Source: an uncultured Hyphomicrobiales bacterium
Lineage (GTDB): Bacteria > Bacteroidota > Ignavibacteria > Kapaibacteriales > UBA2268
Assembly: GCA_964454445.1 (NCBI GenBank)
Contig: CAYVTD010000003.1
Location: 7,300-71,299, forward strand
Length of the DNA: 64,000 nt
Direction: 5' to 3'
A program made the translations under genes and the position numbers. Within the stretch, counting starts at the first letter, position 1, and each line of letters opens with the position of its first letter. Positions 1 through 64,000 of this stretch are shown piece by piece. A model generated the notes under the pieces. It was given only the letters and a program-made list of their open reading frames with translations. It was not told the origin of the DNA and ran no database searches.

Positions 1-1166
1 TTAGAGACGCCATTCAAAGTAACGTTGGCATAATACACTCCGTTTGCCAATTCAGCTAGATTCAACTTGAAAGTGTTTAATCCTGCAGGTAAGTAACCAT
101 TTGCTATGCTTGAAATTTTTGAACCAAGAGCATTGTAAAGAGAAATATCTGATGAATTTGAGGGATTGATTGTAGCGATTTCCAATGTACTGTGGTCAGT
201 TGCTGGATTTGGATAGGAGTTGATAGTAATCGATTTAAGGATATTGTCATTTTGCACAGAAACCGGAGTGTTATCGATCCTAAGATTGTCAATATACCAA
301 CCGTCCATATTTTGGATAGAAGCGCTAACCAGCTTGAATTGTAAATATATGGTTTTTCCGTTGTATGCAGCAAGATCGACAGTGTAGCTTTCCCATTGGC
401 TGTCATCAAGATTAGTCTGGAATTTGTCTGATGAATTTTTATTTATCCATCTTAGAGATTTCCAGGTTTTCATATTGTCGTCTGAGATGTTTATTTCCCC
501 ATGGTCATTGACGTTTATTAAACCAATATGGTCAAAAGCAAGAACGTTTTTGTTGGGGGCAATAACAGCAGGAGCAAAAATAATTGATGTAACTTTAAAT
601 CTTGGATAATTAGCATCAGGAGAGTCAGTGAGACAGTTTGGCTCGGAAACAAAAGCTTTGTTGGTAATTGCCCAAGCATCAAGAGTGTAAACAGGCAAGC
701 GCACTGCCTCATCGTCAAATCTATCGATAAATGTTGTATAAGGAGCGCCTGAATAGGCTAATATTTCTTCAGAAAAATCACTTTCAGTTTCGATTGTTCC
801 GCGTTTGCCTACGGCTTTCAGTTTTATCAAGTAGAATTTTTTAGTAGGTACTTCAAGAACATAAGTGGAGATTTCACCGGGAGCGACTCCGTCGAAAGTA
901 GCGACTTGTTGTCCATCGCTATAAATGCTGATTTTTTCGAAATCATGGAAGAAAGAGCCATCGGTGTGTTCATTAGGGTTCATCCAAGTCAATTTGATAC
1001 CTTTTTCATCAGGCTCGGCGCTAAGGTTATAAGGTGCTTTTGGTTTAAGAGAGCCTCCGGCGATACCGCTTATGGACACAATAGAACTTTCCAAGCCATC
1101 ACTTGTATGTGTTTTCAAATTAAAAGTAAATTGCTCGCCGTCGATAAGCCCCGATGCCTCAAACAT
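1..1166 (-). CDS. 3' portion of a T9SS cargo gene: Fn3-like and beta-sandwich region ending in a T9SS C-terminal sorting domain. Partial, because the C-terminus runs off the left edge, and in a different frame from the upstream BNR ORF.
   Basis: Hand translation of the minus strand reading in phase with codon 3..5 gives a continuous ORF, ...KAPYNLSAEPDEKGIKLTWMNP...NSYPNPATDHSTLEIATINPSNSSDISLYNALGSKISSIANGYLPAGLNTFKLNLAELANGVYYANVTLNGVS. This is the typical T9SS CTD pattern (SYPNPA, GVYY). The frame is open back to about 1190 and contains no signal peptide of its own. Confidence 0.6.
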   Translation of the reverse strand, partial: MFEASGLIDGEQFTFNLKTHTSDGLESSIVSISGIAGGSLKPKAPYNLSAEPDEKGIKLTWMNPNEHTDGSFFHDFEKISIYSDGQQVATFDGVAPGEISTYVLEVPTKKFYLIKLKAVGKRGTIETESDFSEEILAYSGAPYTTFIDRFDDEAVRLPVYTLDAWAITNKAFVSEPNCLTDSPDANYPRFKVTSIIFAPAVIAPNKNVLAFDHIGLINVNDHGEINISDDNMKTWKSLRWINKNSSDKFQTNLDDSQWESYTVDLAAYNGKTIYLQFKLVSASIQNMDGWYIDNLRIDNTPVSVQNDNILKSITINSYPNPATDHSTLEIATINPSNSSDISLYNALGSKISSIANGYLPAGLNTFKLNLAELANGVYYANVTLNGVS

Positions 1167-2919
1167 GGACGCCTTTATCAACTTCGCCGATTTTATTGTT
1201 ATTTTTGTCTAAAACAAAAATCTTGAATGCACCTAGCACTTCACCAAATTTATTTGTTACGGGGTCAGTCCATCTGATTGTTACTTTTGTTGGTTCGTTT
1301 GCCACTGGCACAGCACTAAGATCGGTTGGAGGATTTGGCTCAGGCGAAATAATAGCAGTATAAACCTCATTAGTATGGTAAGAATTAGCAATTTTTGGTC
1401 CTGCGGGCATCCAGAAACAAGGATAAATTTTTCCATCATAGGCAACGACGGAAGTATAATCGCCCCAATAATTACCTAAAGAACCGCCTTGACGGCTGAC
1501 GTCGCCGGAATCGTCGAAATACCAGGTTTCGTCAGTTAATCTGATATGATTGAAAGTTTTGGCACCATCGCGAGAAACTGCAAGATAGGCATCACAACCA
1601 GTATTAGTGGGATCATTTTGCGAGCTATAATAAAGCACAGCAATTGTGCCGGTAATAGGATCAACCGAGAGAGCAGGCATAAAACAATCATTGCCAAGTT
1701 TGTTATTGTCAATTCTAATGTTAGAAGTCCACTTTTCGCCGCCATCGGTTGAATAAGCGAGGAAAATACCATTTCTGTTTTCGCTGTCTTTACCCGATTG
1801 AACGATAAAAACCCAACCCCTTCTGCTGCCTTGGGAACGGTCAACATCGATAACCCCATAAGAAGACATTCTTATATCTTGTTTATCGAGAAGGGCAGTT
1901 CTGCCCGTACTTGTTGAGTAGTCGCCTGTTCTTCTGACTGTTTGCACTTTTTTGGGAGTAAACCAAACTGTCGATTTGCCACCATCTATTGATTTATTAA
2001 CAAAAATGTGAGTATTAGGCCCTTCGTCGGAGTGGAAAACAACATAAACCTCGCCATTTGGACCGACAGTAGGCAAAGCTGACTGGACAGTGCTTGTGGT
2101 TTTAGAAATTGAAATAGGAGGATTGAAGTTTTCTCCGTCTTCGGCTGTTGCCATTACTATTTCTGATCCTTGATACATAACTGTCCAAGCGACGTAAACG
2201 TATCCTTTATAAGGTGAATTTGGCATAAAATCAGCTGCAATCAAGAATTTATCATGGAATGGTTGCGAGGTAGTGCCTGCCGAGGCAAGGGCAACGGGAA
2301 CAGGAGTTTGCCACGATGCACCTCCATCAGTTGAACGGCATACAAATACACCATTATCTCTTGTATTTTTATCGCCCATTTGAGCAAATCCATAGCAATA
2401 ATAAAGGTTATTTTGATGGTCGAAGGCAAGTCCGGGGTCAAAATTCGTAAATCCATAGCCAGGTTCTTGCTTTATCCAAATATCAACATTGTTTGGTGTT
2501 GTAGATGTTTTCCAAGTACTGCCGCCATCATGTGAGTAATATGCTGCCATTCTGTAGCCGCCACTGCCATTATAACGTGTGTCGTTAGATGATGCAATTA
2601 ATTGTTTTGGGTTATTTGGGTTAATAACCATCCAGGTTTCGTCTTGTGATAGTGGTCCGTTGGTGCAATTTATTAGTTCAATACCAGAAGATTGGAGTAT
2701 CCTATCTCTTTTTTGATACATTTTCCAAGCCGAGGCAGGAACTTTTTGTGGTTTAAGATGGTTTAAACGCCATAAAACTTCATTTGATTGGATATCGTTT
2801 TGATATACTTCCGGTTGCAAATAGCCTGGAGTCAAGCGAGCTTCGTATTGTGCCTTTACACTATCAAATCCAAAGAGAATAGCAACAGAGATAAGCAATA
2901 TAGTAATTTGTTTTGTCAT
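1159..2919 (-). CDS. BNR/Asp-box repeat sialidase-like glycosyl hydrolase carrying the N-terminal signal-peptide portion. It is apparently fused, by a frameshift, to the downstream CTD-encoding segment.
   Basis: Signal peptide MTKQITILLISVAILFGFDSVKAQ. Repeated SxDxGxTW Asp-box motifs are present: SHDGGSTW, STDGGASW, SIDGGKST, STDGGEKW, SRDGAKTF. A TGA stop lies at 1159..1161. Confidence 0.8.
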   Translation of the reverse strand: MTKQITILLISVAILFGFDSVKAQYEARLTPGYLQPEVYQNDIQSNEVLWRLNHLKPQKVPASAWKMYQKRDRILQSSGIELINCTNGPLSQDETWMVINPNNPKQLIASSNDTRYNGSGGYRMAAYYSHDGGSTWKTSTTPNNVDIWIKQEPGYGFTNFDPGLAFDHQNNLYYCYGFAQMGDKNTRDNGVFVCRSTDGGASWQTPVPVALASAGTTSQPFHDKFLIAADFMPNSPYKGYVYVAWTVMYQGSEIVMATAEDGENFNPPISISKTTSTVQSALPTVGPNGEVYVVFHSDEGPNTHIFVNKSIDGGKSTVWFTPKKVQTVRRTGDYSTSTGRTALLDKQDIRMSSYGVIDVDRSQGSRRGWVFIVQSGKDSENRNGIFLAYSTDGGEKWTSNIRIDNNKLGNDCFMPALSVDPITGTIAVLYYSSQNDPTNTGCDAYLAVSRDGAKTFNHIRLTDETWYFDDSGDVSRQGGSLGNYWGDYTSVVAYDGKIYPCFWMPAGPKIANSYHTNEVYTAIISPEPNPPTDLSAVPVANEPTKVTIRWTDPVTNKFGEVLGAFKIFVLDKNNNKIGEVDKGVHV

Positions 2920-3305
2920 TTTTGGTCCTTTTAATTCTGAAAAATTATCGCTTTTTTATTCAAATTATAATCTTTTGAGCGAAAGAACTCCCGAAAATTT
3001 ACAAGCAGCCATAACTTGAATTATTAAAGAGTAAATTTTAATAAACAAATTGTATAGAAAGCTCAAAAATAAGAAAAAAATTGTTTACATGCTAAAATAT
3101 AAGGATATTCATTGAATAAAGCCATTTCAAGTTGTTTTAGTAAAAAAAGCAAAGGATTAATAAAGAAATTTGTTAATTTTATTTTTTGAAAAGATTTGTA
3201 ATTTTTATATAATGTATTGGTCTTTACAAATTTTTAAGGAGAAGATATGAATTATAAAAAGATAAATATTAAAGAAAAGATTGAATTAATTAGCGAATTG
3301 ACAAA

Positions 3306-5513
3306 TTGTCTGAAATAATGTACATAAAGGGAGTCGGGCCTAAGCGTGCCGAAGTGCTTGAAAAAGATGGACTATCAAGCCCGGAGGATATCCTCTATTA
3401 TGCTCCAAGAACGTATATTGACCGTGCTGGCGCTCTTTCAATAAAAGAAATCACAGCAAAGCTCAATCGGGAACAAACTTTTGAGTTTGATAAAGGTTTT
3501 AGTAATTTCTCTTTAAAAAATGAAATAAGTATAGTAGCAAAGCTAATTCACAAGCAGGAAAAAGAACTCTCGAAAAAGCGAACCATGCTTGTTTTTACTT
3601 TGTCTGATGGCAGCGGAGAGTATGCCCAAATCATTTTTTGGAACTATACAAAGTATTTTTCTAAAGCTTACGAGGCGGGAGAGACATTATTTGTCAGTGG
3701 AAATGTGGAATTGAACAGAAATGGTGTTCTGTGCTTTAACCATCCCGAAATTGAATTATTTGACGAAGAAGATGAGGCTTCATATCGTAGTGGAAAGATA
3801 TTGCCGGTCTATCCGCTCAAGCAGAATATGAGAAACGCGAAAATTAGTGTTCGAATTCTGCGAAAGATTACTTTAACCACCATTGAAAAATATCTTTATT
3901 TAATCAAGGAATCTCTGCCTAAATGGCTAATTGACGAATTCAAGTTGCCCTCGAAGCAAGAAAGTATCAAAAACTTGCATTTTCCGGAAAACCGTAAAAA
4001 CTTAATTAAGGCGGTAAAAAGGCTTAAATTCGAGGAGATTTTATATTTTGAAATATTTTTGGCATTGCGATACAAGGGGATTAAAACGAAAGAATTAGCT
4101 CCATTGATAAATCCAAAAAGTGTTTCTGCCCGCCGTTTGTACGACAAATTGCCATTTAAACTAACTAGCGACCAAAAAAGAGCAATCAGGGAAATCAGCG
4201 AGGATATCAACTCGGGAATGCCTATGAATCGGCTTTTACAAGGGGATGTTGGTTCGGGGAAAACTATTGTTGCTGTGCTATCTATGCTGATGGCTATTGA
4301 TAATGGGATACAAACGGCAATTATGGCACCGACGGAAACCCTTGCCGAACAGCATTTTCATACTTTTAGCAAAATGCTTGATGGATTTAATATCGGAATA
4401 GGGCGACTTCTCGGCGGACAAAGAACAAGGCAAAGGCGAGAGATACTTGATAAAATTTCTTCTGGAGAGTGCAAAATAATAATTGGCACGCACGCTTTGT
4501 TTCAGGCAGATATCGTTTACAATAGGTTGGGTTTGATAATTATTGACGAACAACATCGTTTTGGTGTGGCACAAAGGGCAGAATTGAAGGTTCACGGCGA
4601 GAAATCCTTCGAAGGCAAAGAGTTATCGCCACATATTTTGGTTATGTCAGCAACGCCGATACCCAGAACACTCTCAATGACGCTTTATGGCGACCTCGAT
4701 GTGTCGATAATTCGCGAGAAGCCAGCTAATAGGTTGCCAATAAGAACAAAAGTCGTTTTCGATGCTCAGATTGAAGAAGCTTATGATTTTATTAGAAACG
4801 AAATTAAGTCAGGCAGGCAGGCATATATTGTATATCCTTTGGTCGAAAAATCTGAAAAAATAGATTTCAAATCGGCTATCGACCATTATGATATGTTAAA
4901 AGAGGAAGTTTTTCCTGATTTTCATTGCGGGCTTTTGCATGGGCAGATGTTTTGGTATGAAAAAGAAGAAACCATGCGCGATTTTCTTGAAAAAAAATAT
5001 GATATTCTTGTGGCTACGACAGTTATTGAAGTAGGTATAGACGTGCCAAATGCAACGGTGATGATGATTGAAGATGCCGAGCGCTTTGGGCTTTCGCAAC
5101 TGCATCAATTGCGTGGAAGGGTGGGCAGGAGTAGCTATCAATCATATTGTTTGTTGGTAACAAAGGATAAATACAAGTTTGCATTAAATAAAAAAGTTGA
5201 CGAGCAAACAGAAAGAAAATCTGCCATAATACGTTTGAAAACAATGGAAGAAATAAGCGATGGATTCAAAATAGCCGAAGTTGACCTCCAATTAAGAGGA
5301 CCAGGCGACGTTATGGGAACACGTCAATCCGGTTTGCCGGATTTTAAATTCTTAAATCTTGCCGAAGATGGCAATATTGTCGCCGCAGCAAGAAAACAAG
5401 CATTTCTAATAATTGAAAAAGATGCTAATCTTAGCCTGCCTGAAAATGAGTTAATAAGAAATGAGTTTCTAAAACGCTTTGAAAAAGACCGGTTTTTTTT
5501 CGACATAGCATAA
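3306..5513 (+). CDS. recG: ATP-dependent DNA helicase RecG
   Basis: Walker A motif GDVGSGKT, DEQHRFG motif, and an N-terminal GVGPK helix-hairpin-helix wedge region. Length 735 aa. Confidence 0.9.
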   Translation: MSEIMYIKGVGPKRAEVLEKDGLSSPEDILYYAPRTYIDRAGALSIKEITAKLNREQTFEFDKGFSNFSLKNEISIVAKLIHKQEKELSKKRTMLVFTLSDGSGEYAQIIFWNYTKYFSKAYEAGETLFVSGNVELNRNGVLCFNHPEIELFDEEDEASYRSGKILPVYPLKQNMRNAKISVRILRKITLTTIEKYLYLIKESLPKWLIDEFKLPSKQESIKNLHFPENRKNLIKAVKRLKFEEILYFEIFLALRYKGIKTKELAPLINPKSVSARRLYDKLPFKLTSDQKRAIREISEDINSGMPMNRLLQGDVGSGKTIVAVLSMLMAIDNGIQTAIMAPTETLAEQHFHTFSKMLDGFNIGIGRLLGGQRTRQRREILDKISSGECKIIIGTHALFQADIVYNRLGLIIIDEQHRFGVAQRAELKVHGEKSFEGKELSPHILVMSATPIPRTLSMTLYGDLDVSIIREKPANRLPIRTKVVFDAQIEEAYDFIRNEIKSGRQAYIVYPLVEKSEKIDFKSAIDHYDMLKEEVFPDFHCGLLHGQMFWYEKEETMRDFLEKKYDILVATTVIEVGIDVPNATVMMIEDAERFGLSQLHQLRGRVGRSSYQSYCLLVTKDKYKFALNKKVDEQTERKSAIIRLKTMEEISDGFKIAEVDLQLRGPGDVMGTRQSGLPDFKFLNLAEDGNIVAAARKQAFLIIEKDANLSLPENELIRNEFLKRFEKDRFFFDIA

Positions 5514-5574
5514 TAAAGAATACTATTTCGTTATGAATCAGCTAGTTTTCAGATATTTCTCTCTTATAAAACAA

Positions 5575-8500
5575 CTATCTGTAATTTCTGATTAAGCTGC
5601 TGTTGTATTCCCGTTGATTGCCGTTTTCTTCAGTTCCACTGAAACGATAAATATAAACTCCATCTGGAGAATTTGGCGCCTTCCATTGAATATAATGTCT
5701 TCCGGTCGCGACTGGACAATCATAAATAGTGGCGACTTTTACCCCTTCTAATGAAAAGATTTCAATTTTTAAATTTTTAATATTATTAGGTAAAAAATAT
5801 GAGAATTGTGTCGTATAACTCATTGGATTTGGGTTATTCGAGACATCTAAAATCCAATTTGGTGGTTTCAATGGTATAGCAACATGATTGATATTATTAC
5901 TTGTGCAAAATTCGTTTATTTTATTGTCTGGATTGGCATAAGCTAATATTTCAATATAGTTTACTGAGTCAGCAACAATATAATTAATACTTATGTCTTG
6001 TGTTTGTAAACTGGCGAGAGAGTCCACGAGCACTTTTTCTAAGAAAACAGTATCTTGCATATTGTAAATAGCATAAAAGAATATTTCTGAATTAACAGAA
6101 GGCAAATCACCGTTCATCAGTTTAGCCTTAACTTTGCAAATATCGCCTGGTTTTAGTTCTTTTGAAGCAACAATTAATTTATCAACCCTTAAATCATGGG
6201 CAGGAGCTGAAAGTGCGTTTTTGTTAGTATAAGCGAACAGTTCGGTTGTGCCTCCGCTGCCCCGACTACCTTTGTAGCTAATATCGACTTTGGGAATAAG
6301 CGTCGATTCGTCGTAAATAGCTGAGCAGACATCTTCAACAGCTTTGTAATTTAATCTGATTTGCTTCGTTTCGCCGGGTACAAGCGAACCGAAGGATGTT
6401 TTTATTATTTTGTTATCAACGATTGTATTTGGCGGCAAAATATCTTGATTAGCAACGAAATAAGTCCCTGGGTAAATATTTAAAACCGTGTTTTCAGCAA
6501 GGTTATTCCCATAATTAGTAACTTCAAAGATTATTTCCACGTTTTTATCATTTACGAGGGGCCATTCGAGTGGCTTGTCTTTTTCAATCTTTTTACCATT
6601 TATTGAAAAAATGGCTTTATAATCTTTAATTTTTGGTCCAACTGTTGTAACTTTGATTTCATTGGTATCAATGAAAAATTTTCCATAAGGAGGGTAGTCG
6701 TAAGTAAGCGCTTCGCGATTACTTACGGTAACCAAATCGCCTGCTTCATAGCTAAATACTTCTCCTTGCTCCAAAACGAAAAATTGATTGTTAGTAATGG
6801 TCGGAAATCGACCAAAAGAGGAAACATCGATTGTTTCTACACCTGTTTCTTCATTGTATTTTGCGGGAAGTTTGTTAGATAGCTTGTAAAAATCAGTGTT
6901 GTTTACATCGGTGAACGACCATCTAGCGTCTTGAAGTCCGCGGAAGAATTCCGTTGTTTTTGTGGTAATTTTATCGAGAGTAGCATTACCAATAATAAAT
7001 TTCTGAAATTCGGTAACATTTCCTTTTTTGTCGCGTTGGGAAATGCTGAACATAAGCGGAGGAGCTTCGAAGCCAACTGTTTTTCCGAGAACTCCTTCTT
7101 TTTTCATCATTTTTCCTTCTTTATAATTTTTTAGGTTGCTTGCTACATCAAATCCTATTTCATAAACACCATTATCGAGAGTTGAATCGATGCGGAAGAG
7201 GAAAACGAAGTAAGCTTTCCGGGTTGGTTGCATTAGAGGCAGTTTATTTCCAATTTTAACAAGCACCTCGCCTTCGGGTTCATTAAATCGCCAACCGGCA
7301 CGGAAGGAACCAATATCATCACCACCTTGAATGATTACGCCAGTAACAGGATCCACTTTTGCGGGGACAAGTGGTCTGGGATAGGCGACATAGCTCATAA
7401 CGAGTTCAGTTTTACCAAGATCAGAAGGGATTTTTGGCGTAACAGTAGTAAAAAGCCAATTATCGTCTGTTGCATTTGTAACTTCAACTCGTGCTTCGAG
7501 GAAGCAGCCGCTAACTTGCTTAGGATAATCCTCCAATTCAGGGTTATTTTTATCGGCATAAGGTATTAATGTCAGATCATATTTATCAAATTTCGGATCG
7601 ATGATTGTAGATGTCTTTATTGAAGGCAACAGCAAACTGCACGGGTCTCTGCCACCGGCATAAGTAGTGATAGTTGCTTTTCCATATCCGTATGAGGAAT
7701 GGAATGGGTCGAATTTATAATCGAATCGGTGTGGCTCTGATTTGTCGCTAATTTGATGTTTAATATACATAGTATCGCTGCCAAATTTGACAACGGAAGG
7801 ATTAGCTTTCGAATAAATACTCAAATCGACGCCTTCAGCGAAGCCGGATAGTGTTCTGCTGAAAATTACCCATGGCGATCCTCCGAATATCTCTTCGACG
7901 ACGAGCCAGCCGCCTTTGCTTATTTCGACGTTTCCTTCCCTGCCAAGCCCTTCGTAAATTGCATTAATTTTAAAATTTGTCTTGCCAAGAGCTTCAAAAT
8001 AATCGTCCCCATAAGTTAAATCAGGTCCAGCATACCAACCGGAATCGACCCAACCATAGATATCGTCTTTAAAACGCTCTTTAGGATAATGAAGCCATTG
8101 TTCGCCATTGTCGAGCATGAAAATGTCGTGTAAGAAGCCAGTAGAAGAGCAAAATCTATCGCCACGGTCGTCTATCCAATCGTCAATACCGTCGTGGTTG
8201 TCGTCGTCTAAAGCTGGTGGTATTAGCAACTGGGGGATGTGAATATGATATTGGAAGGGGTCTTCCCAGATTGAAATTGTGTCTTTTGTATTGGGGTTGT
8301 CGAGCCATTTTTTAAATTTTCCACCGTCCACCTCGACAATGGCATCAATATCATAAGAGCCATCAATTTTTTTCGGAAGATGGATTTTGTAACCACCTAA
8401 TCCTTTGGGTATATCATAAACTAAATAGCCAAAAACTCCGTCGCCAAGCTCTTCGCGTCCTTCGATGGCTTCTGATGGATCATTGTAATCGACATCGTGT

Positions 8501-11202
8501 CCTGCATTGCGAATCCAATAATATGAGTATTCTGTCGAGGCATCCATGCTAAAACTTATGTTAGCTTTTCCCCATTTTGGCAATTTTTTCAATGTATCCT
8601 GACTGATTGGGTCTGTTATTACAAAATTATTAGATAAATATTCAAATTGAAGAGGATTGGGAAGAGGAGCCCAATATGAATATGTAGAACGGATAGGAGT
8701 TTTCCGGTGTTCTCCAAAAATTGTATTGTATTCAAGATTGGAATAACGGGATATCTGCGGGCGATATCTGTTCATATCGATTTCTTCGCCACCAAGAGAA
8801 AGAACAGCGATGAATTCGCGGTGCGGCTGAGGCACAGTGCCGACGCAAATATCTGTTGGTTTAAGTTTATAACCTGTTTTGGCTGTGTCGATGAAGGTAT
8901 AACCCTCATAGTTGTTAATCCGTTGATAAATTAGCTGTTTCCAAATGACCATTCCTTTTTCGTCGCGTTCCATCCAATAAGTCCAGCTTGTGTCTGCAAT
9001 ATTTGGGTTTTCGATATCTGGAGAATTTGGATAAAAGCAGCCATCGATTTTTTTGCATTTACCGGAAACATAGCCAACACCGGCAGATAGCTTGACCAAA
9101 TCAGGCGGGTCAACCCAAATCTCATAAGAGCAATATGGCTCGAAATACTCAAAGCCTGAGACCTTGCCGATGTCCCAGGTTACTTTCCAAACTTTAATTT
9201 TATCTCCTGGCTCTTGTGTATTTACTATGCCGTCTCCATCAGTATCTTCAGCAACTTTGCCATCGTGGTCGATGTCTTCATACAAGAAATGATTACCTGT
9301 CCTGAGATGCTCCCAAGGGTTGAGCCAATAGACCTCATCTTCTTCGATTTTATATCCTTTAGGATATATCGAAGCAGTATCAAGCCATACATTAGGTTTC
9401 CCATCACTGTCATAATCGTAATCAGGTGTCTTGTCTGAGTTGCTTCCTCTAAGAACATCGACGAATTTGCCACCAGGAGTTTTTAAAATTGGAATATTTA
9501 TCGATTTATCGCTCCAATAAAAAGGGACATCTTTGGGAATGTATTGCACATATTTCGTTTGGCGGGCTTCGGTTCGCTCTTTGTTTTCCATATTCATAAA
9601 AACTTTAAATGGCTGATAGAAAAGCCCAAGGAAGTTCTTCCAATTCAAATCGGTGTCTGCCGCCAGGAAGGCAGAAAACATAATGTCAATATAATTTCTA
9701 TACTTTTGAAAGAAATGCTTTCCATAAGAATCATTATAATATGTGTAATTTACAGAAGCATACATATATGTTGCCCAGGAAATGAATTTATCTACTTGCT
9801 CGTGGATTTTGTCTTCAGGATTAGGAGTACTTAGCCTGTAAACAATTACTGTTTCGCTGTGAGGAGCAACGCTGATATTTTCGAAAGTAATATAATAATC
9901 ATTGATTTTATAAGTGATCCCAGGAGTCTTTACATCGACAATCTTAAGAAAACATTCATATTTACCATCAATACTAACTCTTCGCAATATTTCCATAAGT
10001 TTGATGTCGCTTATGGGTTCCGAAGAAAGATTGCGCAACAGGATTCTAACTTCAAATGTATCTAATCTATCGAAAGAAACAGCGTTTTTCCCGGCGCTGA
10101 GAGTGTCCGGCAATTCATTGTAAACAGAGCGTGTTACATCTAATTGCTCAGAAAATGAATATATAACTGTGTTAAGAGCCCATTGCAACTGGCGGCTGCC
10201 ATTTTTTAACTCATTAATACCACCGATTGTCGGAATGCCAGTATTACAAATTATTTTTCCACCTCCGGCATTAATGCCGCTGAGAACGAAAACTGACGGG
10301 ACATCATTATCAGCACATTTGGCAACAATTTCGGCATTTACAGCATTGACTGCAGGACAAGCATTGGCAAATAAAAAACCACCAACTGTTGATTGCATAA
10401 ACGAAAGCGGATTCGTTGAATTTTCATAGTTTATTTCTATCAAATTAGTAACCGGATCTGGGAGGACTGAATTGTCAAAATCCACTGCTCCATTGGGTAG
10501 ATAGCCAAGTTTTTCGATGAAATAGACTGCATTGCCTTCGCTATATATACTTCCGCCTGTTTGAAGATAATTGTCTAATCGTTTTTTAATATCGGGGCAA
10601 ATCTCGAATACACTGTCAATATAGTGTTTATTGTCGTCGCCATCAAGTGTAAAAGATGGAATGATAAGCAGTTGCGTCGATGAATTTATGTTTCCTTTTG
10701 CCAAATCATCTTCATTAACGAAATAGTAGATATTGTCGAACAGATAGGAATCAAACATATTTTTGAAATACAAAGCCCCCCAAGAAACAGTGTTGTTATT
10801 TCTCGTTATTTTGCTTCTGAAAATAGCAATTTTATAATTATTGGGCTTGTATTGAATCGAATAATTATCGTCGTTTTGCCATCTATAATTGGTATATTTA
10901 TTACTACTAACTGAAGCGAAAGCCGATGGTATTTCGTCTGGAAAAACGAAACTGCCTTTGTTATTCCCGGAACGAATCCAATAAGGCGAATACTCTCCAT
11001 AAGCAGGGAAGAGAGTTGTATCAATAGTTTTATTCAGAAAGCGATAATCGCTGTTTGAATAAGTGAGAATGAGTTTGTAAGCCTTAAGGAAGTCTTTTTG
11101 CGTAGAATCTGTTGGGATAAGCATTCCCTCTGCCATTAATCCACTTGGCAAAGAAAGTAGAAGAGCAAAGAAAACAATCAATAATTGAAAAAATTTTTTC
11201 AT
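5575..11202 (-). CDS. Giant (~1875 aa) T9SS-secreted multidomain protein. It has an N-terminal class-I glutamine-amidotransferase-like/ThuA-like domain, Asp-rich Ca-binding-type repeats and a T9SS C-terminal domain.
   Basis: Start chosen at MKKFFQLLIVFFALLLSLPSGLMA (signal peptide), preceded by GGAGGT. The region IAIFRSK...LLIIPSFTLDGDD...GGSIYSEGNAVYF resembles the GATase1/ThuA fold. DxDxDG motifs occur (DIDHDGKVAEDTDGDGIVN, DDDNHDGIDDWIDDRGD). The C-terminus NPNPMSYTTQF...GVYIYRF fits the T9SS CTD pattern. Confidence 0.75.
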   Translation of the reverse strand: MKKFFQLLIVFFALLLSLPSGLMAEGMLIPTDSTQKDFLKAYKLILTYSNSDYRFLNKTIDTTLFPAYGEYSPYWIRSGNNKGSFVFPDEIPSAFASVSSNKYTNYRWQNDDNYSIQYKPNNYKIAIFRSKITRNNNTVSWGALYFKNMFDSYLFDNIYYFVNEDDLAKGNINSSTQLLIIPSFTLDGDDNKHYIDSVFEICPDIKKRLDNYLQTGGSIYSEGNAVYFIEKLGYLPNGAVDFDNSVLPDPVTNLIEINYENSTNPLSFMQSTVGGFLFANACPAVNAVNAEIVAKCADNDVPSVFVLSGINAGGGKIICNTGIPTIGGINELKNGSRQLQWALNTVIYSFSEQLDVTRSVYNELPDTLSAGKNAVSFDRLDTFEVRILLRNLSSEPISDIKLMEILRRVSIDGKYECFLKIVDVKTPGITYKINDYYITFENISVAPHSETVIVYRLSTPNPEDKIHEQVDKFISWATYMYASVNYTYYNDSYGKHFFQKYRNYIDIMFSAFLAADTDLNWKNFLGLFYQPFKVFMNMENKERTEARQTKYVQYIPKDVPFYWSDKSINIPILKTPGGKFVDVLRGSNSDKTPDYDYDSDGKPNVWLDTASIYPKGYKIEEDEVYWLNPWEHLRTGNHFLYEDIDHDGKVAEDTDGDGIVNTQEPGDKIKVWKVTWDIGKVSGFEYFEPYCSYEIWVDPPDLVKLSAGVGYVSGKCKKIDGCFYPNSPDIENPNIADTSWTYWMERDEKGMVIWKQLIYQRINNYEGYTFIDTAKTGYKLKPTDICVGTVPQPHREFIAVLSLGGEEIDMNRYRPQISRYSNLEYNTIFGEHRKTPIRSTYSYWAPLPNPLQFEYLSNNFVITDPISQDTLKKLPKWGKANISFSMDASTEYSYYWIRNAGHDVDYNDPSEAIEGREELGDGVFGYLVYDIPKGLGGYKIHLPKKIDGSYDIDAIVEVDGGKFKKWLDNPNTKDTISIWEDPFQYHIHIPQLLIPPALDDDNHDGIDDWIDDRGDRFCSSTGFLHDIFMLDNGEQWLHYPKERFKDDIYGWVDSGWYAGPDLTYGDDYFEALGKTNFKINAIYEGLGREGNVEISKGGWLVVEEIFGGSPWVIFSRTLSGFAEGVDLSIYSKANPSVVKFGSDTMYIKHQISDKSEPHRFDYKFDPFHSSYGYGKATITTYAGGRDPCSLLLPSIKTSTIIDPKFDKYDLTLIPYADKNNPELEDYPKQVSGCFLEARVEVTNATDDNWLFTTVTPKIPSDLGKTELVMSYVAYPRPLVPAKVDPVTGVIIQGGDDIGSFRAGWRFNEPEGEVLVKIGNKLPLMQPTRKAYFVFLFRIDSTLDNGVYEIGFDVASNLKNYKEGKMMKKEGVLGKTVGFEAPPLMFSISQRDKKGNVTEFQKFIIGNATLDKITTKTTEFFRGLQDARWSFTDVNNTDFYKLSNKLPAKYNEETGVETIDVSSFGRFPTITNNQFFVLEQGEVFSYEAGDLVTVSNREALTYDYPPYGKFFIDTNEIKVTTVGPKIKDYKAIFSINGKKIEKDKPLEWPLVNDKNVEIIFEVTNYGNNLAENTVLNIYPGTYFVANQDILPPNTIVDNKIIKTSFGSLVPGETKQIRLNYKAVEDVCSAIYDESTLIPKVDISYKGSRGSGGTTELFAYTNKNALSAPAHDLRVDKLIVASKELKPGDICKVKAKLMNGDLPSVNSEIFFYAIYNMQDTVFLEKVLVDSLASLQTQDISINYIVADSVNYIEILAYANPDNKINEFCTSNNINHVAIPLKPPNWILDVSNNPNPMSYTTQFSYFLPNNIKNLKIEIFSLEGVKVATIYDCPVATGRHYIQWKAPNSPDGVYIYRFSGTEENGNQREYNSSLIRNYR

Positions 11203-11456
11203 ATATACCTCCAATAATGAATGTTTCATAATATATGAAATGAAAATATATTCATAAACTTTATTAATGTACAAATATATTTTATATAAACAAAATTTTT
11301 TTTAAAATATTTTTAAAATGATGAAAGTATTTGTATTTATTTTCATAACTATGTAAAAAAAAATCAAATGTTTAAAATTAATGGTTTAAGACAATTATTT
11401 ATATGATTTTAATTCAATCCCCATATCTGGCTAAAACAGAAATGGTTGTTATTCTT

Positions 11457-11482
11457 AAACCTTCCGAAGGTTTTTCTCTTTC
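11457..11482 (+). terminator. Orphan perfect hairpin (AAACCTTC/CGAAGGTTT) followed by a T-rich tract. It is terminator-like, but there is no upstream plus-strand gene.
   Basis: The palindrome aaaccttccgaaggttt is followed by ttctctttc, read directly from the sequence. Confidence 0.3.
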
Positions 11483-11709
11483 AGGCTAACTTTAAAAAAA
11501 ACTTATTAATGTTATTTTTGCCATTCTAATGCCTTTTTTTCAGTTAAGTTTTTTTCTTGCTTAATAAATCTTAATTTAAGATATTAGCGGTTATTATTTC
11601 GTTTTGGACAGATGTGATGAAAAAAATCTTTATTAAAAAATTTAGTCTGTCAAAATAATTCTTTAATATTGCAAAAAATAATTGTTTTACTTTTTTTGAG
11701 ATTAATATT

Positions 11710-12021
11710 ATGGTTTTAGTCGAATTCGCAATGTTCCCAACAGACAAGGGAGAAAGCGTAAGTAAATATGTTTCTCAGGTAATTGGAGAAATTGATAAAA
11801 GCGGAATAAACTATCTGTTGACACCAATGGGCACAATCCTCGAAGGAGAATGGGAAGAAGTAATAAGTGTAATAGACCGCTGTTTTAAGATCCTCGAGCC
11901 TCAAGCCAACAGGGTTTATAGCACTATAAAAATTGATTATAGAAAGGGTGCTAATTCCCGAATGAAATCGAAAGTCGAGAAGATTGAAGGTCTGCTCGGC
12001 AAGAAAATTGCACGGACTTAA
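11710..12021 (+). CDS. MTH1187/YkoF-family (thiamine-binding-like, DUF77) small protein
   Basis: 103 aa, MVLVEFAMFPTDKGESVSKYVSQVIGEI... This matches the family's N-terminal pattern and its size. Confidence 0.65.
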   Translation: MVLVEFAMFPTDKGESVSKYVSQVIGEIDKSGINYLLTPMGTILEGEWEEVISVIDRCFKILEPQANRVYSTIKIDYRKGANSRMKSKVEKIEGLLGKKIART

Positions 12022-12070
12022 ATCGGTATCAATACATTTTTTAAATTCATCAAATTGAAGGAAAACGAAT

Positions 12071-13375
12071 ATGATAGAGCGTTATACCCGCCCTGAAATG
12101 GGTAAAATATGGTCGGAAGACAACAAGTTTGCAATTTGGCTTGAAATCGAAACGCTTGCTTGCGAGGCGATGGCTGAAAATGGTATTATTCCGAAGAAAG
12201 CTGCTCGCCAAATACGTGAGAAGGGACGTTTTGATACTGCCAGAATCCTTGAAATCGAGGAGACGACAAAGCACGATGTTATCGCTTTTTTGACAAATGT
12301 CGAGGAATATGTTGGAGAGCCGTCGCGGTATATTCATCTTGGTATGACGTCCAGTGATGTTCTCGACACCTGTCTGGCAGTGCAATGCAAACAAGCTGGC
12401 GAGATACTGTTGAAAGACCTGTACAATTTACAAGCAGTGCTTGCAAGGCGAGCTATTGAAACAAAAAATATGATTTGCATTGGTCGAAGCCACGGCATCC
12501 ACGCCGAACCGATGTCGTTTGGCTTGAAGTTTGCCAACTGGTATGACGAATGTGGTCGTTGCATCAGGCGAATGGAAGCCGCGCTTGATGAGATTGCTAC
12601 CGGACAGATTTCCGGTGCTGTCGGCACTTACGAGCATCTTTCGCCGAAGATTGAGGAATATGTATGCGAAAAACTCGGTTTGAAACCTGCCAAAATTTCT
12701 TCTCAAGTAATCAGTCGCGATCGTCATGCCGAATTTATGTGGGCTATGGCTTCGGCTGCATCTCTTCTAGAAAAAATTGGCATTGAAATCAGGCATTTGC
12801 AAAGAACAGAAGTGCTCGAGGCAGAAGAATATTTCGCGAAGGGTCAAAAAGGAAGCTCGGCAATGCCTCATAAGCGTAATCCTGTTTCTTCTGAGAATAT
12901 CTGTGGACAAGCGAGGCTTATTCGCTCAAATTTGTTCGCCGCTATTGAAAACAACGCTCTTTGGCACGAAAGAGACATTTCGCACAGTAGCGTTGAAAGG
13001 ATAATTCTGCCTGATTCGACTATTTCTCTTGATTACATTCTAAATCGTATGACAAGAGTAATCGATTCTTTGCTTGTTTATCCTGAAAATATGAAGAAGA
13101 ACCTAAATCTAACGAACGGCTTGTTTGCGTCGCAGAAGGTGATGCTTGCTCTTGCAAACAAGGGCTTGCACCGCCAAAAAGCTTATGAAATGGTTCAAAT
13201 ATCGGCAATGCAAACTTGGGAAAGCGGCATACCTTTTCTCGATTCGTTAAAAGAAAATAAAGAACTAATGCAGTATTTCACAGATCTTGAGCTCGAAAAA
13301 CTCTTTTCATATGAAGAAGTGATGAATGGAGTCGATTATATTTTCAAGAAATGTGGGCTTGAGCAAATTCAATAA
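12071..13375 (+). CDS. purB: Adenylosuccinate lyase
   Basis: Fumarate-lyase signature GSSAMPHKRNP. Length 434 aa, typical of PurB. Confidence 0.9.
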   Translation: MIERYTRPEMGKIWSEDNKFAIWLEIETLACEAMAENGIIPKKAARQIREKGRFDTARILEIEETTKHDVIAFLTNVEEYVGEPSRYIHLGMTSSDVLDTCLAVQCKQAGEILLKDLYNLQAVLARRAIETKNMICIGRSHGIHAEPMSFGLKFANWYDECGRCIRRMEAALDEIATGQISGAVGTYEHLSPKIEEYVCEKLGLKPAKISSQVISRDRHAEFMWAMASAASLLEKIGIEIRHLQRTEVLEAEEYFAKGQKGSSAMPHKRNPVSSENICGQARLIRSNLFAAIENNALWHERDISHSSVERIILPDSTISLDYILNRMTRVIDSLLVYPENMKKNLNLTNGLFASQKVMLALANKGLHRQKAYEMVQISAMQTWESGIPFLDSLKENKELMQYFTDLELEKLFSYEEVMNGVDYIFKKCGLEQIQ

Positions 13376-14471
13376 TTCTGTTCGCAAGGTTTTCCCAAGA
13401 GAATTGTTTCTTGTATTCCTTGATGTTTTTTATCAATTTTTCAGATATTCCCGGTTGGAAAAAGTTTTCGATAGCTGTTTTTAGTGCAGATGCATCTGGT
13501 TTGTCAGCCATAATACCGGTTTGGTGAGGTTCAATCATTTCTTTGAGACCGCCAATATCTGTAGCGACAACGGGCAAATCGAAATGGAAAGATATGCTGG
13601 TTATGCCGCTTTGTGTGGCTGATTTATAAGGTAAAACACAGCAATCAGCTGCAGAAAAAAAGATTGGCACCTGCTGATCAGAGATATATCTTACATTTTT
13701 GACGATTCTATCCTCGAGACCAAGTCTGGCTATTTGCAAATCATAATCTTTGAAATCGCCATACATCTCGCCCGCAATAATTAAGATATAATCGTCTGAA
13801 AGCATACTTAATGTATCAATTAAAATATCCAATCCTTTATAGCTGCGAATAAATCCGAAGAATAAAAGGACTTTTTTATTATTGGGTATAGACAAATGTT
13901 CTCTTGCTTTCTCTTTTGAAATTTTGTTGCCAAAATGATCATATAATGGATGAGCTACTTCAATAAATTGTGCTTTGGGTTGTAAAGCAAGCAAATCGTT
14001 TTTTACTTGTGAACTCATAACAACAAAGCCGCTATTTCTATTCAAAAAATACTTGATAAGAGCTATGTCGCCAGGTCTTTTCTCGTGGGGTATGACATTA
14101 TCAAGAATACTAACAACACCAGTACCTTTCCTTTTCAGAGAACCGGAAACCCAGCCAAGCGAAGGTGCGAAAAAAGGCATCCAGAATTTTGTTATCATCA
14201 AATCAGGCTTGAATTTACTGATTGTTTTTGCTGTTTTAATATATGTTAAAGGATTTATTGAGTCTAAAATTTGTAAAGAATTGATTGCGTCGGAATTGTC
14301 GTCTTCTGCTACCATTTGGCTTTTGCCCGGGAAAAGAATATTAGGGTATTGTCTTGTGAAAGTGAACGCCTTGATATGATGTTCTTTCTCATAATTACGA
14401 TACATAGCTGCATTGAACTGTGCAATACCGCCACGAAAAGGATAAAATGTCGATAAGTAAGCTATTTTCAT
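13344..14471 (-). CDS. Glycosyltransferase family 4 (GT-B fold, group 1)
   Basis: N-terminus MKIAYLSTFYPFRGGIAQF, with C-terminal GT1 signature regions. Its 3' end overlaps the purB 3' end by 32 nt in a convergent arrangement. Confidence 0.8.
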   Translation of the reverse strand: MKIAYLSTFYPFRGGIAQFNAAMYRNYEKEHHIKAFTFTRQYPNILFPGKSQMVAEDDNSDAINSLQILDSINPLTYIKTAKTISKFKPDLMITKFWMPFFAPSLGWVSGSLKRKGTGVVSILDNVIPHEKRPGDIALIKYFLNRNSGFVVMSSQVKNDLLALQPKAQFIEVAHPLYDHFGNKISKEKAREHLSIPNNKKVLLFFGFIRSYKGLDILIDTLSMLSDDYILIIAGEMYGDFKDYDLQIARLGLEDRIVKNVRYISDQQVPIFFSAADCCVLPYKSATQSGITSISFHFDLPVVATDIGGLKEMIEPHQTGIMADKPDASALKTAIENFFQPGISEKLIKNIKEYKKQFSWENLANRIIEFAQAHIS

Positions 14472-14540
14472 AAGGTTCGATTTTTTATAAAAAAAAGCCA
14501 GGAATGAAGTATCCCGAGCTAAAAATCAAATAGTAATACT

Positions 14541-16871
14541 TTATTGGATTCTCAATCTTTGACCAACTCTAATGCGATGATCGGAAACATTTTTATTGTG
14601 GCGTTTCAGAGAGGTAATAGAAACTCCAAATTTCTGAGAAATTGAGCTAAGTGTATCGCCTTTCCTAACGGTATAATACTTAGGAGAGCTATTAGAGCTT
14701 GAGCTACCCTTTGCCGTAGTTGCTGAATAAACAACGAGTCGTGTGCCGCTGAAAACGGTGTTTCCGCTTATCTTGTCAGAATTCCACTTTTTTAGGTCGC
14801 TGGCTTTTATTCCGTATCTCGATGCGATGGTGCTGATGGTTTCGCCACTACGAACCTTGTGGATTACTTTTTTTCCAGATGGAGTACTGATAGCTACGCT
14901 TGTTCTTGATGATTGAACAACGCTTTGAAAGCTTAGATTCTGGGAGTTTGTCTGTATTTTAAGAACTTGACCAGACATAATGTTGTTTGAGCGAAGTTTG
15001 TTGTCTTTCTTAACATCTTCAATTGAAACACCATAATTGTCAGCAATCCGGGCAAGCGTTTCTCCCCGGCGAACTTTATGTCTGATAACTTTGGGTACTT
15101 CTTTTTGAGCAGCAGTAGCGACTTCTTTAGGGACTTCTATAATAGGAATTATTAATTTTGTTCCTTGGGCAACGTAGTTTGTGCTCGAAGGTATATCGTT
15201 AAGTTTTCTTAGATCTGACAATTCGACACCGTAGCTAAGGCAAATGCTGTAAAGGGTTTCATTTTCTTTTACAGTATGCTCGATGCGTTTGATGGTTGCT
15301 TGGTCAGGTAACTTTGTTTCAATTGTTTTTTTATCGATTGGAATTTGCAGGATATCGCCATAATGAAGCTTATGTTTAGAAGTTGAAATATTGTTAGCTG
15401 ACATCAGCTCGTCAATATTTACATCGTACATTTTGGCTATAGAAGGGAGCGTTTCCCGTCTGTCAACTTTATGTTGTATCCAAGGCTGTTTCTTTTCGGG
15501 AGTAAGTTTAGTAAATTCGATAGCAAATCTTGAGAATGAACCATAAGGGATTCTAAGAGTATATTCTCTTACATCAGGTGGAGTTGTTGATTTTAACAAT
15601 TCCGGATTAAGCTCTCTAAGAGCTTCTTCGCTAATACCTGCACATTCTGCAAGAGCAGAGATACTCACGGGTTCGTTGAGAGTGATTATTTCATAAATAA
15701 ACTCATCTTTGAACTTGATGGTGTCGAGTAAAAAACCATAAGCTTCTGGTTGCATAGCTATTTTGGCAGTAGCAATGTAAAGAGGGATATAATTGCGAGT
15801 TTCTTTTGGTAAGAAAGGTCTAATTTGCCAGAAATCAGGATTTTCGAGGCCACTTCTTTTAATAGCTCTTTTTACGCCACCAGCTCCGCAGTTGTAGGCA
15901 GCCAGGGCAAGGTGCCAATCTTGGAAATCTGTAAAAAGATCACGGAGATGTCGCATGGCTGCAATAGTAGCTTTTTCAGGGTCTCGTCTTTCATCGAGCC
16001 AAACAGAAGACTCAGCATTTAGATCATATCTCTCCCCTGTAGAGCGAATAAACTGCCACATACCTACTGCCTTTGCCTTTGAAAAAGCGTTTGGATTGAG
16101 AGCGCTCTCTATCATTGCCAAATAGATGATTTCTTCTGGAACGCCTTCTTGAGCTGCATAGCGTTTCATCATGGGAAACCAGCGAGTGCTGCGTTCGAGA
16201 CATTTTGTAAGAAAACGGCGGCCTCTGTCGTCTTGAGTTAGAAATGTGATGCCATTTTGAACAAATTCGTTATCGACTAAAGGAATAGTTACGTTAATGG
16301 GGCTATTTGAAAGAAGGAATTTGTTTACTGGTTCTGCTTTTAAGGGCTTTTCAGCTTGCGGCTTGACAGGTTCTTGAGAGAGTGTTATTGTTTCAACTTC
16401 TTGGAGCAGCAAGTCTCTCATCACGATGAAAGAAGATTTGTCGTCAAGATCGTCAATCGAACCAATGTATTTTTCGTAATCGGAAATTATATTTTGTGCG
16501 AGCGTTGCGAAATCATTATTATTTTCAATATCAGGATAGCTTGCCAATCTATTGAGGACATCGATAGCTTCCTTGAAGAACATAGCGGCTTTGACGGTGT
16601 CCTTTCTATCGATATAGCCAAGTGCCTTGGCATATTCGATGCGAGCTTTTCTCATAACTTGGTTGATATTATCGTCATTACTGTTTTGCTTTGGCTTGGG
16701 TTTGTCGATATCAGAGAATTCGTCGGGGTATATGGTTGCATTCTTTTTAACAGGACGGAACCCCTGGGGTGGGGGCGGCTGCTGTGATAGAGCATCTAAG
16801 TTTAAGTAAATAAAGATGCTTACGACAAGTATTATTACCCATCTTGCTCTTGATTGATTATGTGATTGCAT
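14541..16871 (-). CDS. mltD: Membrane-bound lytic murein transglycosylase D-like protein: an SLT domain plus five LysM repeats.
   Basis: SLT motif region AVGMWQFIRSTGERY. The C-terminus has five LysM-like repeats (e.g. YTVRKGDTLSSISQKFGVSITSLKRHN). A signal peptide is present. Confidence 0.8.
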   Translation of the reverse strand: MQSHNQSRARWVIILVVSIFIYLNLDALSQQPPPPQGFRPVKKNATIYPDEFSDIDKPKPKQNSNDDNINQVMRKARIEYAKALGYIDRKDTVKAAMFFKEAIDVLNRLASYPDIENNNDFATLAQNIISDYEKYIGSIDDLDDKSSFIVMRDLLLQEVETITLSQEPVKPQAEKPLKAEPVNKFLLSNSPINVTIPLVDNEFVQNGITFLTQDDRGRRFLTKCLERSTRWFPMMKRYAAQEGVPEEIIYLAMIESALNPNAFSKAKAVGMWQFIRSTGERYDLNAESSVWLDERRDPEKATIAAMRHLRDLFTDFQDWHLALAAYNCGAGGVKRAIKRSGLENPDFWQIRPFLPKETRNYIPLYIATAKIAMQPEAYGFLLDTIKFKDEFIYEIITLNEPVSISALAECAGISEEALRELNPELLKSTTPPDVREYTLRIPYGSFSRFAIEFTKLTPEKKQPWIQHKVDRRETLPSIAKMYDVNIDELMSANNISTSKHKLHYGDILQIPIDKKTIETKLPDQATIKRIEHTVKENETLYSICLSYGVELSDLRKLNDIPSSTNYVAQGTKLIIPIIEVPKEVATAAQKEVPKVIRHKVRRGETLARIADNYGVSIEDVKKDNKLRSNNIMSGQVLKIQTNSQNLSFQSVVQSSRTSVAISTPSGKKVIHKVRSGETISTIASRYGIKASDLKKWNSDKISGNTVFSGTRLVVYSATTAKGSSSSNSSPKYYTVRKGDTLSSISQKFGVSITSLKRHNKNVSDHRIRVGQRLRIQ

Positions 16872-17185
16872 ATAATCCCCTTCAAGTTCAACATTGCTTT
16901 TAACAAATTTAAAGTATTTATTTTAAACAGACAAATAAAAATTACTTAAGAACTTACTTTAATAAAAAAAATGTCAAAAAAATAGCTTTTTTCCAAATAC
17001 AGAATTGGAAATAGTATTTATTCAATTTCCTTTAATTGTAAATAATACATACTTTTTTTGCATTTTCTTAAAAAGAATAATGTAAGAACTATAAAAATAC
17101 AAAAAATAATTTAAATTCTAAAGAAATTTTGTAAAATAAAAGAAATTTTAAATTTTTGTAATATTATTATTTTGATATTTCAATA

Positions 17186-18031
17186 ATGTCTAAAAAAGAA
17201 TACGATATAGCCGTTGCATACAGAGTTTATCCAATGGTATCAAAAACTCCGCCAATTTATGCCAACGACAAGTTTAAACTTGTTGAGTTATGTTTCGATA
17301 CTTTTGTTGATGCAACCCGGGGTTTACGTGTGAAATTGTTTGTATTGCTCGATTCCTGTCCTGATGAATATGAATCAATTTTTACAAAGAGATGGGACAG
17401 TGAAGATTTGGAGTTTATCAAGATGGATAGCGCAGGCAATCCTTTAACATTTAAAAAACAAATTGAAATTTTATCATCACAGCAATTTTCTGAGTTTGTT
17501 TATTTTGCTGAAGATGATTATTTTTATTTCCCAATGGCGCTAAGCGAAATGCTCATTTTTTTAAAAACGGTGCCAAATGCTCATTTTGCTGCTGCCTATG
17601 ACCATCCTGATTTATACGATTACAAACTCCACAACTACCCCAAAAAACGTATCAATCACAATGGAAGAGATTGGCAGAGGATAGCTACCACTTGTCTTAC
17701 TTTTCTCACTAGAAAAAGTGTGCTAATAGATACAAAAAAGATGTTTGAAACATACAGTCGGAAGAATTACGATGCAAGTATGTGGATGAGTTTAACAAGG
17801 AAGCAAGTTTATAATTTCCCACTTATGATAAAACTGATGTTTCAAAGCAAAGAAATGGCTCGGATTTATTTCAAGTTGTGGTATTTTGGCTTGTTTCACA
17901 ATGTTTTTGCCAAGAAATATTCATTATGGACCCCTGTACCTGCTCTTGCTACCCATCTTGATAGTACGAAACTAGCTCCGGGCATCGATTGGAATTCCGT
18001 CTTTTTAAAAAAAATCAAGGAAATTGGATAA
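17186..18031 (+). CDS. Hypothetical protein, possibly a GT-A-like glycosyltransferase.
   Basis: 281 aa with no strong motifs apart from an acidic EDDYFYFP (DxD-like) segment. It sits in AT-rich surroundings. Confidence 0.35.
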   Translation: MSKKEYDIAVAYRVYPMVSKTPPIYANDKFKLVELCFDTFVDATRGLRVKLFVLLDSCPDEYESIFTKRWDSEDLEFIKMDSAGNPLTFKKQIEILSSQQFSEFVYFAEDDYFYFPMALSEMLIFLKTVPNAHFAAAYDHPDLYDYKLHNYPKKRINHNGRDWQRIATTCLTFLTRKSVLIDTKKMFETYSRKNYDASMWMSLTRKQVYNFPLMIKLMFQSKEMARIYFKLWYFGLFHNVFAKKYSLWTPVPALATHLDSTKLAPGIDWNSVFLKKIKEIG

Positions 18032-18182
18032 AAAAACATCTTGATTACACAAATTTGTACAAAGTTTTTGGAATTAATTATATTTTTCGTAGTTTCGTTT
18101 ATAACAATTGGTTACAATTGAATATTTATTATGTTCTATATAACTAATTATTAACAACTATTTTATTTTTAAGGAGGTTATA

Positions 18183-18374
18183 ATGGCTTTGACTATCAAT
18201 GAAGAATGCATCAACTGTGCAGCCTGCGAACCAGAGTGTCCGGTAGAAGCAATCAGCGAAGGTGAGGAATATTTTGAAATCGATCCAGATAAGTGTGTCG
18301 AGTGTGAAGGATATCATGACGACCCAGCTTGTATAGCTGTTTGCCCAGTGGACTGTATCATAAAATTAAGTTAG
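18183..18374 (+). CDS. 4Fe-4S ferredoxin (YfhL-like)
   Basis: CINCAACEPECP and CVECEGYHDDPACIAVCPVDCI cysteine clusters. A strong Shine-Dalgarno site, AAGGAGG, lies upstream. Confidence 0.85.
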   Translation: MALTINEECINCAACEPECPVEAISEGEEYFEIDPDKCVECEGYHDDPACIAVCPVDCIIKLS

Positions 18375-18442
18375 CATAACCCTTGTGGCTAACACATTTT
18401 AATATATTCTTACCTTAATATTTTTTTTCGTTTTTTTTACTA

Positions 18443-18496
18443 ATTTGTCCGTTTTACCAAGTCGTTTTTTGGGTGGAACGGACAAATTTATTTTTA
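18443..18496 (+). terminator. Rho-independent terminator after the ferredoxin gene
   Basis: An 11-bp stem (atttgtccgtt / aacggacaaat) is followed by ttatttttag. Confidence 0.5.
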
Positions 18497-18545
18497 GATG
18501 CAAATCCTTTATTTTGTAGGGAAGAGGCAAGTCTGAGATCTGTCT

Positions 18546-19205
18546 CTATTTTGATTTAATCACAAAATTTAGCGATACTCCACCGCATTTGCTTGGCGAA
18601 GCGGCAATGCTGCAAGAAACGTCATCGACATTGAAGTCGAAAAGGTGGGCATTAACATAAGCATCTACGGCAGCAAGGACATAAACACCGGTTAGATAAA
18701 GGGCGCTTATATCACGTTGGTCTCGGTAAAACTCGCGTTTTTGTTTAAGAGAAAACTGCGTTGTACTTGAGTTTTCTGTCCAATTATCAATTTCGCGCTG
18801 TGAATCGAGAAATTTCGAATTGTTCCAGAGAATTATATAAACCAAAGTTGCGCTTGCCCCAAAGAATAAAGGTGCTTTCCAATAATCACCGGTATATAGT
18901 TGCCCCCAGCCTGGAACTACTAATGAGCGCCAAATAGCTCCAGTCGGCGATTTGCTCATTGAATGTGGCATGGTTTCTGTGGTTTTTTCATTACTATCAA
19001 TAGTATTATCCGCATTATCTCTGGAATCTGAATTAACTGTTGAAATAGTTTTCTTTAAAAGAAATGAAGGATTGTCGTCTTGTTGGCTTTGCGCAAGACC
19101 ATCATTTGGCAATAAAATAAGATTAAGAATAATAAATAGAAACCACAAATAGCCTTTTTTAGCCAAAAGAGAACAATAATTAATATATTTATCCTGACTT
19201 TTCAT
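18546..19205 (-). CDS. DUF5683-like hypothetical exported protein
   Basis: Signal/TM N-terminus and a PGWGQLYTGDYWKAPLFFGA motif region. Confidence 0.45.
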   Translation of the reverse strand: MKSQDKYINYCSLLAKKGYLWFLFIILNLILLPNDGLAQSQQDDNPSFLLKKTISTVNSDSRDNADNTIDSNEKTTETMPHSMSKSPTGAIWRSLVVPGWGQLYTGDYWKAPLFFGASATLVYIILWNNSKFLDSQREIDNWTENSSTTQFSLKQKREFYRDQRDISALYLTGVYVLAAVDAYVNAHLFDFNVDDVSCSIAASPSKCGGVSLNFVIKSK

Positions 19206-19348
19206 TTTTTTTCTTGCAAAATCGAATATTTTGCTCGGATTGACGTATTAAGCGTTATATTCATTGACTTTTTGTTGATTATATATGAACTCGTTATAAT
19301 TATTTCTTATAGAAGAATTTATTTTTTAATTTTGGAATAAAATTTGAT

Positions 19349-20170
19349 TTGGAATTGATAAGAATGAAAGAATTTAAGAATAAAAATGTTTGCCAAAGCA
19401 AAAAACCGATATTTATTTTCGGTATATTATCAATAATTGTTTTGATGTCCTGTTCTACAGCGAAAGATTACAACACAATGGATGTCGATGATTTATTCAA
19501 AGCAGGAAAGGAGCGCTTTGAAGATGAGGATTGGCTCGAAGCCCAGAAAATCTTCGATTTGATAAAACTCCAGCATCCGACAAGCAAATATGCCGATGAT
19601 GCTCAATATTATATGGCAGAATCATATTTTCACCAACATAAATATATTTTGGCGGCAAGCAACTATAATTCATTACGTCGTTATTATCCAACAAGCGAGT
19701 ATTCGAAGGTCAGCTTGTTCAAAACGGGAATGTGTTTCAATGAATTGTCTTTACCATTCGACCGTGACCAGGAATATACCAATCAGGCGATAAATGCCTT
19801 TACTGAGTTCAAATATGCCTACGCTGGCGATTCGCTTGCCAGCGAAGCAGATAAAAGAATCAAAGATTTACGTAATAAACTTGCTAACCGGGAGTTTTTT
19901 ACTGCCGAGATATATCGGAAATTGTACAGCCCGCAATCAGCACTCATTTATTATGATGTTGTGATAAATGAATATACCGATACTGATTTTTATCAGAGGG
20001 CTTTTGTCGAAAAAATCAAAGTTCTCAACGAAATGCAGCGCTACGACGAAGCGATTGGCATAGCCCAGCTCTACAATTTGAAGTTCTCGAAAGGTGAATA
20101 TGCTTCGACTGTAAAAGATTTGGAAAAAACAGCACTTGAACAAAAGAAATTAATGGAAAAAGCTGAATGA
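19349..20170 (+). CDS. bamD: Outer membrane protein assembly factor BamD (TPR lipoprotein)
   Basis: Lipobox LMSCST. TPR-like helices, with the YYxAESYF and IYYDVVINEY patterns typical of BamD/YfiO. Confidence 0.7.
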   Translation: MELIRMKEFKNKNVCQSKKPIFIFGILSIIVLMSCSTAKDYNTMDVDDLFKAGKERFEDEDWLEAQKIFDLIKLQHPTSKYADDAQYYMAESYFHQHKYILAASNYNSLRRYYPTSEYSKVSLFKTGMCFNELSLPFDRDQEYTNQAINAFTEFKYAYAGDSLASEADKRIKDLRNKLANREFFTAEIYRKLYSPQSALIYYDVVINEYTDTDFYQRAFVEKIKVLNEMQRYDEAIGIAQLYNLKFSKGEYASTVKDLEKTALEQKKLMEKAE

Positions 20171-20196
20171 TTCATAAAAATTTCAGGACGGACCTT

Positions 20197-20868
20197 ATGA
20201 AAAAAATACTTATTCTCGTATCAATTTTCGCGTTAGTGCTTCCTTCTGCTCTTTGCCTATCTCAAGATGAAGAAGAAATAAATGAGAGCAGGTTCGAGCT
20301 TGGTTTGTTTTTTGGCTTCAAAGGAGGTGTCAATGGTAACTATATACCGGAAGGAAGGAAAAACGCTTTCGGTTTCAATGCTGTGCCTGATTTCGGAGCA
20401 AGAGCTATGTTCCCTTTGGAAGAAAGCGCCAAATTGAGCATGTCTTTCGATTTGAGCTATTCGACTTATATGTATGGAGTAAAGAATTATTATAATAATG
20501 ATTTTTATACTCACAAATATGGTTATATAGCATTCAGCCCGATGTTTCATTTCTATGAGGCATTTGTTGGTTTTAATTTTGGAATACCTGTCAATGCCGA
20601 TTTCGGCGAAAAGATTAAAACCGATTATATCAACACACTTGCCGAATTTCGCATGGGTGCGGAATTTACTGTGTTAGGAGACGCCGAAGGCAAGGTGAAT
20701 GTTTTCGCCATAGCTGGATATACTCTAAATGGCGTTTATACAGATTTTTCCAAGCATGACCCCTTGCTTGAGATAATTCCTCCTGAGTCGGGACAGACCA
20801 TAACAAACAAATTTAATCCACGTCCGCTAACTTTGACTATTGGTTTGTCGTATATGTTTGCAATGTAA
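20197..20868 (+). CDS. Small outer-membrane beta-barrel protein
   Basis: Signal peptide MKKILILVSIFALVLPSALC. Alternating hydrophobic beta-strand pattern, ending in a C-terminal aromatic residue (...SYMFAM). The longer ORF start overlaps the bamD stop. Confidence 0.5.
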   Translation: MKKILILVSIFALVLPSALCLSQDEEEINESRFELGLFFGFKGGVNGNYIPEGRKNAFGFNAVPDFGARAMFPLEESAKLSMSFDLSYSTYMYGVKNYYNNDFYTHKYGYIAFSPMFHFYEAFVGFNFGIPVNADFGEKIKTDYINTLAEFRMGAEFTVLGDAEGKVNVFAIAGYTLNGVYTDFSKHDPLLEIIPPESGQTITNKFNPRPLTLTIGLSYMFAM

Positions 20869-20951
20869 ACGGGAAATAATATTTGAGATACAAAAAAAGT
20901 GTTTGATTTTCCGAAAATTTGCCGTATATTTGTATTTTTAGAATAGCAACA

Positions 20952-21011
<60 letters not shown>

Positions 21012-21041
<30 letters not shown>

Positions 21042-22136
21042 CAAATCTGGATTGAATTTAGCTTTCAATTCTTCATTTCTTTTTTTCAACTCTTCAATCT
21101 CTGCTGTTAATATTTCTTTTGTTAATTCAATCTTATGCTCAAGGTCAATTATTCTTTGAAATAAAACTAAGTATAAATCACTGTCGCTTATGGCTTTGTC
21201 TTGAATCGTTCTTGTAGAATCTTGCTCTTCAGAATTTGTCTTGTTTTCCGTTGCTTCAAAATCGGAAAAATGTTTGCTTAGTTTCTTAGGAGCAGGTTTA
21301 AACAAATCATAGATAGGTGATTCTTTGGAACTATCATCTCTTTGAAATATTTTCCATTTCGCATTGAAAGATTTATAATATGAAGAGAGTTCGCCCAATG
21401 ATTCGCTACTGCCAAGGAAAAGGTAGCCATTAGGAGTAAGAGAAAAACTAAATAAAGACAGCACTTTCTTTTGCAATACGGGTTGGAGATAAATCAGGAG
21501 ATTGCGACAGCTTACCAGGTCAATTTTGGAAAAAGGAGGATCTCTGAGAATGTTGTGTACTGCAAAAACAATCATTCCTCTTATCTTATCGTTTATTTTA
21601 TATGTATTGTCAGATTTTGTAAAAAACTTCTTCAAACGTTCTTCAGAAACATCAATGGCGATATTGTCAGGATAAATGCCGGCGCTGGCAAAATCTATGG
21701 AGTTTTGGTCAATGTCGGTAGCGAAAATTCTTATATCGTGATGTTTGCCCGTTCTTTCCATATATTCTTGCAACATAATGGCAATAGAATATGCTTCTTC
21801 GCCTTTCGAACAGCCAACGACCCAGGCTCGCAACTGCTCGTTATTGTTCTTATTTGCAAAAATATTAGGGATAACGTTTTGTCCGACTATTGACATTGCT
21901 TCAGTGTCCCTAAAAAAATTGGTAACACCGATAAGCAGTTCTTTATATAAAATACTTTGCTCTGTTTCAGATTTCTCAAGCAATTCAAAATATTTTTCGA
22001 AGTCAGCAAGTTTATTGATGCTAATCCGCCTTTGAATACGTCGAATAATTGTATTGTGCTTGTAAAAGGTAAAATCGACTCCTTGAGTGTCTTTCACAAG
22101 ATTAATTATTTTTAGTATTGTTTTTTCGTCGGGCAC
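21012..22136 (-). CDS. cheR: CheR-type chemotaxis protein methyltransferase with a C-terminal coiled-coil extension
   Basis: N-terminal CheR all-alpha domain (TNFFRD) followed by a SAM methyltransferase fold. The last ~10 codons are antisense to the tRNA-Ser 3' half. Confidence 0.8.
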
Positions 22137-22298
22137 AGGTTTCTCCGATAATTCATTTTTTTGTTATAATATTTTAAAGAGCTAATACATTGGTAAAATT
22201 ATTGATAGATTATTCAGGAAATTATTTTAGCATAAACAAAATATTTTGTAAATTTATATTTCATAATTAATGATAGATGATTATAATAGCTATACTAA

Positions 22299-24668
22299 TT
22301 GAAAAAAACATACATTGCAAGAGTAATGAAAAAATATATAGTAATAAAGTGTTTTTTTGTCCTGTTTTTGGCTTTCTTATTTCAAGTAAAATTTGCCCTT
22401 AGCCAGCCAGCAGGTGAGGTAGAGCATACGACCCAACCCGGTAGGGATACCATTGATATTGGAATGGTATTAAAAGGCGATTCGGCACAGACGGTTTTCT
22501 TGTTAAAAAATACTGGAACAGAAAGACTTCGCATCTTGGAGCGCGAACCAACTTATTCGATGGGGCGAACAAAAGATCAAGATCCAAGCATAAATGACTT
22601 GCGAGAATTCGACATTTTTCCCAAGGGTTTCCTGCCTAAGGAAGGGCTGATTATTTCACCCAACTCTGATTTGAATCTGATTATACAATATCGAGACAGT
22701 ATAAGAGTGCCAAGCGATACGGCTTTGTTTCCTTATGGTAAGAAAATTGCCCGGCTTTTACTCGGTTTGATGCCCGAAAATAGCGAAGAAACCGTTGTTC
22801 AAAAAGAGTATATATTGGTTTGTAGAAAAACCATCAAGCCCATAGATGGTTTTGAGAGTTTTATTAATTTCGATTCTGTTTATGTTAATTCTCGCTCCGA
22901 AATGATTTGGCTTGTCCAGCAGAATATTGATAAGCCTATTACTGTTGAATCGGGATGGCTCGAAATGTTATCCCCTGTGATAAACAAGTCCGAATTTTCA
23001 ATCGCAATCGACGATGAACCAATAGATTTCCCAGTAACTTTTCAAAAAAAAGGCACTCAGCTTGCTTGGCAGCTGTTTTACCAGCCTTTGAACAGAAATG
23101 CTGATAGTGGTATATATAGGATTAGTTACCATCCTCAACCCGATATTTATCCAGATTCTGTCGTTATCCCTTGGGTAAAAATAAAAGGAACAGGTGTGGA
23201 GCAGAGCATCAAGCTCGATACTTTTAATTACGAGGGGATTACTATTATTGGTGATACAATCGATGTAGGTAACGTAAGAGTTGGCGAAACAAAATCTTGC
23301 AAAATATCTTTGGAAAATCTCGGCAATCTGCCCTTTGGTGCTAGTAAGCAATATATTTTGAAAGATAATACAAACGAACTTTCGACTGACTTTGATATTA
23401 TCAAACCATTCTTAAATAATAATCATCTGTTGCCAACAAAAAAGGACAGTGTTAAGATTGTATTTACTCCTCATAGCAGGGGAGAGATAATAGCAAAATA
23501 TATTATTGAAAGCGACATAACAACAAGGAAAATCAAAGGCGTACCTGTTGATGCCAAAAAATTGGTTTTTTATCTCCGGGGTAAAGGTATCGAGCCGGAG
23601 ATTCGCATTGCGAACGATACTGTTGATTTTGGGAATGTGGTGCTTAGCGTGAAATGCCCGTCAGAGATAGACACTCTTATTCCCATAGCCAATGTGGGCA
23701 ATTCCGATTTGATTATAAAATCTATTAAGCTATATCCACCAAACCCATCTTCGCCCTTTTCAGTCGAACCAAGTGAGTTGACTATCCCATATAATATCAA
23801 CAAGATAGGTATCGACAACATAAAGATTACCTTTAAGTCCTCGCAGATAGGAGAATTCTTGGATACACTTTTGTTGATAAGCAACTCTATTGCGATAAAT
23901 GATACAATTATAGTTTATTTGAAGGCAATAGGCGTTCCACCTGTAGTTGCCAATTTGAAGATATCAGATGAGATTCGTGGAAAACCCGGAAATAAAATCC
24001 GAGTGCCAATAGTCGTGGACAACAGCCATTTTGCCCGCACTTTTGAAGATGTTATTTCCTTTAATAATACAATTCTTCGTTACGAAAGCTATTCCACTTT
24101 AGGTACAGCCGCTGAAATAGTGCCTGATTATTTGGTTAATATATCTGAAGGATCTACGCATGAAACTGTCAGAATATCGATAGCTTGTCCGCCGAGTTCT
24201 TATTTCTTAGACAGGGACACTCTGTTGATTCTAATATTTAATACTTATCTTGGTGACCGGACTGCAACACAAATATCTTTTACGGATCCAAAATTTGGAG
24301 ATGGGATTTGCAATAATGTTCTCGATACAAAAAATTTTAAGAATGGAAGATTTATTCTCGATTCAATATGTGGACTTAGTTTGAAAACACTTCCTTTTGG
24401 CGAAAATGTTTTTTCTTTGATTAATAGCTATCCAAATCCAGCCGACAAGGAATTGAATATTGAGTATTCGATTTCATTTAAAACGAATGTGTGCATCGAA
24501 TTATATAATACTTATGGCGAGCTTGCTGGAACAGTAATAGACAATGTTTTGCCATCAGGAACATATATTGCCACTTATAATTCATCAAATCTGCCTTTGG
24601 GGGTATATTATGTAAGGATGAAAGCTGGGATTTTTTCAGAAACAAAGATTATTAGCATAACAAGGTAG
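22299..24668 (+). CDS. T9SS-secreted protein with repeated Ig-like (DUF1573/ASPM-like) domains
   Basis: Signal peptide. The C-terminus ...SYPNPADKELNIEYS...GVYYVRMKAGIFSETKIISITR is a T9SS CTD. Confidence 0.75.
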   Translation: MKKTYIARVMKKYIVIKCFFVLFLAFLFQVKFALSQPAGEVEHTTQPGRDTIDIGMVLKGDSAQTVFLLKNTGTERLRILEREPTYSMGRTKDQDPSINDLREFDIFPKGFLPKEGLIISPNSDLNLIIQYRDSIRVPSDTALFPYGKKIARLLLGLMPENSEETVVQKEYILVCRKTIKPIDGFESFINFDSVYVNSRSEMIWLVQQNIDKPITVESGWLEMLSPVINKSEFSIAIDDEPIDFPVTFQKKGTQLAWQLFYQPLNRNADSGIYRISYHPQPDIYPDSVVIPWVKIKGTGVEQSIKLDTFNYEGITIIGDTIDVGNVRVGETKSCKISLENLGNLPFGASKQYILKDNTNELSTDFDIIKPFLNNNHLLPTKKDSVKIVFTPHSRGEIIAKYIIESDITTRKIKGVPVDAKKLVFYLRGKGIEPEIRIANDTVDFGNVVLSVKCPSEIDTLIPIANVGNSDLIIKSIKLYPPNPSSPFSVEPSELTIPYNINKIGIDNIKITFKSSQIGEFLDTLLLISNSIAINDTIIVYLKAIGVPPVVANLKISDEIRGKPGNKIRVPIVVDNSHFARTFEDVISFNNTILRYESYSTLGTAAEIVPDYLVNISEGSTHETVRISIACPPSSYFLDRDTLLILIFNTYLGDRTATQISFTDPKFGDGICNNVLDTKNFKNGRFILDSICGLSLKTLPFGENVFSLINSYPNPADKELNIEYSISFKTNVCIELYNTYGELAGTVIDNVLPSGTYIATYNSSNLPLGVYYVRMKAGIFSETKIISITR

Positions 24669-24739
24669 TTGAGTTTGTTTTTTTCATAAGCATAGATTAC
24701 CTTATAATAACGGAAAAACACGAAAGAAAACATGGTTTT

Positions 24740-25501
24740 ATGAAAAATTGTTTTATAGTATTATTTTTTTTATTTTTTATAACTACACTGCCCTTGAAAC
24801 CTCAGGGCTTCGATTGGCAATATTCTCCGCGTATGCCAGCGGCTTATCCGGATTATTATATTGGCATAAATGGCGAAGTGAATTTTTTGCAACACGAGGG
24901 AAAGATTCACTTTTTTGAGAATATGGTGATGTGTGAAAGCTTCCGTAGTGGAAAAGGTAGTGGGGTTAATCTCGGGTTTGCTGCTGAATATTGGTCGAGT
25001 GGCTCGATTGCATTTTTTGGAAAAATTGCTTGGGTAGATGCACCGGGCGAGTTCAAAATTAAATCGGTATTGCCAAGGGTTACAAGCGATTTTATATCAG
25101 AATATAGTTTTTCGACAAGTTTAAAATTTGTTGCTGCCGGAGCAGGCACTAAATGGAGATTGTTTGGTTCGCATTTTTTTGCTGCTGCATTGGTGAATAT
25201 GCAATTCTTAGTATCAAATAGTAATATCTACAAAGAAAAAATATTATCACCAAATGATTACTTTTCCACCGAACCACCTACTCAGGAGCGAACTATAGCC
25301 GAAGGCAGAATATCTTCATTTCAAAATTTCCAATTTTCGCCTCATATCCGTATTGGTTACGATGCTCAATTAGGAAAAAGCACATATACAAGTTTATATT
25401 TTTCAGCTGGTATCCCATTGACTAATTTAATAGATAATGAAGATTGGAAGATCTGGAGTTTTTCTCTTGGAATCAATATTTTCAGGGGCTTCAATTTTTA
25501 A
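24740..25501 (+). CDS. Outer-membrane beta-barrel protein, possibly a cargo-associated partner
   Basis: Signal peptide, amphipathic strand pattern, and a C-terminal ...FRGFNF. Confidence 0.45.
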   Translation: MKNCFIVLFFLFFITTLPLKPQGFDWQYSPRMPAAYPDYYIGINGEVNFLQHEGKIHFFENMVMCESFRSGKGSGVNLGFAAEYWSSGSIAFFGKIAWVDAPGEFKIKSVLPRVTSDFISEYSFSTSLKFVAAGAGTKWRLFGSHFFAAALVNMQFLVSNSNIYKEKILSPNDYFSTEPPTQERTIAEGRISSFQNFQFSPHIRIGYDAQLGKSTYTSLYFSAGIPLTNLIDNEDWKIWSFSLGINIFRGFNF

Positions 25502-25578
25502 AATATGACATATAAATATTTTTGTGTTATATTTTGCAAAAAAATATTGAATTTATCAAATATACTCATTTTAATAGC

Positions 25579-27795
25579 TTACTTTTTCTCTAGATATCTT
25601 TCTACTTTTTTTACTCCCTTAATCTGTTGAAGCAATTCGAAGATTTTGTTTAAATGATTTAAATCTTTAATCTCTAATGTGATAATCCCTGCAAAAATAC
25701 CGTTATTCGAATCGAAATGGATTCCATGGATAGGTGTCTCTTCTAAAGATGTGATGAGAGTGTTGATATCTTTGAGGATAGTTTGATTTTGCTCGCCTTC
25801 GACTTTGATTTTTGCAGTAAAGTTTTTCTTCGACAGCATTGACCAATCCAACTCGAAAATAAATGGTTGGTAATTAGAAAGATATGATTTGACGACCGGG
25901 CAATCGAGCCTATGTACGCTCATTTCATTTCGCTGGTCGATGATACCATAAATTTTGTCGCCTAGTAAAGGGCTACAACATTGGGCATATTTAATATCAA
26001 CTTTGCTATCAATTGATCGCGTTTTGCCAGAATTGTAAATAACTGCAGATGGTTTTTTCGAAGCGTTATCTCTCATTGGGAGCAACAAATCGTCGCATTT
26101 ATTTCGCAAAGTTGCTTGTAAATATTGGTAAAGAATAGCAATGTCAAACAGTTCTGCGCCTAAGGCATAGTAAAACTCATCGATATCGTTGAATTTCAAG
26201 GCAAGCAACATTTTATCGATATCATCTTTGCCATAGCTTAAATCCATTTTTTTTTGTATTTCCTCGAAACTATGTTTGCCCTTTTTTTGAAAAACTTTGT
26301 TTTCGCCATTAAAATATCTATGGATAGCATGCTTTGCTTTGTGAGTAATGACAATGTCGAGCCATTCTCTTGTGGGCTTCTGTTTCTTTGATTTAAGTAT
26401 TTCGACTTGGTCGCCGCTTCTGAGTTTATAATCAAGGGGAACAACTTTTCCATTCACTTTTGCTCCGATACAACTATTGCCGACAGATGTATGAATGGAA
26501 TAGGCAAAATCAAGTGGTGTTGCTTCTTTGGGCAAGATGCGAAACTCGCCCGATGGTGTAAAGACGTAGATTTCATCGAGGAGCAGGTTGTATCTCACAC
26601 TTTCGAGTAATTGCTCCGGTGTGGACTCGCCTTTATTTTCAAAGATTTCACGAACAAGCCTCGCCCATTCTTCGATGTTTTTTTTATCCATAATAGATTG
26701 GGCGGGCAAACTACCGCGTTTATAATCAAAATGAGCAGCAAATCCTTTTTCAGATACTTCATGCATTTCTTTGGTTCGTATTTGCACCTCGACATGCCTG
26801 TTATCTGGTCCAACGACAGCCGTGTGTAGCGAGCGATAGCCGTTTTTCTTGGGATTGGATATATAATCCTTGAATGTGCCTGGCACGGGCTTGTAAATCT
26901 TTGTTATTAAGCCATAAACGAGGAAACAAGTGTTCACATATTCGGTATCCAGTACAACCCGAATAGCAAATAAATCATTCATATTTTCGATTTTATCCAC
27001 ACGCATCATTAGCTTGGTGTATATCGAATAAATATGCTTGGCTCTTCCCTTGATTTCATACTCTATCGATTTAGTGGTTTCATCTTTTGCTAATGCACTG
27101 TGAATAGGTTCAGAAAACTTATCGATATATTCGTTTCTTTCGTTTAAAGTAAGCTGCAAAGTATGGCTGATGTCGTTATATGCTTTTCTGTTCAGATATT
27201 TGAAAGCAAGGTCTTCGAGTTCCCATTTGATATTGCCCAAACCGAAGCGATGAGCAAAAGGGGCATAAATAGCAAGTGTTTCCGAAGCGACTTTTTTTTG
27301 TTTATCTTCAGGGAGATGGTCTAATGTTTGTAAATTATGCAAGCGGTCGGCAAGTTTTATCAAAATAATTCTAACATCAGTAAAAAGCGACAGTAAAAGC
27401 TTGCGATAGTTTTCGAGTTGTTCGATATTCTGGCTTTCGATATGCTTTATCTTGGCAACTCCGTCAGCAATCTGAGCGACAACGCTGCCAAATTCATTTT
27501 TGATATCTTTATATGTGTAATTCTCGCAATAATTTAAAATATCGTGTAGCAAGGCAGCGGCAACGGAAATGTCGTCGAGCGGTATTCTTTTCAATACAAT
27601 TTTGGCAACAGCAAGAGGATGAGTATAATAAGGATCTCCTGATTGACGGAATTTGGTTTTATAAGCATTTGCTACTAAATAAAATGCTTTTGTTATCATT
27701 ATTTCATCGACCGAAGACAGCTTCTCTCTGCAAGTAGAGAGTAATGAATTAACTTCACCTTTTAATTTTATTTCATAGCTTTCGTTTTCAGGCAT
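25579..27795 (-). CDS. rel: Bifunctional (p)ppGpp synthetase/hydrolase (RelA/SpoT family)
   Basis: HD domain (LLHDIL), synthetase domain, and TGS and ACT regions. Length 738 aa. Confidence 0.9.
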   Translation of the reverse strand: MPENESYEIKLKGEVNSLLSTCREKLSSVDEIMITKAFYLVANAYKTKFRQSGDPYYTHPLAVAKIVLKRIPLDDISVAAALLHDILNYCENYTYKDIKNEFGSVVAQIADGVAKIKHIESQNIEQLENYRKLLLSLFTDVRIILIKLADRLHNLQTLDHLPEDKQKKVASETLAIYAPFAHRFGLGNIKWELEDLAFKYLNRKAYNDISHTLQLTLNERNEYIDKFSEPIHSALAKDETTKSIEYEIKGRAKHIYSIYTKLMMRVDKIENMNDLFAIRVVLDTEYVNTCFLVYGLITKIYKPVPGTFKDYISNPKKNGYRSLHTAVVGPDNRHVEVQIRTKEMHEVSEKGFAAHFDYKRGSLPAQSIMDKKNIEEWARLVREIFENKGESTPEQLLESVRYNLLLDEIYVFTPSGEFRILPKEATPLDFAYSIHTSVGNSCIGAKVNGKVVPLDYKLRSGDQVEILKSKKQKPTREWLDIVITHKAKHAIHRYFNGENKVFQKKGKHSFEEIQKKMDLSYGKDDIDKMLLALKFNDIDEFYYALGAELFDIAILYQYLQATLRNKCDDLLLPMRDNASKKPSAVIYNSGKTRSIDSKVDIKYAQCCSPLLGDKIYGIIDQRNEMSVHRLDCPVVKSYLSNYQPFIFELDWSMLSKKNFTAKIKVEGEQNQTILKDINTLITSLEETPIHGIHFDSNNGIFAGIITLEIKDLNHLNKIFELLQQIKGVKKVERYLEKK

Positions 27796-27958
27796 ATTTT
27801 TTGTGGTGTCTTATTTGGAATAAAACAGTAGATTTTTTCAAATAAATATGTATTTATAAACGACTTTAGTAAAACAATATTACAAGAGTAATCGAATATA
27901 TAAAAAATTTTTTCAAGTAGTGTAGCATTAAAAGATTGCTTTTAGCAATCGAAGAAAA

Positions 27959-28240
27959 ATGGATAAAGACCAAAAAAAAGCAAAGATAGACTCTATGCTA
28001 AAACCAAAAAGGTTTTTCGACGAGTTGGCTGAATATGGTTATCTGCTTGATTTTTTAAAAACTCGATTCCCTTATAGATTTGAAAATGATCCGGATTTCC
28101 GCGCCGAAATGTATGACATACTATATCAACATTCGCCAGCCGTTATTGCTGAGGTAGAGGTGATTTATCTTGAAAAACTATGTGAAACCATGAGCTACTT
28201 CCTGGAGTTTACTAAGCTATGGAGGATACAAAAGCACTAA
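27959..28240 (+). CDS. Hypothetical small protein
   Basis: 93-aa ORF, overlapped by 22 nt with the next ORF. No recognisable motifs. Confidence 0.35.
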   Translation: MDKDQKKAKIDSMLKPKRFFDELAEYGYLLDFLKTRFPYRFENDPDFRAEMYDILYQHSPAVIAEVEVIYLEKLCETMSYFLEFTKLWRIQKH

Positions 28241-29133
28241 GCCCTGAGGCAAGAGGACTTTTTGATACAATTAGAACGCAAGCACATCAATTTGCTGATG
28301 CTTTCTCTGTGCTCGACAAAGAAATTGCCGAGCTTGGCTCCTTGAAAAAAGAAGTTACAAAAATTGCCGAGATGCTCACTAACGATGTAAACGATGCTAT
28401 AACTGATTTGAACAATAGCGTAACGGACTCTCTTGCTATTTTAGAAAGCAAGACTATTAAAACACAACGGATTTACTCGGAACTCGAGGATGTTGCTACC
28501 ATTAAAGTATCGCTTGCTGAGCTTAGAGATGTTCTTAAGAAACAAAGTGTCGAGATCGAATCGGCTGTTTCGACTTTCAATCAAAAAGCCGATATCGAGC
28601 TCGATTCTATAATCGAAAGTTCAAAATCGCGTATTCAAAAGGAAATCGAAAACGAGATTTCCAAGGTTGAAATCAAGCTCGCTTTAAAATTAAGGCAAAT
28701 GGATAGTAAATTTTTGACTTACGACCAAAAACTCTATGCTTTTGCTCATAGTTTTGGCAAAGAAGAAAGAGAGCTTGGCAATGAACTCGAAAATCTGCGA
28801 AAAAAGTTTGCCGAAATCCGCAGCAAAACTGAAGAACTCCAAAACAGCATGTATGAAAGAATCGATATTTTCGATAAGGATATTTCAAAAAAGATTGAGC
28901 TTATCGAATCGATGATTCTTAGTTTTGAGATGAAATTCAAAAATAAATTCGATGATGAAAATAGCCGCTACACTCCCGAAGACAATGCCAAGGAAATCAA
29001 GTCATTGAAAGAAATAATTGCTCATAACAACGAACAACTCAAGCAGCTCGATAAGAAAAAGAATCTGGCACTTTTTCTTGCCGGACTTTCAATAGTTGGA
29101 TTAATCATTGTTGCCACTGCTTCTTTGATTTAA
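28219..29133 (+). CDS. Coiled-coil protein with a C-terminal transmembrane anchor
   Basis: Long heptad-like E/K-rich sequence ending in LALFLAGLSIVGLIIVATASLI. Confidence 0.45.
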   Translation: MEDTKALSPEARGLFDTIRTQAHQFADAFSVLDKEIAELGSLKKEVTKIAEMLTNDVNDAITDLNNSVTDSLAILESKTIKTQRIYSELEDVATIKVSLAELRDVLKKQSVEIESAVSTFNQKADIELDSIIESSKSRIQKEIENEISKVEIKLALKLRQMDSKFLTYDQKLYAFAHSFGKEERELGNELENLRKKFAEIRSKTEELQNSMYERIDIFDKDISKKIELIESMILSFEMKFKNKFDDENSRYTPEDNAKEIKSLKEIIAHNNEQLKQLDKKKNLALFLAGLSIVGLIIVATASLI

Positions 29134-29185
29134 ATTTTATCTGTTTTTTGTGTAATTTGATAGTGCATTGTTGCTCCAACCATAA

Positions 29186-31405
29186 ATGAAAAAGTTTCTT
29201 AAAACAACCGTTTTCATATTGATCTTTTTTTTGGCTTATTGCGATAATATCCCGGAGGAAAAGATATGGGAACTAAATGTAAATCCATTTATTGGCACTG
29301 GTTCCTGGAGCAACACTTTTCCAGGGGCGATTGCTCCTTGGGGTATGGTTTCGCTAAGCCCTCACAACACAAAGAAAAGGACTACCGGCTATCTTTTCGG
29401 CGAAAAATACATTAATGGCTTTGGGCATACGCACATTAGTGGCGCAGGTTGTGCTGACCTTGGAAGTGTCGTTATTATGCCTATGCTCGACAGAATATCT
29501 TTTAACCCAGATGAATACAAATCAACTTATGATAATGAAAATGCCGGGCCGGGTTACTATTCGTGCACACTAAAAAAGAATAAGATAAAAGCTGAAATGA
29601 GTTGCACCGAGCGTAGTGGCATTAGCAAATATATTTTTTTAAAAGGTGGCACTGCAATGATTGTCGTAGATGCCTCCCGGAGCTTGAGTTCTTTTTTGAG
29701 TGGCTCTGCTTGCATTGATAGCGACAATGAGATTTCTGGCTATAATGAATGTGGACCGTTTTGTCAAGATACCGTTAGAAGAAAAGTTTATTTTAATATA
29801 AATATTGAACCTAAGCCCGATTCCATACGTCTGTTTAAATCAGATAAGATAATTGCATCTAAAACGGTGAAAGGAAAGAATAAATTGCTCGGAGCGGCGA
29901 TTTTCTTGAAGGTTAAAGCCGCTGATTCGATTGTAATTAGAACGGGGATTTCTTACATTTCTGCAAAGAATGCAGCAATGAATTTGGCTTTTGAGCAAGG
30001 TAAGAAGTCTTTTCAAGAGATTAGAAAAGAAACTTTTGATAAATGGGAGAAATTACTATCAAGAATACAGGTGCGAGGTGGCAGTTCTGGCGAAAGGGTT
30101 AGTTTTTATACTGCATTATATCGTATGTGCCTTCATCCGAACATTATTTCAGATATAAATGGTGATTATATTAAATATGGGGGAGGCATTGGCAAGCTCG
30201 ATAGTGGTGTGCAGTATTCTGTTTTTTCACTTTGGGATACATATCGCACATTACACCCCTATCTAAGCTTGGTTTTTCCTGAAAAACAGCATGAAATGAT
30301 GCAATCATTGCTTAGAATGTATAAAGATGGCGGTTGGTTGCCAAAATGGGAGTTGGCAGGCAGGGAAACGATGATTATGGTTGGCGATCCTGCTGCGATT
30401 GTGCTAACTGATTCTTATCTGAAGGGGATAAAAAATATTGATACTCTGCTGTTGAAGGAAGCCCTCTTAAAAAACAGTAGTTTCCTTGATGGCAATGGTA
30501 AAAATTATATACGTAAAGGGCTGAAAGAATATCTTAAGTTTGGTTATATTCCCGAAGATTATAAAAAAGAGTTTGTGTGGGGTAGCGTTTGCACTTCGCT
30601 TGAATATTGCCTTGCTGATTATTGTATTTCAAGATATTTTAAAGAAACAGGCAATACGAGCCTTGCCGATGAGTATTTTTCCCGTTCTATGAATTATAAA
30701 CGACTATTTGATAAAGAAAGGGGGTTCTTCCGTCCAAAAACGAGTAAATGCAAATGGTTTGAGCCATTCGACGAGTATGCAACTTGTTGCAGTTTTGGGG
30801 GCAGTGGCTCTGGCGGTCCCGGTTTTGTCGAGGGTAATGCTTATAATTACAATTTTTTTGTCCCTTATGATATTCACAATATTATTAAATTAATGGGTGA
30901 AAACAGGTTTTTTCAACGGCTCGATTATATAATAGATGAGCAATATTCACTTTGGAACGAACACTCAATGGACTATCCCTATCTTTATGCTTTATTAGAT
31001 AAGAGTATAAGTACCAAATCAATTATTAATAATGAGAAAAAGACACAAAGAATAATTAGGGAGCTATTAAAAAAGAACTTCAAGAACAACCCGAAAGGTT
31101 TTCCCGGTCACGACGATACCGGTACGATGTCCGCATTTTATTTTTTTTCGGCAATAGGCATCTATCCTTATTGCCCTGCGAGTAACGAATACATTATTGG
31201 TTGCCCTCTTTTCGATAAAATCACCATCAGCTCGGATACTAATTATTATCCTTCTGATAAATTAATTATAAGCTCGGAAATGAATACATCTGAATCGTAT
31301 TATATCAAGCGGAAATATATAAACGGCAAGCAGTTTGATGGGAATATGGTAAGCCACAAAGTATTGACTGGGGGGAATGAGTTAAGGTTTGAGATGGGGA
31401 AGTAG
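29186..31405 (+). CDS. Glycoside hydrolase family 92 (alpha-mannosidase-like)
   Basis: N-terminal VNPFIGTGSWSNTFPGAIAPWGMVSLSP matches the GH92 signature VNPFIGTGG...FPGA..PFGMVQLSP. Signal peptide. Length 739 aa. Confidence 0.8.
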   Translation: MKKFLKTTVFILIFFLAYCDNIPEEKIWELNVNPFIGTGSWSNTFPGAIAPWGMVSLSPHNTKKRTTGYLFGEKYINGFGHTHISGAGCADLGSVVIMPMLDRISFNPDEYKSTYDNENAGPGYYSCTLKKNKIKAEMSCTERSGISKYIFLKGGTAMIVVDASRSLSSFLSGSACIDSDNEISGYNECGPFCQDTVRRKVYFNINIEPKPDSIRLFKSDKIIASKTVKGKNKLLGAAIFLKVKAADSIVIRTGISYISAKNAAMNLAFEQGKKSFQEIRKETFDKWEKLLSRIQVRGGSSGERVSFYTALYRMCLHPNIISDINGDYIKYGGGIGKLDSGVQYSVFSLWDTYRTLHPYLSLVFPEKQHEMMQSLLRMYKDGGWLPKWELAGRETMIMVGDPAAIVLTDSYLKGIKNIDTLLLKEALLKNSSFLDGNGKNYIRKGLKEYLKFGYIPEDYKKEFVWGSVCTSLEYCLADYCISRYFKETGNTSLADEYFSRSMNYKRLFDKERGFFRPKTSKCKWFEPFDEYATCCSFGGSGSGGPGFVEGNAYNYNFFVPYDIHNIIKLMGENRFFQRLDYIIDEQYSLWNEHSMDYPYLYALLDKSISTKSIINNEKKTQRIIRELLKKNFKNNPKGFPGHDDTGTMSAFYFFSAIGIYPYCPASNEYIIGCPLFDKITISSDTNYYPSDKLIISSEMNTSESYYIKRKYINGKQFDGNMVSHKVLTGGNELRFEMGK

Positions 31406-31452
31406 GTATCCCCCCAACCCCCCTTGCAAGCAAGGGGGGCTTTTTAATTAGC
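31406..31452 (+). repeat. Left terminal inverted-repeat element (GGTATCCCCCCAACCCCCCTTGCAAGCAAGGGGGGC...TTAATTAGC). Its hairpin plus T-run also serves as the GH92 terminator.
   Basis: Near-identical to the reverse complement of 34974..35018 (24 of 24 identical at the outer end). C6/G6 stem, loop TTGCAAGCAA, then CTTTTT. Confidence 0.8.
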
Positions 31453-31478
31453 TTGTCTTTAATATAATTAACAATAAA

Positions 31479-31659
31479 TCTCCCTCCCATGCTTGTAAGG
31501 GAGGGCAGGGGAGGGATAAAAAAAGACCCCCACCCATGCTTGCAAGGGAGGGCAGGGGAGGGATAAAAAAAGGCCCCCACCCATGCTTGTAAGGGAGGGC
31601 AGGGGAGGGATAAAAAAAGACTCCCTCCCATGCTTGTAAGGGAGGGCAGTGGAGGGATA
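31479..31659 (+). repeat. Tandem array of a 47-bp unit (3.85 copies). Each unit is a GC hairpin (CCCTCCC-N10-GGGAGGG), a G-quadruplex motif GGGAGGGCAGGGGAGGG, and an A7 tract.
   Basis: Units at 31479, 31526, 31573 and 31620 are 47 bp each and more than 90% identical. The minus-strand ORFs in this region encode repeated peptides and are artefacts. Confidence 0.9.
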
Positions 31660-31836
31660 CACTACGGAACATTATATTAATTAAGAATATCAGCTTTCCT
31701 GAAACAATCAAGATAGTCTGCCACAACACATTACAAAAATATACTCATTAGTAAATAATTTTTTATTAATTATGCACAAAGTTCCTTAAATTTGCCTTTT
31801 TATAGTTTAATGTAATGTAAAGTAAGGACAAAAGAA

Positions 31837-32733
31837 ATGCTGAATCAATTGATTATTAAAACGATGCCCTTAGTTCCGAAGTTTATGATCCATCAAGTAG
31901 CAAAGAAATATATTGCTGGCGATGTTTTGCAAGATGCAGTAAACAAAACTCTGGAGCTGCAGAAGGAAGGTGGCTGGTCAACTATCGATGTGCTTGGTGA
32001 GTTTGTTGATAACAAAGAGCGTGCTCTCCACGAAAAGGCGATGAGTTCGAAAGTGCTTGATGCAATTAATGATAATAAACTTCACTCGTATCTTTCCATA
32101 AAGCCGACATCGCTCGGACTGGGTATTGATGTAAAATTTTGCTATCTTAATATCAAGGAATTGCTCCAAAAGTCGAGGGAATTTGGCTTGAATGTGTGCA
32201 TAGATATGGAAAATTCGCCCTATACAGACAAAACTATCGATCTATATCGGCGTTTTCGCGACGAGGGTTTCGACAATGTTAGTATTGTAATCCAAGCGTA
32301 TATGCGGCGGAGCTATAAGGATATCGAATCTTTGTTGTCATACAAGCCATCAATACGTCTGTGCAAGGGCATTTACAAAGAAGCTCCCGAAATAGCATAC
32401 CAAGGAAAACAGGAAGTTCGCGATAATTACAAGAAATTATTTGAGTTGATTGTCGAGAATAAAATGTATATTGGCATAGCAACTCACGACGAAGAGCTGA
32501 TAAATTATGCTGAGGAGCGGATTAAAAGCTTAGGAATGAAGAAGGAAGAATACGAGTTTCAAATGTTGCTTGGCGTCAGGGAAGATAGAAGAAGCGAGCT
32601 TTTGCGCCAAGGGCATCATTTGCGGGTTTATGTGCCTTTTGGGGTCGATTGGTATGGCTACTCTACTCGTCGATTAAAAGAGAATCCACAAATTGCAGGA
32701 CATATTTTCAAAGCAATTTTTACGAATAAATAA
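31837..32733 (+). CDS. Proline dehydrogenase (monofunctional PRODH)
   Basis: 298 aa. TIM-barrel PRODH pattern (...IDVLGEFV..., RLCKGIY, YVPFG..WYGY). Confidence 0.75.
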   Translation: MLNQLIIKTMPLVPKFMIHQVAKKYIAGDVLQDAVNKTLELQKEGGWSTIDVLGEFVDNKERALHEKAMSSKVLDAINDNKLHSYLSIKPTSLGLGIDVKFCYLNIKELLQKSREFGLNVCIDMENSPYTDKTIDLYRRFRDEGFDNVSIVIQAYMRRSYKDIESLLSYKPSIRLCKGIYKEAPEIAYQGKQEVRDNYKKLFELIVENKMYIGIATHDEELINYAEERIKSLGMKKEEYEFQMLLGVREDRRSELLRQGHHLRVYVPFGVDWYGYSTRRLKENPQIAGHIFKAIFTNK

Positions 32734-32779
32734 GATTTTGATATTAAATAAGTTTTTTTTTAAATTAAGGAATAAAATA

Positions 32780-33124
32780 ATGGAAAAAATCAAGTTCACG
32801 GACAAGGGGAATTATGTAATTATGCATCTCGAGGGAAGTGTGGTATTTTTTGACAAAGATTTGAGTGAACTAAGGGCAAAAGTGAAAGAAATAGCAGAAG
32901 CAGGCAAGCATCTGCTAATTGATTTTATTTATGCTGAGTATATTGACTCATTTTTCCAAGGATTTCTCATCTATGCCAATTCGTTAATGCTAAAACAAGG
33001 GAAAAAATTAGTCCTTTATAATTACAATCACTATATAAGAGATACTTTTCGCATAACGAAGATAGACAGTATTTTAATGCTTGTTAATGACAATCTCGAA
33101 GCGTTGAAGGCTATTGGTGAATAA
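32780..33124 (+). CDS. STAS-domain protein (anti-sigma-factor antagonist-like)
   Basis: 115 aa from MEKIKF. SpoIIAA-like fold pattern with an IDS motif (IDSFFQG). Confidence 0.65.
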   Translation: MEKIKFTDKGNYVIMHLEGSVVFFDKDLSELRAKVKEIAEAGKHLLIDFIYAEYIDSFFQGFLIYANSLMLKQGKKLVLYNYNHYIRDTFRITKIDSILMLVNDNLEALKAIGE

Positions 33125-33125
33125 G

Positions 33126-34019
33126 ATGAAAAAGCTCGTTCCTGTTTTTTTATTATTGTGTCTTTTTGTTTTCAAAGGCTGCTCCGAGCAATCAAGATCA
33201 GAAGTTGATAGCAATCCTGGCAATGTTGTCATCGGTACTTTCAATGTGGAATGGCTTGGCGATGGAGTAAGAGATAGAGTGAAGCGAACTGAGAAAGACT
33301 ATAGTAACATATCTAAAATAATAAAAAAAACAGGCGCTGATATTATGGCTTTGCAAGAGGTTGAAAACTCAAAAGCTATGAAGAAACTTTTGAAATATCT
33401 TCCAGGATATAAATTTTACATAAGCAATGGTGGCAGCGCCCAAAAACTCGCTGTCGTTTATAAAAACACTGTAAAGATGGACCTGAAAGGCGATTATAAT
33501 CCCTTAATTGTAAAAAAGAGAGCAACACGGCCAGGGCTTCTTTTCGATGCCAAGAAAGGCAATTTCGATTTTAAGGTAATGGTTGTCCATTTCAAATCGA
33601 CTTCGCATTGGGATAATACGCCAGAAAAAAGGGCAATTAGCGTGGATTTGCGACGACAGCAAGCCGAGAAAGTAGCTGATTGGGTCAATTGGACATTAAA
33701 AAATAGCAAGGAAGAGGATTTGATTGTTGTCGGCGACTTCAACGACACTCCACAGCGCAAAAAAGAAGCAACGCTAACGCCAATGGAAAAAAGAGCAGGA
33801 CTTATATTCCTAACTAGAGATATGAAGAGTTGCAAGTTTAGCAGCTGGTTTGCCATTGACCATATTGCCGTAACAAAAAGTGCCTCGCTCAGGTTTACAA
33901 GCACCATGCCGCAAGTTCTCGATGTACATACCCTATTTTCAAAAGCAGAAGCCGGGAAAATCTCAGATCATTGTCCGATATATGCTGAGTTTGAAGTTAT
34001 TTCGCCTGATAATGATTAA
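33126..34019 (+). CDS. Endonuclease/exonuclease/phosphatase (EEP) family lipoprotein
   Basis: Lipobox LFVFKGC. EEP motifs GTFNVEW, LQEVEN, VVGDFNDTP and DHCPIYAEF. Confidence 0.75.
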   Translation: MKKLVPVFLLLCLFVFKGCSEQSRSEVDSNPGNVVIGTFNVEWLGDGVRDRVKRTEKDYSNISKIIKKTGADIMALQEVENSKAMKKLLKYLPGYKFYISNGGSAQKLAVVYKNTVKMDLKGDYNPLIVKKRATRPGLLFDAKKGNFDFKVMVVHFKSTSHWDNTPEKRAISVDLRRQQAEKVADWVNWTLKNSKEEDLIVVGDFNDTPQRKKEATLTPMEKRAGLIFLTRDMKSCKFSSWFAIDHIAVTKSASLRFTSTMPQVLDVHTLFSKAEAGKISDHCPIYAEFEVISPDND

Positions 34020-34121
34020 GGTTATTTCATCTGTCAAAGAAATAGTTTTGTCATTTTATTTTTTATGATTAATTTTAAAATTATTCAAAATCATATTAAA
34101 AAAAAGTTAAAGGAAAAAAAG

Positions 34122-34487
34122 ATGAAAGTGACAAACCAAAAGCCAGAATTTGAAGTAATCAAGAATGATGGTTATTCGACAGTTAATCTGAAAGGCACTT
34201 TTACCCGCAATGAGAAAGAGAATGAAGAATTAAGAGCAGTATTTCACAAACTTGCCAAAGAGGGAGAGAAAAAAATATTGCTGAGTTTCGCTGATGTAGC
34301 TTATATTGATTCTTCTTTTGTCGGTATTGTTTTATCTTGCAATTCTATTATTAGGAATTCGGGTGGAAAACTGGTAATATTTAATACTCCAGAATATATT
34401 CAATATATTATTAAAATTGCCAATTTAAGCACTGTAATGGACGTTTGCGAAACAGAAGCTCAAGCACTCGAAGTCCTAAAAGTATAA
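34122..34487 (+). CDS. STAS-domain protein (anti-sigma-factor antagonist-like), the second paralogue
   Basis: 121 aa from MKVTNQ. The DSS motif in ...VAYIDSSFVGIVLS is typical of the phosphorylatable serine region. Confidence 0.65.
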   Translation: MKVTNQKPEFEVIKNDGYSTVNLKGTFTRNEKENEELRAVFHKLAKEGEKKILLSFADVAYIDSSFVGIVLSCNSIIRNSGGKLVIFNTPEYIQYIIKIANLSTVMDVCETEAQALEVLKV

Positions 34488-34542
34488 AAGAACAGACAAA
34501 ATAGTTGATTATATTAAAATAATAAAAATAAGGAGTTACCAA

Positions 34543-34779
34543 ATGCCAGAACCCAAAATAGCACAAAAAGCCCCTTATGAAGTGGATTTAGAACCAGGGC
34601 TATATTGGTGGTGCGCCTGTGGCGAATCAAAAAACCAACCTTTTTGTGATGGTAGTCATGTCGGAACGGAATTCTTGCCGAAAGAATTTAGAATAACAGA
34701 AGAAAAAAAGTATTGGCTTTGCGGTTGCAAAAGAACCAAGAACGCGCCATATTGTGACGGAACGCATAATAAATTATAA
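34543..34779 (+). CDS. CDGSH iron-sulfur domain protein (two CDGSH motifs)
   Basis: Two motifs, CACGESKNQPFCDGSH and CGCKRTKNAPYCDGTH. A Shine-Dalgarno site AAGGAG lies upstream. Confidence 0.8.
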   Translation: MPEPKIAQKAPYEVDLEPGLYWWCACGESKNQPFCDGSHVGTEFLPKEFRITEEKKYWLCGCKRTKNAPYCDGTHNKL

Positions 34780-34781
34780 TG

Positions 34782-34934
34782 ATCCCTCCCCAGCCCTCCC
34801 TTGCAAGCAAGGGAGGGAGCTATAAATTGAACCGAGTTTGAGAGCAAGTGAGGGAGCTATAAATTGAACCGGGTAAGAGAGCAAGGGAGGGAGCTATAAA
34901 TTGAACCGGGTAAGAGAGCAAGTGAGGGAGGGAG
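34782..34934 (+). repeat. Right-hand repeat array: one inverted copy of the 47-bp unit (34782..34820), then three 37-bp tandem units (CTATAAATTGAACCGGGTAAGAGAGCAAG(G/T)GAGGGAG).
   Basis: The reverse complement of 34782..34820 aligns to the left-array unit (GCTCCCTCCCTTGCTTGCAAGGGAGGGCTGGGGAGGGAT vs ACTCCCTCCCATGCTTGTAAGGGAGGGCAGGGGAGGGAT). 37-bp units start at 34820, 34857 and 34894. Confidence 0.85.
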
Positions 34935-34973
34935 TAGGATTGCAAGCCGAGCTTGCAAGCAGTTGAGTGAAAG

Positions 34974-35018
34974 TTTTAATTAGCCCTTCTTGCATGCAAG
35001 GGGGGTTGGGGGGATACC
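34974..35018 (-). repeat. Right terminal inverted-repeat element, the partner of 31406..31452
   Basis: Reverse complement GGTATCCCCCCAACCCCCCTTGCATGCAAGAAGGGCTAATTAAAA, compared with left GGTATCCCCCCAACCCCCCTTGCAAGCAAGGGGGGCTTTTTAATTA. Confidence 0.8.
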
Positions 35019-35061
35019 AAAAGGGTTTTATCAGTTTCTTATATAAAACCGGCAAAGAATT

Positions 35062-35727
35062 ATGGCAATAGAAAACAAATTACAAATGGACGTAATTCTC
35101 GCTGACGACCACGAGGTCGTTAGAGCCGGTTTAAGGCGTCTGCTTTCCATCGACAAGTCGATTAATATTTTGGGTGAAGCTGCCAATGGAGAAGATGCTA
35201 TCGAGCTAGTAAGACTATACAAACCTCATCTAGCATTGCTCGATATTCTTATGCCCAAGATGAACGGTATCGAAGCCACAAAGAGAATAAAATCGGAGTT
35301 TAAAGATGTTCTAGTTGTTATGCTTACAGCATTCGAAGACTTCAACCATATTGAAAAGGCGCTAGCGGCTGGTGCTGATGGTTATCTTTCAAAAGATATT
35401 GCTGCGAAAGAACTTGTCTCGGCTATTCATAAGGCTAGCTTGGGCGAGAGAGTTTTCAGCAAATCAGTTCTTAGTTTGCTCCAAAGAAAATTTAAATCTG
35501 GCGACAGCGAAGAGGATCCTAATGTCATAACCATTTCAAAACGCGAACAAGAGATACTTAATCAGGTTGCTCTTGGAAAAACAAGTGAGGAAATAGCTGA
35601 TTTTCTAAATATCAGCACCCGAACTGTCCACAGCCATAGGGCTAATATAATGGAAAAACTTGGGATAAAGAACACTGCTGGCTTGGTCCGTTATGCCATC
35701 TTCAATGCCGAAGACTTAAAGAAATAA
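35062..35727 (+). CDS. Two-component response regulator, NarL/LuxR family (REC + HTH)
   Basis: REC domain with phospho-acceptor Asp (LLDILMP). C-terminal LuxR HTH ([44 protein letters not shown]). Confidence 0.85.
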   Translation: [221 protein letters not shown]

Positions 35728-35733
35728 TTTTTT

Positions 35734-36504
35734 ATGGATAAGGAAATTGAAAAGATTGCCGAAGTTGCCGCAATGCTTTGGCAGAAAAATTGGGCGGAAT
35801 GTAATGGAGGTAATATTTCTGTCAATTTGACTACTTGCATTGATGAGCGAATCTCCACTTCTGGAGCAAAAACGAAGTGTATTCCATTACAAGATAGTTA
35901 TCCAGAGCTTGCTAATAATGTTTTTTTTATTAGCGGAGCAGGCAAGCGAATGAGAGATCTAGCTAAAGACCCTCTCGGTTGCGGCTCGATTATTAAAATC
36001 AATTCAGGCGGGAAATCATATCATTTTTTACCTGAAAATGCGCCTGTTCCTAGCTCGGAATTTCCATCACATCTTGCAATACAACGTTGTTTTAAACAAA
36101 TAGGCAGTAAAAACAAAGCTGTATTGCATACCCATCCTACCGAGCTTGTCGCTCTTAGCCATTGCGAGCCATTTCTTGATGCTGAACTATTGACACAGAC
36201 GCTTTGGTCGATGATTCCCGAAGCTCAGATTATTGTGCCGAAGGGAATCGGCATTGTGCCTTATGAATTGCCCGGCTCGATAGAATTGGCTCACAGCACT
36301 ATCTGTCAACTTAAGAAATATGATGTTGTTCTGTGGGAAAAGCATGGTGTATTGAGTGTTGGAGAAGACATTATCCAATGTTTTGACTTTATAGATACGC
36401 TTAATAAATCAGCACAAATATATATTTTTGCCCACAGTGCTGGTTTTGTTCCCCAGGGCTTAAATCCCGAGCAATTAAAAGGGATAAAAGACAAATATTG
36501 TTAA
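35734..36504 (+). CDS. rhaD: Rhamnulose-1-phosphate aldolase-like class II aldolase
   Basis: Collinear matches to E. coli RhaD: WAECNGGNIS/W.ERNGGNL, FFISGAGKRMRD/F.VTGSGKFFRN, LHTHPTELVALS/MHCHATNLIALT, VVLWEKHGV/LVLWPFHGV. Confidence 0.7.
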   Translation: MDKEIEKIAEVAAMLWQKNWAECNGGNISVNLTTCIDERISTSGAKTKCIPLQDSYPELANNVFFISGAGKRMRDLAKDPLGCGSIIKINSGGKSYHFLPENAPVPSSEFPSHLAIQRCFKQIGSKNKAVLHTHPTELVALSHCEPFLDAELLTQTLWSMIPEAQIIVPKGIGIVPYELPGSIELAHSTICQLKKYDVVLWEKHGVLSVGEDIIQCFDFIDTLNKSAQIYIFAHSAGFVPQGLNPEQLKGIKDKYC

Positions 36505-36776
36505 TTCGAATAGTTTTTAATTAGAAAAACTATTATATTCTTGCTTTTAAGCTGCTTTGTCGTAGTATTTCACGTCATATTGTAGTATTTCAAATATTGT
36601 ATTAATAGTAAAAACTAAGAATTATTATCAAAATAAAATAAATCTGCATCATACCAACTTACTATGTGTATATTTGGTATATCAGTATTGTTATTATTAA
36701 TTTATTAATGGTTATAATAACTAATGCTATTAATTATAAAGAAATGAATTATTAAAATATATAGGTGGAGAACAAT

Positions 36777-39293
36777 ATGAAACATTATTTGACTTTAATT
36801 TTGATGCTTACAATGGCTTATTCTTTATATGGTCAATCAATTATCAAAGAAATAGACAAGCAAGAGAAGATTACTAGCAAGAGTAACAAGATTCTCGAAT
36901 TATTACCGAAAGATTTTCCGGAAATAACAATAAATGCTTCTAATAATCCAGCGCCTGGCAACCTGCTTCTTTCAGTTTTTAGCCAGGATACAAATATAAC
37001 AAGTTACGTAATGGTTCTCGATTCCCTTGCAAATCCAGTGCTTTACAGAAAGCCGATGCTTGCCGGCATCGACTTGAAAATGACTCCAAACGGTTTGTTT
37101 TCTTATGAAGATGCGATTATGCCCGCAGAAACGCACAGTATCGCCGGACGGCTTACGCAAAATGCAAAGGCAATAGTATATTTATTAGACACCAGCTTCA
37201 ATCTTGTTGATAGTGTCCAATGTAAAAACGGATACTACTCGGACACACACGAATTTCGTATGTTGCCTAATGGTAATTATCTTATGCTTGCATTCGAATC
37301 AGTTCCAGTTGATATGAGCAAGGAAGTTGCTGGGGGCAACCCTAATGCGGTTGTTATTGGCTCGGTAATTCAAGAGCTTGACAAGGATAAAAATTGTGTT
37401 TTTCAATGGAGGGGTTTAGATCATATACCTGTTACTCAAACATTTTCAAATACTTTAAATGCCAGCTTCGAGCATTTGCATGCCAATTCATTTTTTCTAG
37501 ATACAGATGGCAACTTGATAGTTTCTTTTGCCGCTTCGTTTGAAATTGTTAAAATAGATATGATAACAGGCGAAATTCTTTGGACAATGGGGGGACAGAA
37601 GAACGAGTTTAATATATTAAACGACGACGAATATGCGCCTTTCCATTTTTCGTTGCAACACGATGCAAAGCGTCTCGAAAATGGAAATTTGTTATTTTAT
37701 GACAATGGTTTTGCCAAAATTAAACCATTTTCGAGAGCTGTCGAATTCGAATTTGATGAGGAAAACAGAACAGCCACAAAAGTTTGGGAATATCATCGAA
37801 ATCCTGATATTGCGGCATTTGCAATGGGTTCGGCACAGCGCCTTGAGAATGGTAACACATTGATTGGTTGGGGTTTGATACTCGAAGGCGACCATAGAAC
37901 AGTAACAGAGGTAACCTCCGACAAAGAAGTTGTTTATGAGTTGTCTCTTCCTGCTGATGCTTATAGCTATAGGGGCTTGAAATATCAATTTCCAGTCTGC
38001 CAGCCGATTGCCAATGCAACTCTGTCAGAGGCACTTAAGGGCAACACATATAAGTTTAACAAAAATGGGAGCAATGTAGGCACTGAAATTTATTTAAAAG
38101 AATTAAATGCTTTTATGTATAACTATATGACAATGAAAAAGTACGATTGCTCGCCTATGAATCCCGAATTTGAGGGAGAAGCTCCAGTTTTGATACCATA
38201 TAGATATACTTTTACCACAAGATTTGTTTATTCTGTTGGTGGTGAGCTTCGTTTTGACATAAGCAAGTTACCAGCCCGTTATAATTATGATAAGATGAAG
38301 GTATTTCACCGATTGACGGAGGGAAGCGGTACTTTTACCGAATTACCCACTCATTTGGATACCGATAATAATAAATTAGTGGCAGTGATTTCTGATACAG
38401 GCGAGTATGTAATCGGCTTCGTAAGGGAAGCTGAAAGGCTCGATCCGCCCCGTCTTATGCTCCCATATAATAATGCTCTTCTGCTAAATAACGACATTGT
38501 AACGCTTGTTTGGTCTTCTACGGGACGCTACGACTATTTTGTAATGGAGCTATCTGATGATGACAAATTTTTGAATATCATTGTGATTAAAGATAGTATA
38601 AAAGAGACATCATTACCGTCTATGCTCCAGCGAAACAAGGAGTATTTCTGGAGAGTGAAAACCCGGTACAGGGATTTGGAAAGCGATTGGTCGGAAACAT
38701 GGAAATTCAGGTTCTCAGATCCATTTTTATCGATTGATTACCCTGTGGCAGAAGAGGTTTTATTAAAAGATTCTATTGCTGTTATTCGCTGGACAACAAA
38801 TCTACCTGATTCTCTTTCTATTCGGCTATACAAAAATGGTGTAGAAATTGCTTTGTTAGCCGATTCTTTATATAGTTATTCAAGGGCTTACGCTTGGAAA
38901 ATTTCAAAATCGCTCGTCGATGGCACTGATTATTCTATAAAAATTGCAAGTATCAAAGAAGATGGCATGAGCGAGCAAACCGGCGATTTTACGATTAAAA
39001 GGTTTACTAGTGATGTGGAAGATATCCCATTATCAACTCGCAATCCTCTGCTTATTGCCCCTAATCCGAGCTGTGGCAATACTACAATTTCTTTTGATGC
39101 AAAGAAAAGCGGACAAATGGTTTTAAAGGTTTGTGATATGTTAGGCAATAGTAAAGCTGAATTGACTAAATACATTAGCGAAGGTCAGCATAGTTTTGAT
39201 TTGAATGTAGCCGATCTTCTGCCGGGGGTGTATTATTGTTGTTTAAATCACGACGGCAAAACCTATTTCGAGAAAATTGTTGTAATGCGATAG
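36777..39293 (+). CDS. T9SS-secreted beta-propeller protein, arylsulfotransferase (ASST)-like
   Basis: Signal peptide MKHYLTLILMLTMAYSLYGQ. Propeller-like repeats. The C-terminus ...LIAPNPSCGNTTISFDA...GVYYCCLNHDGKTYFEKIVVMR is a T9SS CTD. Confidence 0.65.
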   Translation: MKHYLTLILMLTMAYSLYGQSIIKEIDKQEKITSKSNKILELLPKDFPEITINASNNPAPGNLLLSVFSQDTNITSYVMVLDSLANPVLYRKPMLAGIDLKMTPNGLFSYEDAIMPAETHSIAGRLTQNAKAIVYLLDTSFNLVDSVQCKNGYYSDTHEFRMLPNGNYLMLAFESVPVDMSKEVAGGNPNAVVIGSVIQELDKDKNCVFQWRGLDHIPVTQTFSNTLNASFEHLHANSFFLDTDGNLIVSFAASFEIVKIDMITGEILWTMGGQKNEFNILNDDEYAPFHFSLQHDAKRLENGNLLFYDNGFAKIKPFSRAVEFEFDEENRTATKVWEYHRNPDIAAFAMGSAQRLENGNTLIGWGLILEGDHRTVTEVTSDKEVVYELSLPADAYSYRGLKYQFPVCQPIANATLSEALKGNTYKFNKNGSNVGTEIYLKELNAFMYNYMTMKKYDCSPMNPEFEGEAPVLIPYRYTFTTRFVYSVGGELRFDISKLPARYNYDKMKVFHRLTEGSGTFTELPTHLDTDNNKLVAVISDTGEYVIGFVREAERLDPPRLMLPYNNALLLNNDIVTLVWSSTGRYDYFVMELSDDDKFLNIIVIKDSIKETSLPSMLQRNKEYFWRVKTRYRDLESDWSETWKFRFSDPFLSIDYPVAEEVLLKDSIAVIRWTTNLPDSLSIRLYKNGVEIALLADSLYSYSRAYAWKISKSLVDGTDYSIKIASIKEDGMSEQTGDFTIKRFTSDVEDIPLSTRNPLLIAPNPSCGNTTISFDAKKSGQMVLKVCDMLGNSKAELTKYISEGQHSFDLNVADLLPGVYYCCLNHDGKTYFEKIVVMR

Positions 39294-39503
39294 GAGAGAC
39301 ATTTTTGTCTGTCTATAAGCATTCTAGTCTGTTTACAGACATTCTCGTTTACTTTTACATTTTGTCAGACAAGAATATCTGACCTACCCAAGAATAATTA
39401 CTGATAGACAGAGCCATAGAGCCTTCTTGAGACTACTATATTTAATAAATTTATCGAGAAGGCAGCCAATTCAATTAATGTAAAAGGCTGATTTGCCAAG
39501 TTT

Positions 39504-40481
39504 TTAAAACAAAATTTTTCCTTTTTCGATAACAAGAAAATCATCAAAATAGACAGTAGGGCTTTTCACCAAGCCGTCGATGTGGCTCTTGACATCGAGA
39601 ATGCCACCCATACCAATGTTGTTGCCAAAAGCAAAGTGGATAGTGCCGAGCACTTTTTCATCTTCGAGGATATTACCACATAATTTTGCAAAAGGATTGG
39701 TGCCGACACCAAACTCGCCAATTGTTTTGCCCATATCGCCAAATTTGTTTAACATTCTGCTTAAGACACGAGCGTCGGAGCTGCCTGTAATGTCTTCCGC
39801 CTTACCATTGACCACATCAACGCGAATATGCCTTTTTAATAGTCCAAGTCCGGAAATTGAACCATCGAAATATATAACCCCATTAACTTTGTCCTCGATA
39901 GGAGCCAGATAGACTTCCCCTGAAGGCAGATTGCCGCTATCGCTGATTGTGCGAAGAACGCCTGTGCTTTGAATAATTCTTCTTCCACCGACTTCAAATG
40001 TAATGTCGGTGCCATTGAGTGTTGTTACTCTTATTTTGGAGACACCCGCCATTCTTTTGGCTACTTTACCTGTAATTTCAACAGTTTCGTTGGGCTCGTT
40101 GCTGAGACAGCGGATCATTGTATCTTCAGTAATACCAGGCATTGTGCCGACTCTCACTCCTTGTTCGGAAGCTTCGCGGCGAGCTTTCGTATGGGTAAAC
40201 GAACGATAAGTCGGCGCAACGACTACATCAACTTCTTTCATTATTTTAGCAATTGCGTCAGGTGGTTCTTCGCCATTATTGCCACGCGACTTCATTTCGA
40301 TATATAAAGCTTCACGGCACATGCCATTAGCCATATCGTATAAAGTTAAGCCGATATCACGCTTCTTCTCGTCGGAGACAACAAGAAGAGTTTCGTCTGG
40401 GGCTAATCCCATATAATTTCTCAAAGCCGCTTTTGCTGCTTTCTGAAACTTTGTTAATCCTGCCATTTCTAAAACCTCCAA
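39504..40481 (-). CDS. Aminopeptidase-like protein (COG2309/M29-like family)
   Basis: 325 aa. Weak family-level resemblance only. Confidence 0.4.
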   Translation of the reverse strand: MEVLEMAGLTKFQKAAKAALRNYMGLAPDETLLVVSDEKKRDIGLTLYDMANGMCREALYIEMKSRGNNGEEPPDAIAKIMKEVDVVVAPTYRSFTHTKARREASEQGVRVGTMPGITEDTMIRCLSNEPNETVEITGKVAKRMAGVSKIRVTTLNGTDITFEVGGRRIIQSTGVLRTISDSGNLPSGEVYLAPIEDKVNGVIYFDGSISGLGLLKRHIRVDVVNGKAEDITGSSDARVLSRMLNKFGDMGKTIGEFGVGTNPFAKLCGNILEDEKVLGTIHFAFGNNIGMGGILDVKSHIDGLVKSPTVYFDDFLVIEKGKILF

Positions 40482-40960
40482 AAAAAGTTATTAAAACAAA
40501 CATGATGGTAAAAAAACTTATTTAATAAATCTTAATTGACTTTACAAATATTCAATATTGGCAATTAAGATTATTTTTTGATGTTTCGATTTGCAAACTA
40601 TAATGATATTATAATAATAGAAATTAGTAAACAGCACAAAAATATAAATAATTTTTTAAAATTAAAATTTTTTTTAATTATTTTTTACAATATGTTAAAT
40701 ATTACTATATATAAATTTTTTATTGTCTCAATACATTATTTGCATAATCTTAAATCAGTTTATACCAGAATTTATTTTAATAAATAAAGAATATTGTTTA
40801 ATGATTAAAAGGAAACTATATTATAGATTATTTTAAAATATTTATTAATATTAATTATCATTACTTATTACCCGGAGTAATTATTGGAGATTTTTGACAA
40901 ATATACAATAAATTTTTTTTGTTATCTATTATTTTATTAATTTTGTAGCTTGTTTATTTT

Positions 40961-41042
40961 GCGGACGTGGCGGAATTGGCAGACGCGCCAGACTTAGGAT
41001 CTGGTGGGGCGACCCGTGGGAGTTCGAGTCTCCCCGTCCGCA
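40961..41042 (+). tRNA. tRNA-Leu (anticodon UAG)
   Basis: Acceptor GCGGACG/CGTCCGC. Anticodon stem CCAGA/TCTGG with loop ct-TAG-ga. Long variable arm. T-arm GGTTCGAGTCC. Confidence 0.85.
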
Positions 41043-41078
41043 CTCTAATTGTAAAAGCTAATAATAAAAGGTGATAAT

Positions 41079-42362
41079 TTGGAAAAAAACTTAACAATTA
41101 TTGATGCCTCACACGGACAATTGACCGTGGATCTCTCTAATAACGAGCTTCAGCCCTACTATGAAAAAACTTATCGGGATGCTCAACGAAATATCGATTT
41201 GAAAGGATTTCGTAAAGGCAAAGTGCCAATAAATTTAATCAAAAAGATGTTTGGCAAGCAGCTAGATGCCGATAGTATCGAAGAAGCAATTTCCGAATCG
41301 CTTAAGAAGATTTTTTCTGAAGATAAGATTAAAGCTGTTGGTCAGCCCAAAGTTACGAAACTTGATCATAAAGATGACGGCATTACTTTCACTCTTGAAT
41401 TCGATAAAATACCTGATTTTGAATTGAAAGATTATCGTGGTATTAGCATTGGCGAGCCAGTCCATCGTGTTACCGACGAGGAAGTCGAGGAGGAAATAGC
41501 AAGAATATTGTTAAACAACGGCACTTTGCATCTTGTCGAACAGGTGAGCGACGAAAACCATATCGTTCAGGTTACGCTCGAAGAAATTGACAAAAGCACT
41601 GGTGAGGTTGACAAAAGCCAGAAGGCGCAGGAAACCAGCGTTTTCCTTGGCTCAGAGACCGTTCTACCAGAATTGAAAACTTCACTCATCAATTTAAAAG
41701 CTGGCGATTCTTTCAATTTCAACCCTGCTGCTCAGGAAGTTGGCGCTCCCGATAAGACCTTTAAAGTTACCGTTAAAGAAATCCAGCAAATTGTGCCGGT
41801 TGAGTTCACCAATGAGTTCGTAAAAAATTATACTTCTAATAAATTTGTATCAACAGAAGAATTTAGAGAAGAAACTGGTTTCCAATTGCAAGAAAAATGG
41901 GACAATAAAAGCCGCCAAAAAATGGAAGACCAACTTGTGGACAGCATCGTCCAAATGCATGATTTCGAGCCTCCTGAAACGCTTGTCAATACTGCTTTGC
42001 AATCCTTTGTTGACAATATTAAAGAGCAATACAAGGGGCAACCTAATGCAGAACAGTTTACAGTTGAATCATTTGGCGAAGGACTTCGCCCTTTAGCTAT
42101 TCGAACTGTGAAATGGGACCTTATTCAGGAAAAAATTATTGAAAAAGAAGGGCTTGAGGTCGAAGATACCGATATTGAAAGTCTAATAGAATATAATCTC
42201 CAGAACATCAAAGGCGACAGAGAAACAATAAGGAAATCTTTGATGAGCAATCACAACATCACTGGCAGGGTCCTTGCAAAAAAGGTAATGGATTTCTTGA
42301 TGGATTTTGCGATAACTCAAGAAACAGATTTCGATGGTAACCCACTCGAAGAAGAGGACTAA
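41079..42362 (+). CDS. tig: Trigger factor
   Basis: N-terminal ribosome-binding domain pattern (GFRKGKVP). Length 427 aa. Confidence 0.9.
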   Translation: MEKNLTIIDASHGQLTVDLSNNELQPYYEKTYRDAQRNIDLKGFRKGKVPINLIKKMFGKQLDADSIEEAISESLKKIFSEDKIKAVGQPKVTKLDHKDDGITFTLEFDKIPDFELKDYRGISIGEPVHRVTDEEVEEEIARILLNNGTLHLVEQVSDENHIVQVTLEEIDKSTGEVDKSQKAQETSVFLGSETVLPELKTSLINLKAGDSFNFNPAAQEVGAPDKTFKVTVKEIQQIVPVEFTNEFVKNYTSNKFVSTEEFREETGFQLQEKWDNKSRQKMEDQLVDSIVQMHDFEPPETLVNTALQSFVDNIKEQYKGQPNAEQFTVESFGEGLRPLAIRTVKWDLIQEKIIEKEGLEVEDTDIESLIEYNLQNIKGDRETIRKSLMSNHNITGRVLAKKVMDFLMDFAITQETDFDGNPLEEED

Positions 42363-42368
42363 GGCCTA

Positions 42369-43673
42369 CTATTCTAATAGCAAGCCGCTGATTCTAAGCA
42401 ATTCAGCCTGACTTTGCTTGTAATTGTATTTGGCAGAGACGAGTCTACTAAATGCTTGCACATAAGTTTTCTGGGCTTCTCTTAAATCCAAAGGCGAATA
42501 TGTGCCAAGTTTTAATTGCTCATAGGCGATGTCGAGAGCTTCTTTGGCTGCAATGACATTTTCATTTTCGAGTTCGACGATTTCAAGTTGTTTGCTATAA
42601 TGGCTATATGCGATTCTCAATTCTGTGACTACCCTTAATTTAGTTTGCGAAAAGAGCAGTTCGTTGTTTTCGAGCATAATCCTTGCGTTTTGCGACTGGA
42701 TAGAGGTGTTCATTCCATTGAATAAATTCATACTAAAATTAACACCATATCTGAAGGACAAGCTCGTATTACGAGCCATAAATCCTGATTCCGAGCGGGA
42801 ATCTGACAGTTCATAATTGGCAAATAACCTGATGTTTGGATAATACATAGATTCGCTTATTGTAACGTTGTTTTTTGCGGCAGAAATAGATTTTTCTGCA
42901 AGAATAATGTCTTTGTTTCTTTTTAGAGCATAATCCAACAAAACAGAGAATTCCAGATGTTCGTTCATATCGATGGAATCGGTAACGACGAATTGAGTTT
43001 CTGGATCACGAGCGAGCAATTCGTTGAGCGAGTATTGAAGCTGTTGTATTCTCGATTCTATCTGTAATTTGTCGCTTTTGTCGCTGTTGTAATATACTTT
43101 TGCCTGCAAGAAGTCGAGTTTTGACGAAGAGCCAAGCTGAAACCTTTCGTCGAATATTCGTAATCGCTCCGCTGAAAAATCGATGGCTTGTTCTGTTGCA
43201 CTTAAGATAGTATTTTGAGTAACTATATCGTAATATAGTCGATAGACGTCCAAGGCAGTTTGCTCCATATTTTTTTGTAACTCTTCGAGCGCGGCTTCGT
43301 CGAGCGTTTCGAGCATTTCTTTTGTTGCAAACATTTTCATACCGTCGAAAATTTGCCAGTTCACCTCGGCTGTGGCTAAAAGTGATTTGCTTGATGCACC
43401 TGTTTTTTCAATAGATTGACCGCTGAAAAAATTTTGCTTAACATTTTGAGTACTTTTGGTATAATTACCTAGTAAATCGACTGATGGTAGAAAGCCTGCG
43501 TTACCGAAAGAGTTATTGTTTGAAGCAATTATAGCAAAATTCTTTTCTATTTGTACTGAATAGCAGTTTCGGAGTGCAATGTTCTTCGCTTGTTCGAACG
43601 AGAGTTCCTCTTGTGAGAATGTGAGTGAATAATTAAGGAAAGCAAATAAAGCAATAACATTTATTAATTTCAT
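42369..43673 (-). CDS. TolC-family outer membrane efflux protein
   Basis: Signal peptide. Two-repeat OEP architecture. Length 434 aa. Confidence 0.8.
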   Translation of the reverse strand: MKLINVIALFAFLNYSLTFSQEELSFEQAKNIALRNCYSVQIEKNFAIIASNNNSFGNAGFLPSVDLLGNYTKSTQNVKQNFFSGQSIEKTGASSKSLLATAEVNWQIFDGMKMFATKEMLETLDEAALEELQKNMEQTALDVYRLYYDIVTQNTILSATEQAIDFSAERLRIFDERFQLGSSSKLDFLQAKVYYNSDKSDKLQIESRIQQLQYSLNELLARDPETQFVVTDSIDMNEHLEFSVLLDYALKRNKDIILAEKSISAAKNNVTISESMYYPNIRLFANYELSDSRSESGFMARNTSLSFRYGVNFSMNLFNGMNTSIQSQNARIMLENNELLFSQTKLRVVTELRIAYSHYSKQLEIVELENENVIAAKEALDIAYEQLKLGTYSPLDLREAQKTYVQAFSRLVSAKYNYKQSQAELLRISGLLLE

Positions 43674-43697
43674 TTTTTATCTCTTATTTTTAATAAA

Positions 43698-45542
43698 TTA
43701 ATCAGGAATAACAACAGCATGAGTAGAATCTGAAACTTGTTGAAAAAGCTCCCAAGGATAGCGATAACTATCAGGGAAGAAATAAGCTTTATAAATCTCT
43801 CTTGCTATTGGTGCAGCTGATTCGCTGCCATAGCCGCCATTTTGCACCATCACCGTAACCACAATCTCCGGTTTATCGTAAGGGGCAAAGCTTGTGAACC
43901 AGGAGTGAGATCTATTAGGTGGATTTTGGGCTGTTCCTGTTTTTCCACAAATAAAGATACCGGGCAATCTTACATTTTGGGCAGTTCCACCTGGGAGATT
44001 GACAGCACCGTACATACCTTTTTTAACAGTTCTGAAAATATCTTTTCGGATAGGTAGCTCTCTTTGGTTAAAGTCAATTCTTTCTTTTTTAAATGTAATA
44101 TTGTTATACATATCCCTAACAATGTGAGGTTGATAATAGGTACCTTCGTTAGCAATGGTGGAAGTATAGGCAGCTATTTGAAGAGGGGTAACAGTTAGTT
44201 CACCTTGCCCAATACCGTAATTGATAATCATTCCTTTGGGGATACTGTTGAGTTTTTTATTCTTATTCAACCATTCTCTTGTAGGAAGTATGCCAGAGCG
44301 TTCTCCGGGGATATCAATACCTGTCGGGGCGCCAAATCCGAACATTTTTGCATATTTGATAATGTTGTCAAAACCGATCATCAGCGAAAGTTTATAATAA
44401 AAAACATTGCAAGATACCCTGATAGAGTTTTCGACATTGTAATCGCCTGGTGGGGCGTGGCATCCGGCTTTTCTATTTCCCAACTGGAAAAAGCCATCGC
44501 TATGTATCATCGAATTTGAGTTAATAATACCCTCTTGCAAGCCAGCTATTGCCATTAACATTTTAATTGTCGAGCCGGGAGGGAATTTGGATTGAATAGC
44601 CCGGTTTAGCATAGGATATGACTTGTTATTGTATAAATAATCAGAGAACTCTTGTGAAATCTTGCCGGTAAACGAGCGCAAATCGAAATCAGGGCTGCTA
44701 GCAAGAGCAAGAATCTCACCATTACGAGGATCCATTACTATGACAGTGCCTTTTTTTCCTTTCAAAAGATTCTCGGAAATAGTCTGCAAACGCGAGTCTA
44801 TGGTCAGATACAAATCAAATCCATTTCTTGAAGGCAGATCGATACGTCCTTTGTCGAAGCTTTCAATAACTTCTCCTTGCCGGTTTACAGCAATAAATTT
44901 TACTCCTTTCGAGCCAAAAAGCTCGCTATTGTAACTATTTTCGAGGCCTGACTGCCCGATGATGTCTCCTGACTTAAAAAATTCCATCTTTTTTAATTGC
45001 TTCTCATTGATTTCGCGTGTAAAGCCCAACACGTGCGTCATCTTACACGAATCTCCGAGCATGTATAGTCGTTTTGATTCATTAATCACATCAATACCTG
45101 GGAGTAATTCAGAATTTTCTTCGATTTCTACGAGTTTTTCGTAACTAATATCGCGATAGATTTTTATAGGCGAGAAGATTATGTCCCGATAATTGCTGTT
45201 GAGAAGCTTATTAATAAATTTTGTATCTAAATCCAAAATGGAATACAATAATGGCAGGGCCTCTTCTTTAAAGAGATGTGGTGTTAGCGTTACAGTAAAT
45301 GATGGCTCGTTGTGGACTAATAGTTTGTTGTTCCTGTCAAAAATATTACCTCGAAATGGCTCGACAACATTTTCTTTTATTGCCTGTGCTTCGCTTTTTA
45401 ATCTAAGCACATTTCCTGAGATTATCTGGAGGTAAGCAAGTCGTCCTGTAAAGATAATAGCAATACAGACAAGAATAACAAGAAAGATATTCTGGCGTAT
45501 CTTCGAGGCAAATTCTGGATTTACATCATAAACTTCTGGCAT
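43698..45542 (-). CDS. mrdA: Penicillin-binding protein 2 / peptidoglycan D,D-transpeptidase
   Basis: N-terminal TM anchor, FRGNIFDRNNKLL dimerisation-domain motif, and the motifs STIK (SxxK), SCN (SxN) and KTGTA. Confidence 0.8.
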   Translation of the reverse strand: MPEVYDVNPEFASKIRQNIFLVILVCIAIIFTGRLAYLQIISGNVLRLKSEAQAIKENVVEPFRGNIFDRNNKLLVHNEPSFTVTLTPHLFKEEALPLLYSILDLDTKFINKLLNSNYRDIIFSPIKIYRDISYEKLVEIEENSELLPGIDVINESKRLYMLGDSCKMTHVLGFTREINEKQLKKMEFFKSGDIIGQSGLENSYNSELFGSKGVKFIAVNRQGEVIESFDKGRIDLPSRNGFDLYLTIDSRLQTISENLLKGKKGTVIVMDPRNGEILALASSPDFDLRSFTGKISQEFSDYLYNNKSYPMLNRAIQSKFPPGSTIKMLMAIAGLQEGIINSNSMIHSDGFFQLGNRKAGCHAPPGDYNVENSIRVSCNVFYYKLSLMIGFDNIIKYAKMFGFGAPTGIDIPGERSGILPTREWLNKNKKLNSIPKGMIINYGIGQGELTVTPLQIAAYTSTIANEGTYYQPHIVRDMYNNITFKKERIDFNQRELPIRKDIFRTVKKGMYGAVNLPGGTAQNVRLPGIFICGKTGTAQNPPNRSHSWFTSFAPYDKPEIVVTVMVQNGGYGSESAAPIAREIYKAYFFPDSYRYPWELFQQVSDSTHAVVIPD

Positions 45543-45712
45543 TTATACTATCCAAAAAAATATTTTTTTAATTAATTGCGACAAATATATAATTTTCAAT
45601 AATTAGAGACGTATTAAAGAATTCAAACACAAAAAAAAGATTTTGATTTGATTTTTTAAGACGTTTCAATGATAAAATTTATGCAAAAATACGTAATTTT
45701 CTTGATGCAACA

Positions 45713-46114
45713 ATGATAAATAAAATAATTGATATCCTTCAGTTTCGCGAAAGCAGCGAGGCAGACAATGAAACTGACCAGCCATCGGTAACAACTGGTT
45801 CGGTTGTGTGGGGAGTGATATTGCGTTCTGCAATTATCATAACAGCTAGCTTCTTATTTGTAAATCCCTTGTATATTCGACAGTATTGGTGGATTATTCT
45901 GTTTGCTCTCTGGGGACTTGTTTTTTATCCTGCATACCGGCAATATCAAAGTTACAACAAGCGGATAAAAACTCTCGAAGACGAGACTTTGTGTGGTTCG
46001 TGCAAGCATTTCGATTCGACTGGGCAAATGTGCAGACTTTACGATCAGCATATAAGCCGCAACCATATACCTTGCGAAGGGCTCGATTGGGAACCAAAGA
46101 ACTTTGAACTGTAA
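45713..46114 (+). CDS. Hypothetical membrane protein with a C-terminal Cys-rich (zinc-ribbon-like) tail
   Basis: Two predicted TM helices. The tail is CGSCKHF...CRLYDQH...IPCEG. Confidence 0.4.
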   Translation: MINKIIDILQFRESSEADNETDQPSVTTGSVVWGVILRSAIIITASFLFVNPLYIRQYWWIILFALWGLVFYPAYRQYQSYNKRIKTLEDETLCGSCKHFDSTGQMCRLYDQHISRNHIPCEGLDWEPKNFEL

Positions 46115-46153
46115 AAACCAATAAAGTTAGTTACAATTACATACAAGTCAATA

Positions 46154-46561
46154 TTAGTTAGTCTTTTTAAATGCTGATATCAGGAATGAAGTAAAAGAGA
46201 GGTTTTGCTCCAATTCCATTTTCTTTTTCTCATCGCTAAGCATTTGTTTGGCAAAGTCGTGGCTAAGAGCTTTATTTTCTTCGATAGATATTGTTTCGTT
46301 GAAAGTAGGATCTTCTGTGAGGTCTGAGATAAGGTTGATATTGTGGTCGGTTGCACCGACAAGCAAAGTCTTTTCGTCTGCTTTTATAATATAAAGATGC
46401 GTTTTTGGCTGCAAGCTTATTCTGGATAGTATCTTGAGTTCCAAGCCGCTGTTAGAGACATTTTTTTTGATTACGAGGCGTTTTACTAAATAAAGGCTTA
46501 ATGCAATAACTGCAACGGCTATACCTAATGTGAAAAATGCTTTGAACATTGTATCATCCAT
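46154..46561 (-). CDS. fliO: Flagellar biosynthesis protein FliO-like
   Basis: Single N-terminal TM helix followed by LKILSRISLQPKTHLYIIKADEKTLLVGATD (the FliO motif). It lies downstream of fliN. Confidence 0.55.
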   Translation of the reverse strand: MDDTMFKAFFTLGIAVAVIALSLYLVKRLVIKKNVSNSGLELKILSRISLQPKTHLYIIKADEKTLLVGATDHNINLISDLTEDPTFNETISIEENKALSHDFAKQMLSDEKKKMELEQNLSFTSFLISAFKKTN

Positions 46562-46600
46562 GATACGAATTACTCCTGTGAATGAGAAAAAACAATATAA

Positions 46601-47035
46601 CTATCTTTTAACAGAGCGCAAGCGGTCGGTAGGATCAACCAGCGTTGTAATACGAATACCGAAATGCTTGTCGATGACAACGACTTCGCCTTCAGCCACT
46701 TTCTTTCCATTAATCAACACATCGACTGGCTCGCTAACGAGTTTTTCAAATTCGATAACAGATCCTCTGCCAAGCCGGAGGATTTCGCGAATAAGCATGT
46801 TTGTCCGCCCGAGTTCGATGGAAACAGGCAATTGTAAGTCGTAAAGAAGCTCGAGTTTAGGATCTAAAGGTGAATAAATAGTGCTATCACTAGGAAAATC
46901 CAAGTCAGGAAATTTATCTTTTTTTCCAGCATCTTTACTTTTTTCCGATTCTTGTTGCTCTGCTTGTTCATCATCTAGATCAGCGAGGTTACCTGTATTA
47001 ATAAGAGCATCGATTTCGTCTTGAGACATAGTCAT
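46601..47035 (-). CDS. fliN: Flagellar motor switch protein FliN
   Basis: The SpoA domain LPVSIELGRTNMLIREILRLGRGSVIEFEKLVSEPVDVLINGKKVAEGEVVVIDKHFGIRIT is nearly collinear with E. coli FliN. Confidence 0.85.
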   Translation of the reverse strand: MTMSQDEIDALINTGNLADLDDEQAEQQESEKSKDAGKKDKFPDLDFPSDSTIYSPLDPKLELLYDLQLPVSIELGRTNMLIREILRLGRGSVIEFEKLVSEPVDVLINGKKVAEGEVVVIDKHFGIRITTLVDPTDRLRSVKR

Positions 47036-47038
47036 ATA

Positions 47039-48070
47039 TTATTCCTCCTCTTTGAATGAAATATCTTGATCTACGAGGTCATCTTCGGTCAGTTGGCGGG
47101 TAATCCTAACAGCCTTTTTTCCTTCGACGCTGCCAGGTCGAGCGGCGAGCTTGCGTTTTCTTCCGATAAAGACTTCGATTTCTTGATTTATTCTTTTATC
47201 GAGCTTAATCACATCGCCTGACTGGAGTTGCAATAGCTCTCGAACTGTAATGCTGGCACTGCCAAGTTCAGCTTTGACAGGCAGATAGGTTGTTGACATT
47301 TGTTGTTTCATTACCTGCATATTCTCGAGTTGCCGTTTCGGAGACGTTCTGCCAATGGTTGCAGTAACTTGCTGCCGGTTCAAGCGGGCTAGAACTTCTT
47401 CGAGAGCAAAAGTAGGGAAGCATAGATTCATCAAATATGAATGTACTCCAATATTTACGTCGAAAGAAACTACAACAACAATTTCCGAAGATGGTGCTAT
47501 TTGTACAAAATCTGCCTCCATTTCGAGACGCTGATATTTAAAGTGCAAATCGGCAATGGACTGCCATGAGTTACGCAAATCGGAAAGACAATGCTCGATA
47601 AGCCCGCGAATGACTGCTTGCTCAATCGGAGTTATAGACCTCGTTTTGGCTTGCGTTTCGGCGCTACCACCGAGCAAGCGCTCGACGATGGTTAATGCCA
47701 ATTGGGGGCTAACTTCTAAAATACCGCTTCCGTCGGTGCCTTCTATATCAAAGACATACAAGCAGCTCGGATTTGCTACAGACAATATGAATTCTGAATA
47801 AAACAACTGGTCAACTGATGTTACAGATATGGACACTATAGTTTGCAATTTCGAAACGAGATAATAGCTAAAGACCTCTGCAAAGCTCTCGTGAACGGTT
47901 TGCAAAGTTCTTACCTGATTCTTGGAAATTCGGTTAGGACGGCGAAAATCGTAGCTTGAAATGTCGCCTTTGTCGATTCTGCCACTTAGAACATCATCGA
48001 CATCCATCGAACCTGAAGTCATTTCCGAGAGCAGGTTGTCTATTTCGTTTTGCGATAGTACCTCAGCCAT
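47039..48070 (-). CDS. fliM: Flagellar motor switch protein FliM
   Basis: N-terminal LSQNEIDNLL CheY-binding motif and a FliM middle domain. Length 343 aa. Confidence 0.85.
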   Translation of the reverse strand: MAEVLSQNEIDNLLSEMTSGSMDVDDVLSGRIDKGDISSYDFRRPNRISKNQVRTLQTVHESFAEVFSYYLVSKLQTIVSISVTSVDQLFYSEFILSVANPSCLYVFDIEGTDGSGILEVSPQLALTIVERLLGGSAETQAKTRSITPIEQAVIRGLIEHCLSDLRNSWQSIADLHFKYQRLEMEADFVQIAPSSEIVVVVSFDVNIGVHSYLMNLCFPTFALEEVLARLNRQQVTATIGRTSPKRQLENMQVMKQQMSTTYLPVKAELGSASITVRELLQLQSGDVIKLDKRINQEIEVFIGRKRKLAARPGSVEGKKAVRITRQLTEDDLVDQDISFKEEE

Positions 48071-48078
48071 TGTTTCTT

Positions 48079-48726
48079 TTATTGGATTATTATTTCTTGT
48101 AAAATCACATCTTTCAGCAGCATTTTCCCTTGGCGGAAAATAGGTTTAAGTTCTTTTTTAAATACATTGGGCAGCGAATCCTGTTGCGATTTTATCTGCT
48201 CGGCAGTATATTTGCCAAGTACCATATTAACGCCGCCTCTGATACGTGCAATTATTGTTGGCGAAAGGGCAGCTGCACCTCCTTCCTCTCCACTCTCTTT
48301 TTCACCGGGCTTGGTCAAATAAATCAAGCCTAGATTGATGACCACGAAGCGGTCGGTCGAGCCACTCGGATTGGTGGTTATCCTTCCGGTTTCGACAAAA
48401 TGAGTGTTTTCATCTTTTTGAAAGAAAGAGACATCTTCTTCGTCCATCCAAGCATCTCTTTTCTTTTCGGCTTCTTTCGCAAGTTCCTCTTTACTCTTTT
48501 CTCCGATTGCTGTACTATCAAGGCGTCCAGCGCCGGTAAGCTGTTTTAGATCTGGAAAAACTAAGAATTTAAAAGCTAGAAATAGTATAATTACCATAAT
48601 TACAACAGTGCCTGCAATGATGCCGACGAGTTGGACAATACCTGGAATACCGGAATTGCCTTTGGGTTTTTCAGGCACTTGTTTAGGTTCTTTACTCTCT
48701 TCGGGCGCCGGTTTGTCTTTTGCCAT
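48079..48726 (-). CDS. fliL: Flagellar basal-body-associated protein FliL
   Basis: N-terminal TM helix, FVVINLG motif, and its position upstream of fliM. Confidence 0.6.
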   Translation of the reverse strand: MAKDKPAPEESKEPKQVPEKPKGNSGIPGIVQLVGIIAGTVVIMVIILFLAFKFLVFPDLKQLTGAGRLDSTAIGEKSKEELAKEAEKKRDAWMDEEDVSFFQKDENTHFVETGRITTNPSGSTDRFVVINLGLIYLTKPGEKESGEEGGAAALSPTIIARIRGGVNMVLGKYTAEQIKSQQDSLPNVFKKELKPIFRQGKMLLKDVILQEIIIQ

Positions 48727-49033
48727 TTTTTTAATGCCAATTCTTTGTTAAACTTCTTGTAATTCATTTATTGCAAACTTTTGCCAAGCAATAAATATTT
48801 ATATTGACCGCAAAAAACAAAAGATTATTTTATTTTTATTATCGACATAAAGTCAATAATATTTAATGAAAAAAATACTGATTAAAAAACGTGCCACAAG
48901 AATGGATTAATTCACCTTGTTGGTTTATAATCAGTTAGCTATGAAACATTTTTCCATTATTTGCTTAAAAATTTCTTTTGGCGGTTACTATTAGCCTTTC
49001 TGATGAATTATGCCTATAAAGCTAATTCTGCCA

Positions 49034-52000
49034 TTATTTTATAATAATTTTCTGAATAAATGATTTACCCCCGCAATTGAAAATTGCGAGATATACTCCC
49101 GATGGCAACATTCTCAAATCGAGTTTCTGTTGGCTTTTATGACCGGAATTTTTGATGATCGAGCTAAAGACTTTATTACCAATTAGATTAGTTATTTCAA
49201 GTGTAATATCACTGCAAATATTATCGGAAATTTCAAGATAAAAGACTCCATCTGACGGATTGGGGGTTGTCTTGATAAACGATTCGCTTGCAGATAAATC
49301 ATCAATTCCTGTTGTGAAAGAGAATTCGTCAGACAAAGTGCTGCAACCATTTTCGCCAAAAACAGCAACTTGATATTTGCCATTGCTTCCAGGTTTATGT
49401 TCATTTGAAATAGCGCCTTGGATAGGATTGCCGTTTAAATACCATTGATAAGCAGAGGCAGATGATGAGGTTTTTAAAACAGGACCATCTAAATAAATGT
49501 CAGGCTTGGCTGGTACAGGCAAGAAATAGAGATTGAAAATATCTGATGTATCAGAACAACCATTAGAAGTAATGCCAATGACGGCTATCGGGCCTGCTTC
49601 GCTTACTTCAGTAGAAATGCCTGTGGCGCCATTAGACCAATAGTATTCTTTAAAACCAATTGTTGCCCGGAGACGAACTTTTTCGCCTTCGCAAACTGGA
49701 TATTTTGTTGCTGTGGATATGGTGATTTCTGGAACACTGAAAACGTTTATTATTACATCTTTCGAAGATGCTTTGCAACCTTGCTCATCGGTAATGGTAA
49801 CAAAATAAGTACCTCTTTGATTGACAGTAATGCTTTTCGATGTTTTGCCATTGTTCCATTCGTAAGAAACGTACCCATCTGGGGCAGTCAATATGCAAGA
49901 ACCTCCTTGACAAAACTCTGTATCGCCAATTATTGCTATTTCAGGTTTTGCGATATTGCAATTATTCACTTTTGTTTCCCAAAGTCCACGAGCATAAGTT
50001 GCTGCCCTTAATTTACTTGTACCATAATGAATATGTAAATCTGTAACGACTACATTAGGCAAGCCATTATCCATTTGTATCCAGTCATTGAGCGTATTAT
50101 CCTTGTAAAAAACACCGATATCAGTGCCAATATACAAACGGCCGGGCGAATTTTTTTGATATGTAATTGCATTTGCAGGTACACTCGGTAAACTACCTGA
50201 AATATCTGTTACTTTTATTCCGTTTACCTCCATAACTTTATAACTGTTTTTATATCCGGAAAGGGTTATCCAACATCTATCTTTGTTTTTTGGATCTGCC
50301 TCAATGTCGGATATAGCAGCTCCAGCCCTAAATAATATTGTCCAATTTTTTCCACCGTCGTGGGTTACGGCTAGCATATTCATCGAAGATGCATAGATTG
50401 TCGAAGCGTCTGCCTCAGTTAAAGCAATGCAGTCGATCTTATAATTACTCGAAGGAAAAGCTATTTTTTCCCATTGTGCTCCGCGGGTTGTTGTTTTCCA
50501 AAGATTTACAAGTCCGACGTACATTACAGCAGGATCTTTGGGATCCATAGCTATTGGCGAAACCCAAGCACCAGTTTCCCCGGTTGTTCTGTCGTCGAGC
50601 ATATAGAAAAAGGAAGTTCCTCCATTGGTTGACCGCCAAAATGAGCCGTAGTACATCGAAGCATACAAGTATTGCTTGTTTGTATAATCAATTTTGCAGT
50701 CCATTCCGTCTCCGCCGAGAATGTTAGACCAGCTTGAGCCGTTTTTGATGTGGGTGCCATTGTCTTGCGTACCACCAATGATAAAGCTTTCGTCGCCAGG
50801 GTATTGGTCGATTTTATAGAATTGCGTAATAGCAAGGGAGTTGCTAAGGTCGGTCCAGTTTTTACCGCTGTTTGTCGTTTTGTTTACTCCTCCATCGGTA
50901 CAGGCATAGAGAGCGCCATCGGGGCTGTATTTTAGAGAATGAATATCTGCGTGAATCCACGGGGCAGTCCAACCCTGCCAATCCGTTACCAAATCGAAGC
51001 TCGATCCTCCGTTGCCTGTTTTCCAAACGTTAACTCCTGCAATGAAAACATTGTTTGGATTCTTGGGGTCAACAACGATGGCTAAATCATACAAACCTTG
51101 TCCACCTGCTCCCGAACCGCTTGTATAATAATGCAGGTAGTTGGGGTGAGTCCCTTTTCTTGCTCTTGTTTCCCAAGATTCGCCACCATCGGTGCTGCGC
51201 AAAAAAGAATGGAAACCCATATCATTTCCGGCAGCAATAGCGTAAACTGTATTGGCATCAGCTTTAGAAACAGCCAAAGCAATACGCACTACATCGTTGA
51301 ATTGTATTTTTTTTGCAAGCTCACCTGTCTCGGGATTGACAAATGCTATTGAAAATATGTATTTATTTTCTGAAACTTCGCGAAATGCCCCAATGATTTT
51401 TTCCGGGTCGCTGGAATTAAATTCGAGATCGCGGCAATATAGAGCAGATAATAATTTCCAGGATTCTCCGCCATCGATGCTTTTGTACAGCCCGGCGCTT
51501 GTGCCTGCATAGATGATATTTTCGTTTAGAGGATGCACCAAAATTCTGTTAATCAATAGTTTGTTGGCAATTTCAAGGTTCTGCCCATATAAAGGCTTGG
51601 TTAGTTTCCAGGTAGCGCCATCATCAGTAGTTTTTACTATACCTATGGAATAATTATATAAAACACCGAGAAAACCGGCTGCGTCGGCATCGCCGGTAGC
51701 GGCATAAACAACAGATGGATTGCTCGGGGCAACAGCGATATCGGATATGCCTATAGAAAGAAATTCAGTAAAAGGGAAAGTTTGCCATGCGCCTCCACCA
51801 TTAGTTGTTTTCCATACTCCACCAAAGGAGGCGCCTGTCCAAATGATATTTTTATTTGTCGGGTGGAAGGAGATGCAATTAGTCCTACCCAAACCTGCCG
51901 GTGAATAATCAGGATGTTGCTTGGGCTTTACAAACGGTCCAAGTGCTGTCCATTTGTATAAATTATTGTCGAGAGGCGAGTTTTTGTTAATATTCTTTTC

Positions 52001-52297
52001 ACGATAATTTTGATAATCGGTATAAATTTTGTGGAAATCGGGAAAAACATTGTCTGGGAACAATCTTTTTTCCCAGAACCATTCCAATCTTTTAAATTGC
52101 TTCCAGCCTGTGCATTTCGCGGGAGTTTTGTCCTGCCAATATTCTCTAAATTCTTGCTGTGCATCTTGAAAGTTCGCTTTGGCAACATTACTTGGGTGTG
52201 TAATCCAAGGTTGTGCTTGCATTGCTAATGGTGAAATGAATAGCCAAAATATTACTCCAATGTAAAAAAAGCTGTATTTTCTATTAACATATCTCAT
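49034..52297 (-). CDS. T9SS-secreted BNR/sortilin-like beta-propeller protein with Ig-like domains
   Basis: Signal peptide. Asp-box repeats TTDDGATW, SIDGGESW, STDGGESW, TTNGGGAW, THDGGKNW. The C-terminus ...TTPNPSDGVFYLEIS...GVYLAIFNCGGKSFIQKIIIK is a T9SS CTD. Confidence 0.8.
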   Translation of the reverse strand: MRYVNRKYSFFYIGVIFWLFISPLAMQAQPWITHPSNVAKANFQDAQQEFREYWQDKTPAKCTGWKQFKRLEWFWEKRLFPDNVFPDFHKIYTDYQNYREKNINKNSPLDNNLYKWTALGPFVKPKQHPDYSPAGLGRTNCISFHPTNKNIIWTGASFGGVWKTTNGGGAWQTFPFTEFLSIGISDIAVAPSNPSVVYAATGDADAAGFLGVLYNYSIGIVKTTDDGATWKLTKPLYGQNLEIANKLLINRILVHPLNENIIYAGTSAGLYKSIDGGESWKLLSALYCRDLEFNSSDPEKIIGAFREVSENKYIFSIAFVNPETGELAKKIQFNDVVRIALAVSKADANTVYAIAAGNDMGFHSFLRSTDGGESWETRARKGTHPNYLHYYTSGSGAGGQGLYDLAIVVDPKNPNNVFIAGVNVWKTGNGGSSFDLVTDWQGWTAPWIHADIHSLKYSPDGALYACTDGGVNKTTNSGKNWTDLSNSLAITQFYKIDQYPGDESFIIGGTQDNGTHIKNGSSWSNILGGDGMDCKIDYTNKQYLYASMYYGSFWRSTNGGTSFFYMLDDRTTGETGAWVSPIAMDPKDPAVMYVGLVNLWKTTTRGAQWEKIAFPSSNYKIDCIALTEADASTIYASSMNMLAVTHDGGKNWTILFRAGAAISDIEADPKNKDRCWITLSGYKNSYKVMEVNGIKVTDISGSLPSVPANAITYQKNSPGRLYIGTDIGVFYKDNTLNDWIQMDNGLPNVVVTDLHIHYGTSKLRAATYARGLWETKVNNCNIAKPEIAIIGDTEFCQGGSCILTAPDGYVSYEWNNGKTSKSITVNQRGTYFVTITDEQGCKASSKDVIINVFSVPEITISTATKYPVCEGEKVRLRATIGFKEYYWSNGATGISTEVSEAGPIAVIGITSNGCSDTSDIFNLYFLPVPAKPDIYLDGPVLKTSSSASAYQWYLNGNPIQGAISNEHKPGSNGKYQVAVFGENGCSTLSDEFSFTTGIDDLSASESFIKTTPNPSDGVFYLEISDNICSDITLEITNLIGNKVFSSIIKNSGHKSQQKLDLRMLPSGVYLAIFNCGGKSFIQKIIIK

Positions 52298-52522
52298 TCT
52301 AATACTATCTCCTAAAAAACCCCAAGAAATAACATTGCCTTACTTGCAAAAGATAAAAACTGTAAGTTAGTGAATTATTTGATAACAACCATATCGACAA
52401 TACATTAACGTCTTTTAATAAATTGTATTGAATAAGGTGTCTAAAATACATAAGTTTTATTTCGTCAATAGCTTTAGCTTTTTTTTCAATCAAAATTTAT
52501 TCAAAAAATATTAAACAAAGAA

Positions 52523-53677
52523 ATGAGAACTATCGAAGCGCAGCGTTTGTCGGGCATTCCTGAATCAATTTTTACAACAATTTCCCAACTTGCTTTTCAG
52601 CATAATGCCGTCAATCTTGGTCAGGGTTTCCCTGATTTTGATGGGCCTGAATGGCTGATGCAAGCAGCTTATAGTGCTATGAAAGCAGGAAAGAATCAAT
52701 ATGCTCCCTCGAGTGGCATTTTTTCTTTAAGGAAGGAAATATGCGAAAATCAAAACAAGTATTATGGTTTGCAATGGGATAATGAAAAGAATGTTACGAT
52801 TACTTCTGGAGCTACTGAAGCTATTTATACCACAATAACAGCCCTGGTCGATGAGGGCGACGAAGTCATCATGTTCGAGCCGTTTTACGATTCCTATCAA
52901 GCAGTAGTGAAGCTTGCCGGCGGAGTCGAAAAATATGTTACATTGAAAAAGCCTGATTTCCATTTTGATTTCGACGAACTCGAAGCTTTGATTAATAAAA
53001 GAACAAAAATCATAATCATCAATACTCCCCACAACCCAAGTGGAAAGATTTTTAACAACGAAGAGCTGCAATTCATTGCGAAACTTGCAGTTAAAAACGA
53101 TTTGATTGTCGTTTCCGACGAGGTTTATGAATTTTTAACTTATGATGGTATAGAGCATCGGTCGATAGCAGAATTTCCAGAGATGATGGAAAGAACCGTT
53201 ATCATATCTTCGACAGGCAAGACTTTTAGTATGACCGGCTGGAAAATCGGTTGGGCTATCGCAAGCGAAATAATTACAGGTGCAATCAGAAAAGTCCATC
53301 AGTGGACAACGTTTGCATCGAACACACCTGCTCAACAGGCGATGGCTTTCGCACTTACACAACTCGACTCTTACATTCCTGAATTTCGGAAAATGTATCT
53401 TCAAAAGCGTGATTTGATTTATTCCAAACTTTTAGAAACCCGTTTTACTCCTTATAAACCGTATGGGAGCTATTTCATTTTGGCGGATATGCCTGAAGAT
53501 ACAAAAACTAAAGGAATTGAATTTGCCAAGGAGCTCATCGTTAATTCTGGTGTTGCCACTATTCCTGTTTCAATTTTTTATAAAAAATCAGACGAAGGCG
53601 ATACAATGATACGTTTATGTTTCGCCAAAAGTAATGATACTATTTATAAAGGAATTGACTTATTAAGAAATGTGTGA
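52523..53677 (+). CDS. PLP-dependent aminotransferase, class I/II
   Basis: SSTGKTFSMTGWKIGW lysine region. Length 384 aa. Confidence 0.8.
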   Translation: MRTIEAQRLSGIPESIFTTISQLAFQHNAVNLGQGFPDFDGPEWLMQAAYSAMKAGKNQYAPSSGIFSLRKEICENQNKYYGLQWDNEKNVTITSGATEAIYTTITALVDEGDEVIMFEPFYDSYQAVVKLAGGVEKYVTLKKPDFHFDFDELEALINKRTKIIIINTPHNPSGKIFNNEELQFIAKLAVKNDLIVVSDEVYEFLTYDGIEHRSIAEFPEMMERTVIISSTGKTFSMTGWKIGWAIASEIITGAIRKVHQWTTFASNTPAQQAMAFALTQLDSYIPEFRKMYLQKRDLIYSKLLETRFTPYKPYGSYFILADMPEDTKTKGIEFAKELIVNSGVATIPVSIFYKKSDEGDTMIRLCFAKSNDTIYKGIDLLRNV

Positions 53678-53703
53678 TGATAAAGCTGCTTAAGAATATT
53701 TAA

Positions 53704-54183
53704 ATGCCAATAATAGATGATAATATTGAATCAGGAGACGCTTTTTGGATGCAAGTGGCTTTAGACTTGGCAAGCATGGCGGCAGAAAACGAAGATGTGC
53801 CTGTTGGATGCGTTATTGTCAAAGATGAGGCTATCATTGGCAAAGGATATAATTGTGTTGAGAAAGATAAAGATGCCACTGCTCATGCCGAGTTAATTGC
53901 AATAAAAGAAGCTATTAAAACAGCTGGTTACAAGCATTTGCTTGACACAAAGATATATACGACACTTGAGCCTTGTTCTATGTGTGCCGGGGCTATTGTT
54001 CTTGCCAGAATTTCTGAAATTATTATTGCTGCAGACGACTTAAAAGCTGGCGCTTGTGGTTCTGTTTTGAATATTGCTCAAAACGAAAGGTTAAATCATA
54101 GATGCGTAATTAGAAGAGGGGTTTTAAGAGAAGAAAGCGAGCTAATGATTAAAGATTTTTTCAAAAAGCTAAGAGAAAAGTAA
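53704..54183 (+). CDS. tadA: tRNA-specific adenosine deaminase
   Basis: HAELIAI and PCSMCAGA zinc-binding deaminase motifs. Confidence 0.85.
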   Translation: MPIIDDNIESGDAFWMQVALDLASMAAENEDVPVGCVIVKDEAIIGKGYNCVEKDKDATAHAELIAIKEAIKTAGYKHLLDTKIYTTLEPCSMCAGAIVLARISEIIIAADDLKAGACGSVLNIAQNERLNHRCVIRRGVLREESELMIKDFFKKLREK

Positions 54184-54184
54184 G

Positions 54185-54913
54185 ATGGACAATAATATTG
54201 AAATTCTTGGTAGTTTATATATTGTGCCAACTCCGATAGGAAACCTCGAGGATATAACGTTTCGTTCGCTCAAGACCTTGAATTCCGTTGATATTATTGC
54301 CTGCGAAGATACCCGGGAAACTTCGAAATTGCTTAACCATTATAAGATAAATGGGAAAACACTTGAGAGTTACCACGAGCATAATGAAGAAACTAAAAAT
54401 CATTATTTGTTGAGTTTGCTTAAGTCGGGTAAAAAAATTGCATTAGTTTCCGATGCAGGCACACCCACAGTTTCCGATCCTGGATATAAACTTGTTCGTT
54501 TATGCTTGCATAATGGAATTAATGTTGTTCCCTTGCCGGGTGCTTCTGCAATGCTGACAGCACTGACAGCAAGCGGTTTACCGACAGATAAATTCACATT
54601 CTTTGGCTTTCCACCTCAAAAAAAAGGTCGGTCAGAATTTTTGAAATCTATTGCCAATCATCCATTTACATCTATTATTTATGAATCGCCACATAAAATC
54701 TTGGATTTCGTCGGCGATTTAGCAGAAATTCTCGAAGAATCACGCGAAATATGTATAGCAAGAGAACTAACAAAAAAATTTGAAGAGATTTTTTTAGGGA
54801 CGATCTCTGAAGCAAAGGAATTCTTAGCGAAAAAAGATAGGATTTTGGGTGAATTTGTAGTAATTTTGTCGGGAAAAGAAAAAGATAAAATGGAAAACAA
54901 TGAGGATAACTGA
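54185..54913 (+). CDS. rsmI: 16S rRNA (cytidine1402-2'-O)-methyltransferase
   Basis: Tetrapyrrole-methylase fold N-terminus LYIVPTPIGNLEDIT. Confidence 0.85.
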   Translation: MDNNIEILGSLYIVPTPIGNLEDITFRSLKTLNSVDIIACEDTRETSKLLNHYKINGKTLESYHEHNEETKNHYLLSLLKSGKKIALVSDAGTPTVSDPGYKLVRLCLHNGINVVPLPGASAMLTALTASGLPTDKFTFFGFPPQKKGRSEFLKSIANHPFTSIIYESPHKILDFVGDLAEILEESREICIARELTKKFEEIFLGTISEAKEFLAKKDRILGEFVVILSGKEKDKMENNEDN

Positions 54914-55518
54914 TGCTTATAACTTTTGAGGGGATTGACGGCTCTGGCAAATCGACGCAAATTAAGCTTTTATCTGATTATTTAAAATCCATCGGTCATC
55001 AAGTTATTCAGTTTCGCGAACCTGGAAGTAGCCATGTCTCTGAAATAATCAGGTCTTTGCTACTAGACAAGGATTCCTCGATAACTCCTATTACAGAGCT
55101 ATTTCTTTTCGAGGCTGCCCGGTCTGAATTAGTCGAAAGACATGTGATTCCTGCACTAAAAGAGGGTAAAACTGTACTTATAGACCGTTTCTATGACTCT
55201 ACGACTGCTTACCAGGGCTATGGCAGGGAACTCGATATCGACAACGTAAAAACTTGTAATATGTTTGCAACACAAGGATTTATTCCTGATTTGACCTTTT
55301 TCCTCGATATTTCAATTAAAACGTCTGCAAAACGCTCCACAGATAAGGAGAAAGACAGAATGGAAATGGCTGGAAATGCGTTTTTTAAAAGGGTTATAGC
55401 CGGATTTAAGCAGATTGCAAACGATGAGCCGGACAGGTTTCATATTATTAATGCAAATGGAGATGTTTTGCAAACGCATAATTTGATTGTAAACATAGTT
55501 ACTCAACGTTTAGTATAG
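54913..55518 (+). CDS. tmk: Thymidylate kinase
   Basis: P-loop FEGIDGSGKST. Its start overlaps the rsmI stop. Confidence 0.9.
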   Translation: MLITFEGIDGSGKSTQIKLLSDYLKSIGHQVIQFREPGSSHVSEIIRSLLLDKDSSITPITELFLFEAARSELVERHVIPALKEGKTVLIDRFYDSTTAYQGYGRELDIDNVKTCNMFATQGFIPDLTFFLDISIKTSAKRSTDKEKDRMEMAGNAFFKRVIAGFKQIANDEPDRFHIINANGDVLQTHNLIVNIVTQRLV

Positions 55519-55606
55519 ATTCTCATAATTAATCTAAAATTATTAGAATTATAAAAAAATATTTAAATTTGAAAAAAGTATCAAGTATTTTTTAAAGGGA
55601 ATTACA

Positions 55607-56533
55607 ATGAAATTACGTTATATTGCTCTCTTGCCAATCATATTATTTTCAATAGCTTTGCTTGTTTCTTGCAGTGAAAAGAAAGAAAAACCCAGCTTGG
55701 AAGAAATTCTTGGTAAAGATTTTTTTGCTGAAGATTCTGCAAAAGCCAAGCAGCAAAGACAACAACAACCAAACCAACAGCAGCAACAACAGCAAAGACA
55801 AGGTGCTCCTAGTGCAGGACAACAAGGGCAAATGCCTCCTCAGCCTCAGGCTCAGGTAGATCCACAACTGCAACAGATATATCAAAAAGCTATTGAAAAA
55901 ATGAACAAAAACGATATAAAAGGTGGTATTGCTGAGCTTACTAAAGCCATTAAAATGAATCAATTTATCCCCGATCTTTATCAAACTCGCGGCGTAGCAC
56001 TGATGCGTCTCAACAATTTTGATTTAGCTCTTCAGGATTTTAGCAAAGCAATAGCTCTTAATCCTGATTTTGTTCAAGCATACCAAATGCGTTCAAATAT
56101 CTATATGCAAAAAAATCAGCTTAAAAATGCCGCCTCAGATCTTAGGCATTTGGCACGTCTTATGCCTCCGGAGCCTCCCCAGCAAAAATCTGCTGCTTTT
56201 TCCCGGGCTGGCAGCATTAGCATTCAGGCAAACGACTTCGAAGGTGCCAAGCAACTCTTCGATCAGGCATTAAAATTTGATGCAAACAATGTCGAGGCAA
56301 TAACAGGCATGGGATACCTTTATATGCAACAGCAGAAGATTGAAAATGCAATGAATAATTTCAACAAGGCAATTCAACTCTATCCAAGCAATGGGCCCGC
56401 TTTATTCTATCGTGGCAGTTTGAAAATTGCACTTGGCGATACTGCTGGTGCCTGTGCAGACTGGGAAAAATCCAAGAGTTTTAATTATCCTCAGGCAAGT
56501 AAATTGCTCGAAAAATTTTGCAATAAAAAGTAA
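55607..56533 (+). CDS. TPR-repeat lipoprotein with a Gln-rich low-complexity linker
   Basis: Lipobox LLVSC. Poly-Q tract QQRQQQPNQQQQQQQRQ. TPR helices. Confidence 0.7.
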   Translation: MKLRYIALLPIILFSIALLVSCSEKKEKPSLEEILGKDFFAEDSAKAKQQRQQQPNQQQQQQQRQGAPSAGQQGQMPPQPQAQVDPQLQQIYQKAIEKMNKNDIKGGIAELTKAIKMNQFIPDLYQTRGVALMRLNNFDLALQDFSKAIALNPDFVQAYQMRSNIYMQKNQLKNAASDLRHLARLMPPEPPQQKSAAFSRAGSISIQANDFEGAKQLFDQALKFDANNVEAITGMGYLYMQQQKIENAMNNFNKAIQLYPSNGPALFYRGSLKIALGDTAGACADWEKSKSFNYPQASKLLEKFCNKK

Positions 56534-56543
56534 TTATCTATTT

Positions 56544-58487
56544 ATGCAGGCATTAGAAAGCATCAAAAAACGACTTGAAGTACTGCAGGCACGCTACCCT
56601 AAGCAAGAGGATTATTATATACCAGCGCTTTGGTCGAATCCGCAAATAACAACGAATGAAAGTGTTGTTCGAGTCGATCCATATAAATTTTTCATTGGAA
56701 AAATTGAAGAAATAAAAGCAAGCGAAAGTGAAAGGCAATCTTCAGCAATTCCCTTTGTTTACAATATGTTGCTGCGATATACAACTGCTTTTGACCACGA
56801 AGGAGATGGACATTTAATTCGAAAGTTTTCCCGAACTGGCTTTCGAAAAAACGGTACATTTTTAAAGGGTATCGCCTTGTTACCATACATCAAATCGCTT
56901 GGTGTTAATACTGTTTATCTACTGCCCGTTACTTCAATTGGCATCGATGGCAGAAAAGGGACGCTCGGCTCGCCTTATGCTATTAAAAATCCGTATCTTC
57001 TCGATGAAAATTTGTCCGAGCCTTTGTTGGAAACGACTGTTGAAGAGCAATTTAAGGCATTTGTCGAAGCTGCGCATCATCTTGGAATGGATGTCATTCT
57101 CGAATTTGTATTTCGCACGGCAAGTATTGACAGCGATTTGGCTTTGGAGCGACCTAATTGGTTTTATTGGATAAAAAAGGAAGTCAAAGATCGTGAGCAA
57201 GTTAAAATTGATAAAAACACGTATGGCGCACCCGATTTTACTGAAGAAGAATTGTTGGAAATAAAAGAAAAAGTTGAAAACGGTGATTTTAGCGAGCTTT
57301 TGCCGCCGCACAAATATTACAGTAATTTATTTATTTTACCTCCTGAAACTGTTTCTTTGCAAAACGGGAAAATCATTGGTTTTAACAATGGTAAGCCAAT
57401 ATCGAGAATTCCTTCAGCTTTTGCTGATTGGCCCCCAAATGATACACAACCGCCCTGGAGCGATGTTACCTATTTAAGGCTATATGACCATAAGGACTTT
57501 AATTATATTGCATATAATACAGTTAGAATGTATGACGAAGAACTTGCCCAAGAAAAATATATTGTTAAAGACCTTTGGGAAAGCATTTGTGGGATAATCC
57601 CTTATTATCAAAGAACTTTTGGTATCGATGGAGTTTTGCTCGATATGGGACATTCGCTTCCAAGCAAGCTAAGAGCAAGAATAACTTCAGAGGCACGCAT
57701 TTTAAACAAGCATTTTAAGTTTTGGGAAGAGAATTTCTCGCTTAATGAAAAATCGGTCGAAGATGGATACGATGCCGTTGTGGGTTATCTACCCTTCGAT
57801 GCACATATACCACAAAAATTGAACGACTTGCTTAAACGGCTTGCTTCAGAAGGCAGCCCTTTGCCTTTTTTTGCAACAGCAGAAACTCACAACACTCCTC
57901 GGGCAGCTTCACGTGCTTATGGAGTTAAATTCTCAAAATTTATTTGGACTTTCAATTGCTTTCTTCCTGAGATATTGTTCATTCATTCCGGTTATGAGCT
58001 TGGGGAATCTGTGCCTGTAAATACTGGGCTCGGTTTCACTCCAGAGGAGCAAAGCAAATATCCTGCTGAAAAATTGCCTCTTTTTTCAGAAGCTGAGCTT
58101 TGCTGGAGCAACAAGGAACAATGGACAGAGTATCTAAGAAAAATTGTTGATATACGCAATCAATATCTTGAAATTATTGAAAATACATCTCCCAATTCAA
58201 TCATACCTCTCCAAACCTCAAGTGATGAATGTGTGGCTTTTTTGAGGATTTCGGCGGATAAAACTTTGGTTGTGCTATTTGCAGGTAGTATGAAACAAGA
58301 AAAAGCGATAAATCTTGAAATATCAATGAATAGCGAATTTGCAAAATTTTTCAGTTTTATATCTGGGAAGTCTTTTGAAACGGAAGATGGCATCCTGAAA
58401 ATTCCTCTGGAGCCATTTCAAGCTGTTTGCGGTGAGCTTGTGCAAATGAACGTTTCTACTCCTTTAATGCCTGCGAACCAACTTTAA
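56544..58487 (+). CDS. Alpha-amylase-family (GH13-like) protein
   Basis: LGVNTVYLLPVTSIG...GSPYAIKNPYLLDENL resembles GH13 beta2/beta3 regions. The start MQALESIKK is chosen to avoid overlap with the TPR gene. Confidence 0.45.
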   Translation: MQALESIKKRLEVLQARYPKQEDYYIPALWSNPQITTNESVVRVDPYKFFIGKIEEIKASESERQSSAIPFVYNMLLRYTTAFDHEGDGHLIRKFSRTGFRKNGTFLKGIALLPYIKSLGVNTVYLLPVTSIGIDGRKGTLGSPYAIKNPYLLDENLSEPLLETTVEEQFKAFVEAAHHLGMDVILEFVFRTASIDSDLALERPNWFYWIKKEVKDREQVKIDKNTYGAPDFTEEELLEIKEKVENGDFSELLPPHKYYSNLFILPPETVSLQNGKIIGFNNGKPISRIPSAFADWPPNDTQPPWSDVTYLRLYDHKDFNYIAYNTVRMYDEELAQEKYIVKDLWESICGIIPYYQRTFGIDGVLLDMGHSLPSKLRARITSEARILNKHFKFWEENFSLNEKSVEDGYDAVVGYLPFDAHIPQKLNDLLKRLASEGSPLPFFATAETHNTPRAASRAYGVKFSKFIWTFNCFLPEILFIHSGYELGESVPVNTGLGFTPEEQSKYPAEKLPLFSEAELCWSNKEQWTEYLRKIVDIRNQYLEIIENTSPNSIIPLQTSSDECVAFLRISADKTLVVLFAGSMKQEKAINLEISMNSEFAKFFSFISGKSFETEDGILKIPLEPFQAVCGELVQMNVSTPLMPANQL

Positions 58488-60242
58488 AAAATCATCAACT
58501 TTGAGCGTGTTTACAACATCATCGCAAGAAAGCATTCCTTTTCGCGCGACTTTAACGCCTGTGAAAACATCGCTTAATGTGCTGATGCGATGCGAATCGG
58601 GATTAATCGATATTTTAACTCCAAGTTTTTTTGCATAGCGCGTATTTTGCCAATTCAAATCCAATCGATAAGGATTGCTGTTAATTTCAATTATTTTACT
58701 ATACTCGGCTGCAGCTTCTATAACTTTTTCCATATCAACAGGGTAGGCTTCGCGAGAAAGCAAAAGTCTGCCTGTTGGGTGCCCAAGCATTGTTGTATAT
58801 GGATTTTGCAAAGCAGTAATTATTCGCTGTGTCATTTTCTCTTTGTCCATCTTAAAATGGCTATGAACGGAAGCAACGACCACATCGAAAAGTTCGAGAG
58901 TGCTTTCGTCATAATCCAAAGAACCATCGGGTAGTATGTCCGATTCAATGCCTTTGAGTATCACTATGCCGTGGTCTTGAGCATTTAAGCGGTCAATTTC
59001 TTCGTGTTGCAGGCGGACCTTTTCGGGAGAAAGCCCGTTAGCATAGACGGCACTTTGGCTGTGGTCGCATATTATAAAATATTTGAAACCTAATTCCTTT
59101 GATTTTAAAGCCATTTCGAGGATGGTGTTTGCTCCATCGCTCCAAGTGCTATGGCAATGCACCATACCCTTCAGATCGTTTTCACAAATTAACTCCTGTA
59201 ATTTATTTTCTTTTGCAAGCTCAATAATCTCCGGATCTTCGCGTAATTCAGGCTCAACAAATTGAATCCCGGCGAGCTTGTATAGTTCTTCTTCATTTTT
59301 TAATGCAATCGTTGTCCCATCTTTTTTTAGTTCATTTTCACCAATATCATAACCATTGTCTGAAAATAATTTATTGAATGAAAGAAGGTAATCGTCGTTG
59401 CCTGTCGATTGATGGAGACGCCAGAAAAAGTTATTATGTGAACAAATTTCAATTTGTACAGGAATATTATTCTCAGTCTCAAAATAGAAATAATTATTCT
59501 TTTGCAAAGCCATAAAAGCTCTTTTAAGCTCTTTGGATACATCGCTGTCAGCCGATGCGACAAGCCTAATCTCGCGAATAGTCTCGACAAATCGACGAAA
59601 ATCAGAAGTCAGGCTAGTATTGGACATACCGGGAATGTCTGATAAAGTTTTTAAAATCTTCTCGATATCTTGTTTTATAGATTCTTGTGAAAATCGTCCG
59701 ATATTTGCTTTGATATGCCCAATACCTATAAAAATAATCTCCTGGCTTTTTGTGTTAAAGCCTTTTACTTTTGCAAGCTCCCCGTTTTTGCACATATTGT
59801 CGAGATCTTCAATTCCTCTGACTCCATATTCGCGGAAAAGCATTCCAGCTTTTTTCGGACCAATTCCAGGAAGTTTAATTACTTTTAATAAGCCAATAGG
59901 AATTTCCTCTTTGATTTTCTCGAAATACTTCATTTCCCCATTCAGGACATAATCGGTGATTTTTTCTTGCAATGCCTTGCCAAAACCTTTTATTTCGGCA
60001 AGAGTTCCTTGTCGAACTGCATTCTCGATGTCGATATTTTGGTTTTTTATTATATCTGCAGCATTGCTGTATGCACGCGATTTAAATGGATTTTCGCCCT
60101 TTATTTCGAGAAGTAGAGCCAGGTCGTGTAATATTTTTATTATTTGTTCATTCATTTCTTTTTCCTTATCTGCTATCATCAGTTTTCCAAAGTTAAGCCA
60201 ATATCCATAAAAGAAAAAATCAGGTTTTAAATTATTTCTCAT
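58464..60242 (-). CDS. polX: DNA polymerase/3'-5' exonuclease PolX (Pol beta-like domain plus PHP domain)
   Basis: N-terminal HhH/Pol-X region and a C-terminal PHP motif MVHCHSTWSDG. Confidence 0.85.
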   Translation of the reverse strand: MRNNLKPDFFFYGYWLNFGKLMIADKEKEMNEQIIKILHDLALLLEIKGENPFKSRAYSNAADIIKNQNIDIENAVRQGTLAEIKGFGKALQEKITDYVLNGEMKYFEKIKEEIPIGLLKVIKLPGIGPKKAGMLFREYGVRGIEDLDNMCKNGELAKVKGFNTKSQEIIFIGIGHIKANIGRFSQESIKQDIEKILKTLSDIPGMSNTSLTSDFRRFVETIREIRLVASADSDVSKELKRAFMALQKNNYFYFETENNIPVQIEICSHNNFFWRLHQSTGNDDYLLSFNKLFSDNGYDIGENELKKDGTTIALKNEEELYKLAGIQFVEPELREDPEIIELAKENKLQELICENDLKGMVHCHSTWSDGANTILEMALKSKELGFKYFIICDHSQSAVYANGLSPEKVRLQHEEIDRLNAQDHGIVILKGIESDILPDGSLDYDESTLELFDVVVASVHSHFKMDKEKMTQRIITALQNPYTTMLGHPTGRLLLSREAYPVDMEKVIEAAAEYSKIIEINSNPYRLDLNWQNTRYAKKLGVKISINPDSHRISTLSDVFTGVKVARKGMLSCDDVVNTLKVDDFLKLVRRH

Positions 60243-60300
60243 TTTATACGTTAATATTACCGTTCATTAATAATAGAAATTTCAATAAAGGAGAATATAG

Positions 60301-60705
60301 ATGACTACAAAACAAATACTTGAAGATTACAAGACAGTTGCCGTTGTCGGTATGTCAAAGAATCATTCGAAGCCGGCTAATGAAGTGCCAATTCTATTAC
60401 ATAATAACGGTTACAATATTATACCGATCAATCCAACTGCTGATGAGATTGATGGTTTGAAATCATATAAATCCATTGCCGATGTGCCAGAGAAAATAGA
60501 AATCCTTGACGTTTTTCGTCCAAGCGAAGATGCTATTGAGATTACCAAGCAAGCTATCGCCCGGCGTAAGGAGAAAGGCGATATCAAAGTTATCTGGTTG
60601 CAGCTTGGCATTTTGAACGATGAAGCAAAAAAGCTTGCAGAAGAGAACGGAATTGATTTTATACAAGACAAATGTATGAAAATCGAGTTTAACAAGTATT
60701 TCTAG
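60301..60705 (+). CDS. CoA-binding domain protein (YccU-like)
   Basis: KTVAVVGMSKNHSKPANEV...YNIIPINP pattern. Confidence 0.7.
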   Translation: MTTKQILEDYKTVAVVGMSKNHSKPANEVPILLHNNGYNIIPINPTADEIDGLKSYKSIADVPEKIEILDVFRPSEDAIEITKQAIARRKEKGDIKVIWLQLGILNDEAKKLAEENGIDFIQDKCMKIEFNKYF

Positions 60706-61570
60706 GAAAGAACAAATCGTAAAGTAGCAAAAAATCTTCTGGCGAGAGTTCCTCTGCTCTTTTTGAAAAAAAGTCGAGTCCTTGCGACAAAGCCAAGGAT
60801 TCGACTTTACTGATTGTGCTGGTATTCTCTTTGCTAATCATTGTTTCTTCAGCTATTTCATTATTAGCATTAGTCTCTTTATATTTATTAATATATGAAC
60901 TTAAAGAATTCTTAAGTTTTTTTCTTCTTTGGCTGAAGGAAGCGCGTACCAATTCCATTATTTTGATATATTTTTCTCTCGACAATGTGTCATTACGAAA
61001 AGTTATTTCAACAACAGATGAAGTTACTTCAGGTTGAGGAAAGAAACAATGGGGCGAGACATCGAACAAAATTTTAGCATTTCCAATCAAATTGACAGCC
61101 ACAGTCAGTATCCCGTAATCTTTGGTTTTTTGGGCAGCATTGAGGCGTTGTGCAACTTCTTTTTGAAGCATAATGACTGCTTTTGATATACATTTATGAT
61201 TTTCTAATATTTTAAATAATATCTGACTCAAGATGTAATAAGGCAGGTTTCCGACAACTTTTATGCTATCAACACCGTTTTTTTTCACAATTTCCGGCAA
61301 ATCAACCTTCAAAAAATCCTGATAAATAATCTCAATATTCTGTTTACCGGAAAATTTTTCTTTTAAAACGCTAACTGCCCTTTGGTCGATTTCGTAAGCA
61401 AGCAAGTGGACATCTTCGGAAAGCAAATCTTCAGTCAAAAAACCTGTCCCGGCACCGATTTCGACTACAAAATCACCAGATTTGATTTGAAGGGCAGAAA
61501 CAATCTTTTTTGAAATGTTTTTATCGTGCAAGAAATTCTGACCGAGAGATTTTTTTGGCTTTATATTCAT
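60689..61570 (-). CDS. rsmA: 16S rRNA (adenine1518/1519-N6)-dimethyltransferase
   Basis: LGQNFLHD and VVEIGAGTGFLT motifs. Confidence 0.85.
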   Translation of the reverse strand: MNIKPKKSLGQNFLHDKNISKKIVSALQIKSGDFVVEIGAGTGFLTEDLLSEDVHLLAYEIDQRAVSVLKEKFSGKQNIEIIYQDFLKVDLPEIVKKNGVDSIKVVGNLPYYILSQILFKILENHKCISKAVIMLQKEVAQRLNAAQKTKDYGILTVAVNLIGNAKILFDVSPHCFFPQPEVTSSVVEITFRNDTLSREKYIKIMELVRASFSQRRKKLKNSLSSYINKYKETNANNEIAEETMISKENTSTISKVESLALSQGLDFFSKRAEELSPEDFLLLYDLFFPRNTC

Positions 61571-61609
61571 TAATCTATTACTTTAAAACATAAATACAGC
61601 TATAAATCA

Positions 61610-62500
61610 TTATTTCAAGAATACAAGTACTGCAACTCCGATAACCGCAATAATGGCGCCGGAAACCGATTTTATCGTCGGTTTTTCTTTGTAGAAAATA
61701 TAAGTAAGTGGAAGTATTATTATCGGAGTAGTTGACATCAAGGTTGAAGCGACTCCTACAATTGTATGTCGAATCGCCTCGAAGCTGAAAAATATTCCTA
61801 GATAAGGTCCGATAATCGAAGCGGCAAGCACCATCCAAAGGGCTTTGCTATCTTTATAAAAAAGTGTTATTGGATTGCTAAACCGCTTCATCAACATCGT
61901 TGTTGGAATAAGGACCAGGACTGCCGTGATGATTCGGTAAAATGTGGCTGTGATGCCATTTATATCGCCTTCTAAGAAAGCCATTTTTGCGACCACCAAG
62001 CCAGTGCCTTGTCCAGCAGCGGCAATAAAACCAAAAATAATACCAAGGCTAGATATCTTGAATTTACTGTTATTGTTCTCTCGTTCGAGGACAACAATAG
62101 AAATACCAATCAGAGTTATAACAATGCCTAAAACTCCAACGAGTGACAGCCCTTCATCGATTACAAAAAAAGCAAGAATTGCCGCTATTGCAGGATTGAA
62201 CGACATTATCAGCATAGTTATTCTTGGGCCAATATCTTTATATGCACGAAATAAAAAAGTATCGCCAATGACTAGTCCGATAATTCCGCTAAGTGATAAA
62301 TAAATTAGCTGATTACGTGATATTTGAAAACTTATGCCGGCTACGCACATCGTGCCTGCAAGCAATATCGATGCAGTTATCATTCTGTTTATATTCAAAG
62401 CTATCGAGCCAATCCTCCGGGAAACGGCTGTAAATAAAAAAGACGAAAACGACCACAAAATAGCAGCTGCAAGTGCGTACCCCTCACCAATAAAAGTCAT
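61610..62500 (-). CDS. EamA-family (DMT superfamily) transporter
   Basis: Ten predicted TM helices, duplicated EamA pattern. Confidence 0.75.
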   Translation of the reverse strand: MTFIGEGYALAAAILWSFSSFLFTAVSRRIGSIALNINRMITASILLAGTMCVAGISFQISRNQLIYLSLSGIIGLVIGDTFLFRAYKDIGPRITMLIMSFNPAIAAILAFFVIDEGLSLVGVLGIVITLIGISIVVLERENNNSKFKISSLGIIFGFIAAAGQGTGLVVAKMAFLEGDINGITATFYRIITAVLVLIPTTMLMKRFSNPITLFYKDSKALWMVLAASIIGPYLGIFFSFEAIRHTIVGVASTLMSTTPIIILPLTYIFYKEKPTIKSVSGAIIAVIGVAVLVFLK

Positions 62501-62559
62501 TTTTTTCTAAGCCAAAGTATCTATTTTAAAAAGAGTTATTTACAATATATATTTAATGC

Positions 62560-63339
62560 TTAATTCATCTGTTCAATTTCTGTCAGAATTTGCTTCCAAG
62601 AATTGACAGAGGCATCGGCTCTGCTTGTTTCTGGATTGCCCTGATTTAAAAAAGCTGTCGAATCGCCAGTGTAAAGTATAGCTTTCATACCAATGTCTTT
62701 AGCTCCAGCTATATCGGTGCGTTCTATATCTCCAATGTGAAGGGCTTCTTGAGGCAAACACTGCAATTCATCTAAAACTTTGAAAAACGCTTTGGGAGAT
62801 GGCTTTGACACTCCTGTCTCGTTGCTGAAACTAAATGCCGAAAAATAATCAAAAATTTCGTTTTTTTTCATCAATGTTCGCATTGCCGAGCCTGGTGAAA
62901 ACCCTGTATCGGATACAATTGCCAATTTATATTTTTGGCTTAATACTTCCAAAGCATTTTTAACACCTTCAATTATTTTAGGCGGAGAAGTTAAAATGCT
63001 TTGCTCAAAAGCTATTAGCACTTCCTCAATGGATTCGTTATCTTTGGGTAGTTTTAAAAAATCCCAAATGAAAATCAGCATTTCGCGGGGAGAAGGAGTC
63101 CGTTGTTCTTCTTTCCAAATATCATTAAAAGTAGCCCAAGAGGCTTGGACCGCTTTGCTGAACTCATCGCCCATCACTGTTATTCCGTGTTTGTCGATTG
63201 CGTTGAGTAATGCAATCTGGCGGGCATTATTCCTGCCTGTACCGTTGCTCGAATCGAATAATGTATTCCAAAAATCTATCGTTATCACTTTTAAAGGCAT
63301 ATCTCGAAAATCTTTATTGAATAAAACAGAACCAAGCAA
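62560..63339 (-). CDS. HAD-superfamily hydrolase
   Basis: Motif I DFWNT-like at the N-terminus. Motif IV region IGDIERTDIAGA. Confidence 0.65.
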   Translation of the reverse strand: MLGSVLFNKDFRDMPLKVITIDFWNTLFDSSNGTGRNNARQIALLNAIDKHGITVMGDEFSKAVQASWATFNDIWKEEQRTPSPREMLIFIWDFLKLPKDNESIEEVLIAFEQSILTSPPKIIEGVKNALEVLSQKYKLAIVSDTGFSPGSAMRTLMKKNEIFDYFSAFSFSNETGVSKPSPKAFFKVLDELQCLPQEALHIGDIERTDIAGAKDIGMKAILYTGDSTAFLNQGNPETSRADASVNSWKQILTEIEQMN

Positions 63340-63477
63340 AAATAAGGAAATTTCTGCAAAAATCCAGTTTTCATCTAAATAAATCGGATTTTTTTGTATT
63401 ATTCATAAATCATTGAAATTTGCTACTCTTAATTTTTTTTAGGAGATTTGTAATATATTAATTTATGAAAGAAGAAA

Positions 63478-64000
63478 ATGAATCTGGAGATTTGCGACAA
63501 TGCTATTATCAATTCGATTTTTGCTATGATCTTGATATTTTGTGCAAGAATCGTTGATGTTAGTATTGGTACCGTTCGCATTATACTTATTAGCAAGGGG
63601 TTCAAGCGGGTAGCACCCATTATTGGTTTTTTTGAGAGTTTCGTCTGGATACTTGCCATTGCACAAATAATGCAAAACCTTACAAATATTTTCAATTATT
63701 TTGCATTTGCAGCCGGTTTTGCCACCGGCACTTGGACAGGAATGAAAATCGAAGAGAAGCTGTCCATCGGCAAAGTCGCTCTTAGAGTTATCACCCGAAT
63801 GGAAGCTTATGATTTACTTGATAAGCTCTCAGATTTAAAAGATATTTCAATAACAAGTATGGATGCTGACGGTAAATATGGGCATGTCAAGATATTTTTC
63901 ATGGTGGTAAGGCGCAAACAAATCCCCGAATTGATTAGATTAATCAACGAATATAACCCCAAGGCTTTTTACACAATCGAAGATGTAAGATTTGTAAATG
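63478..64000 (+). CDS. UPF0316/DUF2179-family membrane protein (partial, runs off the right edge)
   Basis: Hand translation from the ATG at 63478 gives MNLEICDNAIINSIFAMILIFCARIVDVSIGTVRIILISKGF...GMKIEEKLSIGK.... No stop occurs before the window end. Confidence 0.5.
   Translation, partial: MNLEICDNAIINSIFAMILIFCARIVDVSIGTVRIILISKGFKRVAPIIGFFESFVWILAIAQIMQNLTNIFNYFAFAAGFATGTWTGMKIEEKLSIGKVALRVITRMEAYDLLDKLSDLKDISITSMDADGKYGHVKIFFMVVRRKQIPELIRLINEYNPKAFYTIEDVRFVN

Follow-up and report, generated by a model that had tools for sequence, protein, structure and literature searches.

Genes and repeats at the locus

Five plus-strand genes, preceded by a glycoside hydrolase gene and followed by a response regulator gene, lie between two G/C-rich repeat clusters in the 64-kb stretch of DNA analyzed here (the window). 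The features are listed with the domain or search that identified them.

29186..31405, plus strand: GH92 glycoside hydrolase gene, upstream neighbour (Pfam Glyco_hydro_92 and N domain)
31405..31447, plus strand: unit A, left arm of the long inverted repeat (inverted-repeat search)
31482..31659, minus strand: tandem array of four B units, 47-bp period (tandem-repeat search: 47 bp x3.8, 93% matches)
31661..31836, plus strand: unique, AT-rich operon leader, inside the repeats (sequence)
31837..32733, plus strand: proline dehydrogenase (ProDH) gene (Pfam Pro_dh)
32780..33124, plus strand: first STAS-domain gene, STAS1 (Pfam STAS)
33126..34019, plus strand: EEP-family (endonuclease/exonuclease/phosphatase) gene, signal peptide lipoprotein-like (Pfam Exo_endo_phos)
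34122..34487, plus strand: second STAS-domain gene (Pfam STAS)
34543..34779, plus strand: CDGSH iron-sulfur gene (Pfam zf-CDGSH)
34782..34824, plus strand: unit B', a full three-block unit 2 nt past the CDGSH stop (inverted-repeat search)
34806..34930, plus strand: array of 37-bp half units (tandem-repeat search: 37 bp x3.4)
34976..35018, minus strand: unit A', right arm of the long inverted repeat, a decayed A copy (inverted-repeat search)
35062..35727, plus strand: NarL/LuxR-type response regulator gene, downstream neighbour (Pfam Response_reg and GerE)

All five interior genes named in a preliminary description of this DNA (proline dehydrogenase, STAS, EEP, STAS and CDGSH) were confirmed by Pfam, as was its report that transposase, integrase and CRISPR-associated genes are absent: among the 50 ORFs called in the 64-kb window, Pfam recognized no transposase, integrase, recombinase or Cas protein. 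The segment matched no phage, and plasmids gave no meaningful match, just a single 64-nt hit in a coding region. Homologs of the ProDH carry the names Kapabacteria or Kapaibacterium, and the best homolog of the GH92 protein beyond this species is 44% identical. The EEP protein begins with MKKLVPVFLLLCLFVFKGC; the second STAS gene has an alternative start at 34065 and is predicted by gene callers, depending on the contig, to encode 121 or 140 aa. The window has 37% G+C, and the composition of the five-gene interior shows no anomaly relative to its flanks. Bacteroidota promoters have a -7 motif, TAnnTTTG; TAAATTTG at 31787-31794 matches it and presumably marks a putative operon promoter within the leader.

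Unit A, which immediately adjoins the TAG stop of the GH92 gene, reads GGTAT-CCCCCC-AA-CCCCCC-TTGCAAGCAA-GGGGGG-CTTTTT. Its 9-bp G/C hairpin (31418-31439; -18.2 kcal/mol) is followed by T5 and is terminator-like, and the minus strand of 31408-31439 is a perfect 8-triad class II triplex motif (0 mismatches), parsed as CCCCCCTT/GCTTGC/AAGGGGGG/TT/GGGGGGAT. The array beyond it matches the 47 bp x 3.85 repeat of the preliminary description. In canonical orientation (minus strand) a B unit reads AT-CCCTCCCC-TG-CCCTCCC-TTACAAGCAT-GGGAGGG followed by a T-run; the plus strand is the G-rich, triplex- or G4-capable side (GGGAGGGCAGGGGAGGG). B units 1 and 4 satisfy the triad rules for triplex formation, and the array contains three canonical G4 motifs. 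On the minus strand two of the B units score as terminator-like, and T-runs follow all four. Folded end to end, the left cluster reaches -129 kcal/mol (z -6.0).

The right cluster begins with unit B', GAT-CCCTCCCC-AG-CCCTCCC-TTGCAAGCAA-GGGAGGG, whose hairpin has -19.6 kcal/mol and whose minus strand is a 10-triad motif with one mismatch. Each 37-bp half unit after it consists of the 3' hairpin arm GCAAGGGAGGGAG and an AT-rich spacer, in keeping with the one inverted 47-bp unit plus partial units described earlier; a small palindrome, TTGCAAGC-CGA-GCTTGCAA, follows at 34940-34958. Unit A' differs from A in having GAAGGG in place of the GGGGGG block and by 1 nt in the loop. Its minus-strand hairpin is weak (-8.7 kcal/mol, z -0.06) and it does not pass the triad rules. 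None of the right-hand units has a U-tract, and the end-to-end foldback of this cluster is -86 kcal/mol (z -3.7).

The inverted terminal element with 24/24 outer identity reported previously was recovered as 43-nt arms (31405-31447 and 34976-35018) that are 88% complementary and identical over the outer 24 nt. The description of the repeats as GC-rich islands in AT-rich DNA likewise held, and elsewhere in the 64 kb G/C blocks of this type are confined to a single tRNA and a handful of coding sites. By chance, 0.01 occurrences of GGGAGGGCAGGGGAGGG and 0.00 of the hairpin pattern would be expected; the window has 5 and 7, respectively.

A dispersed family of three-block units

The units share one layout over about 35-45 nt: AT, a first C-block, a linker of 2-4 nt, a second C-block, TTGC-WW-GCAA (or TTAT-WW-ATAA) and a G-block. 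The second C-block and the G-block pair as a hairpin of 9-11 bp, and this pairing is accompanied by covariation (G-C/A-T/C-G at pair 3; C-G/T-A at pairs 2 and 9). Along the G-rich strand a pyrimidine stem is followed by two purine stems, and judged from its sequence the unit complies with the published triad rules of class II purine-motif intrastrand triplexes. An ITxF-like scan found four class II motifs in the window, all within the clusters, and none in 30 shuffles; it found further motifs in L135, L139, L142, L145, L006 and L127, and no class II motif in L005, L129 or L131. B-type units are canonical G-quadruplex motifs too, and the four such motifs in the window, all in the clusters, compare with 0.035 expected.

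Dispersal of the family is observed within one genome. The metagenome-assembled genome (MAG) GCA_029562445.1, which holds the right cluster of the window (L041), also has a cluster between flgA and flgH (L135; 53-bp period), a solo unit (L135, 968-1003) and a queG|pth cluster (L140/L139; 88 bp period). A cluster downstream of gatD (44 bp period; units with T7 tails) belongs to the sample that yielded L001 and probably to this MAG. In other AT-rich metagenome contigs, units lie beside xth, nuoK, rmlD and a DUF559 ORF. With the species absent from the genome collection scanned, the count stands at about 5 proven loci of this MAG and about 9 on metagenome contigs, far below the hundreds typical of REP.

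Units occur singly, as convergent pairs, or tandemly amplified inside a cluster. One unit faces a tandem array alike at flgA|flgH, queG|pth, gatD and rmlD (43 bp), and the layout of the right cluster, a full unit followed by half-unit arrays, recurs upstream of rmlD in L111. Each cluster is thus a self-contained convergent doublet, a foldback mosaic. Convergent pairing of units within every cluster also accounts for the inverted symmetry between left and right: neighbouring clusters mimic nested inverted repeats whenever they are oppositely oriented, a 1-in-2 outcome. Unit A is 91% identical to a copy downstream of queG and 88% to A'; for B', identity is 93% with a copy upstream of pth and 80-87% with the window's own left B units. 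Off-site copies therefore match as well as or better than the supposed partners, and there is no privileged left/right pairing. The 64-kb window has no clusters besides these two, which are separated by 3.1 kb and flank a single operon; should clusters be rare, such proximity would be mildly non-random (about 0.1, an estimate under a uniform model).

Strains and relatives

The 12 contigs from near-identical strains represent ten or more samples; all align collinearly with the window, and no inverted or empty variant appears among them. The leader is almost unchanged and unit A' is identical in 10 sequences (the window and 9 contigs). Two haplotypes of the right spacer occur, and the left array has 1, 2 or 4 units, differences that come from short-read assemblies, which are prone to mis-assembling tandem arrays.

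Among relatives, L005 (87% ProDH identity) has a four-gene operon with plain, repeat-free flanks and an ordinary terminator. In L006 (80%), mosaic repeats that include three-block doublets lie between STAS1 and EEP, and there are none upstream of the operon or in the roughly 240 bp downstream of the second STAS gene at which the contig stops; the flagellar operon spacers of this relative are full of similar mosaics. The CDGSH gene is missing after the second STAS gene in L005 and in L129-L132 (70%), and near the ProDH operon of a 70% relative lies a regulator 65% identical to the response regulator of the window. The operon has shifted from an ancestral position after tmk, and its genomic place differs among relatives.

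The preliminary description had named two patterns that would speak against a cassette boundary, and in substance both were found: the elements lie, unpaired, at unrelated intergenic sites such as flgA|flgH and queG|pth, and L005 and L006 carry the operon with no repeats at its borders.

Interpretation of the repeats

Based on these observations, we suggest, with a probability of roughly 80%, that the two blocks are independent clusters of an intergenic repeat family dispersed in a Kapabacteria genome and that the genes between them are an ordinary operon. As the repeats are two separate clusters of a dispersed family, a mobile or invertible cassette is not supported; the genes are a chromosomal operon with its own leader that lies by chance between opposite-facing clusters. 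Of the interpretations offered earlier, the REP-like one is upheld, and the invertible or excisable five-gene module is not supported, given the dispersed copies and the relatives without repeats at the operon borders.

It is possible, if unlikely, that each cluster is a non-autonomous, MITE- or REPIN-like transposon with hairpin-containing terminal inverted repeats, mobilized by a transposase encoded elsewhere (e.g., a RAYT or an IS200/IS605-type Y1 enzyme recognizing the hairpin and its 5' flank), with internal arrays forming after insertion; this differs from the dispersed-repeat explanation only on how the family spreads. Clusters bounded by inverted three-block units that fold end to end, near-identical units (91-93%) at distant loci of one genome, and the AT conserved at the outer edge of every TT...AA-type unit are consistent with this origin, as is the tie between REP/BIME elements and Y1 transposases (PMC3333891). 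However, the window encodes no transposase, neither cluster has a visible target-site duplication, a search for an empty site for comparison found none, the units lack the REP-typical 5' GTAG, and the triad rules account equally well for the conserved AT.

Selection might instead maintain the hairpin arrays as bidirectional terminators or mRNA 3'-end stabilizers shielding the ProDH operon from its neighbours, GH92 and the response regulator, which we regard as improbable. The hairpin and T5 of unit A directly after the GH92 stop, the terminator-like B units, distances of 1-2 nt from stop codon to unit, and the T7 tails at gatD argue for such a role. Against it, the right-hand units lack U-tracts, the left minus-strand terminators face no gene, unit number is free to vary between strains, and the family also lies within co-directional operons (for example flgA|flgH, and STAS1|EEP of the relative) that strong termination would harm; moreover, E. 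coli PIT elements showed no terminator activity (PMC4666352). The "strongly insulated operon" proposed earlier is plausible at most in a weak form, with unit A as a good candidate terminator for the GH92 gene and no U-tracts on the right.

A role for the four sense-strand GGGAGGGCAGGGGAGGG motifs upstream of ProDH as G4 elements controlling transcription, or triggering local recombination as the Neisseria pilE G4 does, is very improbable. All canonical motifs of the 64 kb fall in the clusters, three of them sense-strand motifs that precede the ProDH start codon by 230-340 nt, but A-type units (G6-TT-G6) form G4 poorly and yet belong to the same family, single-unit strains exist, the family occurs at loci of unrelated function, and NMR of TM_ECO preferred triplex over G4 (PMC4666352).

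Hardly credible is a cassette in which A/A' and B/B' are the functional ends of an inverting or excising five-gene module, acted on by a site-specific recombinase encoded elsewhere or by RecA on the 24-nt perfect arms: the complementarity of the 43-nt arms, the differing positions of the operon in relatives and the constancy of the outer arms while interior arrays vary would fit, but they are set against the collinearity of all strain contigs, 64 kb without a recombinase, copies at unrelated loci that equal or exceed the similarity of the two "ends", relatives whose repeats are missing at the borders or sit inside the operon, and an interior composed like its flanks.

Relation to known repeats and possible functions

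The closest counterpart is BoxC/PIT (potential intrastrand triplex)/TM_ECO, described by Holder et al. 2015 (PMC4666352) with the consensus 5'-CCCTCNCCC-N3-6-GGGNGAGGG-N3-GGGNGAGGG. These elements are intergenic, at times tandem inverted repeats, at loci hypervariable between strains; TM_ECO forms a triplex by NMR, favoured over G4, and the E. coli elements showed neither promoter nor terminator activity (PMC4666352). TM_ECO is described from E. coli and other Proteobacteria, and other G/C-rich triplex motifs from Cyanobacteria (PMC4666352). On their architecture, the Kapabacteria repeats are the same kind of element in BIME-like mosaics, unrelated in sequence. Common to both are the G-rich-strand order (pyrimidine stem, loop, purine stem, 1-3 nt loop, purine stem), the G.G-C / A.A-T / T.A-T triad rules with stems of 7-10 nt, and G/C-rich, intergenic, multi-copy occurrence, sometimes as inverted tandem pairs, at strain-variable loci. 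The Kapabacteria units differ in having CCCTCCC/GGGAGGG or C6/G6 in place of the E. coli CCCTCNCCC/GGGNGAGGG (BLAST gave no hit to E. coli), in the 4-bp palindromic stem extension of the first loop (TTGC/GCAA or TTAT/ATAA), in amplifying to tandem arrays of 37-88 bp, and in their AT-rich host genome.

With the REP/BIME elements of Enterobacteria and the REPINs of Pseudomonas the family shares short G/C-rich extragenic palindromes, clusters of alternating orientation with two sequence subtypes and other short motifs intermixed, variable unit number per cluster, and inverted doublets folding to long hairpins. In contrast to these, the Kapabacteria units lack the 5' GTAG and have an extra third block, no associated RAYT was found in the 64-kb window, and the copies established so far number tens at most rather than hundreds. 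MITEs (Correia, ERIC, Nezha) are similarly intergenic and foldback-capable, with inverted termini, and can give terminator-like hairpins, but the Kapabacteria clusters have neither a visible target-site duplication nor a fixed length, and the termini themselves, repeated in tandem, make up their interior in place of a unique core.

We propose that single-stranded DNA would fold as hairpin or triplex during replication, that folded units would stall the polymerase and promote slippage, and that slippage could yield the tandem arrays and changes in copy number. Where a T-run follows the hairpin, as in unit A, the units may in addition terminate transcription or stabilize 3' ends, and the repeats could conceivably be linked to the rearrangement of the operon from its position after tmk.

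Repeats flanking the ProDH operon

The inverted repeats around the ProDH operon were read in the preliminary description as the borders of an invertible or excisable cassette, as a REP-like module or as an insulated operon. Here we report that they are apparently undescribed triplex-motif palindromic repeats in BIME-like clusters. The inverted arms, the left array, and the right inverted unit with its 37-bp array are all found in the sequence as described earlier.

Repeat units and operon in the window (coordinates, strand, feature)
31405-31447 (+): unit A, 43-nt element, left arm
31482-31659 (-): left tandem array, 47 bp x 3.8, units B1-B4, internal to unit A
31837-34779 (+): ProDH operon
34782-34824 (+): unit B', one inverted 47-bp-type unit, internal to unit A'
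34806-34930: half-unit array, 37 bp x 3.4, following B'
34976-35018 (-): unit A', inverted return of the 43-nt element, right arm

The two arms are 88% complementary, with the outer 24 nt identical. Repeat motifs are very strongly over-represented in the window (5 occurrences where 0.01 would be expected and, for a second pattern, 7 where the expectation is 0.00), and within the 64 kb G/C blocks of this type are confined to the two spacers flanking the operon; G+C is flat across the repeat and operon region. By Pfam, the operon interior comprises Pro_dh, STAS, an EEP-family lipoprotein, STAS and zf-CDGSH, and its flanks a GH92 hydrolase and a NarL-type response regulator. The 50 called ORFs of the window are ordinary chromosomal genes (e.g., RecG, RelA/SpoT, flagellar FliL-O, trigger factor, PBP2 and T9SS cargo), and Pfam finds no transposase, integrase, recombinase or Cas protein among them, in agreement with the earlier statement that transposase, integrase and CRISPR-associated genes are lacking. 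Three mechanical ORFs of 64-108 aa cross the left array (31305-31729, - strand), and a 66-aa ORF is called over the queG|pth repeat cluster in contigs L139 and L141; the minus-strand ORFs over the left array are likely spurious gene calls of automatic annotation.

Unit anatomy and triplex motif

The canonical unit consists, in order, of AT, C-block 1, a linker of 2-4 nt, C-block 2, TTGC-WW-GCAA and a G-block, often with a T-run next.

Unit types (C-block 1/C-block 2/G-block) and unit oligonucleotides
Type A: C6/C6/G6
Type B: CCCTCCCC/CCCTCCC/GGGAGGG
Single-strand unit oligonucleotide sequences: 5'-CCCCCCTTGCTTGCAAGGGGGGTTGGGGGGAT; 5'-CCCTCCCATGCTTGTAAGGGAGGGCAGGGGAGGGAT

Nearest-neighbour folding gives a hairpin of 9-11 bp (-18 to -23 kcal/mol) in which C-block 2 pairs with the G-block and is extended by TTGC/GCAA. 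This hairpin is kept by compensatory changes across subfamilies and species: TTGC/GCAA alternates with TTAT/ATAA, and the interrupted position has either C-G or T-A. An alternative hairpin, in which C-block 1 would pair with the G-block, is weakened because C-block 1 can be interrupted by T, A or G, and the A of the G-block stays the same.

The published triad rules (ITxF definition, class II purine type) were re-implemented to scan for triplex motifs. Unit A reads CCCCCCTT / GCTTGC / AAGGGGGG / TT / GGGGGGAT with 0 mismatches, and B' is a 10-triad motif (10-nt stem) with 1 mismatch; B1 and B4 also obey the rules, and A', B2 and B3, which are decayed copies, fail them. The published limit for both loops of an intrastrand triplex motif is 1-6 nt. 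With TT/AA/AT positions counted into the stems, A and B' lie within it (loop 1, 6 nt; loop 2, 1-2 nt), and the first loop of B1 and B4, at 10 nt, lies above it, this loop being the 4-bp stem extension. Four triplex motifs occur in the window against 0 in 30 shuffles, and all four are located in the clusters; related repeat-bearing loci also give such motifs, and repeat-free relatives give 0. The conserved outer AT is accounted for by the triad rules, which place it with the AA of GCAA/ATAA in triads (T.A-T and A.A-T), and units of an 80% relative that are without the TT...AA extension are also without the outer AT, although these copies are related and amount to only 1-2 independent contrasts. 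Within the window, canonical G4 motifs are limited to B-type units. Judged from sequence, units A, B', B1 and B4 follow the class II purine-motif rules, and an intrastrand triplex is predicted. Rfam returned no family above gathering thresholds and only sub-threshold miRNA-like noise.

A dispersed family in BIME-like clusters

The left spacer holds A(+) and then four B(-), the right spacer B'(+), half units and A'(-), and both are convergent pairs (end-to-end self-foldback z -6.0 on the left and -3.7 on the right). The nested inverted symmetry of the two sides is what two convergent-pair clusters produce when they face opposite ways.

When metagenomes were scanned for the pattern, about 9 further AT-rich intergenic contexts proved to have this architecture; for 3 of them, exact-protein look-ups point to the genome that contains the window or to its source sample. 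The MAG GCA_029562445.1 carries the right window cluster (L041), a flgA|flgH cluster in which three A-type units, repeated every 53 bp, face one inverted unit (L135), a solo unit (L135, 968-1003) and a 600-bp queG|pth cluster made of an A unit, four 88-bp repeats and two B units (L139/L140). At gatD, on a contig sharing its sample with the same-species contig L001, the cluster is on the downstream side. All copies are intergenic. REP families run to hundreds of copies per genome; for these units, the contigs covered prove about 5 loci in this MAG and about 9 in metagenome contigs. Scanning a genome collection without this species with the hairpin pattern gave scattered chance or unrelated hairpins only.

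The queG copy is 91% identical to the left A of the window, as against 88% for the A/A' pair, and the pth-side copy is 93% identical to B', as against only 80-87% for the left B units. Copies elsewhere match as well or better; therefore the supposed cassette ends are ordinary family members and no matched pair, contrary to the pairing first proposed.

Three-block units of the form AAT-CCCTCCC-GG-CCTCCC-TTACAAGCAA-GGGAGG or TAAT-CCCCCC-TA-CCCCCC-TTGCAAGCAA-GGGGGG were seen in metagenome contigs with a far higher G+C content, 46-60% (L068, L086, L090, L103, L107, L115, L116 and L126). The distribution suggests that the repeat family, or its design, reaches beyond the window's species. On L127, a metagenome contig that may be from another species, a DUF559 ORF (148-495, - strand; very-short-patch-repair-like endonuclease fold) has A(+)/B(-) doublets in direct orientation on both sides. 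Beside the flagellar rod genes of L135, in the MAG that also carries the window cluster, lies a 134-aa ORF (1015-1419, - strand; Pfam ubiquitin / Rad60-SLD, E 9e-17), the downstream end of which adjoins the solo repeat unit. Ubiquitin folds of eukaryote-like type are uncommon in bacteria.

Strains, relatives and the position of the operon

ProDH homologs assign the window to Kapabacteria (Ca. Kapaibacteria), and exact-protein look-ups yielded 12 same-species contigs from at least 10 samples, falling into two haplotypes. Digester and sludge samples, ERZ27257488 and JGI 3300010357 among them, contain the organism. Inversion or excision of the segment, as suggested earlier, finds no counterpart among the contigs: without exception the 12 are collinear with it in one orientation, and the segment is inverted or missing in none. 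The outer A/A' arms are invariant between strains. Unit number in the left array varies among 99%-identical strains: haplotype B (L002, L003, L004 and L045) has a single unit, L001 has two and the window four. The mid-part of the right array distinguishes the two haplotypes.

Nor do the repeats mark a cassette boundary in relatives. The 87% relative (L005) has the ProDH-STAS-EEP-STAS operon with plain flanks and a conventional terminator, and without CDGSH. The 80% relative (L006) has no repeats upstream of the operon or in about 240 bp of downstream sequence, and carries a 538-bp mosaic with three-block doublets inside it, between STAS1 and EEP; in the flagellar operon of this relative, spacers of 0.3-1.3 kb are full of several repeat families. 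Across its flagellar- and ProDH-operon spacers of 0.3-1.3 kb (L145, 8700-16100, and L006, 11256-11794; MAG GCA_964577665.1) at least 5 repeat families were seen, and the mosaic includes a 33-nt perfect palindrome (AGATGTCCAACATCTGCCAGATGTTGGACATCT), TGTCATTGCGAG...GCAATCTC units, GTCATTCTGAAC...TTCAGAAT hairpins and a 412-bp duplication. A sequence search of the 64 kb found none of these mosaic families in the window.

In three lineages with ~70-80% ProDH identity (L006, L129/L130 and L131/L132), the operon stands directly after aminotransferase, dCMP deaminase, TP_methylase and tmk, or one gene later. What comes after this block (52523-55518) in the window is a TPR gene; the ProDH operon lies about 21 kb from the block, adjoining a species-specific GH92 gene; therefore the operon was relocated in the window lineage. 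Other rearrangements are found in the same region, and the downstream response regulator shares 65% identity with a regulator that a 70% relative encodes about 5 kb upstream of its ProDH gene. An empty-site comparison via GH92 found no close ortholog outside the species (next best, 44% identical), and the flgA|flgH spacer of a relative with 91% FlgG identity is likewise occupied, by another mosaic, and thus gave no clean insertion boundary.

ProDH, the EEP lipoprotein and STAS are a trio conserved across Kapabacteria, which brings together proline oxidation, an EEP enzyme that is secreted and STAS proteins of the partner-switching type; the first STAS gene is an addition in the 80-87% relatives, and CDGSH is found in the window's species only. 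The operon is an ordinary one for Kapabacteria, inherited vertically (ProDH-STAS-EEP-STAS, here with CDGSH as well), and neither mobile nor phase-variable. Some residual uncertainty attaches to the two window clusters lying close together, around an operon that moved.

Relation to known systems

The closest likeness is to the BoxC/PIT/TM_ECO elements of E. coli and other bacteria, 5'-CCCTCNCCC-N3-6-GGGNGAGGG-N3-GGGNGAGGG, which form a class II purine-motif intrastrand triplex with a fold established by NMR, are intergenic, at times occur as tandem inverted repeats at unusually strain-variable loci, and have neither promoter nor terminator activity detected (PMC4666352). The three-block order of the window units agrees with these elements; their blocks, CCCTCCC/GGGAGGG or C6/G6, do not match the TM_ECO consensus, and BLAST against E. 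coli genomes found no similarity to them. By predicted design, the window repeats are of the same kind as BoxC/PIT/TM_ECO and a different family.

Of the structural options first put forward, the REP-like one stands, given the dispersed family and its BIME-like clusters. As in REP, BIME and REPIN systems, the units are short, imperfect, G/C-rich, extragenic palindromes, and they show clustering, alternating orientation, two subtypes, variable unit number and mixed motifs (both window clusters, flgA|flgH, queG|pth and L127). Unlike REP, they are without 5' GTAG, the 5' flank being (G/T/A)AT and then the C-block, and the 64-kb window contains no RAYT (Y1 transposase) gene. Inverted termini resembling those of MITEs are present at the window clusters, and no direct target-site duplication is visible at 31405/31660 or 34780/35018. 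An invertible segment of the Hin/Gin or Bacteroides type, and with it the cassette readings, is not supported, given the lack of a recombinase in 64 kb and the single orientation of the collinear strains (12/12 contigs). The view that this is neither an IS nor a CRISPR array held: whole units stand head to tail with no unique spacers, and the window has no Cas domains; integron attC and IS readings fall for want of an integrase and a transposase. A phage link is likewise rejected, viral contigs giving 0 hairpin matches and 2 chance coding matches for the C-block pair, and plasmid/phage BLAST with the whole 3.6-kb segment found nothing relevant.

Other features of the window

Three features elsewhere in the window were also recorded.

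Additional features (coordinates, feature)
20952-21042: tRNA-Ser(GCT)
39297-39345: imperfect tandem repeat, 20 bp x 2.5 (AGACATTCTAGTCTGTCTAC), directly 3' of an arylsulfotransferase-like T9SS cargo gene and bearing no relation to the G/C-block family
40467-41078: very AT-rich spacer of 612 bp with several short AT tandem repeats (40599-40868), upstream of tRNA-Leu(TAG) (40961-41043) and trigger factor

Possible mechanism and implications

We propose that the G-rich strand, when single-stranded, would fold either into a hairpin with the second purine block laid in or into a G4. Polymerase stalling is established for purine-motif triplexes, according to work cited in PMC4666352; folded units may likewise stall polymerases, and a stalled polymerase would be prone to slip from one direct repeat to another, which would account for the arrays of 37-88 bp and the polymorphism of 1, 2 or 4 units. 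At the RNA level the hairpin alone would be relevant. Unit A, right behind the GH92 stop, forms a hairpin followed by U5, and U7 is found in the gatD units; these are putative intrinsic terminators by appearance, a likeness that the right-hand and flgA|flgH units do not show. Candidates for entry into new spacers would be a transposase encoded elsewhere, or recombination.

Selection for triplex/G4 folding is proposed because the design recurs independently in a distant phylum and because the outer AT tracks the TT...AA extension. We consider it improbable, if worth stating, that such selection for single-strand folding keeps the three-block design, that the clusters are programmed fragile or recombination sites reshuffling gene order, and that the ProDH operon was moved by inter-cluster recombination, with the inverted pair still able to mediate rare inversion.

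For annotation, the false lead of a mobile or phase-variable cassette is removed, and the repeat clusters explain short-read assembly breaks at these points in these organisms. BoxC/PIT-type triplex motifs in BIME-like mosaics are now extended to an AT-rich, little-studied Bacteroidota/Ignavibacteriota-group lineage, and unrelated sequence obeying the same triad rules lends modest comparative support to the idea that three-strand compatibility itself is conserved and that loci of this kind are prone to instability.

Follow-up and report, generated by a model that had tools for sequence, protein, structure and literature searches.

The 47-bp array and its sister modules

In the window (the whole 64,000-nucleotide stretch of DNA analysed here) the intergenic region between the GH92 and ProDH genes carries a tandem array, 3.8 copies of a 47-bp unit at positions 31480-31658, which is located between a terminator-like hairpin following GH92 and the start of ProDH. 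The preliminary description of this locus proposed tandem 47-bp units each bearing a canonical G-quadruplex (G4). Indeed, Tandem Repeats Finder returned the array at 31482-31659 with a period of 47, 3.8 copies, 93% matches, 0 indels and a score of 314; the canonical G4, however, is confined to units 1-3. On the + strand each unit is laid out as a C-arm, a loop, a G-arm, 2 nt and a second G-arm, and on the - strand it reads ATCCCTCCCC-NN-CCCTCCC-loop-GGGAGGG (Table 1). The 7-bp CCCTCCC/GGGAGGG hairpin ascribed to the units is perfect in unit 1, but the C arm of units 2 and 3 is CCCACCC, which places one Watson-Crick mismatch in the 7-bp stem, and the A7 tract follows units 1-3 but not unit 4.

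Table 1. Positions and composition of the three-arm modules and associated repeats in the window.
Feature	Position	Strand	Composition
Array unit 1	31480..31526	+	CCCTCCC 31482-88; nominal loop ATGCTTGTAA; GGGAGGG 31499-505; CA; GGGGAGGG 31508-15; AT; A7 31518-24. A perfect 7-triplet class II motif (triplex-motif scan). Read on the - strand: ATCCCTCCCC-TG-CCCTCCC-loop-GGGAGGG-AGA
Array unit 2	31527..31573	+	C arm CCCCCACCC (stem mismatch); G4 motif 31546-62; then A7; - strand hairpin and T7, terminator-like
Array unit 3	31574..31620	+	C arm CCCCCACCC; G4 motif 31593-609; then A7; - strand hairpin and T7
Array unit 4	31621..31658	+	Last, truncated; CCCTCCC 31623-29; G arm 31640-46; degenerate third arm GTGGAGGG 31649-56; no A7; not a canonical G4
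C6-type three-arm module	31408..31445	+	2 nt past the GH92 stop (TAG 31403-31405); ATCCCCCC 31408-15; AA; CCCCCCTTG 31418-26; loop CAAG; CAAGGGGGG 31431-39; C; TTTTT 31441-45
T-type three-arm module, opposite orientation	34782..34819	+	2 nt past the CDGSH stop (TAA 34777-79); ATCCCTCCCC 34782-91; AG; CCCTCCCTTG 34794-803; loop CAAG; CAAGGGAGGG 34808-17; AG
Second tandem array	34806..34930	+	37 bp x 3.4; each unit a half-loop, G arm (AGCAAGGGAGGGAGC) and spacer only
Degenerate inverted C6-type module	34983..35015	+	GCCCTTCTTG; loop CATG; CAAGGGGGG; TT; GGGGGG; AT

Exact copies of GGGAGGGCAGGGGAGGG were located on the + strand at 31499, 31546 and 31593, in array units 1-3. Thus, three of the four + strand motifs previously reported within 180 bp are exact, and the fourth, GGGAGGGCAGTGGAGGG at 31640 in unit 4, differs by one mismatch that gives GTGG in the third G-tract, with loss of the canonical motif. 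A fifth, inverted motif had been placed at 34786..34802 on the - strand; it exists as GGGAGGGCTGGGGAGGG, although its true position is 34784-34800 and its middle loop is CT. Matches of the GGGAGGGCAGGGGAGGG type therefore number five, against 0.00 expected from 100 shuffles. When a canonical G4 regex (four runs of at least 3 G, loops of 1-7 nt) was applied to the 64 kb, exactly four motifs were recovered (units 1-3, with loops of 1-2-1 nt, and 34784-34800), all of them within three-arm modules, where 200 random sequences averaged 0.06. Moreover, G4Hunter (25-nt window) scored array units 1-3 at 1.68-1.72, where the threshold for a canonical G4 is at least 1.5; the - strand copy at 34784-34800 qualifies as well. 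By these in silico measures the G4 motif is sound. The hairpin does not lie immediately upstream of it, however: the 3' arm of the hairpin (GGGAGGG) doubles as the opening half of the G4 motif, and so hairpin and G4 are mutually exclusive.

Two further three-arm modules are present, each beginning 2 nt past a stop codon. The module behind GH92 is terminator-like on the + strand (a 9-bp stem with 7 GC, and a T-run), with a DNA hairpin of -10.4 kcal/mol. The module behind CDGSH is 92% complementary to array unit 2, it is the one whose - strand bears the fifth G4 motif, and its DNA hairpin has an energy of -11.0 kcal/mol and a z-score of -2.65. A degenerate inverted module, 88% complementary to 31405-31447, closes the right-hand doublet; its G4Hunter score is 2.0, yet it holds no canonical G4. 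The modules of the window are thus two inverted doublets, each of one C6-type and one T-type member, which occupy the two intergenic regions bounding the ProDH-to-CDGSH block and are the only two three-arm loci seen in the 64 kb. In both C6-type members (C6-AA-C6 ... G6) the three-arm design is kept and the canonical G4 is absent by regex, which indicates that G4 capacity is not the conserved trait of the family.

Predicted folds of the array unit

Folding with ViennaRNA, including its G4 model, gave -23.2 kcal/mol for the G4 and -22.7 kcal/mol for the hairpin of unit 1, which is a tie, and -23.2 versus -17.2 kcal/mol in units 2 and 3, where the G4 is predicted to be the better fold. The DNA hairpin of unit 2 has a z-score of -0.19, no better than shuffles.

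The three arms were also considered as an intrastrand triplex. The arms have the arrangement of such a motif: a run of pyrimidines is followed by the complementary purines and then by a third run that can pair antiparallel with those purines (G*G-C, A*A-T, T*A-T). An ITxF-like scan, in which a 7-nt perfect Watson-Crick stem and a third strand of G*G, A*A or T*A with at most one mismatch were demanded, matched units 1 and 4 on the + strand and the 34782 and 31408 modules on the - strand. The rest of the 64 kb gave no match, nor did any of 100 random sequences. Unit 1 contains 7 perfect triplets, the 34782 module up to 9, and unit 4 has one third-strand mismatch. The ITxF criteria proper call for a stem of 6-15 triplets, one mismatch only above 7 nt and loops of 1-6 nt, and those of Hoyne for perfect stems above 7 nt and loops of 0-10 nt. 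Loop 2 is 2-3 nt across the modules; loop 1, nominally 10 nt in the array units, is within the range of Hoyne and outside that of ITxF, and is 4 nt in the 31408 and 34782 modules, in which TTG/CAA lengthen the stem. As a motif, the + strand of the array unit belongs to class II (Y-R-R), and its - strand has the order Hoogsteen-Y-R.

A dispersed extragenic repeat family with variable copy number

The number of array units differs between strains: four in the window and in L012 and L013 (three assemblies that match one another at 100% identity and are perhaps not independent), two in L001 (a contig that could be a short-read collapse) and one in L007, L176, L177 and L178. The length differences between alleles are exact multiples of 47, and the flanks are 98.8-100% identical. 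The single-unit allele has loop SNPs of its own and so did not arise through collapse of the 4-unit allele in assembly. Copy number is therefore non-uniform, the reverse of the uniformity that the preliminary description had counted against its proposal. The second intergenic region, on the CDGSH side, is also rearranged between strains, and the array at 34806..34930 is altered in a ~99% identical strain (a 288-nt versus a 282-nt spacer). The ProDH-to-CDGSH block itself sits at a synteny breakpoint. In related genomes modules are found at different intergenic sites, and at one orthologous site a relative has an insertion of ~525 nt that bears a module, in place of the 1-nt spacer of the window.

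Beyond these relatives, the 21-nt double C arm ATCCCTCCCC-NN-CCCTCCCTT was found in at least 120 metagenome contigs, compared with ~7 by chance (a rough estimate that assumes uniform composition). Among the matches listed, 81 of 131 continue as a loop and (AA)GGGAGGG, the NN being purine-rich, and the arms are conserved while the loops differ between lineages. The lineages involved are many, at 30-62% GC, and the modules occur in them as singletons, as inverted doublets, as cargo of two unrelated MITEs and in other tandem arrays (L145, 9 x 73 bp; L115, 4 x 176 bp). In 13 of 34 independent contexts the module starts -1 to +6 nt from the stop codon of unrelated housekeeping genes, and both sense copies in the window are likewise stop-adjacent. 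The C-rich strand is the mRNA-sense strand in most family contexts, and an RNA G4 is therefore not the common denominator of the family. Overall, this is an extragenic repeat family, dispersed among intergenic sites in relatives and recurring in many lineages, whose copies and neighbouring sequence change between near-identical strains.

In a genome collection the hairpin core CCYCCCTTRCAAGCAWGGG gave 55 matches against an estimated ~35 by chance; L050 was the only true homologue, and most of the others came from ClpB coding sequence, from a Burkholderiales terminator or from a Dialister repeat. An association with phage was set aside, as 2.9 million viral contigs yielded 1 match for the module. 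Rfam 15, at gathering and permissive thresholds, returned only two tRNAs in the window; within 31300-35100 its best match was a 29-bit chance hit to a miRNA model (gathering score 85), and in 15 related loci nothing overlapped the modules. The regulatory RNA structure raised in the preliminary description has no support, either from Rfam or from the position of the array between the GH92 hairpin and the start of ProDH. Two further ideas were rejected: the extra C arm as a closing helix with the arm of a doublet partner, which fits about a dozen contexts while many singletons retain the extra arm, and Shine-Dalgarno or anti-SD mimicry by the arms, since a loose SD 4-mer occurs in only 11 of 44 window genes and downstream starts are 23-264 nt from the modules.

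Probable kinship with BoxC/PIT elements and alternative readings

The order C-arm, loop, G-arm, NN, G-arm is the BoxC/PIT/TMECO architecture; the G-tracts of the array do not stand alone but are module arms. TMECO follows the pattern CCCTCNCCC-N3-6-GGGNGAGGG-N3-GGGNGAGGG; in vitro NMR of the E. coli element identified a triplex and ruled out a G4, no stable triplex was seen by DMS footprinting in vivo, and inverted pairs in E. coli always combine two sequence types (PMC4666352). TMECO loci were found by Holder et al. to be far more variable than control intergenic regions, with replication slippage or stalling proposed as the cause, and to be unlinked to mobile elements (PMC4666352). The TMECO regex has no match on either strand of the window. 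TMECO and the window modules share the C-rich/G-rich/G-rich arm order on one strand, homopyrimidine/homopurine and mirror-symmetric arms that are more conserved than the loops, a strictly intergenic location, inverted pairs of two sequence types (here C6-type and T-type), variation in number and neighbouring sequence between close strains, and a G-rich half that could form a three-tetrad G4. They differ in arm length (9 nt, CCCTCNCCC, versus 7 nt, CCCTCCC/GGGAGGG or C6/G6), in the second loop (fixed at 3 nt versus 2-3 nt), in a nominal first loop that reaches 10 nt here, and in host, TMECO being proteobacterial and the three-arm family belonging to a low-GC Kapabacteria-like host and metagenomic lineages. 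Head-to-tail arrays, carriage by MITEs and a strong preference for 0-6 nt past a stop codon mark the three-arm family and are unreported for TMECO ('no trend to a specific distance'). Short-loop G4s are expected to be more stable. The array's G4 loops of 1-2-1 nt are much shorter than those of TMECO, so the G4 should be more stable here and could win in the three-arm family.

We consider it probable that the array consists of four head-to-tail, ~40-nt, three-arm G/C-rich palindromic repeats with a T/A7 spacer, of the BoxC/PIT intrastrand-triplex-motif kind, and that its structure-prone single strand drives slippage or recombination. Triplex formation by the array units is putative, being taken from TMECO with its 9-nt arms and different loops. 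The GC skew is positive, and the + (G-rich) strand is therefore probably the lagging-strand template. When single-stranded it would form the hairpin, which may then capture the third arm as a reverse-Hoogsteen strand or yield to the G4. Such folded structures could stall polymerases and favour slippage or unequal recombination between units, and so might generate the 1, 2 and 4 copy states. On the - strand the hairpins of units 1-3, with their T-rich tails (AGATTTATTGTT for unit 1 and T7 for the other two), could act with the + strand hairpin and T5 behind GH92 as a two-way transcription stop between the two operons. The link to recombination or instability drawn in the preliminary description agrees with the published behaviour of the BoxC/PIT kind.

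A somewhat unlikely alternative is that the modules are small mobile elements akin to REPs, REPINs or MITEs, which a transposase such as a RAYT or IS200/IS605-like enzyme would move in trans, and that the array is a BIME-like cluster produced by repeated insertion rather than slippage. The differing module sites in related genomes, the orthologous site at which a relative carries a module and the window none, the REPIN-like inverted doublets and the carriage in two MITEs are all in keeping with this. Moreover, the internal units have a T7 tail of their own, unlike the flank of the single-copy allele, which fits the addition of whole 47-nt modules. REPs, too, lie mostly downstream of genes and are often tandemly reiterated, and they reportedly occur near stop codons. 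REP/BIME/REPIN elements and the modules are alike as extragenic imperfect palindromes of 20-40 nt that occur as singletons, inverted dimers and tandem clusters alternating two types, with polymorphic copy number. The modules, however, have purine/pyrimidine-asymmetric arms and an extra third arm, and the unpaired GTAG or CGTC tag at the palindrome end that belongs to the REP definition is absent beside them, the flanks being (A/T)ATCCC... and ...GGGAG(C/T). No RAYT (Y1 transposase) was identified among the 20 window proteins scanned with Pfam, conserved arms with lineage-variable loops suggest selection on structure rather than the copying of a single element, and the near-absence from viral contigs and the unlinked state of TMECO also argue against mobility. 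The SDRs of heterocystous cyanobacteria are said to be structured repeats of <50 nt that are nested in MITEs and tandem repeats and conserved more in structure than in sequence, and mobility through an RNA intermediate has reportedly been proposed for them. To our knowledge a three-arm purine/pyrimidine design has not been described for SDRs, and their sequences and hosts differ from those of the three-arm family.

It is doubtful that the G4 is itself the biologically relevant structure, that is, a three-tetrad parallel G4 in each unit on the + strand (as DNA or read-through RNA) that stalls replication or transcription or initiates recombination in the manner of the Neisseria pilE G4. The rarity and short loops of the motif, its G4Hunter scores, a predicted energy that equals that of the hairpin in unit 1 and is 6 kcal/mol better in units 2 and 3 with their mismatched C arm, the shuffle-like hairpin of unit 2 and the copy-number differences between strains speak for it. 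Against it, the conserved hairpin uses the first two G-tracts as its 3' arm, the motif is lost in unit 4, the three-arm design is maintained in C6-type members and in MITE partner modules (G5-CAAA-G5) that also lack a canonical G4, the analogous TMECO favoured a triplex, and the C-rich strand is mRNA-sense in most contexts. The preliminary reading is partly supported: the short-loop motif is valid, but its G-tracts belong to a conserved three-arm palindrome, of which they form two arms, and a dedicated regulatory role of the G4 is not supported. The pilE G4 of Neisseria gonorrhoeae is an intergenic, recombination-linked motif of 16-17 nt (G3-N-G3-NN-G3/4-N-G3/4) with very short loops. It is single-copy and requires both RecA-dependent gene conversion into pilE and a dedicated promoter for an sRNA; unlike the array units, it is not known to have a complementary C arm or to form a repeat family. 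The GGGNATC heptamer repeats of Xanthomonas and Nostoc resemble the array as G4-capable intergenic tandem repeats of variable unit number, which lie close to stop codons when on the sense strand or precede ORFs when on the antisense strand (Rehm et al., 2015, PMC4692102). Their units, in contrast, are simple 7-nt sequences with one G-tract each and no hairpin partner, whereas the 47-bp unit has four tracts and a complementary C arm, and the GGGNATC loci were reported to be more stable, not less (PMC4692102).

Equally improbable is that the units are stacked intrinsic terminators of the - strand which, with the + strand terminator after GH92, insulate the GH92 and ProDH operons from each other in both directions. 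Each unit does read on the - strand as a GC hairpin followed by TCTTTTTTT, a consensus scan flagged units 2 and 3 (- strand) and the + strand hairpin 31418-31439 with CTTTTT, and the tail of the single-copy allele is also T-rich (AGGTTTATTGTT). However, no - strand gene lies rightward for ~8 kb, the nearest - strand ORF on that side having its end at 39504, and none reads into the array, a T run of at least 4 follows the hairpin in only 8 of 81 family members among the matches listed, and four tandem terminators would be superfluous for this role, and some strains have one. No promoter or terminator activity was detected for BoxC/PIT elements in E. coli (PMC4666352).

Still less probable is a reading in which the module acts first of all in RNA, at mRNA 3' ends, as an intramolecular triple helix of the pyrimidine motif whose Hoogsteen arm would be covered by the terminating ribosome, leaving the hairpin at the mRNA entry channel; DNA instability and the G4 motif would then be side effects. 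In sense orientation the module runs from a 5' Hoogsteen arm (AUCCCUCCCC) through a 2-nt turn, pyrimidine arm and loop to a 3' purine arm, and this order and polarity are exactly those required for such a helix. If this were true, translation termination could be coupled to a change of structure that shields the 3' end or alters ribosome release, and the module would be a bacterial counterpart, across several phyla, of 3'-end triple-helix stabilisers.

Finally, an assembly artefact or repetitive coding sequence is effectively refuted: mechanical - strand ORFs do cross the array (31305-31631, 31448-31729) and the gene caller of one assembly called an 87-aa product, but the identical 4-unit sequence recurs in three records with clean 1- or 2-unit alleles in five others, and a coding reading is rejected because the period of 47, not a multiple of 3, shifts the frame in every unit and the called product has no Pfam match.

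The favoured reading, repeats of the BoxC/PIT kind, re-files what appeared to be a bacterial G4 array among the little-studied BoxC/PIT intrastrand triplex motif repeats, and carries that kind into an uncultured FCB lineage and many metagenomic ones. The 1-, 2- and 4-unit alleles form a natural series at one site that is usable for the question of three-arm GC repeats and replication slippage, and the locus offers a competition between hairpin, triplex and G4 in which the G4 loops are unusually short. Stop-codon adjacency, which is unreported for the E. coli elements, would, if upheld, point to a function at mRNA 3' ends.

The 47-bp array and its three-arm units

A 431-nt spacer separating a GH92 glycosidase gene from that for proline dehydrogenase (ProDH) holds the array, and ProDH heads a co-directional block that continues with STAS, EEP-family, STAS and CDGSH genes. 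The window has a GC content of 37% and encodes T9SS-tailed proteins, and the nearest named relatives of the ProDH adjoining the array come from 'Candidatus Kapabacteria / Kapaibacterium' MAGs. NCBI MAG GCA_029562445.1 and a JGI metagenome contig from an anaerobic digester both contain identical sequence. The flagellar genes FliO, FliN and FliL (46154-48726) co-occur with T9SS-tailed proteins in this Kapabacteria-like genome.

Features of the window around the array, with the tRNA genes
Feature	Position	Strand	Composition
tRNA gene	20952-21041		
GH92 glycosidase gene	29186-31405	+	left of array
C6-type module	31408-31445	+	GH92 TAG, 2 nt, ATCCCCCC-AA-CCCCCCTTG-CAAG-CAAGGGGGG-CTTTTT
47-bp tandem repeat	31482-31659		3.8 copies, 93% matches, 0 indels (Tandem Repeats Finder)
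ProDH gene	31837-32733	+	right of array
T-type module	34782-34819	+	CDGSH TAA, 2 nt, ATCCCTCCCC-AG-CCCTCCCTTG-CAAG-CAAGGGAGGG-AG
Inverted GGGAGGGCAGGGGAGGG copy	34784-34800		middle loop CT
Second tandem array	34806-34930		37 bp x 3.4, G arm and spacer only
C6-type module, degenerate, inverted	34983-35015		
tRNA gene	40961-41042		

The 47-bp tandem repeat is real and far above chance. Exact copies of GGGAGGGCAGGGGAGGG occur at 31499, 31546 and 31593, where shuffled sequences give an expectation of none, and a copy with one mismatch (GTGG) occurs at 31640. The repeat and its G-quadruplex (G4) motifs, as put forward in the preliminary description, are therefore borne out; the canonical motif ascribed to every + strand unit holds for units 1-3, unit 4 being non-canonical, and the A7 tract is likewise confined to units 1-3. 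In units 2 and 3 the C arm of the 7-bp GC hairpin ascribed to each unit reads CCCACCC and is mismatched, and the fifth, inverted copy exists, 2 nt to the left of where it had been placed. Across all 64 kb, no canonical G4 motif occurs apart from the GGGAGGGCAGGGGAGGG copies (0.06 expected), and G4Hunter windows scoring at least 1.5 comprise only these copies, two G6-TT-G6 sites and one site at 16765. The last (16765-16790, TGGGGTGGGGGCGGCTGC) holds no canonical G4, lies within a long - strand ORF and is unrelated to the modules.

On the - strand, every array unit reads ATCCCTCCCC-TG-CCCTCCC-TTACAAGCAT-GGGAGGG-AG, followed by TCTTTTTTT. The same three-arm design recurs on the + strand directly after the stop codons of GH92 and CDGSH, so each of two intergenic regions carries an inverted doublet of one C6-type (C6/G6 arms) and one T-type (CCCTCCC/GGGAGGG arms) module. 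The two doublets bound the 3.5-kb ProDH-STAS-EEP-STAS-CDGSH block and are mutually reverse complementary (88% for 31405-31447 against 34976-35018; 92% for 31529-31564 against 34782-34817). Nearly all equally strong perfect GC-rich hairpins in the window come from this module family. The 5' arm is always homopyrimidine and the 3' arm always homopurine, and the extra arm has a sequence and polarity suited to a third strand; for the G-rich strand the pairing would be reverse-Hoogsteen G*G-C / A*A-T, for the C-rich strand Hoogsteen C+*G-C / T*A-T. A simple scan for this third-strand design matched the modules alone in the window, and nothing in random sequence.

Copy number and rearrangement between strains

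Copy number varies between strains, with 4, 2 and 1 units between flanks 98.8-100% identical. The GH92-ProDH spacer measures 431 nt with 4 units in the window and two related contigs (L012, L013; these three records possibly share data), 337 nt with 2 units, corresponding to units 1 and 4, in L001, and 290 nt with 1 unit in L007, L176 and L177; L178 also has a single unit and begins within the spacer, hence gives no length. The length differences are exact multiples of 47, and the flanks are 100% identical for the 4-unit, 99.7-99.96% for the 2-unit and 98.8-99.6% for the 1-unit form. The loop of the single-unit allele is distinct in sequence (ATGCTAGCAA), so this allele belongs to a separate strain and did not arise by collapse during assembly; such a collapse could explain the 2-unit contig. 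The CDGSH-RR spacer also differs between the same strains (282 versus 288 nt, with different internal repeats). In a ~99% identical strain (L004-L007, L009), the 37-bp array is replaced by a different arrangement.

At greater distance, L179 (ProDH 87% identical) has no module near the ProDH block, and L180 (ProDH 80% identical, same MAG as L050) has modules at other sites. In L180 an insertion of ~525 nt (11257-11793), which contains two ~240-nt composite copies, lies exactly between a STAS stop and the next start, a site that is a 1-nt spacer in the window (33122-33128) and in L179. The composite repeat, a sense module, a spacer and an inverted module, is found again at L180 1-170 and L050 3300-3900, and terminates in a recurring AAAATAAACAGATGAAAC; short ORF-like MK(H/R)(P/L)WLR... 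stretches come next. The neighbours of the ProDH block differ in L179 and L180: in L180 it follows an aminotransferase-deaminase-methylase-Tmk cluster which in the window (52523-55518) is 20 kb away, placing the module-bounded block at a synteny breakpoint. L050 and L180 (GCA_964577665.1, contigs CAZOBD010000123.1 and CAZOBD010000034.1) are titled 'uncultured Hyphomicrobiales bacterium'; with 37-39% GC, T9SS-tailed proteins and a ProDH that shares 80% identity with its Kapabacteria-like counterpart in the window, their taxonomic label or binning looks wrong.

The module family beyond the window

A metagenome query with the 21-nt double C arm (ATCCCTCCCC-NN-CCCTCCCTT) matched at least 120 contigs from samples of 30-62% GC, against a rough chance estimate of ~7 that assumes uniform composition. 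Among the matches listed, 81 of 131 continue as a short loop and (AA)GGGAGGG, mostly then AG, none of which was in the query; the 2-nt linker of such hairpin-type matches is purine-rich, a T run follows the hairpin in only 8 of the 81, and matches that lack the hairpin consist of CCCT-type low-complexity sequence. A scan of viral contigs gave one match, and Rfam contained no family covering the module in the window or related loci.

Modules were found as singletons, as inverted doublets in which the outer C arm of one module and the outer G arm of the other are able to pair, as cargo of MITEs and as tandem arrays. Two unrelated MITEs, each with its own terminal inverted repeats, contain the module; in both, a T-type module lies towards one end and an inverted one of another sequence type towards the other. 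The first (~153 nt, TIR AAGACCATTGCAAAA) belongs to an organism of 31-37% GC (L073, L092, L100, L105, L112 and others, sample Ga0272443), the second (~250 nt) to one of 52-63% GC (L058, L079, L095, L171, L175 and others, sample Ga0105047). Tandem arrays of the module that differ in period and count occur in L145 (4026-4640, 9 x 73 bp) and L115 (2262-2830, 4 x 176 bp), at orthologous loci that follow an Lnb-like membrane protein gene. The hairpin core CC(Y)CCC-TTGCAAGCAA-GGG also forms separate multi-copy repeats with different flanks in Dialister (L016, L021, L023, L031, L034, L052) and in the proteobacterial MAG MFD02840.bin.1.317 (L020, L028, L029, L033, L055).

Relation to triplex-motif repeats, folding and placement after stop codons

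As judged from its arms, the array appears to have the BoxC/PIT/TMECO architecture, and we file it as a further G/C-rich three-arm (intrastrand-triplex-type) extragenic repeat, a kind already known. The G/C-rich TMECO pattern CCCTCNCCC-N3-6-GGGNGAGGG-N3-GGGNGAGGG has 3610 copies in 262 proteobacterial genomes, and many further triplex motifs of G/C-rich type are described, from cyanobacteria among other groups (Holder et al., NAR 2015, PMC4666352). In isolation, the TMECO strand folds as a class II triplex of very high stability (Tm 70-82 C, 18 imino signals), G4 having been considered and then excluded, and in vivo DMS footprinting revealed no stable triplex; earlier BoxC/PIT work found polymerase arrest in vitro and neither promoter nor terminator activity (PMC4666352). 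TMECO is always intergenic, without a trend in gene class or distance, and forms inverted pairs at 5 of 18 loci, always type A with type B; between E. coli strains its loci vary far more than do random hairpins or intergenic regions taken as controls, and replication stalling or slippage was proposed to explain this variability (PMC4666352).

The module family shares with TMECO the arm order, the purine/pyrimidine asymmetry, a conservation stronger in the arms than in the loops, inverted pairs made of two types, and hypervariability at the locus. However, a pattern search of the window found no match to the TMECO consensus, and the family differs in its 7-nt arms, shorter second and nominally longer first loop, host range, carriage by MITEs, head-to-tail arrays and a stop-codon preference unreported for E. 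coli TMECO.

The hairpin had been described as separate from the G4 motif; in fact its 3' arm is the first half of that motif, so that the two folds are mutually alternative. In ViennaRNA with a G4 term, unit 1 is balanced (G4 -23.2, hairpin -22.7 kcal/mol), units 2 and 3 favour G4 (-23.2 versus -17.2 kcal/mol), and G4 is absent from unit 4 and the C6-type modules. As DNA, the hairpin reaches -11.4 kcal/mol in unit 1 and -7.9 in unit 4, that of unit 2 being no better than shuffles. Analogy with TMECO would favour a triplex as the dominant form, and G4 would be favoured more than in TMECO by the 1-2-1 nt loops and by the mismatches that units 2 and 3 have in their C arms. Both strands of the whole region, as RNA, fold far more stably than shuffles (z -6.0 and -6.7).

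GC skew is steadily positive across the window, which makes the G-rich + strand probably the lagging-strand template. Most likely, this strand when single-stranded would form the hairpin, which would then recruit the third arm or be displaced by G4; the folded strand would impede polymerases, and the resulting slippage or unequal exchange between units may have produced the 1/2/4 series and the neighbouring rearrangements. The G4 interpretation has partial support: it stands as a sequence property and in its link to instability, but not as organising principle or regulatory RNA. Mobility of modules, REP/REPIN-like or through MITEs, is a live and non-exclusive explanation for their arrival at new sites; the modules lack a GTAG or CGTC tag and no Y1 transposase was present among the window proteins scanned, which argues against REP/BIME membership. 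Going by its shape alone, the array could serve as a - strand terminator stack, but a transcript for it to terminate is not apparent.

The most interesting remaining observation is a preference, seen throughout the family, for positions 0-6 nt past stop codons. Among the matches listed, 34 independent contexts were counted, leaving out MITE copies and array-internal units, and the distance was taken from the stop of any ORF with 80 or more codons to the first C arm. In 13 of the 34, which come from unrelated lineages, a stop codon lies -1 to +6 nt before that arm (L062, L067, L081, L085, L111, L115, L125, L132, L139, L140, L141, L145, L160), and no converging ORF ends so close on the other side (nearest 8-55 nt). 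The upstream genes are unrelated housekeeping genes, e.g. RsgA, LeuRS, IleRS, RuvX, ABC ATPase and glycosyltransferase. Both sense-orientation copies in the window are stop-adjacent too (31403-31410, 34777-34783), and the array, which lies beyond the GH92 hairpin and ahead of the ProDH start, has the opposite orientation. The stop-adjacent orientation would allow a pyrimidine-motif RNA triple helix.
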